Assembly: GCA_045614725.1 (NCBI GenBank)
Contig: JAZLDK010000023.1
Coordinates: 1 to 34,812, forward strand
Length of the DNA stretch: 34,812 bases
Reading direction: 5' to 3'
Source of the DNA: Candidatus Enterousia sp.
Lineage (GTDB): Bacteria; Pseudomonadota; Alphaproteobacteria; Rs-D84
Shown here: positions 1-34,812 of the stretch, in pieces
Layout: each line of letters opens with the position of its first letter
How positions within the stretch are numbered: the first letter of the stretch is position 1
Notes under the pieces: model-generated
Told to the model about the DNA's origin: nothing
Seen by the model: the letters and a program-made list of their open reading frames with translations, nothing else
Databases searched by the model: none
Made by a program: the position numbers and the translations under genes

Positions 1-8
1 TATACGCG

Positions 9-141
9 GTTCGAAAGTGTATTCGAAGAGATAAAAAATGGAAATTTAACTTTCGAACTCGCCAAACCTTTATGTTTCAAACAAAAAATGCCCCAGTGGG
101 CATTTTAATAACTGTGGTTGTGCTGTCTGTGCAATTCGCGA
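9..141. repeat. Cassette junction repeat, copy A
   Basis: GTTCGAAAGT (9-18) and ACTTTCGAAC (49-58) form an inverted repeat, followed by a hairpin (85-106) and TGGTTGTGCTGTCTGTGCAATTCGCGA (115-141). Same layout at 711-845 and 1467-1588. Confidence 0.9.
85..106 (-). terminator. Intrinsic terminator-like hairpin in junction A
   Basis: AAAATGCCC-cagt-GGGCATTTT flanked by A/T tracts, downstream of the minus-strand NUDIX gene. Confidence 0.7.
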
Positions 142-196
142 GCCGATATAATCAAAATCGGACAAGAGATTTATGAAGCGAAAAACAAATTAAAGA

Positions 197-670
197 TTAT
201 TTAAAGTTTTTAATTATATCTTTAAATACAGGTTCTGTTCCTATATATTTTAAAGATTTTAATTTTGAAACATCAATCCATTGTGCGGGTTTAAGATATT
301 TCTTTTCATCTGCTGTCAAAAGAACTTTTGAAGGTGCTGCTATTGTAGTTTTGCAGATATAAAACAATTGAACACAATGATAATTTGTCCCCGTTTTAAA
401 ACTTTTGTACAAAGAAGTATATATACTTAAAATCTTTATTGGTTTCACACTAAGCCCTGTTTCTTCTTTTATTTCTCTTTTTAATGCATCGATATGGTCT
501 TCGCCCATTTCAATTGAACCACCCGGCAAAGCATATTTGTTATTAACAGGCAACAATAAAATTTTGTTTTTTTTAATAACTACCCCGTATACTGCGGGAT
601 TAAAAATTAACGATTTAGAATCCACTTTAAAAATTTTGCCGTTTACATCATGAACAGCTACTTTCGGCAT
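197..670 (-). CDS. NUDIX hydrolase
   Basis: Nudix box GGSIEMGEDHIDALKREIKEETGL; AAGGGG SD-like motif upstream. Confidence 0.92.
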   Translation of the reverse strand: MPKVAVHDVNGKIFKVDSKSLIFNPAVYGVVIKKNKILLLPVNNKYALPGGSIEMGEDHIDALKREIKEETGLSVKPIKILSIYTSLYKSFKTGTNYHCVQLFYICKTTIAAPSKVLLTADEKKYLKPAQWIDVSKLKSLKYIGTEPVFKDIIKNFK

Positions 671-695
671 TTTATAAACCCCTTTCTTTCACTTG

Positions 696-725
696 ATTAT
701 ATCACAACTAGTTCGAAAATGACAA
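696..725 (-). promoter_or_regulatory. Putative sigma70 promoter of the NUDIX gene
   Basis: Minus strand TTGTCA-N18-TATAAT with extended TG; overlaps the left arm of the junction B inverted repeat. Confidence 0.5.
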
Positions 726-845
726 TTTTTTGACATTTTTCAAAAACCGACTTTCAAACTCGGTGGAAACATTAGAAAACAAAATAAAACCCGCCTTTAT
801 CGGCGGGCTTGTCTATCTTGGTTGTGCTGTCTGTGCAATTCGCGA
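711..845. repeat. Cassette junction repeat, copy B
   Basis: GTTCGAAAAT (711-720), ACTTTCAAAC (750-759), hairpin CCCGCC-tttatc-GGCGGG (790-807), and a 27-bp block (819-845) identical to 115-141. Confidence 0.9.
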
Positions 846-1574
846 ACTAAATTGATTGAGATTAAGCAAGAAATAATAGATTTTAAACACAGATTTATGG
901 TATAATGTACAAACATGGAAAACAAAGTAAAAACTCTTTATCATGGTTCACAACATAAAATAACAGATGGCGTTATTCATGCCCGTGATGCATATTTACC
1001 AACAACAAACACGCCTATAACGGCTGTATTTGCAACGCCTGATTTTGCTCGTGCAAGAAATTATTCGTGTATGCGATTGATAGCAGACGGATGGAAATCC
1101 CCAAGAACAAGTGATATCTTGTATGTTCAAAAATTAAGCCAAGATATTTCTGGCAAAAAAGCATATATATACGAATTAGACTCTGACGGTTTTGAGTGCG
1201 ACATCGATGGGACTTATTATTCCTTGACGGACAAACCAATTAAAAGAGTTATTGAAATTGATGTTATGCAGGAAATAACAAGTGGAAACATAAAAGTATA
1301 CGTTCTAAAACCGGGTATAGATTGTCCACAAGACCGTAGCGATATATGGACAGAACTTGTTAATAACAAGGATAATTTTGAATTGTATAAGCCTGTTTCA
1401 AAAAATCTTGATATGTCGCTTTTATCACAAATGAAAGATTTAGGGATTAATAAATAATCTAAAAAAGTTCGAAAGTGGCATAAAATCGCCACTTTTTTAA
1501 TTCTAACTTTCGAACTCGATGAAAGCATTAGAAATCAAAAGAAAACTTGCTCCGATGGGCAAGTTTTGAAACTT
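819..1574. mobile_element. Putative single-gene integrative cassette 2 (756 bp, ART-like cargo)
   Basis: From TGGTTG at 819 to just before TGGTTG at 1575; one AT-rich gene with its own -10 box. Confidence 0.6.
915..1457 (+). CDS. Hypothetical protein, probable ADP-ribosyltransferase-like fold (Arr-like)
   Basis: LYHGS, AVFATPDFARA and YIYEL in the order seen in Arr/HYx ART families; TGnTATAAT at 898-906, 8 nt before the ATG. Confidence 0.6.
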   Translation: MENKVKTLYHGSQHKITDGVIHARDAYLPTTNTPITAVFATPDFARARNYSCMRLIADGWKSPRTSDILYVQKLSQDISGKKAYIYELDSDGFECDIDGTYYSLTDKPIKRVIEIDVMQEITSGNIKVYVLKPGIDCPQDRSDIWTELVNNKDNFELYKPVSKNLDMSLLSQMKDLGINK

Positions 1575-1588
1575 TGGTTGGGGCGCAC
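1467..1588. repeat. Cassette junction repeat, copy C, ending in a duplicated tRNA-Gln 3' end
   Basis: GTTCGAAAGT (1467-1476), ACTTTCGAAC (1506-1515), hairpin AAAACTTGCTC-cgat-GGGCAAGTTTT (1542-1567), then TTGGTTGGGGCGCAC (1574-1588), identical to 1748-1762. Confidence 0.9.
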
Positions 1589-1719
1589 TCAATTCCCTCG
1601 GCATATTATGCCTGCGGGGCATTCCTGACGATTTGATTGCACGTTGTTTATCAAATCTACTCATTGTCGAACCGGCAACTGGCGTTGCAGATTACGAACC
1701 GTGGCTCCGTTCAATATTA

Positions 1720-1742
1720 AAACGCACCACAAGGGTGCGTTT
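1720..1742 (-). terminator. Intrinsic terminator after tRNA-Gln
   Basis: AAACGCACC-acaag-GGTGCGTTT just 3' of the CCA end on the minus strand. Confidence 0.75.
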
Positions 1743-1748
1743 GAATAT

Positions 1749-1822
1749 TGGTTGGGGCGCACGGATTCGAACCATGATAAAGAGAACCAAAATCTCTTGT
1801 CCTACCATTAGACGACACCCCA
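1749..1822 (-). tRNA. tRNA-Gln(TTG)
   Basis: Reverse complement TGGGGTGTCGTCTAATGGTAGGACAAGAGATTTTGGTTCTCTTTATCATGGTTCGAATCCGTGCGCCCCAACCA: cloverleaf, anticodon arm AGAGA-TT TTG GT-TCTCT, GGTTCGAATCC T-arm, encoded CCA. Confidence 0.96.
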
Positions 1823-1834
1823 ATAGCGCCAATG

Positions 1835-1862
1835 ATTATAATCAAATTTATTACTATTTCAA
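1835..1862 (-). promoter_or_regulatory. Putative promoter of tRNA-Gln
   Basis: Minus strand TTGAAA-N16-TATAAT about 12 nt upstream of the tRNA. Confidence 0.55.
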
Positions 1863-1891
1863 TAAATATTTTAACACACCACTACAAAAAC

Positions 1892-1919
1892 TTGACAGAC
1901 GCACGCGTTGTACTACAAT
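1892..1919 (+). promoter_or_regulatory. Putative sigma70 promoter
   Basis: TTGACA-N16-TACAAT, 7 nt before the ATG at 1927. Confidence 0.55.
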
Positions 1920-1926
1920 CAGGATT

Positions 1927-2850
1927 ATGAATAAGAAACAAAATCTTGTATGGCAGGCGAACACAGACCGCATCGTAAACAAAGCGGTCGGTAAAATTCG
2001 TAAATACCAAGAAACGCACAATTCCGCGGAACAGTCCGCATTGCTTAAACAAATGTCGCCAGAGGTACAAATAATGGTACGATACTGGTCGCCCCAGGAC
2101 GCAATTGAAAAACTGCGCACAGCCGCCCAGAAAGATCAATTCAGACCGCGAGATTTGTCCATTGAAATGTTCGCAATGCGCGATGACTTGGAATATGTAG
2201 GCGGGGCGTTTTCAACCTATAATTATGAAATTTCAAAAATGTGGCGAAAAGACACCCCCGCAGATGAAATAAAGTTTGTTATTCGCGAAGAAATTCAAAA
2301 TAATTTGCGCCCCGTCGCGTATCAGTATGGGGAACAGATTGCGCGCCTGATGAACAAACATGAAAAACTGGCAGGGACGGCAACGAATTCTTTAAGGCAC
2401 AGAAATCCAAGCGCCATCGGAATATTTTTACAAACACTGGCCAACGATATGAAGTTCGAATTAGGACTGCACAATTACACATTAAAGATTCATGTGGTCG
2501 ATTCTTGGAACCATATACCAAGGCGCCTTTGGAATTCTGTTGACAACGATACTTTTGCGATTATTGATTTTGACAGCCGAAAAACATGGATACATATTAA
2601 TCGCAAAACCATCTTTGCAGACAGGGATAAAAAATATAAATTTAACGCGATTGTCGCAACCATGGCACATGAGTTTGGGCACTTTATCGATTGGTTCGCG
2701 CCAGACATGGGGGCACTGGGCGCACAAAAGGCCGTACTTGACTCTGGATTATATGACGAAAAGGATTATTATTCCAATGCGACCGAAGAAAGTTCAGCAA
2801 TGATTGAAAAAATCGTTTATCAAAAACTTAACGAATTACAGCGCCGATAA
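1927..2850 (+). CDS. Hypothetical protein with C-terminal zincin (HExxH) metallopeptidase-like domain
   Basis: Start set at ATG 1927 because the longer ORF overlaps tRNA-Gln. Motif AHEFGHFID plus downstream NATEESS. Confidence 0.75.
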   Translation: MNKKQNLVWQANTDRIVNKAVGKIRKYQETHNSAEQSALLKQMSPEVQIMVRYWSPQDAIEKLRTAAQKDQFRPRDLSIEMFAMRDDLEYVGGAFSTYNYEISKMWRKDTPADEIKFVIREEIQNNLRPVAYQYGEQIARLMNKHEKLAGTATNSLRHRNPSAIGIFLQTLANDMKFELGLHNYTLKIHVVDSWNHIPRRLWNSVDNDTFAIIDFDSRKTWIHINRKTIFADRDKKYKFNAIVATMAHEFGHFIDWFAPDMGALGAQKAVLDSGLYDEKDYYSNATEESSAMIEKIVYQKLNELQRR

Positions 2851-2858
2851 TTTTTATA

Positions 2859-2886
2859 GTGACAAAATATGATTTAATGATATAAT
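2859..2886 (+). promoter_or_regulatory. Putative promoter of tRNA-Glu
   Basis: GTGACA-N16-TATAAT with extended TG, 13 nt before the tRNA. Confidence 0.55.
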
Positions 2887-2899
2887 CCCTGACGAAAAT

Positions 2900-2974
2900 G
2901 GTCCCATCGTCTAGCGGTTAGGACATCGGATTCTCATTCCGGTAACACGGGTTCGATTCCCGTTGGGACTGCCA
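2900..2974 (+). tRNA. tRNA-Glu(CTC)
   Basis: GGTCCCATCGTCTAGCGGTTAGGACATCGGATTCTCATTCCGGTAACACGGGTTCGATTCCCGTTGGGACTGCCA; anticodon loop TT-CTC-AT; encoded CCA. Confidence 0.96.
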
Positions 2975-2980
2975 AATCTT

Positions 2981-3005
2981 AAAACACCGCACAAAGCGGT
3001 GTTTT
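2981..3005. terminator. Bidirectional intrinsic terminator
   Basis: AAAACACCGC-acaaa-GCGGTGTTTT between convergent tRNA-Glu and the LRR gene. Confidence 0.8.
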
Positions 3006-3062
3006 GTTGTTTTCTTTATATTCTGATGGTTCGTGCAGCGCGCGGCATATCACACCAAAACA

Positions 3063-4652
3063 TTAATGTTCAAAAAACGAACGGTCATTATTTTGAAATG
3101 CATGGCCACTGCTTTCTCCCCTGCGTTTCTGTATATCTTGGATTTTTTCTTCTAGGCGTTTCTGTGCCTCTTGAAAACTTTCTTCCAGGCGAGCATTTGC
3201 CTCTTGGGTGTGTTTTTTAAGTTTTTTATCAAACTGTTGCCATGCTATTGCCCGCGCGATATCAGTGTTGTAATATGCAAAATCGTCAAGAGTTCTCTCG
3301 TTTAATTCTGGCGCATAAAATTTTTTCAAGTTCGGCTGAGCACGGGAAAGATGTCCAAGATATGTGGCCTTTGGCACATTTATAGATTCCATAACCTGAT
3401 TACATTGCAGGGAATATTGCTCAATTCTTATTAATTCAGGCAAATCCAGTTCTGTCAACGCTTCATTACATGTCAAAAAATCTTTTTCTGTGCGTTGAAG
3501 TTTTGGGGCCCTAAATTGTGACAATATTTTATTGGCGCTTAAAAAATTTTCCCCTATTGTTTCAACGCTTGCCAAATGCATTGTCCGCAAAGAATCGTTG
3601 AAACGCAGGAAATTGTTACCAATCTTTTTGACATGTGGCAAACTTAATTCAATTATTTTGCCGTCCTTTATTGTCACCCTGTTTCCGTTCGGCGTGCTTA
3701 GGACCGTTGTTTTATCTGATTTGTTCGTAGTCCTTGTCACCGACTGGCCGTTAAATGCCGCCTTGAATATATTGACCGTATCATCGTCAATTGGCGACGA
3801 TATTTCTTTTGTCCTGGTATCATAAATCATGTAATCCATCATTATCTGACAGTTGCTGTCTAATTTAGTAATTGTACTGCCAGAAAAATAATAATCCGAA
3901 CCGAAATGAACGTTATCTATTTCATAGCGGTATTGTACAATTTGATCATGAATCATTAGGTACTTGTTCGGCAAGGGAGTGTTAGAAACATTGAAATCAA
4001 CACCAAAATATACCTGTAATGCCATTGTCAGACCAGGGATAATGTTATCTGGGTTATTATCAAAAGTCGCATCTGGATTTTGATCCTTTATTGTGTGATT
4101 ATAGCGATTTTTGATTGATATAAAACCACCGTCTTTGATTATTTGAATCGATATAACCGAAGTTCCGTATTCATCTTCGCGTCTTGGCGTGTCCGAAGGA
4201 CGTATTTTATCGGCACCGCGTTTTACAGCATGAATCATGTGATAGTTTATATGACGCCTTGGGTCCCTAAAAGTGCATATTTCTTCACCCGGACGATAAT
4301 ATTTTATTATAGAATTTTTTTGTTCTTCGGTCTTTACAACAAAAGCATCATAACCGGCCTCGGACAACAATTCCAGTGGGGATTTCGTCGTGAAATATTG
4401 ATTCTCTTCGTGCCGGGTGTATATTTCCTGAATAACCCTGCGTATTTTCAACGCATCATATTCATCACGACCAGCGTATTCCAATATATGCACTATATTA
4501 GGGACACCAAGCAAACTGCCGTCGTGGGTCCTGTCGCCCCTAATAACCTGGGCAAACTTTTCGCCATTTTGTTTTTTTATCTGCTTAAAGACTTTTTCCG
4601 TATCTATTTTTTCCGCCAATTCAGTCCCCTTTCTTGCCAAGAATTTTAACAT
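3063..4652 (-). CDS. Leucine-rich-repeat (BspA/TpLRR-like) protein with uncharacterised N-terminal domain
   Basis: C-terminal ~22-aa repeats (LPHVKKIGNNFL, LASVETIGENFL, LPELIRIEQYSL); N-terminal EDEYGTSVISIQ...SIKNRYNH...NPDATFDNNPDNIIPGL block; charged coiled-coil tail. Confidence 0.8.
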   Translation of the reverse strand: MLKFLARKGTELAEKIDTEKVFKQIKKQNGEKFAQVIRGDRTHDGSLLGVPNIVHILEYAGRDEYDALKIRRVIQEIYTRHEENQYFTTKSPLELLSEAGYDAFVVKTEEQKNSIIKYYRPGEEICTFRDPRRHINYHMIHAVKRGADKIRPSDTPRREDEYGTSVISIQIIKDGGFISIKNRYNHTIKDQNPDATFDNNPDNIIPGLTMALQVYFGVDFNVSNTPLPNKYLMIHDQIVQYRYEIDNVHFGSDYYFSGSTITKLDSNCQIMMDYMIYDTRTKEISSPIDDDTVNIFKAAFNGQSVTRTTNKSDKTTVLSTPNGNRVTIKDGKIIELSLPHVKKIGNNFLRFNDSLRTMHLASVETIGENFLSANKILSQFRAPKLQRTEKDFLTCNEALTELDLPELIRIEQYSLQCNQVMESINVPKATYLGHLSRAQPNLKKFYAPELNERTLDDFAYYNTDIARAIAWQQFDKKLKKHTQEANARLEESFQEAQKRLEEKIQDIQKRRGESSGHAFQNNDRSFFEH

Positions 4653-4684
4653 AAAAAATAATACGCTTCAATATATCATGACAA

Positions 4685-4709
4685 AAAACACCGCAAAACG
4701 CGGTGTTTT
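4685..4709 (-). terminator. Intrinsic terminator of the valS operon
   Basis: AAAACACCGC-aaaac-GCGGTGTTTT 17 nt past the stop at 4727; same stem as 2981-3005. Confidence 0.8.
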
Positions 4710-4726
4710 TGTATCTTAAAAATGCA

Positions 4727-5467
4727 TTATTTATTTCCGTAATATAATTTAGAATATTCTGCCAAGGTGGCGACCATTAATCCACGAATACCATGCTTGT
4801 CCCAAAAGTGTGCAGTTAATGACAGGCCGTCTTGGAAATTACAGAATTCGGCCTTTTCATTATCAATAAAGCCAACTATGTTCAATTCGTCGTCCATAAT
4901 AAAATTATTCCCCAAATCATTATGGAACCAGCCGTATAAATATCCGGGCACTGCATCAGGCATGGGTTTAAGGTCGCGAATTTCCGCCGGATCGGCACGA
5001 CCAACACAATACATAAAATTCGCCAATTGTTTTGCCAGTTTGTCCGTGTTTTGGTTTATGTATTTTGGATCAAATTCGCTGATTAATTTTCCGTGGATAA
5101 ATTCGTACCTGCGCACGATGGTACCGCGCCATTCAAAGACCTCCATTTCAGGCAAATGTATCGGCGAGACAGTGCGCAACGCATCGGTTATTCTTTTTTC
5201 GCGCGGGCCACGACTGGGGCGATTGACCAACGAAAACTTAAATACATGTTCGTTATTTAATAATACGACCAAGTTGTGACAACCGACCCCGAATTCAAGC
5301 GACAATTTTTTTACCCCACCGCAATTCTTATTTGCCCAGTCGCGAACAAATTCAACATAGTCATGAACAATTTTTGGATTGTTTAACACAACACGCGTTT
5401 GACTGCGCGCCTTGTGCCCAGGAATAAGTCCACAAACAATATTTATCAATATGCGTTTTAATCCCAT
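4727..5467 (-). CDS. Aminoglycoside phosphotransferase/choline kinase-like protein
   Basis: VFKF, REKRI, Brenner-type FHNDLGNNFI and FIDNE motifs; paralogue of 5467-6198. Confidence 0.75.
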   Translation of the reverse strand: MGLKRILINIVCGLIPGHKARSQTRVVLNNPKIVHDYVEFVRDWANKNCGGVKKLSLEFGVGCHNLVVLLNNEHVFKFSLVNRPSRGPREKRITDALRTVSPIHLPEMEVFEWRGTIVRRYEFIHGKLISEFDPKYINQNTDKLAKQLANFMYCVGRADPAEIRDLKPMPDAVPGYLYGWFHNDLGNNFIMDDELNIVGFIDNEKAEFCNFQDGLSLTAHFWDKHGIRGLMVATLAEYSKLYYGNK

Positions 5468-6198
5468 TATTTATCACCGTTGTTATATAACCTGTCGTAT
5501 TCTTGTTTTAGTGCGGTCATAAACTCTCGCATTGGGGTGCGTTTGTCACCACTAAACAAATCCGAAAAATCACCAAAGGCGCAGTCTTCCCAATCTATGA
5601 ATGCAACTATTTCCATGGTTTCGGGATTGATTAAAAAATTATCCGCAATGTCACCCTGGCACCAGCCGTACAAATAACCAGGCATCGCATCGGGCGTGGG
5701 TTTAAGGTCGCGAATTTCCGCCGGATCGGCACATGCAATTTCGTATAACATGCGCGCAACAGGTTTCACAAAAACATCCATATTTTTTAACACGAAATCA
5801 ACGGACAGTTTTCGCAACTGGGCACCTTGGATAAAATCGTATTGGCGAACCAATTTATCGCCATACTTCAAAACCGTCACAGGTGGTATATATATTGGTG
5901 ACAATGGTGCCAGCGCATCAACAATACGCTTTTCACGGATGGCCAATTCGTTCGAATCCACACGACGAAGGGGAAACTTGAATATATATTTATCATTAAC
6001 ACTGATAAGTAAATTGCGTGCACGATAACCAATAAAGGTTTTTATCTTTCTTAGGCGCAGGCCAGTATGCTTTTGAATAAAACGGATATAACCCAACATG
6101 TCCGAATTCAAAACGACACGCATTTTTTTGCGTGCATCTTTGTTGTAAACAAGACCGCAAATCACATTTGTAAAAAACTTACGCAGCGCACCCGCCAT
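5467..6198 (-). CDS. Aminoglycoside phosphotransferase/choline kinase-like protein
   Basis: YIFKFP, REKRI, QGDIADNFLI and FIDWED motifs; TAATG overlap with the downstream paralogue. Confidence 0.78.
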   Translation of the reverse strand: MAGALRKFFTNVICGLVYNKDARKKMRVVLNSDMLGYIRFIQKHTGLRLRKIKTFIGYRARNLLISVNDKYIFKFPLRRVDSNELAIREKRIVDALAPLSPIYIPPVTVLKYGDKLVRQYDFIQGAQLRKLSVDFVLKNMDVFVKPVARMLYEIACADPAEIRDLKPTPDAMPGYLYGWCQGDIADNFLINPETMEIVAFIDWEDCAFGDFSDLFSGDKRTPMREFMTALKQEYDRLYNNGDK

Positions 6199-6201
6199 AT
6201 C

Positions 6202-6930
6202 TTATATCTCTTGCCATTGACAGATTACAACCGCATGTTCTGTATCGCCGGTACGGATTTTATGGCGCGTGGTCAGACCATCAATCGCCACATCGATACA
6301 GATTTCCGGTGTATCTGGACTGATTTCTTTCTTGAAATTAATGTTAATTTTACGCAACTTGTGCCCCGTGCGATATGCATAGCCAACACTTTCGGTTGCC
6401 CATACCGCATAGACCGCATTGTTTATATGCTGGTTCACATCAATGTCATCAAAGCGACATTTCATTACATGGGTTTTGTTGGTTTCAAAATCTGGGAACT
6501 TGTCAAAGGCGCACCCATATGCGCGGGTTGGCACCACAACATCAGGCGACAAATGATTTGCCAACGGCACTGGACGACGGCGTGACATGTCGATTAATAT
6601 CCACTGGGAAGTGGCACGAACCATCAAACGACCATCCGCACCATGAACTTCAAAATCACGGGTGGCACGCAGGGCATCCTGACATGATGGCCAGGTACTG
6701 AAAGTCAATTCTTCGCCTTCGCGTGGTAATTCCAATATATCGACCAGATAATACATCACAACCCAGCCAACATTATTTTCAAGGCAATATGTGCGCCCAC
6801 ACCCAAGGTGTTCAGCATGACGGTCCGCAATCGATTGCAATTCGTTCATTAAAATCAATGGACGAACATTACCAAACCTGTCGCACTGATAGGCCTGTAA
6901 TATTCTTTTTTCAATCAATTTATCCGCCAT
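6202..6930 (-). CDS. Acyl-ACP thioesterase (FatA/B-like double hotdog fold)
   Basis: YQCDRFG, ATSQWILID, and catalytic DIDVNQHINNAVY. Confidence 0.9.
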   Translation of the reverse strand: MADKLIEKRILQAYQCDRFGNVRPLILMNELQSIADRHAEHLGCGRTYCLENNVGWVVMYYLVDILELPREGEELTFSTWPSCQDALRATRDFEVHGADGRLMVRATSQWILIDMSRRRPVPLANHLSPDVVVPTRAYGCAFDKFPDFETNKTHVMKCRFDDIDVNQHINNAVYAVWATESVGYAYRTGHKLRKININFKKEISPDTPEICIDVAIDGLTTRHKIRTGDTEHAVVICQWQEI

Positions 6931-6944
6931 GCCTGCCCCCCCGT

Positions 6945-9344
6945 TTATTGTTTTTGTTCCACAACAACAAAATCAATCGCATCGCCCAAAACGATATCGT
7001 TTGCGCGGGCCGCAGATTTTATCAAACCATGCAGAACCGCCGGTGTGTCGGATGGAATGGTCAGCGTTTCCAACTTAGCCCCATTTCCAACCTTGCGTTC
7101 TGTGCGCAGCCCACGAATATTCTTCAAGATTTCCAGTGCAATGTTCATCGTTGATACATCGGTATCATAATCAGATTGCACCATTGGATAGGATGTCAAA
7201 TGCAGTGTTTCACCGCCTTCGAAATCCTTGTAAATCTTTTGCCATAATTCTTCGGTCAAGAAAGGAATAAACGGCGCATACAATCCGATTATTGCACGCA
7301 ATACCGTGTACAATGTCCATTGTGCCGACAGTTTTGATTCCGCGCTATACTTTTCTGGCGCCCAGAATCTGTCTTTGATAAATTCCAGATATTGGTCACA
7401 GAAAATATCCCAGAAGAATGTATCAATCGCCGCACGGGAATTATAGTTATCGTATTTATCCAGATGCTTTCTGGTTTCGGCGATTGTCTTGTTCAATTCA
7501 AACAATACCCATCTGTCTTCGATAAAACGTTCGGACACAGGAACCTGGACGGCGGTTGCCGGTTCGAAATCAGACAAATTCATCAGAACATATTTTGATG
7601 CGTTCCACAATTTTGTTAACAACTTAGAACCGCGTTTAACTTCGTCATCAGAATAACGAAGGTCCGTACCAATTGGCGCAGTCGAAATCCAATAACGCAA
7701 TGCATCTGTTCCAAATTTTTCAACAGTATCCAGCGGGTCTGTTCCGTTACCCTTGGTCTTGGACATTTTTTGTCCCTTGGAATCGCGAATCAATCCATGA
7801 AAGTTTACAGTACGGAATGGGACATCACCCATAACGTATATGCCCATCATAATCATACGCGCAACCCAAAAGAAAATAATATCGGCACCAGTGTACAATA
7901 AATCTGTCGGATAATATTTTTTAAGTTCAAGGGTTTGTTCCGGCCAACCCAATGTCGAAAATGGCCACAAACCCGACGAGAACCATGTATCCAAAACATC
8001 GGGGTCGCGTGTCAGGGTTTTGCCACCGGACATCTTAATCGCTTCTTCTTCGGTTTCAGCAACATATACAGCGCCATCTGCATCATACCATGCTGGTATG
8101 TGATGCCCCCACCACAACTGACGCGAAATTGTCCAAGGACGAATTCCCTTCATCCATGCCATAAACAGGTTATAGCGATGGTCGGGAATAAATTTTATTT
8201 TGCCCTCTTCAACAGCCTTAATCGCAGGTATCGCAAGTTTTTCAGCATCCACAAACCACTGATCGGTCAAAAATGGTTCAACAGGAACCTGGCCGCGTTC
8301 GGAATATGGCGTTGGGATAATTTTGTCTTCGATTTTTACCAACAGGCCCGCGGCTTCGATGTCGGCAACAACCGCTTCGCGCGCCTTGTATCTGTCCAGA
8401 CCACGATATTTTTCCGGCACAACCGGATTGTCATTCATTTTGGCATCTGGGGTCAAAATACATACCGGTGTCAGGTTGTGACGAACACCAACCTCCCAGT
8501 CATCAAAGTCGTGGGCCGGTGTGATTTTAACCGCCCCTGTACCTTTTTCTGGGTCTGCATGTTCGTCACCAATAATTGGAATTTCAATGTCTGTTAATGG
8601 GATAATCGCCTTGCGCCCGATTAAATGTTTTAACTTTTCGTTTTCAGGATGAACGGCAATAGCCTGGTCACCGAACAATGTCTCGGGACGGGTTGTTGCA
8701 ATTTCAATCACGCCACCATCAACCAATTGGTAATTAAAGTAATAAAACTTGCCCTTTTCGTCGCGTGTTTCCACCTCTAAATCAGATACAGATGTTTGCT
8801 GTTTTGGGCACCAGTTAACCAAACGCTTTTCACGATAAATTAAACCCTCGTTATACATTTTGACAAACAGTTTGGTGACCGCACTGGACAAACCTTCATC
8901 CATAGTAAAACGTTCACGTTGCCACACGGGTGTCACACCCAAAATGTGCAACTGGTTCATAATCTGACCACCTTTGTCGGCCTTCCACTTCCAGGCGGCA
9001 TCCAATTTTTCCTGTAATGACAAAGAATGTGGATTTATACCGCGTTTCGACAGGTCGCGCTCAACCAACAACTGGGTTGCAATCGATGCGTGGTCGGTGC
9101 CGGGCTGCCATAAAACATCAAAGCCCGCCATACGCTTGTACCGACACATAATATCGGTCAAAACATTATCCAGTGCGTGCCCCATATGCAAATTACCCGT
9201 CACATTTGGTGGTGGCATCATGATGCAAAATGATGTCTTGTCAGAATTGACATCATTTGCCCAAAAATTATTGCTATCCCAAAATTCTTGGATTCTGGTT
9301 TCTATTTCACGCGGACTAATATTTTTACCAAGTTCGATATTCAT
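6945..9344 (-). CDS. valS: Valine--tRNA ligase
   Basis: PPPNVTGNLHMGH, ATTRPET, GTGAVKITPAHD, DVLDTWFSS, KMSKT. Start placed at ATG 9344 (AGGA upstream). Confidence 0.97.
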   Translation of the reverse strand: MNIELGKNISPREIETRIQEFWDSNNFWANDVNSDKTSFCIMMPPPNVTGNLHMGHALDNVLTDIMCRYKRMAGFDVLWQPGTDHASIATQLLVERDLSKRGINPHSLSLQEKLDAAWKWKADKGGQIMNQLHILGVTPVWQRERFTMDEGLSSAVTKLFVKMYNEGLIYREKRLVNWCPKQQTSVSDLEVETRDEKGKFYYFNYQLVDGGVIEIATTRPETLFGDQAIAVHPENEKLKHLIGRKAIIPLTDIEIPIIGDEHADPEKGTGAVKITPAHDFDDWEVGVRHNLTPVCILTPDAKMNDNPVVPEKYRGLDRYKAREAVVADIEAAGLLVKIEDKIIPTPYSERGQVPVEPFLTDQWFVDAEKLAIPAIKAVEEGKIKFIPDHRYNLFMAWMKGIRPWTISRQLWWGHHIPAWYDADGAVYVAETEEEAIKMSGGKTLTRDPDVLDTWFSSGLWPFSTLGWPEQTLELKKYYPTDLLYTGADIIFFWVARMIMMGIYVMGDVPFRTVNFHGLIRDSKGQKMSKTKGNGTDPLDTVEKFGTDALRYWISTAPIGTDLRYSDDEVKRGSKLLTKLWNASKYVLMNLSDFEPATAVQVPVSERFIEDRWVLFELNKTIAETRKHLDKYDNYNSRAAIDTFFWDIFCDQYLEFIKDRFWAPEKYSAESKLSAQWTLYTVLRAIIGLYAPFIPFLTEELWQKIYKDFEGGETLHLTSYPMVQSDYDTDVSTMNIALEILKNIRGLRTERKVGNGAKLETLTIPSDTPAVLHGLIKSAARANDIVLGDAIDFVVVEQKQ

Positions 9345-9485
9345 TTGCTCATCCTGTCTTTTACATATAAAACAACTTAATCGCAATCGTACCAGAATAA
9401 AATCAAAATTCAAGAATTCAGTGCCGTATAAAAAACAATGATTTATCACCTGTTTTTTTCTTAAATTTATGATAAAATGCATGAC

Positions 9486-11750
9486 ATGAGTACTAAATCA
9501 AAATTTCTTCCACAGGCGGTGTCCAGGGCACTTAAAAGTTTAACCATGCGTATTATCGGTGGCGGCGTGATGTTTTTTGCGCTGTGGCTGACATTCGCGC
9601 TTGTATTTTTCAATCCGTATCTGGATGGATTCGGCGTGGCCAGCACATTCGGCAACCAGTCTGTTATCGGCAATCTGGTTGGGATTATACGATATGCAAT
9701 TGGTGCATTGCCTGCGCTGTTCTTGTTTTTGTGCGGGGCGCGTTGGGGATTGGCACAATTGTTCGGATGGGAACAAGATTCCGCACCAGAATATAATTTA
9801 TTACGTGGTTTCGTCGCAATATGCGCCGGCGCAATGGGATTGGGCATGATTATGCCAAGTGCCAATTTCGGCGGTATGTTTGGCGCAATTGCCGCAACCG
9901 ATGTTGGGGGACTGATTGGCGGGTTTGCACCACTGGTTGGAATCGCACTGGTTGCAGTATTTGTGGTGTTGGCGGCAAAACTGTTGCACATCAGCATGGC
10001 GCACATCCGCGCAATTGTTCGCACACTGTGGCGCATAATCCGCATGATTGGGGCGGCTTTCCACCTGAATATGCCACCGGCGGATGCGGATGACGAATAC
10101 GAAGACGATAGCGAAGGCGAAGAAGAAGACACAGAAGAAACCGAAGAAGATGAAGAGATAGAGGAAGAAGAAAAACCAAAAAGAAGACTGTTGGGTAAAC
10201 GCAGTGCCAAACCACAAAAAGTCAGCGAAAAACCACGCAAAATCGCCATTGCGGGCGCGTTTGAATTGCCCGACCCTAAATTCTTGGAACGGTCTAATTT
10301 CAGCAAGTGTGGCGTGACAAACGAACTTAAACAAAATGCACGGGCGATGGAAACACACTTTGAAGAATTCGGCGTGTACGGCAAAGTTGTCGGAATTAAG
10401 CCGGGACCAATCGTCACACTGTATGAATTTGAGCCCGACACCGGTATGCGTATCGCAAAAATTACTGAAACAGTTAAGGATATGACACGCGCAATGGCAA
10501 CCGAAAACATTCGTATTGCGCACATTCCACGAACAAACTATATCGGTGTTGAAATGGTGAATCTGAACCGCCAAACGGTGCGTTTCCGCGGGCTGGTGGA
10601 AAATCAGATATTTATCGAATCTAAATATAAAATCCCGTTGGCGTTGGGCGTGGATATTGGTGGGAATCCAATGTACTTTGACCTGGCCAAGATGCCACAT
10701 ATGCTGGTTGCGGGTCGTACAGGTTCCGGAAAATCTGTGTTTGTTCAGTCAATTATCACATCCATCGTGTACCACTTTACACCGGACAAGTGCAAATTGA
10801 TGATTATCGACCCCAAGGGTGTGGATTTTGGGTTCTGGGATGATATACCGCATCTGATTACCCCGATTGTTAAACTGGACCCAGCGGCGGCGGTTAACGC
10901 ACTTAAATGGGCCGTGCGCGAAATGGAAGAAAGATACAAACAATTACAGGTTCTTAACGCGCGTAACATTGAAAGCTATAACGAAATGGCGGCGCAAAAA
11001 CGCGTCAATGGCGAAGTTGTCACACAACAGGTCGCCGTCGGAACAGATGAAGAGACAGGCGAACTGCTGTTTGAAACACAACAGGTGGATATTTCCGACA
11101 TGCCGTATATCGTCATCGTTATTGACGAGGTTGCAGACCTGATGAGTCTGGCACGCAAGGAAGTAGAAGCATGCGTACAAAGAATCGCACAAAAGGCACG
11201 TGCGGCGGGCATACACCTGGTCATGGCGACCCAGCGTCCAGACGCAACAACCATTACAGGCGTTATCAAAGCAAACTTCCCGACACGCGTTTCTTTCCAG
11301 GCGCGCAGCCGTATCGACAGTACAACAACACTGGGTGAAGGTGGTGCGGAACAGTTGCTGGCGTGCGGTGACATGCTGTTTAGTGAAGCGGGGCGCGTAC
11401 CGGTTCGTATCCACGGGGCATTTATTGCGGACGATGAACTGAACCGTATCGGCGATTTCCTGCGCGCACAGGGCGAACCAGAATACGCAGACGGTGTGAC
11501 GGACGGCGAAGGCGGCGGCGATATCGACATGGGCGCAGGTGGCGCAGCCACGGGCGGTAAAGAGGCCAAAGATGCCGACCTTTACACCCAGGCAAAAGAA
11601 TGCGTTTTGCGCGATAAAAAGCCGACCATTTCATATATCCAACGCAGATTACAAATCGGTTATAACAAGGCGGCCGGATTTATGGAACGAATGGAACAAG
11701 AAGGCATAGTATCCGCGCCCGATGCAAATAACAAGCGACACATCCTTTGA
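9486..11750 (+). CDS. ftsK: DNA translocase FtsK
   Basis: N-terminal TM domain, acidic linker, Walker A GRTGSGKS, IDEVADLM, ATQRP, gamma domain ISYIQRRLQIGYNKAA. Start likely ATG 9486 (alternative 9477). Confidence 0.97.
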   Translation: MSTKSKFLPQAVSRALKSLTMRIIGGGVMFFALWLTFALVFFNPYLDGFGVASTFGNQSVIGNLVGIIRYAIGALPALFLFLCGARWGLAQLFGWEQDSAPEYNLLRGFVAICAGAMGLGMIMPSANFGGMFGAIAATDVGGLIGGFAPLVGIALVAVFVVLAAKLLHISMAHIRAIVRTLWRIIRMIGAAFHLNMPPADADDEYEDDSEGEEEDTEETEEDEEIEEEEKPKRRLLGKRSAKPQKVSEKPRKIAIAGAFELPDPKFLERSNFSKCGVTNELKQNARAMETHFEEFGVYGKVVGIKPGPIVTLYEFEPDTGMRIAKITETVKDMTRAMATENIRIAHIPRTNYIGVEMVNLNRQTVRFRGLVENQIFIESKYKIPLALGVDIGGNPMYFDLAKMPHMLVAGRTGSGKSVFVQSIITSIVYHFTPDKCKLMIIDPKGVDFGFWDDIPHLITPIVKLDPAAAVNALKWAVREMEERYKQLQVLNARNIESYNEMAAQKRVNGEVVTQQVAVGTDEETGELLFETQQVDISDMPYIVIVIDEVADLMSLARKEVEACVQRIAQKARAAGIHLVMATQRPDATTITGVIKANFPTRVSFQARSRIDSTTTLGEGGAEQLLACGDMLFSEAGRVPVRIHGAFIADDELNRIGDFLRAQGEPEYADGVTDGEGGGDIDMGAGGAATGGKEAKDADLYTQAKECVLRDKKPTISYIQRRLQIGYNKAAGFMERMEQEGIVSAPDANNKRHIL

Positions 11751-11751
11751 T

Positions 11752-11779
11752 AAAAAATCCGCCGGTTGGCGGATTTTTT
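11752..11779. terminator. Bidirectional terminator
   Basis: AAAAAATCCGCC-ggtt-GGCGGATTTTTT between convergent genes. Confidence 0.85.
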
Positions 11780-12302
11780 ATTTGATAATGACCGGTTTCC
11801 ATGTACTGGTATCCAGATTCTGTAATTCAGTGGGCAATGTTGAAGCATCCAAGACATTCCACTTTTGCGTGCGGCCAAACGGACCTATTTTCCCGCGTAC
11901 ATTAAGCACAGATGATGTATCCTGCCACATAAGACTGGAATAAACCTTGCCCGATTTTGGGTCCATTATTTTGCCGTCTTCGTATTTAGCATCGTCATTG
12001 TCCCATTCCATATTCCAGATAATATCCAAACCAACCATTTTTGGGGAACCCTTGACCTGGTCCGCGATGCGGGTTGGGTTGCTTAGGGTTTCGGATATAT
12101 TTCCGTCCGCCCCGTACAGCGCAACTATACGACCGGCCAATTCAACATCATCGCCGTTATTGTATTCGTATAATGCAACAATCGATTTGGGTGTATTCGT
12201 TTCGTCATCAATCGTCTGATACAGACCAACAAAGGGCGCCGCCGCCAGTGCCATCATCGGTATCAAAGACATAATAATTCCAGATAATAATTTCTTGGAC
12301 AT
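11778..12302 (-). CDS. DUF2147 family secreted protein
   Basis: Signal peptide MSKKLL...ALA; TIDDET, GKIMDPKSGKVY, LNVRGKIG..GRTQKW. Confidence 0.88.
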   Translation of the reverse strand: MSKKLLSGIIMSLIPMMALAAAPFVGLYQTIDDETNTPKSIVALYEYNNGDDVELAGRIVALYGADGNISETLSNPTRIADQVKGSPKMVGLDIIWNMEWDNDDAKYEDGKIMDPKSGKVYSSLMWQDTSSVLNVRGKIGPFGRTQKWNVLDASTLPTELQNLDTSTWKPVIIK

Positions 12303-12379
12303 AGTTTTTCCTTTTTTTCTATATATCGGACAAGAAAAACTATAAATAAAAAAATTAAAATCGTAAACACAAAAAATAT

Positions 12380-12408
12380 TTGACAAATGTTTTTTTGGGC
12401 ACCACAAT
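12380..12408 (+). promoter_or_regulatory. Putative sigma70 promoter
   Basis: TTGACA-N17-CACAAT upstream of ATG 12419. Confidence 0.5.
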
Positions 12409-12418
12409 AAATATCATC

Positions 12419-12781
12419 ATGGACAACAAAGATATTTTAAAATTTTTGCATCAATTAATTTCACATCGTGATATATCGGTCGAATATGATGAGTTCGCAG
12501 CGCGATATTATATTGATATGGAATCAGGATCAATGATAACTATTGAATGTGCGTATGCCGCAGACGAAGATAATCGGCCCGCGTATTATTACGCCGTATC
12601 GTTAGACGATGAAGTGATTATGGAATCATATAGCCTGCACAACACAAAAAAGCATAGCGCGCAAACCAAACAACTGATTGAATTGGTGCGCCGGTGCAGC
12701 AACAAGGTTATATACCAAGAAATGCGGGCGCGCAAAAACGGGCTGCTGCAACAAGTCGGCTATACAAAAACACATAACTAA
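12419..12781 (+). CDS. Hypothetical protein (tandem paralogue 1)
   Basis: ATG after the promoter; shares DNKDxL, YYA and ELxRxCSxKxIxQEM with the next gene. Confidence 0.75.
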   Translation: MDNKDILKFLHQLISHRDISVEYDEFAARYYIDMESGSMITIECAYAADEDNRPAYYYAVSLDDEVIMESYSLHNTKKHSAQTKQLIELVRRCSNKVIYQEMRARKNGLLQQVGYTKTHN

Positions 12782-12782
12782 G

Positions 12783-13148
12783 ATGCATCCAGATAACAAA
12801 GATTTTTTATCCAAAATGATTGACGAATACCCAGTGTCGGTTTATGAACCAGCCGAAGGTATCACGTCTTATGAAGTGCTGTTGCCAGATATGCAAACGA
12901 TTTCTATATCAACAGTATTAACAACTATATCGCCGGACTATGTCGAAGTATATTATGCTGCGGGCATCGAAGAAAAAGTAATCGAAGAAGCATATGCAAA
13001 CAGCAGGGACATAAAAACAAATCAATCAGCACTGGACTTTGTGGAACTGTTGCGCAAGTGCAGCGCTAAAATTATTATGCAAGAAATGCACAAGACCCAA
13101 TCCAAGATGATGGTTAAGCATATCACGAATAAAAAAACACTAAGTTAG
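12783..13148 (+). CDS. Hypothetical protein (tandem paralogue 2)
   Basis: ATG 1 nt after the upstream stop; same motifs as 12419-12781. Confidence 0.75.
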   Translation: MHPDNKDFLSKMIDEYPVSVYEPAEGITSYEVLLPDMQTISISTVLTTISPDYVEVYYAAGIEEKVIEEAYANSRDIKTNQSALDFVELLRKCSAKIIMQEMHKTQSKMMVKHITNKKTLS

Positions 13149-13152
13149 TGTT

Positions 13153-13893
13153 TTACTGGGCGGTACGCGCCGCACGACAAAATGTCACACCATATACGGA
13201 TTTAGCACCCGCACGAACAAGTGCACGACGCAATTCTGAAAATGTTGCACCGGTTGTCATAACATCATCAACCAACAAAATCCTTTTGCCACGAATATTG
13301 TCGACGCGAACAACATCAAACACACCATGAATATTTTCCGCACGCGCGCGGGCACTTTTATGTCCCATATTGTCACGATACTTGCGACGAACAGAATCCA
13401 AATCCATTTTAACATTAATCGCATTCGCAATGGGGCGCGCCAGCAGGGTCGCCTGATTATATCCACGAAAACTTAATCTTTTATTTGCCAGCGGCACAGG
13501 CATTACAACATCAACAGAACCCAAGTCAACATCACGCAACGCCCAAATCATTGCGCGCGACATAAAACGCGCATAGTTTATTTGACCACAATGCTTGAAC
13601 GGCAACATTAAATTTCGTGATGCATCATCGTATACGCATGCGCTTCTTATCCAATCAAGTTCGCTTTTGCCCGATGCGCATACGGGACACATTGGCATAT
13701 TTTCAAATTCAAAATGTGACGCAAACGGAAAGCCACAACGACAGCAATACGGCCCATCAATCCAATTCAGTGCAGTCCAACAATCCGCACACAGTTCCCC
13801 ATGTATCGACACCGGCGTGCCACATGCTGGGCACGCCGATGGATATATAAATTCAGTGATTGATTTTACAATGCGCGAAATTAACTTTACCAT
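13153..13893 (-). CDS. comF: ComF family protein (double zinc ribbon plus phosphoribosyltransferase)
   Basis: CPACG, CADC, CCRCG, CPVC; RGYNQA; LLVDDVMTTGAT. Confidence 0.93.
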   Translation of the reverse strand: MVKLISRIVKSITEFIYPSACPACGTPVSIHGELCADCWTALNWIDGPYCCRCGFPFASHFEFENMPMCPVCASGKSELDWIRSACVYDDASRNLMLPFKHCGQINYARFMSRAMIWALRDVDLGSVDVVMPVPLANKRLSFRGYNQATLLARPIANAINVKMDLDSVRRKYRDNMGHKSARARAENIHGVFDVVRVDNIRGKRILLVDDVMTTGATFSELRRALVRAGAKSVYGVTFCRAARTAQ

Positions 13894-15128
13894 GACATAC
13901 TTTTATGTTTGGTCGTTTTAATTACATCACCAAATATATCGCGTTTTTGTTCGGTCAATGTTTCATACTGTTCATTGGTTAAGACACGCAATACAAAACT
14001 GTCATCGTTTCTTGGGGTTAAAATCGGAACAATTCTTTGTTCAGGCACGCCATTATCACGGAACACCTGTTCAACAATTGCCAAACGGCGTGCCGTCAGT
14101 TTGCGTTGATCCTTATTTAATGTTGCACTTTCTGGTATAGAAATCTGAATTGCGCGTGTTGGTCTGGTGACCACGATGCCGGCCAATTCACTAAGCAATC
14201 CATAATTATCGCGCGACAGTGCCGAATCGTCGTCACGGAATTTTACTTTAACCTCTAGCGTTCTGATATCCTTTGTTTCGGACGAGTCACGTTCCGCGCT
14301 AAAATAAGAATTCGATGACATATCGCTGGCCACATCAAAGCGCGAATCCGTTTGATAGGTCGATATATGTTTGTTTTCGGACAAGAATGTTTTTCTGAAT
14401 GCGCGACGAAGTTCGGCAGGCGTCATCTTGGTCATATCATCACGAACCGCTGCAATTGTAGGGGATGTATTTTTTTCAACACTGCGTACAATTACATCGT
14501 CATCCATTGGGACAACCAGTCTGCGCAACTTGGTTGGCGTGGTGTCTGCGACTATTTCTGTCGCCTGTTTCGATTCGCTTTGTGCGATGCGTGGCGCAAC
14601 AGTTGTACGCGATGGTTGTGCTCGTTGTTCATTACGACGCTGCATTTCAACCAATTTTGCAATTTGATTATCAAGGGACGGTTCCTGGGACACACGGTTC
14701 ACAGGGGCGGGTTTGGTGACCGGCGCCACAGCAAGCGGTGTATCCAAACTTTCCTCAGGCAAAATACTATCGTTGCGGATTACAGAAAACTCAGACGGTG
14801 TTGGCATGCGAAGTGGCGCATCATTTTTTGCCCACAAATCATTACTGGGGCGACGCGGCACCAAGACATCGTTTGATGCAACAATTTTTTCACCGGTATC
14901 CTTGGTGGTTTTTGTCACCGCTTTTTTAGCCGTACGCGCGACAACCTTTTTTGAACGGGTTGGCACGGCCACCTGTTTATTTTTTACCGGTGCCTGGGCG
15001 ATTTCTTCGCCAAATGCACTGCGCGCCGAAACGCCCGCACCGGCCATATTTACAGCCGGCAAACGAGTACCCGCAACCGCAGGTAAAACGATAAACAATG
15101 ATATCGCAGAGATTGTAATCTGACGCAT
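13887..15128 (-). CDS. Secreted hypothetical protein with a possible degenerate OmpA-like C-terminal domain
   Basis: Signal peptide, low-complexity middle, C-terminal VKFRDDDSALS...LTARRLAIVEQVFRDNGVPEQRI. Confidence 0.7.
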   Translation of the reverse strand: MRQITISAISLFIVLPAVAGTRLPAVNMAGAGVSARSAFGEEIAQAPVKNKQVAVPTRSKKVVARTAKKAVTKTTKDTGEKIVASNDVLVPRRPSNDLWAKNDAPLRMPTPSEFSVIRNDSILPEESLDTPLAVAPVTKPAPVNRVSQEPSLDNQIAKLVEMQRRNEQRAQPSRTTVAPRIAQSESKQATEIVADTTPTKLRRLVVPMDDDVIVRSVEKNTSPTIAAVRDDMTKMTPAELRRAFRKTFLSENKHISTYQTDSRFDVASDMSSNSYFSAERDSSETKDIRTLEVKVKFRDDDSALSRDNYGLLSELAGIVVTRPTRAIQISIPESATLNKDQRKLTARRLAIVEQVFRDNGVPEQRIVPILTPRNDDSFVLRVLTNEQYETLTEQKRDIFGDVIKTTKHKSMSW

Positions 15129-15198
15129 GTTTCCTTTCCTTCCGTTTTAATCATAGAACAAATCAGGAAAGTCACGCAAGCACAAAAATCTAAAAAAC

Positions 15199-15218
15199 AA
15201 ATCCCCATGCGGGGATTT
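15199..15218 (-). terminator. Intrinsic terminator after murG
   Basis: AAATCCCC-atgc-GGGGATTT next to the murG stop. Confidence 0.75.
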
Positions 15219-15221
15219 TTA

Positions 15222-16265
15222 TTATTTGGTCACTTCATCGGCAATCATGTTTACCGCGTTATTTTTTATTAGTGCCTTTTGTGCCATTTTTTCCAAGCGC
15301 GATGGGTTATCAAACAGTTCGGACAACGTTGACGACAACCAACGCGTTGTAAACTTGGACTGTTCTATTGCGAATCCACCACCAGTCTTGGCAAAGCTGG
15401 CTGCGTTTGCGGTCTGGTCCGGGTTAATCCCAAGTGGGACAAATATTGCCGGGCGACCAATTGTTTGCAATTCTACAACAGTGCTGGCACCACTGCGCCC
15501 GATTACCAAATCAGAATTTACAATCGCATCGGACATATTGTGAATGAATGACAAAACATTTGCCTTAATCTTGTTATCGGCATAGAATTTTTGCAGGCGC
15601 GCAACATTTTCAGGCCGCGTTTGATGTGTGACGAAAATCTTTTTATTTTTCATTGCAACAATTGATTCTGGGACAACATCATCCAATATTTGTGCCCCCA
15701 AAGAACCACCCGTCACCAGCAAACGCGATGCGTTTGGCAGCGGCGCACCAGACGCATTCAATATATCACGACGAACCGGCAATCCCGTATACACAACACG
15801 CGTTAAATTTGCAGGCACACCGGAAACACTTGGAAAACTGGTCATCAAGGTTTTTACCCAGCGCATCGCAAACCTGTTCGCACGACCGATGGCAGCATTT
15901 TGTTCATGCAAAAATGTTGGCACATGCCAAAGGTGTGCTGCAAACACCGCCGGCACAGATGCATATCCGCCAAAGGCTACAACACGGTCTGGACGAAAAA
16001 TCATAAAACGCAACGACAATGCCACCGCAGAAACGCCAATCTTGAACAAGGCCCCCATTTGTTTTATACGACTTTTTGCGCCAACGCCCGATGCCCAGAC
16101 ATGCGCGATACGCGCGCCTTGGGGGCGACCACGCAAAACCATTTCACGAACACGACCATCACAGGATATAGTCACACGATGACCACGGGCAACCAATTCT
16201 TCGGCAACACTTAGCGCCGGATATACATGTCCACCTGTTCCACCCGTTGCAATCCATATTTTCAT
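15222..16265 (-). CDS. murG: Lipid I N-acetylglucosaminyltransferase MurG
   Basis: TGGTGGHVYPA, GGYAS, HEQN, GGSLGA, RSGASTVVE. Start at ATG 16265. Confidence 0.96.
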   Translation of the reverse strand: MKIWIATGGTGGHVYPALSVAEELVARGHRVTISCDGRVREMVLRGRPQGARIAHVWASGVGAKSRIKQMGALFKIGVSAVALSLRFMIFRPDRVVAFGGYASVPAVFAAHLWHVPTFLHEQNAAIGRANRFAMRWVKTLMTSFPSVSGVPANLTRVVYTGLPVRRDILNASGAPLPNASRLLVTGGSLGAQILDDVVPESIVAMKNKKIFVTHQTRPENVARLQKFYADNKIKANVLSFIHNMSDAIVNSDLVIGRSGASTVVELQTIGRPAIFVPLGINPDQTANAASFAKTGGGFAIEQSKFTTRWLSSTLSELFDNPSRLEKMAQKALIKNNAVNMIADEVTK

Positions 16266-16275
16266 ATCTTTATCC

Positions 16276-17433
16276 TTATTTCTTCCATTTGTCTTCACGA
16301 ATTAGTGCCAGCAACATACCAAACAACAGGCAATACGCCAACAAAGAACTGCCCCCATAGGATATAAACGGCAAAGTCATTCCCTTGGGTGCAAACAGTT
16401 TTAATGTGGACAACATGTTGATACAAACCTGGGTACCAAACAGGGCCGCCGTGCCACCCGCCGCATATGTCAAAAATAAATCACGGGAATTTAATGCAAT
16501 CTTAATCAGTCTGCGGAATACATAAAACAGCAGTACCAACAACCCGCAGGCCATAATCGCACCTAAATCTTCGGCAATTGCAGCAAATATAAAGTCCGTG
16601 TGCGCATCGGGCAGATACTGTTTTACAAACGCATCATCACCCGACCCCAACAGTCCGCCATGTCGTATCGAATCAACAGAATTATCAACCTGATATGTGT
16701 CACCGGTGCCGGTGATAAAAGATATTATTCGGCGCTGAACATGCCCCAGTGTAAAGAACGCAACAACACCCATCATAAGCGCACCAATACCAATCACCGG
16801 AATTACAGACCATGGCAATCCAGCAATGAATATCATTGCAGAAAATACCGCTAGATATAAAATCGAGGTCCCAAAGTCCGGATGATTAAAGATGATTGCA
16901 ATAACCGTAAGAAATGCCAGCAAATACCAAACCCAACTGAACAACCGGTCAAAGCGCCACGCTTCGCGATTAAAGAAAATATTGTCACCGTATCGGTTCT
17001 TCATCTGGGCCAAGAACCACGCCGTCATAATTACAAAACCGGGCTTCATTATGTCCGATGGCATAATATTAAAAAAACCAAACGACACAAATCGGGCAGA
17101 GTTCTTAATCATATATGGCGCAACCACCGTCACAGGCAACAAAGCCAATCCCACCGCCAGATTCAGCGCTGCCAAAAATATCACCTGTTTTTTGGTTAAA
17201 AAACTGCCGCCAAATAAAAAGATAAACCCAAGAATATAAAACGGTATTGCCTTGACCAGAAAGAAATGCCATGGCTGGCCAATTCTTTCGGCCGCAACAG
17301 ACCCCGCCGACAGCGCAAACAGCATGCCGATAAAAATCATCAGCAACACGCACCCCAATAAACGGCGGTCTATTTCAAAATACCAACTGGTTAATTTACT
17401 TTCTTCTGTGCGCGCAATATTAAACATAGTCAC
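16276..17433 (-). CDS. ftsW: SEDS peptidoglycan polymerase FtsW
   Basis: Polytopic; PDFGT, LPDAHTDFIFA, PKGMTLPFISYGGSS; lies between mraY and murG (GTG 17433 or ATG 17427). Confidence 0.93.
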   Translation of the reverse strand: MTMFNIARTEESKLTSWYFEIDRRLLGCVLLMIFIGMLFALSAGSVAAERIGQPWHFFLVKAIPFYILGFIFLFGGSFLTKKQVIFLAALNLAVGLALLPVTVVAPYMIKNSARFVSFGFFNIMPSDIMKPGFVIMTAWFLAQMKNRYGDNIFFNREAWRFDRLFSWVWYLLAFLTVIAIIFNHPDFGTSILYLAVFSAMIFIAGLPWSVIPVIGIGALMMGVVAFFTLGHVQRRIISFITGTGDTYQVDNSVDSIRHGGLLGSGDDAFVKQYLPDAHTDFIFAAIAEDLGAIMACGLLVLLFYVFRRLIKIALNSRDLFLTYAAGGTAALFGTQVCINMLSTLKLFAPKGMTLPFISYGGSSLLAYCLLFGMLLALIREDKWKK

Positions 17434-17439
17434 CGTACT

Positions 17440-18528
17440 TTATGCAAATTTTAACAATACCAATGCCAATCCTGAAAACAATATCGATACGATAAAGAAT
17501 CTTTCCACGATTTTTGTTTCTGCCCATCCCAGTTCTTCAAAGTGATGATGCAGTGGCGCACGCAGGAATACACGCTTGCCCGTGCCCGTAATTTTACGGG
17601 TAAATTTGAAGTACATAGTCTGGATAAAGGATGACAACAAAATAAGAACCATCATGCCGGCGGCGACACCCATGATTATTTCCGCCTTTAACAACATGGC
17701 GACCGTTCCCATAAATCCGCCCAGTGCCAGCGACCCAACATCACCCATAAATATTGATGCAGGCTTCGCATTGTACCACAAGAATCCCAACACCGCACCA
17801 AACGCGCCACCCAATACGGCGTACAAACCACTGGCCGTGGGCAGGAACATTACCGTATCCATAAATCCAATTCGGGTTGCACCATACAACGCAACGACCA
17901 ACACCACCAGCACAGGCAGGTATAATTTCGACAGCATGCCATCCAACCCATCGGTGATATTGGTGGCATTCGCACTGCCACAAATTACAAAGTATGCAAA
18001 CACATAGTACAACAGACCCAACGGCAGAATTATACCCGAACCAATCGCCAAAGAATTTTCCGCGATATATGGTGGCATGGTCTGGTTAATCAGGTACGCC
18101 AATATCACGACAAAAATTCCTTCGACAACCAAACGCGTTAATGGTGACAAACCATTTGATGCCTTTTTAGACTGAGAAGTCACCTTTTTATAATCATCAA
18201 CAAAGCCCAACGCGCCGAACATAACCAGTGCCGCAATCGCAATCCAACCCGTCGGATTTGACAGCGGCATGAACAGAACACTGGCAACCGTAATAGCCAA
18301 AACAATCAAGATTCCGCCCATAGTTGGGGTGCCGGCCTTTTTACGATGCGCTTCGGGGACATTTTCACTGATTGGCTGGCCCTTTTTTTGCAGGTTGCGC
18401 ATCGCGCGCACAAACGGTCGTCCAAACATCAGCACCATCATAAACGCCACAAAAAACGCACCCGCGAATTGGGTCCAACCACTGGCAAAAAACGAATAAC
18501 CATTAGCAAAAAAATAATCTGTCAGCAT
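17440..18528 (-). CDS. mraY: Phospho-N-acetylmuramoyl-pentapeptide transferase
   Basis: KAGTPTMGG, DDYKK, NITDGLDG, FMGDVGSLALG, APLHHHFE. Confidence 0.97.
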   Translation of the reverse strand: MLTDYFFANGYSFFASGWTQFAGAFFVAFMMVLMFGRPFVRAMRNLQKKGQPISENVPEAHRKKAGTPTMGGILIVLAITVASVLFMPLSNPTGWIAIAALVMFGALGFVDDYKKVTSQSKKASNGLSPLTRLVVEGIFVVILAYLINQTMPPYIAENSLAIGSGIILPLGLLYYVFAYFVICGSANATNITDGLDGMLSKLYLPVLVVLVVALYGATRIGFMDTVMFLPTASGLYAVLGGAFGAVLGFLWYNAKPASIFMGDVGSLALGGFMGTVAMLLKAEIIMGVAAGMMVLILLSSFIQTMYFKFTRKITGTGKRVFLRAPLHHHFEELGWAETKIVERFFIVSILFSGLALVLLKFA

Positions 18529-18602
18529 AAAAAATCCTTTCTTTATGCTGACATTCTATCACAATAAAATGTGAAAATAAATCCCAATTAATAAATATTA
18601 CC

Positions 18603-20642
18603 CTAGAATATTCCACCAACAACCGGTGCGGTGGATGTGGCCGCCTTTTTAGGGGCCGCGTTGGGGGTTTGGCCGGGTTTGAAAACCTCGGTAATAATAG
18701 TACCGGTGGGGTCGGCGGATGCGGCCGCGCCACTGCGACGATTCACCCGCATAAATGTCATGCCATCGGGGACCGAAAACGGCTGATTTTTATCATTTTG
18801 CAATGCCACGCGCATAAAGTCCGCAAACACACGCGCCGCCATGTGCGAACCCGCACCCTTGCCCAATGATTTAGGCGTGTCAAATCCCAAATACACACCC
18901 GCAATCAGGTTTTTGGAAAATCCGACAAACCATACATCCTTGACATCGTTTGTGGTGCCGGTTTTACCTGCGATTGTGTGACCGGAAACACGGGCCTGTT
19001 TACCGGTACCGCGTTCAACCGCGCCCTGTAAAATAGATACCATCTGGTACAAACTTTGTGGGTCGGACAGTGGTTCGGAATCAACGCGCGTTTCGGGGGG
19101 CAACAAATCATCGGACCATTCAATCATTTCCGTTGGTGCGCCACCAATCACACGGCCGTATCTGTCTTCGATATAGTCAACCAATTTAGGCTGAATCGCG
19201 CGACCGCCGTTTACAAATGCAGAATACCCCAAAACCAGTTTTTCAAGTGTCGTTTCGCCCGTCCCCAAGGCCAAAGACAAATTTATATCCTTTAATTCAG
19301 ACGGATAGACACCGAAACGCTGGGCAACCTCAATCGCGTTTTCAGTTCCGATTTGTTCAACCAAGCGCACGGTTGTCACATTACGCGATGTTTCCAGCGA
19401 CAGGCGCAAAGGCACATCGCCCAAGAATTTTTTGTCGTAATTTTCAGGCTTCCACAAAGTGTCATCGGCGCGCCATCCAACAATCGGCGCATCCAGCAAC
19501 ATTGTTTGCGGACTGAACCCGCGTTCCAACGCCGCCAAATACACGAATGGCTTAATGGTGGAACCGACCTGACGATAGGCCTGGGTTGCACGGTTAAAGG
19601 AACTTTCCGAAAAATCACGACCGCCGGCCATTGCGACAATTCGACCGGTATGCGGATTCATGGCGATAATTGCGCCCTGTAATTTTTCGGGGCGCCCCTC
19701 GTTATATCGGTCCAGTTCTTTGTTAAGGGCGGCACTGGCGGCGCGCTGTAATTCCGGCACAATCGTTGTTTTGATATAAAGCCCCTGGTTGTACAAAGTT
19801 TCGCGCCCAAGCGATGCCAGCAATTGACGGCGAACATCTTCGGCAAAGTATTGGAAATCAGGTTCCATTTGTGCGGTAAACCCGCTGTTGATATTAAGTT
19901 CTTCGGCCGCGGCGGCGGTGGCTTCGTCCTGGGTTATGAAACCTTCTTGGACCATGCGACGCAGGACGTAATTGCGACGCTCGACCGCGCGGCTGCGATT
20001 ATTTGGTGCCTTGGGCAGTGATGCCAGAAACGCACACTGGGCCAATGACAATTCCGATACCGGTTTATTAAAATACATTAATGCGGCGGAGCCCACACCA
20101 TACGCGCGCGCGCCTAGAAAAATCTGATTCAGGTAAAGGGTCATGATATGCTGCTTGGAAAAAGCGCGTTCCAGTCGCAGTGCCAATATGGCCTCTTTAA
20201 TTTTGCGTGATATCGTGCGTTCGGATGTTAAAAAGAAATTTTTTGCAACCTGTTGTGTGATTGTTGATGCGCCCGAAAAGTCCGCATTGCGCCCCATCAT
20301 TCGCATTGCATTGTTTACAACCGCACGAACAATACCCTGAACATCGATTCCGGGGTGGGTCCAGAAATTCTGATCCTCGGCCGCGATAAAAGCATTGATT
20401 AATTGCGGTGGCATATCGTTAAAATCGATGAAGACACGACGCTCTTCGGCGTATTCAATCAAGAGCGAACCATCGGATGCATAAAGGCGCGTTGCAACCG
20501 GTGGCGCATAGGTTGCCAAGTGCCTGTAATCCGGCAGGTCATTTCCATAAATCAGCACCAGTGCCGCCAACGCCGCCACACCCGCCGTAAAGCACCAGAA
20601 TATAGTATTCAGACAAAAACGCGCAATTTTTTTGAATTTCAT
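18603..20642 (-). CDS. mrcA: Penicillin-binding protein 1A
   Basis: GT51 motifs EDQNF, GASTITQQVAKN, RKIKE; transpeptidase motifs STIK, SRN, KTG. Start at ATG 20642. Confidence 0.93.
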   Translation of the reverse strand: MKFKKIARFCLNTIFWCFTAGVAALAALVLIYGNDLPDYRHLATYAPPVATRLYASDGSLLIEYAEERRVFIDFNDMPPQLINAFIAAEDQNFWTHPGIDVQGIVRAVVNNAMRMMGRNADFSGASTITQQVAKNFFLTSERTISRKIKEAILALRLERAFSKQHIMTLYLNQIFLGARAYGVGSAALMYFNKPVSELSLAQCAFLASLPKAPNNRSRAVERRNYVLRRMVQEGFITQDEATAAAAEELNINSGFTAQMEPDFQYFAEDVRRQLLASLGRETLYNQGLYIKTTIVPELQRAASAALNKELDRYNEGRPEKLQGAIIAMNPHTGRIVAMAGGRDFSESSFNRATQAYRQVGSTIKPFVYLAALERGFSPQTMLLDAPIVGWRADDTLWKPENYDKKFLGDVPLRLSLETSRNVTTVRLVEQIGTENAIEVAQRFGVYPSELKDINLSLALGTGETTLEKLVLGYSAFVNGGRAIQPKLVDYIEDRYGRVIGGAPTEMIEWSDDLLPPETRVDSEPLSDPQSLYQMVSILQGAVERGTGKQARVSGHTIAGKTGTTNDVKDVWFVGFSKNLIAGVYLGFDTPKSLGKGAGSHMAARVFADFMRVALQNDKNQPFSVPDGMTFMRVNRRSGAAASADPTGTIITEVFKPGQTPNAAPKKAATSTAPVVGGIF

Positions 20643-20698
20643 AATACTGTAAATGATAGGACACTTTTTATCTGTTTGCAAATAATATGTTTAATAAT

Positions 20699-20722
20699 AA
20701 CACGCCCAGTTGGGCGTTTTTT
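20699..20722 (-). terminator. Putative intrinsic terminator
   Basis: ACGCCCA-g-t-TGGGCGT stem immediately after the stop of the 714-aa gene. Confidence 0.5.
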
Positions 20723-22865
20723 ATTCTTCCCCTTCTTCTGGGGGGGTGTCGGAGGGCGTGGGCTCAGGACAGCTGCCATCTGAGTTGAATTTGCCGTTCT
20801 CACATTCAACGCGGCAACTGCTGCCCCAGACTTTATAGCCGGCATTACAACGACATAATGAATTAACCCATTGCTCATTGTTGCCTGTTTTTTCACTGCC
20901 AAAAGTCTGACCTGTGGTATTTTTACCGTACTTGTAATATGTTGAATATTCAGGGCACAGCAATGATTGATAGAATATTTCAGATATCGCATCGATATAT
21001 GCGCCGGCATCGCATGATGTGGGGGTGGAGCCCTCAGTTGTGCCACATACCGATGCCGCATCGCCATCAAATACCGCATACGCACAGGTTAACGCAACAT
21101 TGCGGCATGCGCCACGCATTACACTGCTGATATTTTTAACACTGGCGGCCGATGTCCACGAATTAATCTGGGCATATTGCTGATTATAACATGCGGCAAT
21201 ATCGCTGATACATTCGGATGCGTATTCGGAAATAATCTTGTGCTGGGCGGCCTTGATATTAACCATGGCACGCTGAACATATGTCAAAACGACATCGTTA
21301 TATGGTTCATACTTGTCATCCTTGTATGTATAACGCTGACACTTGTCCAAAACGGCACGACATAGCCCTTCGTCTGCAACCTCGTCCTTGGTGCCGATTT
21401 TTTGCAGCAGGTATTTTACATTGTATGCGCCATTACCACTGACATCACCCGTGGTGGATATGTTTCCATTATATGCGGTGTCTAAAAATTCAGTGTCTAT
21501 ATCTGAATTGTTATACGCGGTCATAAAGTCGGTGATTTGGGTGATATCCTGACCAAGTACAACCTCGCCATTTTCGTCGATATACTTTTTGGTTGGGTCC
21601 AAACATTTGTAATAATCAGAACCACAAACCATGTCATCGGTCATACAGGTTTCAAGTGCAGCAACACAGCCCTTGGCATCGTATTGATTTTTATTTTCAA
21701 GCACCGCCAGACGCGCCTTTTGCAACATTAATCCAGCACTGCGAACATTAGACTTTAACGCATCGTTCATTTTTACCAGTCCCTGTTCGTATGCGATACA
21801 ATCCTTGTCAATGGCCAGATCATAATTACCGGTAATCTGTTGTGATGTGGCACCGGCATCCTTGCAACTGGTTAAAATTGTGTTGCAACGCTTTTTCGCG
21901 GCATTATACAAATCCGCACCACGAAGGTTGGAAAAACTGGACGAAGTGTCGGTATTCAAAAAATCCAAACTGAACATATCGGCGGAATCAGATGAAAAAT
22001 TCAAATCAATATCCATGCCCGAATATGTGTCCGCGTTATACGATGCCGCCGTTGTCGGGTCCTTAATCATTTCTTCGATTTTTTCCAACATGTTGCGCGT
22101 TTCGGATGTGTCACGCGAACCGCTAAGTTCGGCTTCGGCCTCGGTCTCGTTCATAATGGCACGAATTTCATCCGCGGACAAACCAACATAACGAATACGC
22201 TGGGCAACATCGTTTAATTGTGTGTTGGCATCTTTAACCGCATCTTCTACTTTCTTGTATCTTGAAATATTTGCTGAACAGGAACATCTTTTCTGGTTCG
22301 CATCAATCACGGCACAAAACTGGTCCATACATTCATTATATTGCTGCTGACAAGTTTTATTTAATTCGGCGGTTTGTTCCAGACGCTCTTTGGCCTGGGC
22401 AATTGATTCACGATTTGTTTCGGTCGCGGCACGCGAACGAACAGTGCGTATTTCTTCATCAATATTTGAACCAGTCTGTTTATCGGTCCCAGATATTGTG
22501 GCACGGCCGCCAACCTCGGCCGTAGAGGGGCGCAAAACAATCCCCGCACGACGAAGGGCCGGATTATTATTTATACTGGCCGCGGAAACACGCGAATTGC
22601 GACCAACGGTATTTACCGCCGCATCCAGCGCAGCACGCGAAGATTTTGTCCCCGTACGCGATGCAGTTGTGCGCGATGCAGTTGATTGTGTTTTGGTTTC
22701 CACCGCACGCGATATTGTACGCGATGCCGCACGATTGCGGACACTGGTTGTGTTCGTTGCAACCCCATCCATTGTTGGAACCGCACGAGATACAGCGCCC
22801 GTCGCAGCAAATGCCGCGGGCGCAACCAAACACATTACCCAAAAACAAGTTAAAAAGTTCCTCAT
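20721..22865 (-). CDS. Large secreted cysteine-rich hypothetical protein
   Basis: Signal peptide, R/A/S/T-rich N-terminal tract, CQQQYNECMDQFC...RCSCS, many paired Cys, EGF-like C-terminus. Confidence 0.85.
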   Translation of the reverse strand: MRNFLTCFWVMCLVAPAAFAATGAVSRAVPTMDGVATNTTSVRNRAASRTISRAVETKTQSTASRTTASRTGTKSSRAALDAAVNTVGRNSRVSAASINNNPALRRAGIVLRPSTAEVGGRATISGTDKQTGSNIDEEIRTVRSRAATETNRESIAQAKERLEQTAELNKTCQQQYNECMDQFCAVIDANQKRCSCSANISRYKKVEDAVKDANTQLNDVAQRIRYVGLSADEIRAIMNETEAEAELSGSRDTSETRNMLEKIEEMIKDPTTAASYNADTYSGMDIDLNFSSDSADMFSLDFLNTDTSSSFSNLRGADLYNAAKKRCNTILTSCKDAGATSQQITGNYDLAIDKDCIAYEQGLVKMNDALKSNVRSAGLMLQKARLAVLENKNQYDAKGCVAALETCMTDDMVCGSDYYKCLDPTKKYIDENGEVVLGQDITQITDFMTAYNNSDIDTEFLDTAYNGNISTTGDVSGNGAYNVKYLLQKIGTKDEVADEGLCRAVLDKCQRYTYKDDKYEPYNDVVLTYVQRAMVNIKAAQHKIISEYASECISDIAACYNQQYAQINSWTSAASVKNISSVMRGACRNVALTCAYAVFDGDAASVCGTTEGSTPTSCDAGAYIDAISEIFYQSLLCPEYSTYYKYGKNTTGQTFGSEKTGNNEQWVNSLCRCNAGYKVWGSSCRVECENGKFNSDGSCPEPTPSDTPPEEGEE

Positions 22866-22909
22866 ACCTTTCAGTAATTATAACACAAAAAATATACTGG
22901 GAAAAGTGT

Positions 22910-24184
22910 TTATTTTTTCTTGAACAGGCCACGAACCTTTTTGAAGGATACGGTCGCAAACTCTTGGACATAGCCGCGCGTTTTTTCACCCAGACTTGCA
23001 TCAATTTCACCGCCAATTTTCTTGGATATTTCTTCGGCTTTGGTTGCCAAATACCATACCAAGGCGCCGGTCAGCACCGTTCCTATAAAGCCCGCATTAT
23101 CCAGGGATGGGATGTGCGAAGCACTGTTCGAACCGATAACGCCCGATAACATCGCGCCACAAAATGCGATAACTATTGAAAACACAACAAAGAATACCGC
23201 CGCGTTGATAAAACGCCCCAACTGTTTCTGTAATGATTCAGCACTAAATAACTTTACAAAACCGTTATAAACCTCGCCATAAATGCCTTTGTACGATGTC
23301 TTGCCCGTGGTTTCTGCAATGGCGGTGAATGGCAACATCATAACACCAAGGAATAAATCTGCGATTACCCCCAGGGATATGAACGCATATTTCCAAGCCA
23401 GACATACAAAACCAATCACAAAGCCCAGCCCCGCCAAAAAACCAAAAACATTGCCACCGATGCCACCACTCATCCACTTGAACCCAACACCAATCGCGGT
23501 ATAACAAAAACCACTAATCGTTGCAGGGATACATAAAATCGCAGAAACAGTATCACGGGTCATAATATTTTCGGCCGCAATGTTATGAGCGACATAGTTT
23601 TTTATCGCGCCACATGTGTTCGGCATCGAAGTGCCAACAATTGATGTAATGGAATTATATATTACATTTGCCAGATATGTAGCAAAATCAATAATTGGCG
23701 ACACAATCATCATGAACAAATCACGCAACCCAACATTCAGAACAACAACCCATATTGTGACCAGAATGCCCTTTTTGACAATTTCTTCGACTTGTTTTTT
23801 TGTGTCGGCCTGACCCTGGATAAGACGATAAGATTCCAACCCCGCCCAAAATATATACATTACCGTTATAAAGATTATAACAAAATGCCCCAAAGAATCA
23901 TCCAAAACCCTGGCGACATAAGACATGGCATTCATGAACGCCAAACCTATCTTGGATTCAATCGGAACGGTACCAGGGGCACTTGAAAATCCAGATGTAA
24001 AAGTATCCAGTTCGGCCCTGGTATTCTGGATAAGATGCTGGCGATTTGTTTCAGTTGTCCACATACCATAATCGCCAACACCCTGCATTCCCAAATCTAT
24101 GGCAGAATACGCCGGTGACATTACACCAGACAAAGTTATGCCAAGAAACAGTATCGATAAAAATCTATATATACGCTTTATCAT
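22910..24184 (-). CDS. Polytopic membrane protein, TrbL/VirB6-like paralogue
   Basis: N-terminal hydrophobic helices, central loop with a Cys pair, C-terminal TM bundle with DLFLGVMMLPF. Confidence 0.65.
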   Translation of the reverse strand: MIKRIYRFLSILFLGITLSGVMSPAYSAIDLGMQGVGDYGMWTTETNRQHLIQNTRAELDTFTSGFSSAPGTVPIESKIGLAFMNAMSYVARVLDDSLGHFVIIFITVMYIFWAGLESYRLIQGQADTKKQVEEIVKKGILVTIWVVVLNVGLRDLFMMIVSPIIDFATYLANVIYNSITSIVGTSMPNTCGAIKNYVAHNIAAENIMTRDTVSAILCIPATISGFCYTAIGVGFKWMSGGIGGNVFGFLAGLGFVIGFVCLAWKYAFISLGVIADLFLGVMMLPFTAIAETTGKTSYKGIYGEVYNGFVKLFSAESLQKQLGRFINAAVFFVVFSIVIAFCGAMLSGVIGSNSASHIPSLDNAGFIGTVLTGALVWYLATKAEEISKKIGGEIDASLGEKTRGYVQEFATVSFKKVRGLFKKK

Positions 24185-24186
24185 TT

Positions 24187-25617
24187 CTACATCGTTTTCC
24201 CAAATGCTTCTGTCACCTTTTTGACAACATTAAGTGGTCCATTCCATGCGACCCGACCAACATCCTTGACCCAGCCACCAAAATCAAAGCTTTCCTTGCC
24301 ATCGCCCGCCAATAACTTATCAACCTTGGGACGAACAACCAATAAGTACAGGATAAACAATCCCAACATCATTAACAAAAATTCCGAACCATTTTCCAAG
24401 AATCTAAATGCGCTTGGGTTGCGAGATTTAGCCGCATTAAAGCAGGACAAGAACCGATCTTCGTCCACGGCGCCACCAGATGTCACCGACACACGTTCAC
24501 AATTTACAAACGTGTTGATTACAAATTGGGTGTTTGCATCAGAACGAGCCTGTTCCTTTTGAATTAACGGAGGCAACAAAGCCGTAAAACCATCGCGCGG
24601 GCCCGGGTAATAAGTATCGGCAACAAAATATACAGTTTCGTAAAGAATTATTGTTTTCAAGGCAATTCCCACTATCTTTACCGCAGACGATACAATCATA
24701 TTTATCGCACCACTGGTCAGACCACTGGCCATTTTCCAGGTACCTTCAAACGCAGCGGCCGCCAATAATATCGGCATAAATATAATCACAAATATTGTCT
24801 TGAATACAACGGATAATAGCTGAAAAAACAAATCAAAACCAATTACCATGAACATGATAACCAATGCAAGACCAGACAGCCATGTAAACAAACCCGCCCC
24901 CAGACCAAGCCACGCATAATTCATCATCGCAAAGCCGCCTGCCGCGCCCGCCAACATGACCGTATTAACATTACCAATAACACATGAAAATGGTTTTATA
25001 ACTGGCCCCAAAATATCGTTTTCATCACTCATGTCAATTGTTGGGCACTTGGCAGAACCCGATAAGCCACTGGCCGCAACAGACAATTCTGCCCCCAGAT
25101 ACATTACAGGCGTGATTGTTAATTTTGAAACCACTTTAAGTGCATCGGTTCCGCCGCCACTTATCACCCCCATAATCGCACCAACAATCAGAACGCGAAG
25201 TCCCTGTCGCCAGACCTTGTCAAACCATCCTTTGAATTCAAGTTTCTTTTCAGCACCATCCAATTTGGCCGTTTGTTTTGCGGCATCCAGCAAATATTGT
25301 ATCGTATAAATTATCAGAAAAACCCCAAACCCAAGCGCCAATAAAATCCACATAGAATCCAACAATTTGGTCCAAAACAGTTCTGTTGCATTACCCAAGG
25401 TTGAAAATAAATCAGCAACAAAACTGCACATAAAGCAACCATTCGCACTGGATATGTCGCCGTTGGTGACACCAATCGCACGCAAGAAATTATCGGTATT
25501 TGTATAGGTCAAAGCGGTACCACTTATCGACGAGGAAACAAACCATATCCCAGCACCAAGCAAAATGCCACCCATAAGGATACGCAAAAGAATCGAAATG
25601 ATTTTTAACTTGAACAT
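24187..25617 (-). CDS. Polytopic membrane protein, TrbL/VirB6-like paralogue
   Basis: GCFMC, central Cys pair, FVIIFMPILLAAAAF. Confidence 0.65.
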   Translation of the reverse strand: MFKLKIISILLRILMGGILLGAGIWFVSSSISGTALTYTNTDNFLRAIGVTNGDISSANGCFMCSFVADLFSTLGNATELFWTKLLDSMWILLALGFGVFLIIYTIQYLLDAAKQTAKLDGAEKKLEFKGWFDKVWRQGLRVLIVGAIMGVISGGGTDALKVVSKLTITPVMYLGAELSVAASGLSGSAKCPTIDMSDENDILGPVIKPFSCVIGNVNTVMLAGAAGGFAMMNYAWLGLGAGLFTWLSGLALVIMFMVIGFDLFFQLLSVVFKTIFVIIFMPILLAAAAFEGTWKMASGLTSGAINMIVSSAVKIVGIALKTIILYETVYFVADTYYPGPRDGFTALLPPLIQKEQARSDANTQFVINTFVNCERVSVTSGGAVDEDRFLSCFNAAKSRNPSAFRFLENGSEFLLMMLGLFILYLLVVRPKVDKLLAGDGKESFDFGGWVKDVGRVAWNGPLNVVKKVTEAFGKTM

Positions 25618-26837
25618 TACGACTTGTCCCCTTTGATTGCATTTATGACTTTACTGCCGGCGCTGGCCGTGGCATTGAAAATGTTTTTGGTCACGCCTTC
25701 TAGACCATTTGCCAAACCTTCACCAATCTTTGCATCATCTTTGACATTAAACGCATTCAGTATCATTGTTGTCACCTGACCAATTTGGTCATAAACCCAG
25801 TTCATAACAAACAATAAAACAATACAGTTTCCAAATGTCATGGCATATATGCTGTCCATGGAAAATTCCATCTTGAAAACATCCCCAGAGGTTATGGCCG
25901 CCATCAAGTCTTCTACCGAGACCGCATTCGAACTAAAGAACTTGGAAACCAATATAATTATTATCGTGTATGTAATGACGGTTGCAACCAACGAAATAAT
26001 CGCGTTTACTAGACTTTTAAACTGCTCTATGCCCAACGATTTGCCCAGCGCAGAAATCCATGCTGGCACACCTTCTAGGCCCTTGAACGGGGTTAAAATT
26101 AATGATATCGGAAAGAAAAACGCAAAAAATGTCATGGCAATAATAATGTCAACAAACTTGCAACAAAATCTGAAAAACAATTTGAAGAACTGCCATGTTA
26201 AGGCAATACCGATGAAAAATATAATTACATGCTTTAGAATATTGCCAAGCCCAAGCAAAAAACCATCGCTGGACTTTAATAAGGAATCCCACTCAAAAGA
26301 AGCATCAATAATAGCAACCCCAAGTTTTATGTATGATTGGAACTGAGAAACCGTCGTCATCATCATTAACAAGATAGTATCACGCAACTGGGGACGATAA
26401 AAACCATCGTCACGCATTTGCATGGGCGTATAACTGACACGTTGTTCGGTATGTTCGGATGTAGTTTTTAACATTCCTTCGGTATAACTTAGGGCAACTT
26501 GGGCAATTGGCTCGAAAGTGACGGTCGTGACAAAACGCGGCAAAGCCACACCAATATTCAACAAAGAAAGCGCAACCAATGCATTTATCACAACCTTTTG
26601 CACGGATTTTGTATACATCGGGTCCTTAACACCACCCTTGATATTCTGCCAGACTGTGCTTAACACATAAAAAGCCAACAAAACAGCAAACAATCCCGTG
26701 CATATAAACACCAATTTATCATAAACAACCGAAGCGGATTGGGACACAATTTGAAACAACCTGTCAAACAGACTGCACCCCCAGCACTGGATATGCTCGT
26801 TCACGGTCGTATCAACAAAATCGGTGATCCAACTCAT
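25617..26837 (-). CDS. Polytopic membrane protein, TrbL/VirB6-like paralogue
   Basis: QCWGC, LPRFV..FEP, FFFPISLILTPF. Confidence 0.65.
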   Translation of the reverse strand: MSWITDFVDTTVNEHIQCWGCSLFDRLFQIVSQSASVVYDKLVFICTGLFAVLLAFYVLSTVWQNIKGGVKDPMYTKSVQKVVINALVALSLLNIGVALPRFVTTVTFEPIAQVALSYTEGMLKTTSEHTEQRVSYTPMQMRDDGFYRPQLRDTILLMMMTTVSQFQSYIKLGVAIIDASFEWDSLLKSSDGFLLGLGNILKHVIIFFIGIALTWQFFKLFFRFCCKFVDIIIAMTFFAFFFPISLILTPFKGLEGVPAWISALGKSLGIEQFKSLVNAIISLVATVITYTIIIILVSKFFSSNAVSVEDLMAAITSGDVFKMEFSMDSIYAMTFGNCIVLLFVMNWVYDQIGQVTTMILNAFNVKDDAKIGEGLANGLEGVTKNIFNATASAGSKVINAIKGDKS

Positions 26838-28093
26838 TATTTTTTCCTAAGATTCTTAATCCACTTAATGCCTTTGCTGGCCGTGCCGTATGCAGATTTT
26901 GCATCCGACACAACGCTTTTATGCATTCCGTCCAGACCCTTGGCATATTGCTTCAACTGATCCTGGGTCATTTGAAATATTTTCAGCATTAAATAGAAAG
27001 TTAACAATGCAGACAATATTGTTATGGACTGCTGACCAAAAGCCTCCATCCCCAGACTTGGCATCGGAACATTACCCGTTGCAGAACCACCTGCGACATC
27101 ACTGTACACAGATGTACCGGACGGAAACAGCGCCCGAACAACCGCAACATTAATAGCCAACATAAACGCCGCCGCAATTATTGTGATAACCAAATCTTGT
27201 AATGCTTTGACAACGCCGGAAAACGCCGGCCACACATCAAACCACTTGTCACTGGATTTGAACACATATGTTAATACCTGAAACGGATAAAGCATCAAGG
27301 ACATACCAAAATTAAATATCCCCTGCAAAATAATCATTACCATAAATATATTACTGCTGACAAATGTAAACACCAATATCAGCCCCGTCACAATATTCAT
27401 AAAATCCTGACCGCCGTGCGGAATCAATGTTATCAAGCCACGCAAACCATCGGTCATCATTTTCCAGCCGCGTTCCACAACACGATTATTAGCGTTTGAT
27501 ATTTTCGCAACAGGCTTGATTAAAAAATCACAGGAACGTTCCGAAAGCCAGCCTTGCTGTACAACCTCGGGCGGGCACGAAATATCATACACACCGGAAT
27601 CCTGAATATTTATCCCATCAATAACATATTCCGTGTACACAGACCCCAATTCAAGAAACGGATTAACCAAAAAGTCTACTATCAAAACCGGTCGTATTTG
27701 CAAAAACAAAAGAACAGCCAAAATTGCACGGAACCCAGGTTTTAAAACATTTTGCGCAACGGTCATTCCGCCAATACCATTGCCCCACATTTCACCACCA
27801 CCAGTAAACCCGAATATCTCGCCCCAGTTTTTTGGAAAATACATTTTAGCCAAATAAAGTCCCATTGATATCGCAGTACCACCCCATATCAAAATAAACA
27901 AAGGCCCCCGACCATTTGACCCAACAAAATATTCATATGTAGAGGATGCGATACTTATAACAACTTCTAGCATATTGGGAACAAACGGCGCCAAATTCAT
28001 CATATCAATCAGTCCACCCGCCACAGCAGAGGCAGGCGCAAAAAGCACCACACACAAAATCAACGAACAAATTAAACGACTTAAGACTCTCAT
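26837..28093 (-). CDS. Polytopic membrane protein, TrbL/VirB6-like paralogue
   Basis: Signal-like N-terminus, FLVNPF, central Cys pair, LMLYPFQVLTYVF. Confidence 0.65.
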   Translation of the reverse strand: MRVLSRLICSLILCVVLFAPASAVAGGLIDMMNLAPFVPNMLEVVISIASSTYEYFVGSNGRGPLFILIWGGTAISMGLYLAKMYFPKNWGEIFGFTGGGEMWGNGIGGMTVAQNVLKPGFRAILAVLLFLQIRPVLIVDFLVNPFLELGSVYTEYVIDGINIQDSGVYDISCPPEVVQQGWLSERSCDFLIKPVAKISNANNRVVERGWKMMTDGLRGLITLIPHGGQDFMNIVTGLILVFTFVSSNIFMVMIILQGIFNFGMSLMLYPFQVLTYVFKSSDKWFDVWPAFSGVVKALQDLVITIIAAAFMLAINVAVVRALFPSGTSVYSDVAGGSATGNVPMPSLGMEAFGQQSITILSALLTFYLMLKIFQMTQDQLKQYAKGLDGMHKSVVSDAKSAYGTASKGIKWIKNLRKK

Positions 28094-28175
28094 CCCCTAT
28101 AACAATACCATTTTTATTTTTTTAAGTATAGTAAATTTATACCAAAATTTGATATAATTTATGATATAATTCAAT

Positions 28176-29471
28176 ATGATGAAACGACTGAAAAAGATTT
28201 GGATTGGTTTGATTGCCATGCTGCCGTCTGCGGCCAGCGCTTTGCCAACCTTTGTATGGGGCATCATTATTGGTGGCGGTGCAATTGGGCTATATTCTAC
28301 ATATCGTACTGTTGCACCGGTAAATACCGCTGATGCAATGAACTTCTTTTCCGGATGCTGGTCATGCCAAATGTTTGTTGATGTTATGGAAATAATGTCA
28401 AACCTGTTGACCAATATATATAAATCTCTTGGCACGATGATGATTACTTTTATGGCGGCCCTGACATTAATTTGGTTCGCGTGGTCAATGATAAAAGGAC
28501 ACATTGATGGCAAGATAGAATCCGCATGGGACACAACAAGCAGGTTTAGCACCCATCTTATAAAATTTGCATTTGCAAGCGCGCTGCTGGTAATGCCATT
28601 GCCACGAATGATTAGCGACATTCTGCTGGAACCAATATTTAATACCGGCCAATCAATCGTGCATACGATAACGGACGAATCCACATTTAATTCATGTCTT
28701 ATTTCAACATCGCTGATGGACCAGACCGTTATTGACGGTTCTGCAACAAAGCACGGCGCATTCTCGCCACGACTTCGTCATGGCTTGGCATGCGAATTAG
28801 TATCTATTCACCAGATGACCGGAATTGGCATGACTGTTGGTTGGACTATGTTGAACATGGCGTTTAATGCAGAATACATGCATAAAATTTTATGGACCAT
28901 ACCGTTTTTTCCAAATGTTCCTGTATTCTTTGCCGGCTTGCTTATATTAGGACTGTTCTTTGTGGCCCTGTTGCCGATACCAATATACTTTCTTGAAATT
29001 TTTATAAAACTGACCATGGATTTGGTTATGCTGCCGCTAATGTTGTTATCGTGGCTGTTTAGCGACTGGAAGATTATAAACAAAACCAAGACACTGCGTG
29101 AAGTTGTGGATGATGTTATAACCGGCGTGGTCGGCATTACCATGACTTGCATATTTGCAGTATTTGCGATTCAGTTTTTAGAGGTTATTTTCGGGGATTT
29201 CCATAACTTTAGCAGCCTGACCGAATTATTGGCAAACGATTCGGAACAAAGTGCAAAAGTATTGATGGACGCATTGATGATGCGCGACGACACCTTGATT
29301 AACTTGGTATTAATGGGGATATTCATGGCAATGTTTATGACTTCTATCCCCCAGTTGATAAAGACTTTGTTCAAAGTTAATATTTCGCAGGAATTTTACG
29401 ATTCGGCTAAAAAGAACCTGAACACCATGTGGGGCGGGGCTAAGAAAATTTTTGAAAACGCAAAAAAATAA
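28176..29471 (+). CDS. Polytopic membrane protein, TrbL/VirB6-like paralogue (divergently transcribed)
   Basis: GCWSC, LPRMI..LLEP, central Cys pair, LVMLPLMLLSWLF. Confidence 0.65.
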   Translation: MMKRLKKIWIGLIAMLPSAASALPTFVWGIIIGGGAIGLYSTYRTVAPVNTADAMNFFSGCWSCQMFVDVMEIMSNLLTNIYKSLGTMMITFMAALTLIWFAWSMIKGHIDGKIESAWDTTSRFSTHLIKFAFASALLVMPLPRMISDILLEPIFNTGQSIVHTITDESTFNSCLISTSLMDQTVIDGSATKHGAFSPRLRHGLACELVSIHQMTGIGMTVGWTMLNMAFNAEYMHKILWTIPFFPNVPVFFAGLLILGLFFVALLPIPIYFLEIFIKLTMDLVMLPLMLLSWLFSDWKIINKTKTLREVVDDVITGVVGITMTCIFAVFAIQFLEVIFGDFHNFSSLTELLANDSEQSAKVLMDALMMRDDTLINLVLMGIFMAMFMTSIPQLIKTLFKVNISQEFYDSAKKNLNTMWGGAKKIFENAKK

Positions 29472-29547
29472 AAAAATAAAAAATCAAGCCCTTTATTTAA
29501 CCCACCCCCCTTTTTTACACAATCCGAATCTGATATAATTCATAGCA

Positions 29548-30057
29548 ATGAGACAATTTCCGATTCTTTACTGGCCACGCAGAACAACTGGGGACGAAAC
29601 ATACCAGTTGGCACGCAAGGTCATAAGCAACAGCACCGGCGTTATGCCGACCGTTTATGGGGCCGATACGGATATCGCGGGTATTTTGGCACAAAACCCA
29701 GACGGGACCGTTTACTATCCTGTTTTTTGCGAATCAACCGGTTGGTGGGGCGAATTGTTGGGTGGCGATGCGGTTGTGACCGACAAACTGATAATTTCGC
29801 CGGAATGTCAACTGATGGTCATCGAACCACAAAAAAACGCAAAAAAAACGGGGCAGAATCAGTTGCTGGCGGCAGAAATATACCCAACCAGCGGATTCTT
29901 TAAAAAGATGAATTCCGGAATCGCGACCGTTGCCGATATGCTAGCAACCGATGCAGGCACCATATTGGCATTATTTTCGGGCAAAAACCAATCCCAGTTT
30001 ATAAATATACTGGAATCAACCGGCAATTCTTATCTTGGGTGCATTGGCCGTTATTAA
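29548..30057 (+). CDS. Hypothetical protein
   Basis: 169-aa ORF filling the intergenic space; TATAAT 8 nt upstream; no recognised motif. Confidence 0.7.
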   Translation: MRQFPILYWPRRTTGDETYQLARKVISNSTGVMPTVYGADTDIAGILAQNPDGTVYYPVFCESTGWWGELLGGDAVVTDKLIISPECQLMVIEPQKNAKKTGQNQLLAAEIYPTSGFFKKMNSGIATVADMLATDAGTILALFSGKNQSQFINILESTGNSYLGCIGRY

Positions 30058-30132
30058 TGTGTTAATATTGCTTGCTTTCTGTAAAAATCATTGTATAATT
30101 TACGGGCTAAAATTCTAAAAAAGGTAAAAACA

Positions 30133-30345
30133 ATGAAACAAGGCATTCATCCTGAATATCATGAAATCAATGTCACCAGAACGGATGGCAAGACTGTTAA
30201 AATGTACTCTTCTGTTAAGAAGGACCTGGTTTTATCAACAGATAACCTGAACCATTCTGCATGGACAGGCCAGCGTTCAAACGCCGGCGACAAAGGTCAG
30301 CGCGCCGCAGATTTCAAGGCAAAATTTGCTGGGTTCAAATTTTAA
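30133..30345 (+). CDS. rpmE: 50S ribosomal protein L31
   Basis: MKQGIHPEYH...HSAWTG...F..KF; AAGG SD upstream. Confidence 0.95.
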   Translation: MKQGIHPEYHEINVTRTDGKTVKMYSSVKKDLVLSTDNLNHSAWTGQRSNAGDKGQRAADFKAKFAGFKF

Positions 30346-30375
30346 GTTTAACTTTCGTCTGATGGGGGCAGCGAC

Positions 30376-31080
30376 ATGGAATTGTTGATAAAAGGTTCAA
30401 CCGAATTAAACAAAATGTTTATGGCGCTGCAACGCACTGCGTCGGGTTTGCGCCGCGATTTTGGCGAGGTTGAAAACCTGCAACAGTCTTTGCGTGGTGC
30501 ACGTGACTTTGTACAAAAGGCCGCCGCCCGAATCGAAGAAAGTATTTTATCCGACCTGCTGTTGGTTCGTCCGGCGGCGGGTTTATTAACACCAAATGTC
30601 ACACGCGAAGGTGACGGGCGCGACGAATTCGTGCTGGCACTGTCTGGGGCTTCGAATTTTGTTCGTGGCAATCCACACTTTGCAATATCTTTGGCGTTGC
30701 GTTCGAATGACGAAACAAAAATCGCGTTGGTTTATTCTCCAATAGACGAAAGATTATATTACGCGGAACAAGACCGCGGGGCATACATATTCTCGGCGTA
30801 TCATTCGGCACGCATCAAGGTTTCAAATCTAGCCGAAGAATCCGAATTGACCGTTGCATATAACACTTCGGACAATCGTCCAACGATTGGTGATGTGCGT
30901 CGCACAGGATGCCCTGCATTGGATTTAGCATGGGTCGCGGCGGGCAAATTGGATGCGTTCGTATCCGAACCATTGGATTTTGCAGAAATTGCCGCCGGCG
31001 ATTTGTTGGTACGCGAAGCGGGCGGTCGAATCGAATTGATGGCCGACCTGGTTGCAACAAATGGTAAGGTAGAATTATAA
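30376..31080 (+). CDS. suhB: Inositol monophosphatase family protein SuhB with degenerate active site
   Basis: RRDFGEVENLQ, NFVRGNPHFAISLA, RRTGCPALDLAWVAAGKLD, AAGDLLVREAGG. Confidence 0.85.
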   Translation: MELLIKGSTELNKMFMALQRTASGLRRDFGEVENLQQSLRGARDFVQKAAARIEESILSDLLLVRPAAGLLTPNVTREGDGRDEFVLALSGASNFVRGNPHFAISLALRSNDETKIALVYSPIDERLYYAEQDRGAYIFSAYHSARIKVSNLAEESELTVAYNTSDNRPTIGDVRRTGCPALDLAWVAAGKLDAFVSEPLDFAEIAAGDLLVREAGGRIELMADLVATNGKVEL

Positions 31081-31107
31081 AAAAACCGCCAAACGGCGGT
31101 TTTTTTT
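31079..31107 (+). terminator. Intrinsic terminator after suhB
   Basis: AAAAAAACCGCC-aaac-GGCGGTTTTTTT. Confidence 0.85.
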
Positions 31108-31130
31108 GCAACTGTTCAACACAATACATT

Positions 31131-31158
31131 TTAAAACCCGCCAATCGGCGGGTTTTAA
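31131..31158 (-). terminator. Intrinsic terminator after rpmA
   Basis: TTAAAACCCGCC-aatc-GGCGGGTTTTAA. Confidence 0.8.
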
Positions 31159-31422
31159 TTATTTGGCTTCTTCTGGGATAACAGAAACCGTTCTGCGGTC
31201 ACCGTTGCCCTTTTTGAATTTTACAATACCAGCAATCTTGGCAAAGATTGTGTGGTCTTTACCCATACCAACATTCAGGCCAGGGTGTACGGATGTACCA
31301 CGCTGACGAATAATGATGTTGCCTGGGATAACACGACTGCCACCAGATTTCTTAACGCCTAATCTGCGGCCTTCTGAGTCGCGTCCATTGGTGGTTGCGG
31401 AACCAGCTTTCTTATGTGCCAT
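31159..31422 (-). CDS. rpmA: 50S ribosomal protein L27
   Basis: MAHKKAG...NGRDS...RLGVKK...RQRGT. Confidence 0.98.
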
Positions 31423-31433
31423 AATTTTGCTCC

Positions 31434-31733
31434 TTAGGCTTTAATATCTGTGATTTTCAAAACAGTCACATACTGACGATGACCCGCAGTGCGGCGATAG
31501 TTTTGGCGACGCTTTTTCTTGAACACCAAAATTTTGTCAGCGCGTTTCTGTTCAACAACTTCTGCGACAACCTTGGCACCGTCAACAAATGGAGTACCAA
31601 CTTTGTCACCGACCATCAAAATCTGGTCGAATTCAACTTTACCTTCGGCATTCAGTTTTTCAACTTTGATGATATCGCCCTGTTTTACGCGATACTGTTT
31701 GCCACCGGTTTGAAAGATTGCAAAATCGCTCAT
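31434..31733 (-). CDS. rplU: 50S ribosomal protein L21
   Basis: [23 protein letters not shown]. Confidence 0.98.
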
Positions 31734-31927
31734 GTTCTTTCCTTGGTTTTTTGTTTTTTATTATTTTTTACGCCTTTTGGCGAAAAGTTTATGCAAATTT
31801 TATATTTTTTATATCAAAAGTCAAGCATTTTGTCGAAAAAATTCTACACAACATGTTTTTATGGAAATTAAACTTTGCTTGAAAACTTTATAATAAATCA
31901 CTATAATAATCACCAGAGAGTTAGAAG

Positions 31928-33382
31928 TTGAGACTGTTCAAACAATATTTTTTATTTATACTGCTTGCCTTGACATGCGGTAATGGGTTTGCGGCCACGG
32001 ACTGCACCACAATCACAACAAACCCCGACTGTAATTCCACCCCTGGTTGCTGGTGGGACGACATTTTCAATTATGCCAACAACAAATGTACAACTTGCGC
32101 AAACACAATCCCCGACAATGCACAATTATACACAAGCAGTTTGATTGGTATAACAACACCAGGCGATGCATGGACATACGATTATCAAAATACACAGAAA
32201 TTTTGTCCATGGACATTTGAGTGCCCAGCAGGACAAATCCCCACAAACATAACAGAAAATGGTGCACAATGTCAATCATGCCCAGACAACCAATACACCA
32301 GCGACAAAATCAAAATCTTTGTAATGAAAAAAGACGAAGACCCAATATACTATTATAAATTCACTAACAGAGGATTGGCAAACGGGTACAATCCAACATT
32401 TGCGTGCAACCAGTGTGGCACCAACGCAACACATAACGCCGACCATTCAAATTGCAATTGCAACACAGGTTGGGCAACAAGCACTAATAAAACAACCGAC
32501 GTAAACACTGACAACTGTATCAAATACGCAACAACTACGGTATACATGTACATAGGAAATTTTTTATTCAGATATTTATCATACGCACCAAACAAAGGGT
32601 ACGATGTTAACCGCAATAATGACTTTAACGACGATATCGAAGTTTATTTTACAGATTACCCATCGGTGACCACCCCGCCCGATACAGAAAAAGAAAAATT
32701 TACATTAGACGGATGGTCAACTGATACAGAAGGAAAAAATTTGTTTTTTACTTCAAACCAACTGACAGACGAAGACAACGAAAAAAATATAAATGAATAT
32801 TGCGAAACCAACGCTTGCGACAAAACGAAAAATGGCGAAATTAAACTTTATGCCGCCTGGACACCAAAGAAATATTATCTTAAATACAAATCATATGGTG
32901 GCAACACTCATTTTTATACATGGGATGAAAATCTTAAATGCGAGTATTCAAAAGAATGTCTGGCACATACACCAGAAGCGCTGGAAAGCTTCAATTGCTA
33001 CTGGGATGACAGCTATTACAACAACCTCACAGAATGTTATTTTAACAAAAAGGCAGGCGCACATATCTTTTCGCACTGGAAATGTACAGGCTGCTTAAAC
33101 GACAATGGAATTGTATACCCTGGGGAGGCCATAATCGAACCTGAGACAGAATACGAAAATGAAACAATTGAGTTGCAGGCAGTTTACACAGAGTGCCCAT
33201 CCGGATATTATTGTTCAGATGGCAAAAAACACAAATGCCCCGCCGGTTCCACCAGCAATGGCTCCGGCGCGGCCAGTAAACAAGACTGCTTTTTGGTTGG
33301 TGGCATAACTCGTTTTTGCAAAGATAAATCCAAATGCATTACCCTGCCAAAAGACATAAAGTTAAAATACACCGGACAATAA
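31928..33382 (+). CDS. Secreted Cys-rich surface protein with InlB B-repeat-like and GCC2/ephrin-receptor-like modules
   Basis: TTG start with signal peptide; FTLDGWSTD...LYAAW and FSHW...LQAVY; CPAGQ, CPSGYYC, CPAGSTS. Confidence 0.8.
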   Translation: MRLFKQYFLFILLALTCGNGFAATDCTTITTNPDCNSTPGCWWDDIFNYANNKCTTCANTIPDNAQLYTSSLIGITTPGDAWTYDYQNTQKFCPWTFECPAGQIPTNITENGAQCQSCPDNQYTSDKIKIFVMKKDEDPIYYYKFTNRGLANGYNPTFACNQCGTNATHNADHSNCNCNTGWATSTNKTTDVNTDNCIKYATTTVYMYIGNFLFRYLSYAPNKGYDVNRNNDFNDDIEVYFTDYPSVTTPPDTEKEKFTLDGWSTDTEGKNLFFTSNQLTDEDNEKNINEYCETNACDKTKNGEIKLYAAWTPKKYYLKYKSYGGNTHFYTWDENLKCEYSKECLAHTPEALESFNCYWDDSYYNNLTECYFNKKAGAHIFSHWKCTGCLNDNGIVYPGEAIIEPETEYENETIELQAVYTECPSGYYCSDGKKHKCPAGSTSNGSGAASKQDCFLVGGITRFCKDKSKCITLPKDIKLKYTGQ

Positions 33383-33429
33383 TCTTAGGCCGACGACACG
33401 TACACAGAACTTGTTTACATTTCACAAAA

Positions 33430-33453
33430 AAAATCCCCCAAACGGGGGATTTT
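33430..33453. terminator. Bidirectional terminator
   Basis: AAAATCCCCC-aaac-GGGGGATTTT between convergent genes. Confidence 0.8.
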
Positions 33454-33457
33454 ATTT

Positions 33458-34810
33458 TTAGTTCTTGCGTGGGAACTTAACCGCAGCCTGGGCCGCCGCC
33501 AAACGTGCAATTGGCACGCGGAATGGGGAACAGGATACCGAGTTAAATCCACACTGGTGGAAGAACGCGATTGATTCTGGATCGCCACCATGTTCACCAC
33601 ATACGCCCAAGTGGATTTTATCACCCTTGGTCGCGCGTGCTTTCTGGACAGCGTCTTTAATCAACAGACCGACACCCAACTGGTCAACGGACGCAAATGG
33701 GTCAGCAACATATACACCACGTGCACGATATTCATCCAAAATCTTAGCTGTGTCGTCACGTGACATACCCAATGTTGTCTGGGTCAAGTCATTTGTTCCA
33801 AATTCAAAGAATTCACAAGATTCTGCAATTTCATTTGCCAAAACTGCTGCGCGTGGCAATTCAATCATAGAGCCAACTGTGTATTCAACAGATTCGCCTG
33901 TTTCCGCGAACAATGACTGGGCTGTTGCGTCGATAACTGCTTTAACAATATCAACTTCCTTCTTGGAACCAACCAATGGAACTTCGATTTCTGGGAATAC
34001 GCGTACGCCCGCCTTTTTGACTTCCAAAGCAGCCGACAGAATCGCACGAGTCTGCATTTCGCAGATTTCTGGGTATGTAATCGCCAAGCGGCAACCACGA
34101 TGACCCAACATTGGATTCTGTTCATGCAGTTGTTCTGCGCGCTGTTTGATGAATTCAACAGATTTGCCGATATGTGCAGCCAATTCTTCGATTTCTGCTT
34201 CTGTATGAGGCAAGAATTCGTGAAGTGGTGGGTCAATCAAACGAATTGTCACAGGCAGACCGTCCATAATCTTGAACAGTTCTACAAAGTCAGCCTTTTG
34301 GTATGGCAACAGTTTTGCCAAGGCTGCACGACGACCTTCTTCGTCTTCGGCCAAAATCATTTCGCGCATATCCTGGATACGGGATGGATCAAAGAACATG
34401 TGTTCCGTACGCGCCAAACCGATACCTTCGGCACCAAAGTCACGCGCCTGTTTCGCATCTTTTGGTGTTTCTGCGTTTGCTTTTACCGTCAAAGTTTTGA
34501 TTTGGTCAACCCATTCCATCAAAGTACCAAAGTTGCCCGTCAATTCAACAGATACTGTTGGGATTTTGCCTTCGATAATCTGACCCTTGGCACCGTCAAT
34601 AGAAACCCAATCACCTTCGTTGATAACAACACCAGATGTTGTTTTTAATGTCTTGGATTCATAATCAATTTTAATATCAGGCGAACCAGATACGCATGGT
34701 GTACCCATACCACGGGCCACAACCGCCGCGTGTGATGTCATACCGCCACGAGCAGTGATAACACCCTGGGCCGCGTTCATACCAGCGATATCTTCTGGGG
34801 ATGTTTCGAT
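33458..34810 (-). CDS. ppdK: Pyruvate, phosphate dikinase (3' part; 5' end outside the window)
   Basis: GGMTSHAAVVARG, GAEGIGLARTEHMFF, NPMLGHRGCRL, GTNDLTQ, GVCGEHGGDP. Confidence 0.97.
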   Translation of the reverse strand: METSPEDIAGMNAAQGVITARGGMTSHAAVVARGMGTPCVSGSPDIKIDYESKTLKTTSGVVINEGDWVSIDGAKGQIIEGKIPTVSVELTGNFGTLMEWVDQIKTLTVKANAETPKDAKQARDFGAEGIGLARTEHMFFDPSRIQDMREMILAEDEEGRRAALAKLLPYQKADFVELFKIMDGLPVTIRLIDPPLHEFLPHTEAEIEELAAHIGKSVEFIKQRAEQLHEQNPMLGHRGCRLAITYPEICEMQTRAILSAALEVKKAGVRVFPEIEVPLVGSKKEVDIVKAVIDATAQSLFAETGESVEYTVGSMIELPRAAVLANEIAESCEFFEFGTNDLTQTTLGMSRDDTAKILDEYRARGVYVADPFASVDQLGVGLLIKDAVQKARATKGDKIHLGVCGEHGGDPESIAFFHQCGFNSVSCSPFRVPIARLAAAQAAVKFPRKN

Positions 34811-34812
34811 AC

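Follow-up and report, generated by a model that had tools for sequence, protein, structure and literature searches.

A cassette-array joint at tRNA-Gln(UUG) in Candidatus Enterousia that probably descends from the end of a large serine recombinase gene

The first bases of the window (the whole stretch of Candidatus Enterousia DNA analysed here, 34,812 nucleotides) share repeats with two places further downstream, which raises the question of what these sequences are and from what they derive. The initial annotation took all three for fossil 3' ends of a recombinase gene read through an attachment core. The repeats and spacings on which it relied were reproduced, namely the 27-mer TGGTTGTGCTGTCTGTGCAATTCGCGA (115-141 and 819-845), the ACT-TTC repeats (ACTTTCRAACTCG at 49-61, 750-762 and 1506-1518), the distances of 63, 66 and 66 nt from TTC to TGG (52 to 115, 753 to 819 and 1509 to 1575) and all three translations, as were the stops TAA TAA at 106-111, given which frame 1 is open from 1 to 105 and not to 108. 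According to our analysis, bases 1-204 are probably a joint of a tandem cassette array at tRNA-Gln(UUG), composed of the relic of a large serine recombinase (LSR) gene end and a far site arm.

Bases 1-204 are one of three joints (A, B and C; Table 1) in a cassette array placed at the 3' end of a tRNA-Gln(UUG) gene. The core TGGTTG is found at 115, 819 and 1575 in the joints and at 1749 in the tRNA gene itself, the 3' end of which (1748-1762, 15 nt) is copied exactly in the core of joint C. The left arm, GTTCGAAART at 9-18, 711-720 and 1467-1476, forms an inverted repeat with the right arm, and the repeat of the right-arm motif in the window is beyond chance, as five copies with up to two mismatches were counted against 0.70 expected, a number reached in none of 100 shuffles. 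The cassettes (a NUDIX gene and a 180-aa gene) are single small enzyme genes without a recombinase, lie in both orientations and have promoters of their own; the end of the joint B tail overlaps the extended -10 element TGGTATAAT of the next gene. No recombinase, including any tyrosine recombinase domain, was detected by Pfam in the 34.8-kb window, and in bases 1-3200 two tRNAs alone passed with Rfam, the four other matches being far below gathering scores. The NUDIX gene is also a PADLOC candidate (PDC-S07, E 3e-10). The region 894-1540 is about 88% identical to a cassette in another array (L021), cassette 2 is also 77% identical to L077 and 70% to L064-66, and the same cargo recurs in different arrays, the cargo types of which comprise GNAT, methyltransferase, NUDIX and kinase-like enzymes.

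Table 1. Position of the joints, their parts, the cassette genes and the anchoring tRNA gene in the window
Feature	Position	Strand	Remarks
Joint A	9-204		
Left arm, joint A, GTTCGAAAGT	9..18	+	Corresponds to codons (S)SKV of the presumed ancestral recombinase gene
Spacer between arms, joint A	19..48	+	Apparent decayed remnant of recombinase codons
Right arm, joint A, ACTTTCGAACTC	49..60	+	Presumed ancestral reading (L)LSN(S), not TFEL
Intrinsic terminator, joint A (hairpin AAAATGCCC...GGGCATTTT, then T run)	85..106	-	Placed to end the NUDIX transcript
Core TGGTTG, joint A	115..120	+	Reverse complement of CAACCA, the tRNA-Gln 3' end; presumed crossover region
27-mer	115..141	+	Presumed recombinase-binding half-site, far (P') side of core
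Post-core tail frame, joint A, WLCCLCNSRADIIKIGQEIYEAKNKLKII	115..204	+	Stop 202-204; would presumably serve an intact recombinase gene on the left as alternative C-terminal tail
Cargo of cassette 1, NUDIX hydrolase gene, 157 aa	197..670	-	Pfam PF00293, E 1.4e-13
Promoter-like site of NUDIX gene (TTGTCA, 18 nt, TGnTATAAT)	696..725	-	11/12 matches, TG present; overlaps joint B left arm
Joint B	711-905		
Inverted repeat, joint B, GTTCGAAAAT ... ACTTTCAAACTC	711..761	+	51 nt
Terminator hairpin, joint B	787..810	-	
Core, 27-mer and tail frame, joint B, WLCCLCNSRTKLIEIKQEIIDFKHRFMV	819..905	+	Stop 903-905
Cargo of cassette 2, 180-aa ORF	915..1457	+	No family match
Joint C	1467-1588		
Inverted repeat, joint C	1467..1517	+	Spacer with plus-strand terminator 1471-1496 for the cassette 2 gene
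Terminator hairpin, joint C	1542..1567	-	
Core of joint C	1574..1588	+	Exact 15-nt copy of tRNA-Gln 3' end
Non-coding unit between joint C and tRNA	1589..1747	-	Cores at both bounds; covarying helices on minus strand
tRNA-Gln, anticodon UUG	1749..1822	-	Anchor of the array

Using an inverted-repeat pattern built from the joints of the window, we scanned MAG contigs of gut Alphaproteobacteria and recovered at least 132 matching stretches, where about 2 would be expected by chance (own arithmetic). Some 18 distinct matches lay within long ORFs, with an arm spacing that was always equal among the matches listed; because the arms were the search key, their match to these genes is partly by construction. 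The genes concerned are intact, encode about 500-555 aa, end in ...SSKV..LLSN..KKPFD..WLGQLDSNQH and run antisense into a tRNA gene. They are large serine recombinases, as the initial annotation had proposed: the Pfam domains Resolvase, Recombinase and Zn_ribbon_recom are present in all five tested (PF00239 with E 8.6e-16 to 6.1e-18; PF07508 and PF13408 likewise 5/5), cysteines C313, C316, C338 and C345 are invariant in 24 LSR sequences, and the TP901-1 catalytic domain 3bvp was matched with E 5.8e-6, this being the sole domain with a solved-structure match by sequence. NCBIfam gave weak, below-cutoff matches to XisF and CcrA. The AlphaFold model of one LSR (pLDDT 77.9; long helices at 371-449, in keeping with a coiled-coil insertion) was matched by Foldseek to full-length serine integrases with E 8.7e-22 to 1e-13, the best being 9dxd_A, and aligns over about 550-565 columns with the serine integrase complexes 9dxd, 9iu2, 9tep and 4kis, with TM-scores of just 0.2-0.46 because domain placement differs. 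The overlap of such genes with tRNA 3' ends, also anticipated, is indeed seen in the intact ones, on the opposite strand: at eight of the nine loci scanned the LSR 3' end overlaps a tRNA gene (Gln-CUG, Gln-UUG, Glu or Asp), no overlap being found at the ninth, L043, and the tRNA-Gln(UUG) of the window is the one used by L080 and L114.

Aligned with these gene ends, the joints have the same order of parts (arm, spacer, arm, A run, hairpin, about 12 nt, core), those of the window being 22-25 nt shorter. At the position of the left arm the intact genes read AGT TCG AAA GT, and their right arm is CTT TCG AAC (L-S-N), 90 nt before the TGG (88 nt from TTC, that is 1 mod 3); the TGGTTG core is read as W-L at the end of the gene. 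The arm-to-arm pattern is 52 nt long in joint A, as in the genes, and 51 nt in B and C. In frame 2, the putative ancestral frame, the spacer region of joint A reads GSKVYSKR*KMEI*LSNS and keeps S-K-V and K-R at the right codons; its best ungapped identity to 18 recombinase coding spacers is 17/30, a value reached by 454 of 20000 shuffles, and the spacers of joints B and C have been replaced by promoter-like or terminator sequence. One locus, L117, has a tail and a spacer of the relic type together with a right part of undeleted length (88 nt) and so stands between gene and relic, and P0002, P0003 and P0007 are further, less decayed intermediates, P0002 with long in-frame recombinase stretches upstream of the arms. 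As judged from this collinearity, the joints are relics of a recombinase gene 3' end that read through the TGGTTG core, which agrees with the proposal made at the outset, and the cassettes could plausibly be internally deleted derivatives of an LSR element. The ancestral frame, judged in the same way, is L-S-N, and a shortening by roughly 22 nt appears to have brought T-F-E-L in phase with TGG; the T-F-E-L reading and the proposed tail 'GxLxFELxKP' are not supported, since intact genes read the right arm as L-S-N. The expected similarity at the protein level was not obtained either: tblastn of 18 LSR C-termini against the whole window matched none of the three joints, its sole matches being the tRNA-encoded stretch and a read-through of the non-coding unit. 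The missing match is what would be expected of joints that are frame-shifted and decayed, if they are so, but it is still a failed test.

The hairpin of the joints is a minus-strand terminator. A local hairpin scan across many genomes found a minus-strand hairpin with a T tail in 63 of 79 joints (46 distinct hairpins) and in 2 of 79 shuffles; it was used instead of a whole-segment folding criterion, which under-counted (22/79). In intact genes the equivalent hairpin lies within codons KKPFD..TNSC and ends the tRNA transcript. As for the arms, three LSR homologues that were found by protein similarity and not by the pattern have kept the repeat, at constant spacing, via paired changes that alter amino acids (L134, AGTTCGAAAGT/ACTTTCGAACT; L133, AAAAGTTCGCAAA/TTTGCGAACTTTT, SSQ..FAN; L135, AAAGTTCGGAA/TTCCGAACTT, SSE..FPN), and such compensatory changes in independent LSR genes argue that the arms act at the level of nucleic acid. 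In 12 joints found independently, wobble pairs within the arms had no strand bias, so that a one-strand hairpin and a symmetric protein site are indistinguishable by this measure; the arms may bind a dimeric protein, perhaps the LSR, or may form a hairpin. Mimicry of the tRNA T-arm half-site by the arms was also considered and suited tRNA-Gln; by our own reading it fails in the homologue that targets tRNA-Asn. In the 9.3-kb record of L134 there was no second site copy longer than 10 nt, and dyad scans of 53 joints gave no clear axis at TGGTTG (best axes 0.35-0.37, mean 0.22-0.25).

Beyond the core, variation of the 27-mer by codon position (0.36/0.41/0.28) is low and even, which fits a DNA site. 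The stretch after it varies in a codon-like manner (0.945/0.619/1.261) and is open for 26-50 codons in 49 of 53 variants, with the consensus WLCYLCNSR(A/T)ELLEIGxEIDxxKxKL, so that its supposed coding character in the proposed frame was borne out; in L117, P0002, P0003 and P0007 the recombinase codons continue in frame through W-L into the tail. These alignments suggest that the post-core tail probably completes an intact LSR gene placed upstream. A full-length LSR carrying this tail was not found by phmmer, word-index, tail-only or tblastn searches. The 59-aa reading of L117, compared by phmmer with 1.84 billion representatives, gave 15 matches of 43-224 aa and none longer, and the word-index search with the C-terminus of L028 gave 18 LSRs of 440-564 aa, none with the tail, of which most end in tRNA-like sequence (WLGQLDSNQH and similar) and one, P0030, in a non-coding unit. 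Among longer proteins the tail-only search yielded 12 candidates and one match, a cargo fusion, and the homologues found by tblastn in phages (32 records) and plasmids (7 records) were all in integrated form, adjoining tRNA-Leu, Glu, Asn and Tyr/Thr. In 21 of the 33 tail-bearing joints outside the exact pattern there is no upstream inverted repeat, and the L007-type element has a presumed far arm of another type than the 27-mer.

We propose that the LSR gene of an intact element would traverse its own crossover site and enter the tRNA gene in antisense. The left half of joint A (9-114) would derive by decay, shortening and frame shift from a copy of the last ~105-130 nt of such a gene and would retain three of its working parts: the inverted arms of 10-12 nt (codons SSK and LSN), the hairpin with its A run, which would act as a terminator on the other strand, and the TGGTTG core. 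The right half (115-204) would be the far site arm, with the 27-nt half-site followed by ~20 codons that continue the recombinase frame to a stop, and an intact LSR gene that has such an arm on its right, whether in an array or in an excised circle, would gain the cassette tail in place of the tRNA-encoded one. Crossover would take place within TGGTTG, the recombinase gene would span attP and the tail may be a functional alternative C-terminus; new units presumably insert beside the tRNA, and intact LSRs encoded in the same genome may act in trans to move cassettes that have no recombinase.

In its strongest form, which we hold to be possible but rather doubtful, this explanation would mean that Candidatus Enterousia and related gut Alphaproteobacteria with less than 1 Mb of genome have an LSR-based, integron-like capture system, with P-TGGTTG-P' cassettes moved in trans, a C-terminal tail swapped at each event and the 52-nt repeat as an accessory cis site. 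Cassettes would be excised and re-inserted beside tRNA-Gln by recombinases supplied in trans and, since the recombinase gene would lie across its own crossover site, each recombination would swap its C-terminal tail. With the gene beside the tRNA, the tail would be encoded by the tRNA and disordered; with the gene beside a cassette or in a circle, it would be a conserved helix-like tail of ~25 residues, and the swap could set the direction of the reaction. The 52-nt inverted repeat in the gene end would then be a second, accessory binding site, needed in cis.

The joint layout is common to dozens of gut bacteria with very small genomes. On contig JAZONN010000026, for example, housekeeping genes are followed by a native terminator joined to core and tail, two cassettes, a non-coding unit and a core, the flank of this final core opening with an Mrr-like gene, and about 4-5 kb further on the same contig an intact LSR reads into tRNA-Gln(CUG). 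Intact LSR and array occur together in one MAG in at least four assemblies (CAMZFU, JAFZXK, JAZONN and CAJOHU). Comparison of arrays showed that the window is about 93-95% identical to L021 from 894 to about 1520 and then divergent before the core, and that it differs from L112 in cargo and spacer and is similar from the right arm onward; over 74 joints the sharing of any one block is independent of that of the adjacent blocks, with pair classes such as LLHL (39), LHLL (22), HHLL (4) and HHHL (4). A mosaic boundary at or just after the right arm in several pairs points to homologous exchange in the conserved block. Breakpoints there and not at the core, the independence of joint blocks and the failure of the protein, phage and plasmid searches to find any circular or attP-form sequence all speak for the view that the arrays are dead relics, in which the joints came from LSR ends and were shuffled by homologous recombination in a block of ~40-100 nt together with vertical descent. 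However, it is difficult to see how the tail would stay open in 49/53 variants and codon-like if it were not joined to intact genes time and again, HHHL pairs, in which the breakpoint is at the core, exist too, and intact LSRs are found beside arrays in those four or more MAGs, one of them abutting the tRNA on the array's own contig. We therefore consider dead arrays a serious alternative, though one with the odds against it.

It is very unlikely that the descent was reversed, that is, that the joint block is an old non-coding module over which the LSR frame was extended. Arms that act at the nucleic-acid level and a working terminator hairpin do give the block functions independent of coding, and the joints of the window have no detectable similarity at the protein level. 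Against this, the SSK..LSN..KPFD segment would be a confidently folded part of the LSR according to the model (helix 477-487, strands 491-499, helix 504-512; mean pLDDT of about 68-87 per 10-residue block over residues 471-510) and its residues vary little or not at all among 24 LSRs, homologues from distant taxa included; the less decayed P0002, with its long in-frame recombinase stretch upstream of the arms, and the S-K-V and K-R codons of the joint A spacer also argue for descent from gene to joint.

Even less likely is a real small gene, with the frame TFEL...WLCC..., crossing each joint. In joints B and C no stop interrupts this frame between the right arm and the end of the tail, and the same holds for 42 of 80 joints; within the 66-nt class the frame is broken by a stop in 8 of 46 joints, against 21 and 42 in the other two frames. 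However, in joint A two stops immediately precede the core, by our own reading joint B offers neither an ATG or GTG start nor a ribosome-binding site within its open stretch, variation from arm to core in the 66-nt class is not codon-like in the TFEL frame (0.71/0.99/0.74), and the arm is read in another frame by the intact genes. The conservation of frame expected when more junctions are aligned was found only in part: over joints from many genomes the phase is kept in 60 of 80 (47 at 66 nt and 13 at 63 nt, with stops in 18 of the 60), and 20 of 80 are out of phase. The agreement of the three joints of the window is itself weak evidence because it would arise by chance about once in nine, and in our relic reading ACT-TTC would be in phase with TGG because the 63- and 66-nt joints are shortened copies. 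For annotation, the practical point is that the short open frames in these joints of ~130-200 nt do not make them genes.

LSRs are in wide use for genome engineering, and we found no description of several testable features of the present ones: tRNA ends as target of the family, a recombinase gene that extends over its own site, a possibly switchable C-terminal tail and a symmetric element in coding sequence kept by compensatory changes. The arrays at tRNA-Gln may also be a main route of accessory gene gain and loss in these bacteria, as tycheposons are in Prochlorococcus, because the genomes of Candidatus Enterousia and the order Rs-D84 are reduced, mostly below 1 Mb, and the words 'mobile' and 'integrase' are absent from the passages on Rs-D84 genomes in the part of that source consulted (PMC12306168).

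Of known systems, integrons share single-gene arrays beside one primary site, an inverted repeat in the joints and the kind of cargo. The present arrays differ by another recombinase family, the lack of attC boxes and of intI, their own promoters and terminators and both orientations. The attC boxes have the form RYYYAAC...GTTRRRY (R''/L''...L'/R'). Integron-type cassettes with attC moved by a tyrosine integrase (IntI) are highly improbable here: the single-gene arrays, the imperfect inverted repeat in joints of ~100-130 nt and the fixed primary site make a superficial likeness, but the arms GTTCGAAAGT...ACTTTCGAAC fit these boxes in neither sequence nor order, the cassettes lie in both orientations with their own promoters, no tyrosine recombinase was found in the window or among 86 ORFs from 26 array loci, and the order of parts in the joints follows that of a serine recombinase gene end.

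In the SCC/SCCmec islands of staphylococci, a large serine recombinase inserts elements at a conserved gene 3' end, and tandem arrays include recombinase-less units bounded by site repeats; here the target is a tRNA gene, the units are of ~0.7-1 kb with a single gene, and each joint has a relic that appears to be a recombinase end. CIMEs, derived from integrative conjugative elements, typically belong to tyrosine-recombinase systems, have no recombinase, keep both site halves and can stand in tandem with an intact element; the single-gene cassettes in long arrays seen here are unlike them. A coding sequence that spans attP is found in the intP gene of Mx8. In the integration-dependent immunity of mycobacteriophages, as cited in the portion consulted of PMC10865867, the attachment site is inside a reading frame and integration swaps the C-terminus. 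By contrast, here it would be the gene of the serine recombinase itself that contains the site, and the sequence is the sole basis for proposing a swap.

Tycheposons of Prochlorococcus, as described in the part consulted of bioRxiv 10.1101/2020.12.28.424599, insert at tRNA genes of a streamlined genome, newcomers pushing older ones into the island, and leave remnants with fragmented integrases and partial tRNAs; most have tyrosine recombinases, are multi-kb and carry replication modules, and 27 of 937 have a large serine recombinase. They share tRNA-gene integration, a small host genome and remnants with the arrays studied here, and differ, as there described, in having no recombinase-end relic, embedded terminator, inverted repeat or post-core tail. 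The serine integrases (phiC31, Bxb1, the Listeria A118-type LI integrase and TP901-1; also CcrA and XisF) share the three Pfam domains and the fold with the intact relatives. What distinguishes the latter from them is that the last 30-60 nt of the gene overlap an opposite-strand tRNA gene, that the site core is the CAACCA end of the tRNA, that a tRNA terminator hairpin and a 52-nt inverted repeat lie inside the last ~130 nt of coding sequence and that the far arm appears to encode an alternative C-terminal tail.

At the three joints of the window, the repeated junctions of the cassette array at the 3' end of tRNA-Gln(UUG), an inverted repeat spans 52, 51 and 51 nt (A, B and C, both arms included). 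With up to two mismatches allowed, the window contains five copies of the right-arm motif, where 0.70 would be expected, and none of 100 shuffles reached that number. Downstream of the right arm lie about 25 nt with an A run at the end, then a G+C-rich hairpin and, about 12 nt past it, the core TGGTTG, which on the opposite strand reads as CAACCA, the end of tRNA-Gln(UUG); at joint C, 15 nt are identical to the tRNA-Gln end. The hairpin of joint A is positioned as a terminator for the NUDIX gene of cassette 1, whose promoter-like site overlaps the left arm of joint B. An extended -10 element at the end of the joint B tail, the reading frame after the core, precedes the cassette 2 ORF, and a terminator for this ORF sits between the arms of joint C. 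No recombinase was found anywhere in the gene content of the window, the remaining genes of which are housekeeping (class I tRNA synthetase, FtsK, MurG, FtsW, MraY, PBP). The three translations proposed in the initial annotation, the positions of the 27-mer (a repeat beginning at the core, presumed half-site) and the TTC-to-TGG distances of 63, 66 and 66 nt were all reproduced; frame 1, described as open over bases 1-108, is limited to 1-105 by TAA TAA at 106-111 in joint A.

Features of the cassette array and its surroundings in the window
Feature	Position	Strand	Remark
Left arm GTTCGAAART	9-18, 711-720, 1467-1476	+	inverted repeat with right arm
Right arm ACTTTCRAACTCG	49-61, 750-762, 1506-1518	+	
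Intrinsic terminators	106-85, 810-787, 1567-1542	-	G+C-rich hairpin of each joint
27-mer	115-141, 819-845	+	
13-nt copy of anticodon-stem region	160-172 vs 1790-1802		
Cassette 1 cargo, NUDIX gene	197-670	-	
Cassette 2 cargo, 180-aa ORF	915-1457	+	
16-nt exact tRNA-Gln copy	934-949 vs 1769-1784		variable loop to T stem, tRNA sense
Non-coding unit	1575-1754	-	
tRNA-Gln(UUG)	1749-1822		
310-aa ORF	1918-2850	+	between tRNA-Gln and tRNA-Glu
Six consecutive ORFs	20721-28684	-	714, 424, 476, 406, 418, 195 aa

Scanning genome_contigs with the pattern GTTCGAAART-N26-32-ACTTTCRAACTC gave more than 132 stretches (a lower bound), where about 2 are expected by chance according to our own arithmetic; counts here run over related sequences and are not independent events. 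Full flanks were recovered for 80 loci only, the first 80 among the matches listed, which come from 58 assemblies (count from the table), nearly all gut or rumen Alphaproteobacteria MAGs and many named Candidatus Enterousia. The majority of the matches listed are window-like joints, often several per contig and 0.7-1.5 kb apart, and about 18 distinct ones fall within long ORFs, where the arm spacing is constant. These ORFs are large serine recombinases (LSR): the Resolvase, Recombinase and Zn_ribbon_recom domains are present in all five tested, and the AlphaFold model of one such protein, L080 (mean pLDDT 77.9, 24-sequence alignment as input), aligns to solved full-length serine integrases (best 9dxd_A, E 8.7e-22). 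The LSR genes end in ...ELFxSSKVExKRxxLxxLLSNxxLxDxKLxYxxRKPFDxL....WLGQLDSNQH, in which the left arm provides the SSKV codons (AGT TCG AAA GT), the right arm LSN (CTT TCG AAC), and WLGQLDSNQ comes from a tRNA-Gln 3' end read in reverse complement. According to ARAGORN, a tRNA gene on the opposite strand (Gln-CUG, Gln-UUG, Glu or Asp) overlaps the LSR gene end at eight of nine loci scanned, L043 being the sole exception. L080 and L114 share the tRNA-Gln(UUG) of the window, with an overlap of 60 nt in L080, and the tRNA terminator hairpin is embedded in the LSR codons KKPFD..TNSC. The domains and the tRNA overlaps bear out that part of the initial proposal in which the recombinase is an LSR with a gene reaching a tRNA 3' end. 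LSR genes with the same embedded repeat also occur in MAGs labelled Saccharimonadales, Brachyspira and Gammaproteobacteria (L013, L020, L068), bins that may be mis-binned, and homologues with compensated arms on a Legionella adelaidensis plasmid; either the family has spread widely by horizontal transfer, or some contigs are mis-binned.

The right arm had been read as TFEL, in one frame with the core. In intact LSR genes TTC-to-TGG is 88 nt (CTT-to-TGG, 90 nt), so that the arm is read L-S-N and not T-F-E. Among 141 distinct contexts, the window's three included, TGGTTG lies 40-140 nt downstream in 80, at 66 (47 joints), 63 (13), 64 (5), 65 (3), 62 (2), 88 (6) and 67, 68, 40 and 121 nt (one each) from TTC. 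The predicted conservation of frame stood insofar as the phase is kept in 60 of the 80, and open in 42 of those 60; the variation, however, is not codon-like (0.71/0.99/0.74 by codon position in the 66-nt class of 46 joints, with a stop in this frame in only 8), and phase follows architecture. By alignment, the window joints lack 22-25 nt of the LSR gene end in the interval from the right arm to the A run preceding the hairpin, and it is this loss that sets ACT-TTC in phase with TGG. Considering the shortening, the shared distances and the variation without codon pattern, the phase agreement follows, on sequence grounds, from the architecture that the joints have in common.

The ancestral frame of joint A gives GSKVYSKR*KMEI*LSNS, and its spacer shares up to 17 of 30 positions with LSR spacers, a score reached by 454 of 20000 shuffles. 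A tblastn search of the window with 18 LSR C-termini recovered none of the three joints. The probable homology of joints and LSR ends is instead founded on collinearity, on the link between pattern and LSR family, which is beyond chance, on the tRNA end common to both, and on intermediates: L117 retains the full 88-nt right part, and in three short predicted proteins (P0002, P0003, P0007) recombinase codons continue in frame through W-L.

Three homologues, found through protein similarity and independently of the arm pattern, keep the inverted repeat at unchanged spacing by paired, amino-acid-altering changes: L134 (MT836653.1, tRNA-Glu) with arms AGTTCGAAAGT / ACTTTCGAACT read SSK..LSN, L133 (MT837677.1, tRNA-Leu) with AAAAGTTCGCAAA / TTTGCGAACTTTT read SSQ..FAN, and L135 (the Legionella adelaidensis plasmid, tRNA-Asn) with AAAGTTCGGAA / TTCCGAACTT read SSE..FPN. 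These compensatory changes argue that the repeat is selected as nucleic acid, in genes and relics. Since arm mismatches have no strand bias, they fit a hairpin and a symmetric protein site equally. The inter-arm spacer is variable, and relic spacers hold promoter-like sequence or a terminator. Of 33 tail-bearing joints off the exact pattern, the right arm is present with 0-1 mismatch in 12; the other 21 have no repeat at all and carry in its place a native terminator or the final part of the non-coding unit.

A degenerate 27-mer expression, applied to the loci and the window, gave 53 distinct arms, and the W-L frame is open for 26-50 codons in 49 of them (consensus WLCYLCNSR(A/T)ELLEIGxEIDxxKxKLxLxNLH), with length differences of whole codons. 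Of the remaining four, three are closed within 9 codons and the fourth, L038, has 47 open codons of unrelated sequence. In 40 arms free of length differences, which were selected with a loose protein pattern spanning codons 1-15, the variation at the three codon positions is 0.945/0.619/1.261 over nt 28-81 and even within the 27-mer (0.36/0.41/0.28), so that the 27-mer behaves as a DNA site would and the remainder of the tail as coding sequence, in agreement with the coding-like stretch initially noticed there. Upstream of the core, at most 56 codons are open in all 53 arms, and no full-length recombinase with this tail was found in any protein, phage or plasmid search. From the in-frame intermediates and the codon pattern, we infer that the tail would complete an intact LSR gene to its left. 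The tRNA-encoded tail of the LSR model (residues 519-537) has pLDDT below 50. A second far-arm family, TGGTTG..GGGCGAAACGCGAG, read WLWCVGETR or WLGCAGETR (L030-L033, L064-L067), alternates with the 27-mer type within the same arrays (cores 10716, 11417, 13291, 14220), which suggests that more than one recombinase specificity may feed one array.

In CADARU010000009, cores at 11761, 12501, 13291, 14220 and 15282 are followed by tRNA-Gln(CUG) at 15548, and JAZROL010000017 carries a similar array. JAZONN010000026 holds a whole array, which starts from MurJ and RlpA-like genes and continues with the native terminator fused to TGGTTG and a tail, two cassettes (one with ART-PolyVal), the non-coding unit, a core with an Mrr-like gene at the start of its flank and, about 4-5 kb beyond this last core, an intact LSR running into tRNA-Gln(CUG). 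The stretch from last core to LSR is inferred to be one element of about 5.7 kb, and the far arm past this core is not of the 27-mer type. Intact LSR and array occur together in the same MAG in at least four assemblies. The 86 ORFs of at least 90 aa at 26 array loci include GNAT, SAM methyltransferase, HD, histidine phosphatase, RNase T-like, nucleotidyltransferase, APH-like, AAA_33, MYG1 and hydrolase domains, and many gave no domain match. Cargo of related arrays includes ART-PolyVal, Mrr-like, GNAT, APH-like and nucleotidyltransferase genes, the NUDIX cargo of the window gives a match (E 3e-10) to PDC-S07, a candidate defence model of PADLOC, and some cassettes may serve defence or small-molecule modification.

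Cassette 2 shares about 88% identity overall with the L021 cassette that is second from tRNA-Gln(CUG): about 93-95% from promoter through arms, lower in the hairpin segment and none past the core. Across 74 joints, the cargo end, spacer, arm-to-core and post-core blocks can each be shared with unrelated neighbours (pair classes include LLLH 47, LLHL 39, LmHL 37 and LHLL 22, and more rarely HHLL 4 and HHHL 4), which places breakpoints at the arms as well as the core. This spread fits homologous exchange within the conserved block, besides any site-specific events.

We propose that an element with its recombinase at one end would insert at the CAACCA end of tRNA-Gln, its LSR gene abutting the tRNA, providing its terminator and gaining a short tRNA-encoded tail. 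Later arrivals would insert beside the tRNA, displacing older units outward, and loss of most of the recombinase gene would leave units with both site halves, arms and terminator, the cassettes of the window. Intact recombinases in the same MAG could move such units in trans.

As regards the enzyme, serine integrases are closest. The nearest systems for tandem units are SCC composite islands and CIMEs, in which recombinase-less units stand in tandem, and integrons are alike in array appearance. For tRNA-anchored accretion in a streamlined genome the closest system, from passages of its preprint, is tycheposons (bioRxiv 10.1101/2020.12.28.424599) and, for a reading frame spanning attP, integration-dependent immunity, as cited in PMC10865867. 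Literature searches, mainly at the level of abstracts, turned up no report of serine-recombinase relics between tRNA-Gln cassettes or of Enterousia mobile elements. According to passages of PMC12306168, in which the words "mobile" and "integrase" are absent, genomes of Enterousia and its order are mostly below 1 Mb.

Between array and tRNA lies a non-coding unit of 160-199 nt, elsewhere found inside arrays, bounded by TGGTTG cores and with a tRNA-Gln-like minus-strand end ...GCCCCAACCA. It has 18 relatives (including L112:409-588, L040:1768-1943, L019:2083-2273 and L030:3860-4034) and no Rfam match; for 16 of them RNAalifold predicted 16 pairs, of which 8 show compensatory changes, and in one helix the double changes number 7-9 per pair. 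Possible interpretations are a structured RNA and an empty cassette that would provide a second docking site.

Beyond the tRNA, the 310-aa ORF has no match in Pfam, NCBIfam or PADLOC and carries an HEFGH motif that looks like a zinc protease signature. The six ORFs adjoining the cell-wall gene cluster have no Pfam match at E 0.001. The 16-nt copy of tRNA-Gln falls within the 5' end of the ORF in cassette 2, on the strand opposite to the tRNA gene, and is retained in the L021 homologue; the 13-nt copy falls inside the IGQEI codons of the joint A tail.

Follow-up and report, generated by a model that had tools for sequence, protein, structure and literature searches.

Composite islands of the staphylococcal cassette chromosome (SCC) type are built by large serine recombinases (LSRs; i.e. 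CcrAB/CcrC) that target the 3′ end of a single conserved gene, rlmH, where elements form tandem arrays and some units lack a recombinase. Integrons hold rows of mostly single, unrelated genes of diverse function separated by a conserved, partly palindromic module, and many of these arrays have no adjacent recombinase. In SSV-type archaeal integrases the gene spans attP, and mycobacteriophages exhibit integration-dependent immunity. The tycheposons of Prochlorococcus (bioRxiv 10.1101/2020.12.28.424599) integrate at tRNAs, with newcomers pushing older elements deeper and with partial tRNAs and remnants at the sites; 910 of the 937 elements use a tyrosine recombinase, a minority carry an LSR, and the elements are multi-gene and often have replication modules. 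The arrays of Candidatus Enterousia described below are a variant of SCC arrays, tycheposon islands and integrons. No account of Enterousia arrays or of LSR-linked single-gene cassette arrays at tRNAs was encountered in the literature, which was covered in part, and this is not proof that none has been published.

The stretch of DNA analysed (i.e. the window) comprises 34,812 bases at the start of a contig of Candidatus Enterousia, an uncultured lineage of gut bacteria whose genome measures ~1 Mb. Three joints (junctions A, B and C), each consisting of an inverted repeat, a terminator and TGGTTG, were located near the left edge. The combined pattern occurred at exactly three sites in the 34,812 bases, as compared to an expectation of 0.00 in 100 dinucleotide-preserving shuffles; five strand matches were returned for these three sites because two of them are perfect palindromes. 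Left arms, GTTCGAAA(G/A)T, begin at 9, 711 and 1467 and right arms, ACTTTC(G/A)AAC, at 49, 750 and 1506, with gaps between arms of 30, 29 and 29 nt, and the TGGTTG cores start at 115, 819 and 1575. Bases 115–141 and 819–845 form an identical 27-mer, and bases 1574–1588 are identical to 1748–1762, i.e. the 3′ end of tRNA-Gln(UUG). This geometry had been described in an earlier note on this DNA, and every element of it (coordinates, gaps, hairpins, TGGTTG, 27-mer and 15-bp tRNA identity) was confirmed. The features of the array are as follows.

9–58, no strand: inverted repeat of junction A, two 10-nt arms each with TTCGAA and a 30-nt loop between them
85–106, minus strand: terminator-like hairpin of junction A, from a hairpin scan and oriented for the tRNA-sense strand
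115–189, no strand: core TGGTTG (115–120) and P arm of cassette 1, with a T-loop-like CGA at +25
197–670, minus strand: cargo of cassette 1, a NUDIX hydrolase of 157 aa (ORF and family scan)
711–759, no strand: inverted repeat of junction B (arm pattern)
787–810, minus strand: terminator-like hairpin of junction B (hairpin scan)
819–893, no strand: core TGGTTG (819–824) and P arm of cassette 2
915–1457, plus strand: cargo of cassette 2, 180 aa (ORF)
1467–1515, no strand: inverted repeat of junction C (arm pattern)
1542–1567, minus strand: terminator-like hairpin of junction C (hairpin scan)
1575–1748, no strand: ORF-less 'mini' unit of 174 bp between junction C and the tRNA
1749–1822, minus strand: tRNA-Gln(UUG), the array anchor, whose 3′ end is the proposed attB half-site

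Terminator-like hairpins were enriched in bases 1–3100, with 11 found as compared to 2.7 ± 1.5 in shuffles. The joints measure ~130–190 bp and the cassette module ~190 bp. Across the joint family the arms are the best-conserved portion (1.67 and 1.46 bits per column versus 0.6–0.9 elsewhere) and their pairing is maintained by compensatory changes. Rfam yielded no family beyond tRNAs for the joints, either in bases 1–3200 at E values up to 1 or in three further loci at gathering scores. The inverted repeat was considered as the crossover site and rejected, as the loop centres have no dinucleotide in common and the similarity between cassette copies extends across the repeat up to the core.

Intervals A–B and B–C contain one ORF each, in opposite orientations, and the cargo genes are intact with promoter-like and terminator-like sites of their own. 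For cassette 1 the promoter-like site (725–696) lies within junction B, and for cassette 2 the terminator is situated in the loop of junction C. The proposal of one self-promoted gene per interval, facing either way, was borne out by these positions. The cassette 2 protein matched no Pfam or NCBIfam family, and a homologue search gave no name, three relatives being annotated just as 'hypothetical protein'; the 307-aa product of the gene at 1927–2850, beyond the tRNA, likewise matched no Pfam or NCBIfam family.

Junction C had been taken as the last joint of the array, and this requires correction since the mini unit separates it from the tRNA. The first 14 nt of this unit repeat the tRNA-Gln 3′ end (15 nt including the T at 1574); it closes with a terminator (inverted arms 1712–1728 and 1734–1750) and belongs to a separate repeat family that is also found beside other tRNAs; Rfam gave no family for it in bases 1–3200 at E values up to 1. 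At the other end, bases 1–141 are the reverse complement of bases 1–141 of contig C71, which carries one further cassette, so that the array does run beyond the left edge and the contig edge is not its end. A profile search detected no tyrosine or serine recombinase on the window's contig, and none of the window cassettes encodes an LSR with Resolvase, Recombinase and zinc-ribbon domains. In agreement with the view that the units are non-autonomous, the window cassettes are at most non-autonomous derivatives of LSR integrative elements.

Many species of Enterousia carry the same joints between mostly single, unrelated genes downstream of tRNA-Gln, as do 25 metagenome contigs retrieved with a degenerate P-arm pattern; the exact 32-nt pattern of junction A had no match in metagenome contigs. 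One P-arm pattern preceded 23 cargo ORFs that fell into 18 sequence clusters. Core-to-core units held one ORF in 25 of 35 cases in the P-arm-pattern sample (median length, 809 bp) and in 19 of 31 in a first sample, and cargo orientation was split 13 to 12 and 7 to 12 in two samples. The cargo includes NUDIX, Fic, methyltransferase, nucleotidyltransferase, exonuclease and transporter genes. Arrays carrying joints begin at tRNA 3′ ends (i.e. Gln-UUG, Gln-CUG, Glu-UUC and Tyr), and both the identity and the order of the cargo at a given tRNA vary between species. In three relatives (G003, G002 and G020) the junction model matched the tRNA alone, together with its terminator in G003, and no repeat followed downstream in the stretch compared. 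None of the three outcomes named in the earlier note as incompatible with its proposal (identical gene content and order in relatives, junctions scattered independently of tRNAs, no circles or empty sites) occurred, because relatives vary in cargo, arrays are anchored at tRNAs, and tRNA-Gln genes with no joint, some with the terminator alone, exist.

These observations point to a system that gathers genes in the manner of an integron but with different machinery. The likeness lies in the rows of mostly single, unrelated genes, the partly palindromic module between them, the diversity of the cargo and the many arrays without an adjacent recombinase. In contrast to integrons, no IntI-type gene stands at the array head, the arrays are anchored at a tRNA and not at attI, and the cassettes have their own promoter-like sites in either orientation instead of being promoterless with a common promoter. 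By inspection the arms carry GTT outermost and AAC inside, the opposite of attC core sites, and the candidate enzyme is a serine rather than a tyrosine recombinase. The term 'integron-like' used in the earlier note hence holds as an analogy only.

A relationship between the joints and recombinase genes emerged from comparison within the genus. Judged by homology of the P′ arm to LSR tails of the same genus, the joint is newly recognised as the last 55–65 codons of an LSR gene. Genome G004 has, directly adjacent to tRNA-Gln, the gene of a 511-aa LSR whose domains are Resolvase, Recombinase and Zn-ribbon. The joint corresponds to the last ~65 codons of this gene, with FKSSK over the left arm and LLSNCEL over the right arm, and CKSWLGRTDSNH spans the core and the antisense strand of the tRNA. 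Nineteen of the 20 full-length LSR loci in the genus are convergent to a tRNA (i.e. His, Asn, Glu-CUC, Gln-UUG, Gln-CUG, Pro, Met or Arg-ACG) and end inside the antisense tRNA, where the CCA end becomes a TGG codon (W) and the T-loop gives GAT TCG AAC (D-S-N). An HMM built from five non-coding joints of this genome alone matched the LSR 3′ end at 13 of the 20 loci. An LSR is the likely recombinase of the arrays. In the present genome, LSRs with Resolvase, Recombinase and zinc-ribbon domains are encoded on contig C111. The sole LSR locus of this genome is of the His type (98% identical to a counterpart in G021) and no Gln-type LSR was found in it, which counts against the preferred reading given below.

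The likeness to SCC islands includes LSRs at the 3′ end of a conserved gene, tandem arrays with recombinase-less units that would need supply in trans, and a His-type element with two LSR genes in tandem; one His-type element also has a weak Rep-like match. The differences are the target (tRNA 3′ end versus rlmH), the ~0.8-kb one-gene units as compared to tens of kb, the entry of the LSR ORF into the antisense strand of the target gene, and the distant relationship of the enzymes (NCBIfam Ccr models gave 59–77 bits versus cut-offs of 700–900). As in SSV-type and mycobacteriophage systems, integration would alter the end of a gene overlapping attP, the LSR C-terminus being predicted to derive from the tRNA antisense strand when integrated and from the P arm when excised; here only the last 8–25 codons differ between the two states, and the enzyme is a serine recombinase. 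With tycheposons the arrays have in common tRNA integration sites and a streamlined host genome, and differ in their single-gene units and in a ~190-bp module derived from a recombinase gene tail.

The geometry of the candidate att sites was compared with that of serine integrases. In the A118/LI integrase (PMC3783163) the ZD motif of attB lies 5 bp nearer the centre than in attP, and the two sites otherwise share only a very short core. Of 10 distinct tRNA ends, 9 had the CG of the T-loop-like motif at +20. None of 48 distinct P arms had it there, whereas 30 of the 48 had it at +25; the P arms are related by descent and not independent counts. Five LSR-carrying elements of 4.7–9.5 kb have a distal end made of terminator, core and P arm, with TTCGAAC at the +5 place, and the P side of the cassettes agrees with these elements in length and motif place. 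The sequence geometry is consistent with the 5-bp motif shift between attB and attP, and to either side of the core the joints resemble bona fide LSR elements. As in the A118/LI integrase, the distal motif lies 5 bp further from the putative crossover in the candidate attP than in the candidate attB, and the common core is very short. The present sites differ in that the putative motif is tRNA T-loop sequence and in that the inverted-repeat arms supply an extra inverted pair of the motif 60–110 bp from the core. A symmetric attP was dropped, since the LSR-side GAACGG block (about −15 to −10) is a direct and not an inverted copy of the motif. The window joints are without the GAACGG block found next to LSR genes, and the 20–30 nt left of the core, where the P′ half-site is expected, differ among them, which counts against the preferred reading given below.

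Identity between genomes is uneven. Another species carries, next to its tRNA-Gln(CUG), a copy of cassette 2 that is 96.7% identical over 786–1584; the remaining matches of that species to this genome are 68–77%, plus 92% for the tRNA-Gln(CUG) region. In a second species cassette 2 is 94.5% identical as compared to 66–89% elsewhere. Matches in relatives begin at 115 or finish at 824. The attP-like nature of the joints and the boundary of the units at TGGTTG, both claimed in the earlier note, are supported. Types of repeat-spacer-terminator pair freely with types of P arm or with the tRNA, i.e. the modules recombine at the core. Contigs (not reads) of four public runs, each with less than half of the sampled words, were compared with bases 1–3000 of the window, and cassette 2 was present in contigs of three runs from three studies, with matches over 818–1573, 818–1565 and from 820. 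These contigs gave no sign of a circle, an excision product or an empty site within one population. Joints running backwards, from 1512 to 757 (X4), 1500 to 786 and 1516 to 815 (i.e. 756, 715 and 702 nt), were rejected as circles because they are explained by strains with mosaic joints, in which cassette 2 is followed by a spacer and terminator of the junction B type (as in L034 and L036). One skip from 162 to 867 (704 nt; X3) likewise fits a mosaic joint or could be a variant lacking cassette 1; it was found in a single contig (depth 2.6; 30 nt on one flank) and was not counted as evidence.

The best reading of these data, with a probability of roughly 0.55, is that the array consists of recombinase-less cassettes that keep the attP of an LSR and were integrated serially at the 3′ end of tRNA-Gln(UUG). 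Each cassette extends from core to core: a P arm of ~75 nt is followed by a single gene with its own expression signals, which may face either way, and then by a P′ arm of ~110 nt made of inverted repeat, spacer and terminator hairpin. Because the P′ arm is homologous to LSR tails reading into antisense tRNA, the cassettes look like stripped-down derivatives of LSR elements with both sides of attP retained. We infer that an LSR of a co-resident element acts in trans to recombine the cassette attP with the tRNA 3′ end. Crossover would take place within TGGTTG, with the tRNA T-loop as the attB motif for the zinc-ribbon domain and the P-arm copy, 5 bp further out, as the attP motif. The cassette terminator may rebuild a tRNA-plus-terminator target, so that the next cassette could enter at the same spot. 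The inverted repeat might be an extra LSR-binding site, a guess made because its arms repeat the T-loop motif at about the attP spacing. For serine integrases an occupied (attL-type) site is not normally a partner of attP, and serial insertion would consequently need relaxed selectivity or a P′ arm that mimics B′. The serial integration claimed in the earlier note is partly supported, the attP-like joints, recombinase-less units and variable cargo being in agreement with it.

The principal alternative is that the joints are decayed ends of full-size LSR elements minus the recombinase, and that the cassettes do not move by themselves but are carried in larger elements or swapped by homologous exchange through the 130–190-bp joints, exchange by flanking homology having been proposed for 'minimal mobile elements'. 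Such an origin is less likely. In keeping with it, the joint derives from the tail of an LSR gene, the genus contains LSR genes that are truncated or reduced to tail fragments (G013, G044 and G065), loop, spacer and terminator types are mosaic, and the core-adjacent sequence is degenerate in the window joints. Breakpoints inside joints also vary, some shared segments ending off the core on the left (781 and 783 versus 818–820) or right (1512 and 1546 versus 1573 and 1584), which fits homologous exchange within joints. LSR-less genomes commonly have arrays, and no association of joint and LSR was observed across genomes, as matches to a joint B BLAST query occurred in 7 of the 18 other genomes that have an LSR and in 31 of the 62 that lack one. 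On the other hand, random decay would not produce dozens of units that end just outside the left arm, all retaining a P arm of ~75 nt with the +5 motif. Arms and core are much better conserved than the rest, with covariation of the arms; the core is the commonest left boundary of shared segments; and the cargo genes are intact with their own promoter-like and terminator-like sites.

A classical tRNA island, in which a lambda-type tyrosine integrase built the array and the repeat arms are arm-type binding sites, is improbable. The attP-like module of ~190 bp, comparable in size to the attP of tyrosine integrases and with motifs 60–110 bp from the core, would suit such an island, as would the ~400-aa tyrosine integrases found in the genus beside tRNA-Arg(UCU) and a tRNA-Lys 3′ half, and the 14–19 nt that ORF-less mini units have in common with tRNAs, an identity frequent in tyrosine systems. 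Against this, none of the ten integrase loci examined in the genus lies at a tRNA-Gln array, and no tyrosine integrase gene was found beside the tRNA at the tRNA-Gln arrays examined. No PF00589 match was obtained on this contig, and the four tyrosine-recombinase matches elsewhere in the genome are two Xer-like proteins and two on short contigs without tRNA or joint. Moreover, the repeat arms are codons of the LSR tail, and identity between the cassette P arms and the tRNA is limited to 6 nt, as would suit a serine recombinase.

Immobile REP- or MITE-like modules of terminator and regulator-binding site between ordinary genes, linked to tRNAs only incidentally, are disfavoured as a most improbable explanation: joint loops do carry promoters or terminators of adjacent genes and contig C112 has three joint copies, 1.7–7.5 kb apart, with no tRNA called nearby, but the same tRNA has different cargo between species, the C112 copies mimic tRNA-Asn (whose gene is missing from the assembly), and a cassette is ~97% identical across species that are ~70% identical elsewhere.

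A more far-reaching form of the preferred reading, serial integration of LSR-dependent cassettes, is put forward tentatively, i.e. that the arrays are a working gene-capture platform parallel to integrons and based on LSRs and tRNAs. Cassettes of ~0.8 kb would be inserted and excised in trans by sporadic LSRs, arrays would grow outward from the tRNA with the target rebuilt each time, and cassettes would move across species. The ~190-bp attP would be a fossil of the LSR gene tail with a symmetric pair of T-loop mimics. Integration would swap the LSR C-terminus from residues encoded by the P arm to residues encoded by the tRNA antisense strand, making it state-sensing.

If LSRs mobilise the cassettes in trans, the arrays would represent a second, mechanistically independent route to integron-like arrays of single genes. 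The LSRs would then form a natural set of serine integrases that target the universal T-loop and acceptor end of tRNAs, with attP variants paired to different tRNAs, which would be useful for understanding site choice by these enzymes. The reading of the LSR ORF into antisense tRNA at 19 of 20 loci is a compact and testable case of a product that changes with integration state. For Enterousia itself, trans-mobilised cassettes would explain a flexible gene pool in reduced genomes of ~1 Mb with few other visible routes of gene exchange.

The source genome comprises 1.02 Mb in 121 contigs, and the window is the beginning of one of these (i.e. C23; C-numbers denote contigs of this genome). Each joint consists of an inverted repeat of two arms and a loop, a spacer, a terminator hairpin and a TGGTTG core. 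A pattern combining the two arms matched only three sites in the window, with an expectation of 0.00 from 100 shuffles. The arm and core coordinates described for these junctions in an earlier note were found to hold, as was a hairpin in each. The same was true of its claims that junctions A and B have an identical 27-mer (115-141 and 819-845), that junction C switches to true tRNA sequence (1574-1588 is a copy of 1748-1762, the 3' end of tRNA-Gln(UUG)) and that each interval holds one gene, in either orientation.

Features of the array in the window
9, 711 and 1467: left arm starts of the inverted repeats of junctions A, B and C
49, 750 and 1506: right arm starts of the same junctions
106-85, 810-787 and 1567-1542, minus strand: terminator-like hairpins (terminator scan)
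115, 819 and 1575: starts of the TGGTTG core
Between junctions A and B, minus strand: cassette 1 ORF, a 157-aa NUDIX protein, with a promoter-like site within junction B
Between junctions B and C, plus strand: cassette 2 ORF, 180 aa, without a family, with a terminator in the junction C loop
1749-1822, minus strand: tRNA-Gln(UUG)

The joint loops hold a predicted promoter or terminator of the adjoining gene. A 13-nt perfect inverted match was noted between the P arm of cassette 1 (160-172; the P arm is the ~75 nt outward of the core) and the anticodon-stem region of tRNA-Gln (1790-1802). The conserved CAAGA(G/A)AT of P arms falls within this match, which could be due to chance or be a relic of tRNA sequence.

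The array was proposed to run past the left edge of the window, and it does continue when read through an overlap with contig C71, but only for one more cassette. Window positions 1-141 are identical to the reverse complement of the C71 start; this 141-base overlap has a size typical of an assembly-graph node, and many further contig ends of the same assembly have end sequence in common with another contig. The ORF of the extra cassette (187 aa) has a weak acetyltransferase-like match. At the far end of the array (C71, about 818-900), a terminator is followed by a degenerate version of the tRNA-Gln end. Beyond lie ORFs of 149, 443, 202 and 1009 aa. A run of like sizes (149, 443, about 200 and about 1010 aa) is located 5' of tRNA-Gln in relatives (loci L020-L025 and L029-L031) as compared to the far end of the array here (C71, about 860-1260), indicating that the tRNA-Gln locus was rearranged in this genome, with tRNA-Gln and the array apparently inverted relative to this operon. 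Partial joints in the opposite orientation (core, terminator-like stretch and arm) precede some joints (L040 5379-5626; L030 12523-12676; C71 81-238) and form a larger palindrome with them; these may be a trace of inversion between joints.

The origin of the joint was examined using large serine recombinase (LSR) genes of the genus. In one relative, G004, a 511-aa LSR directly adjoins tRNA-Gln, and the last ~65 codons of this gene are a joint, in which the left arm is read within FKSSK, the right arm within LLSNCEL and the hairpin in KPF...NGC. The antisense of the tRNA end (TGG TTG GGG CGC ACG GAT TCG AAC) is read as WLGRTDSN. Full-length LSR genes end inside a convergent tRNA in 19 of 20 loci, involving eight tRNA kinds; in the remaining locus, the gene is truncated and a joint lies after it. 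An HMM built solely from non-coding joints (five, all of this genome) matched the LSR 3' end in 13 of the 20 loci. Together, these observations indicate, at the level of sequence, that the joint corresponds to an LSR gene tail plus its attachment site. Near-full-length LSR matches (E of about 1e-59 or better) were obtained for 19 of 81 genus genomes, this one included, and matches at E <= 1e-10 for 29. A search for a recombinase with a matching att site had been proposed; this genome contains an LSR of the His type (486 aa, aligning end to end with that of G004 at 36% identity; C111 ORF 250-1710 overlaps tRNA-His 1699-1775). Just upstream, C111 starts within a second serine-recombinase gene, of which it holds the 3' end (compare L047). 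His-type elements (C111 1-1866; L047; L087) carry two serine recombinase genes in tandem, and that of genome G021 also carries a DNA methylase and an AbiEii/OLD-type AAA ATPase, together with a weak rolling-circle Rep-like match.

The joints were compared with serine-integrase attachment sites. According to PMC3783163, the A118-family integrase has a zinc-ribbon-domain motif of 9 bp, which occupies positions 16-24 in an attP half-site and lies 5 bp closer to the centre in attB. Counting from the first T of TGG, the CG of the T-loop antisense is at +20 in 9 of 10 distinct tRNA ends, while among 48 distinct, mutually related P arms, the CG of a similar motif is at +25 in 30 and at +20 in none. 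At the distal end of five LSR-carrying elements (4.7-9.5 kb), a terminator and core are followed by a P arm in which a perfect TTCGAAC occupies the +5 position. TGGTTG constitutes the only 6 nt common to most P arms and tRNA-Gln (for tRNA-Glu on C19, the common core is TGGCAG), and the 5-bp shift of the motif predicts a crossover inside TGGTTG. A conserved GAACGG block on the LSR-gene side is kept by some cassettes and is absent from all three joints of the window.

Information content was highest in the arms (1.67 and 1.46 bits) and core (1.70 bits), as compared to 0.6-0.9 bits for the other parts (P arm, loop, spacer and terminator). Arm complementarity holds in 94% of cells, and 5 of 11 arm pairs are changed on both sides, a level reached by 0 of 500 shuffles, although the rows are related and this figure is not a probability. 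Covariation persists where the arms are LSR codons, with both arms changing together in Asn-type genes, which points to a likely constraint on the inverted repeat at the DNA level. Both arms contain TCGAAC, as does the tRNA T-loop, and point outwards with ~50 bp between their outer ends, near the attP spacing; the repeat might, as a guess, be an extra LSR-binding site.

In PMC12306168, Enterousia are described as gut bacteria with reduced genomes, and a term search of this paper returned no mention of mobile elements or tRNAs. The joint HMM detected three copies downstream of tRNA-Glu(UUC) on C19 (core TGGCAG), members downstream of tRNA-Tyr on C52, and three joints on C112 (13061-13227, 20675-20751 and 22255-22422), 1.7-7.5 kb apart with several genes in between, whose core mimics the tRNA-Asn 3' end. 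Neither tRNA-Asn nor tRNA-Ile was found in this assembly. A BLAST search with joint B (131 nt) matched at least 38 of the 80 other Enterousia genomes, a lower bound because G004, where the HMM finds joints, was missed. In 16 genomes of five other families, the tRNA alone matched and no joints were found. Two further tRNA-Gln(UUG) genes are present (C100 397-468; C118 6016-6257), the latter within a tight Gln-Leu-Glu cluster that may derive from a phage or another organism in the bin. Elsewhere in the window, the tRNA-Glu(CUC) terminator (2980-3006) recurs nearly unchanged at about 4688-4712, flanking a 529-aa leucine-rich-repeat gene (3063-4652, minus strand); this region (2975-4712) may be another tRNA-3'-end insert, lacking the inverted repeat. 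In relatives, tRNA-Glu(CUC) is a target of LSRs.

A separate repeat family consists of an ORF-less mini unit (173-272 bp), with one copy in the window (1575-1748) and others on contigs of this genome:

C16, 3385-3473: mini-unit copy
C116, 12152-12295: mini-unit copy
C75, 7173-7273: mini-unit copy
C52, about 6902-7300: mini-unit copy

Mini units adjoin tRNAs for Gln, Pro, Ser, Arg and Tyr, and for Lys and His in G004. The first 14-19 nt of each unit copy the 3' end of the local tRNA; a terminator lies at the other end, and the centre is conserved across tRNA types. Mini units are usually nearest to the tRNA and occur in tandem in some relatives. An Rfam scan of window 1-3200 (E up to 1) gave no match for the window copy.

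Cargo differs between species, as expected of the cassette array originally proposed. Downstream of tRNA-Gln(UUG) or tRNA-Gln(CUG), fetched relatives have from 0 to 7 or more joints with differing genes between. In three species (L020, L022 and L028), the junction model matched the tRNA only, plus a terminator in G003, with no downstream repeat module in the stretch fetched. In a first sample of fetched loci, 31 core-to-core units (median 790 bp) comprised 19 with one ORF, 6 with none and 6 with several, a sample biased because many loci were fetched via cassette 2. An independent sample, obtained by searching metagenome contigs with a degenerate P-arm pattern (25 contigs), yielded 35 units (median 809 bp), of which 25 had one ORF (>= 60 aa; orientation 13 versus 12), 6 none (183-272 bp) and 4 several. 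Of these contigs, 11 have an array ending at tRNA-Gln(CUG) and one has an array ending at tRNA-Met; the remaining 13 stop short of any tRNA. When 21 metagenome cargo ORFs behind one P-arm pattern were combined with the window's two, 18 clusters resulted. Cargo families include NUDIX, Fic, GT8, M16 peptidase, MatE, AP-endonuclease-like TIM barrel, DUF3800, SAM methyltransferase, RNase T-like exonuclease, Pol-beta-type nucleotidyltransferase, HD and MFS; many cargo proteins had no family match.

Cassettes move between genomes. Over 786-1584, the cassette 2 unit and a copy adjoining tRNA-Gln(CUG) in L033 have 96.7% identity, far above the remaining matches of this 8.5-kb locus to the source genome (68-77%, except 92% for the tRNA-Gln(CUG) region); for L034, identity of the unit is 94.5% as compared to 66-89% for other matches. 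This gene is first, second or fourth from the tRNA, depending on the genome. Matches in relatives start exactly at 115 (the P arm; seven cases) or stop at 824. In three public runs, each from a different study, contigs align to cassette 2 over 818-1573, over 818-1565 and from 820 onwards, and are dissimilar outside these limits. Repeat-spacer-terminator types pair freely with at least four P-arm types or with the tRNA itself. Ends off the core also occur (left at 781 and 783; right at 1512 and 1546) and loop and spacer types are found in shuffled combinations, indicating that homologous exchange occurs within joints too. Counting against mobilization of cassettes by an LSR are the lack of a Gln-type LSR in this genome, the lack of a cassette circle among contigs (not reads) of public runs compared with window 1-3000, and the finding that joints are no commoner with an LSR (7 of 18 genomes) than without (31 of 62). 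The strongest rival explanation is that cassettes are simply decayed LSR elements, reshuffled by homologous recombination. A tyrosine integrase as maker of the array is the weaker rival: in the genus, such genes (~400 aa) are found next to tRNA-Arg(UCU) and a tRNA-Lys 3' half, but none of 10 loci examined was at a Gln array. Of four tyrosine-recombinase matches in this genome, two are Xer-like genes and the other two are genes on short contigs.

In the papers searched, no description was found of single-gene, self-expressed cassettes of this kind, of a joint as the fossil of a recombinase gene tail, or of LSR ORFs ending inside antisense tRNAs. SCC composite islands work in a similar manner to this array system. 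The likeness extends to tycheposon islands (bioRxiv 10.1101/2020.12.28.424599), and with integron arrays it is one of outcome. The array system appears to belong to none of SCC, tycheposons or integrons.
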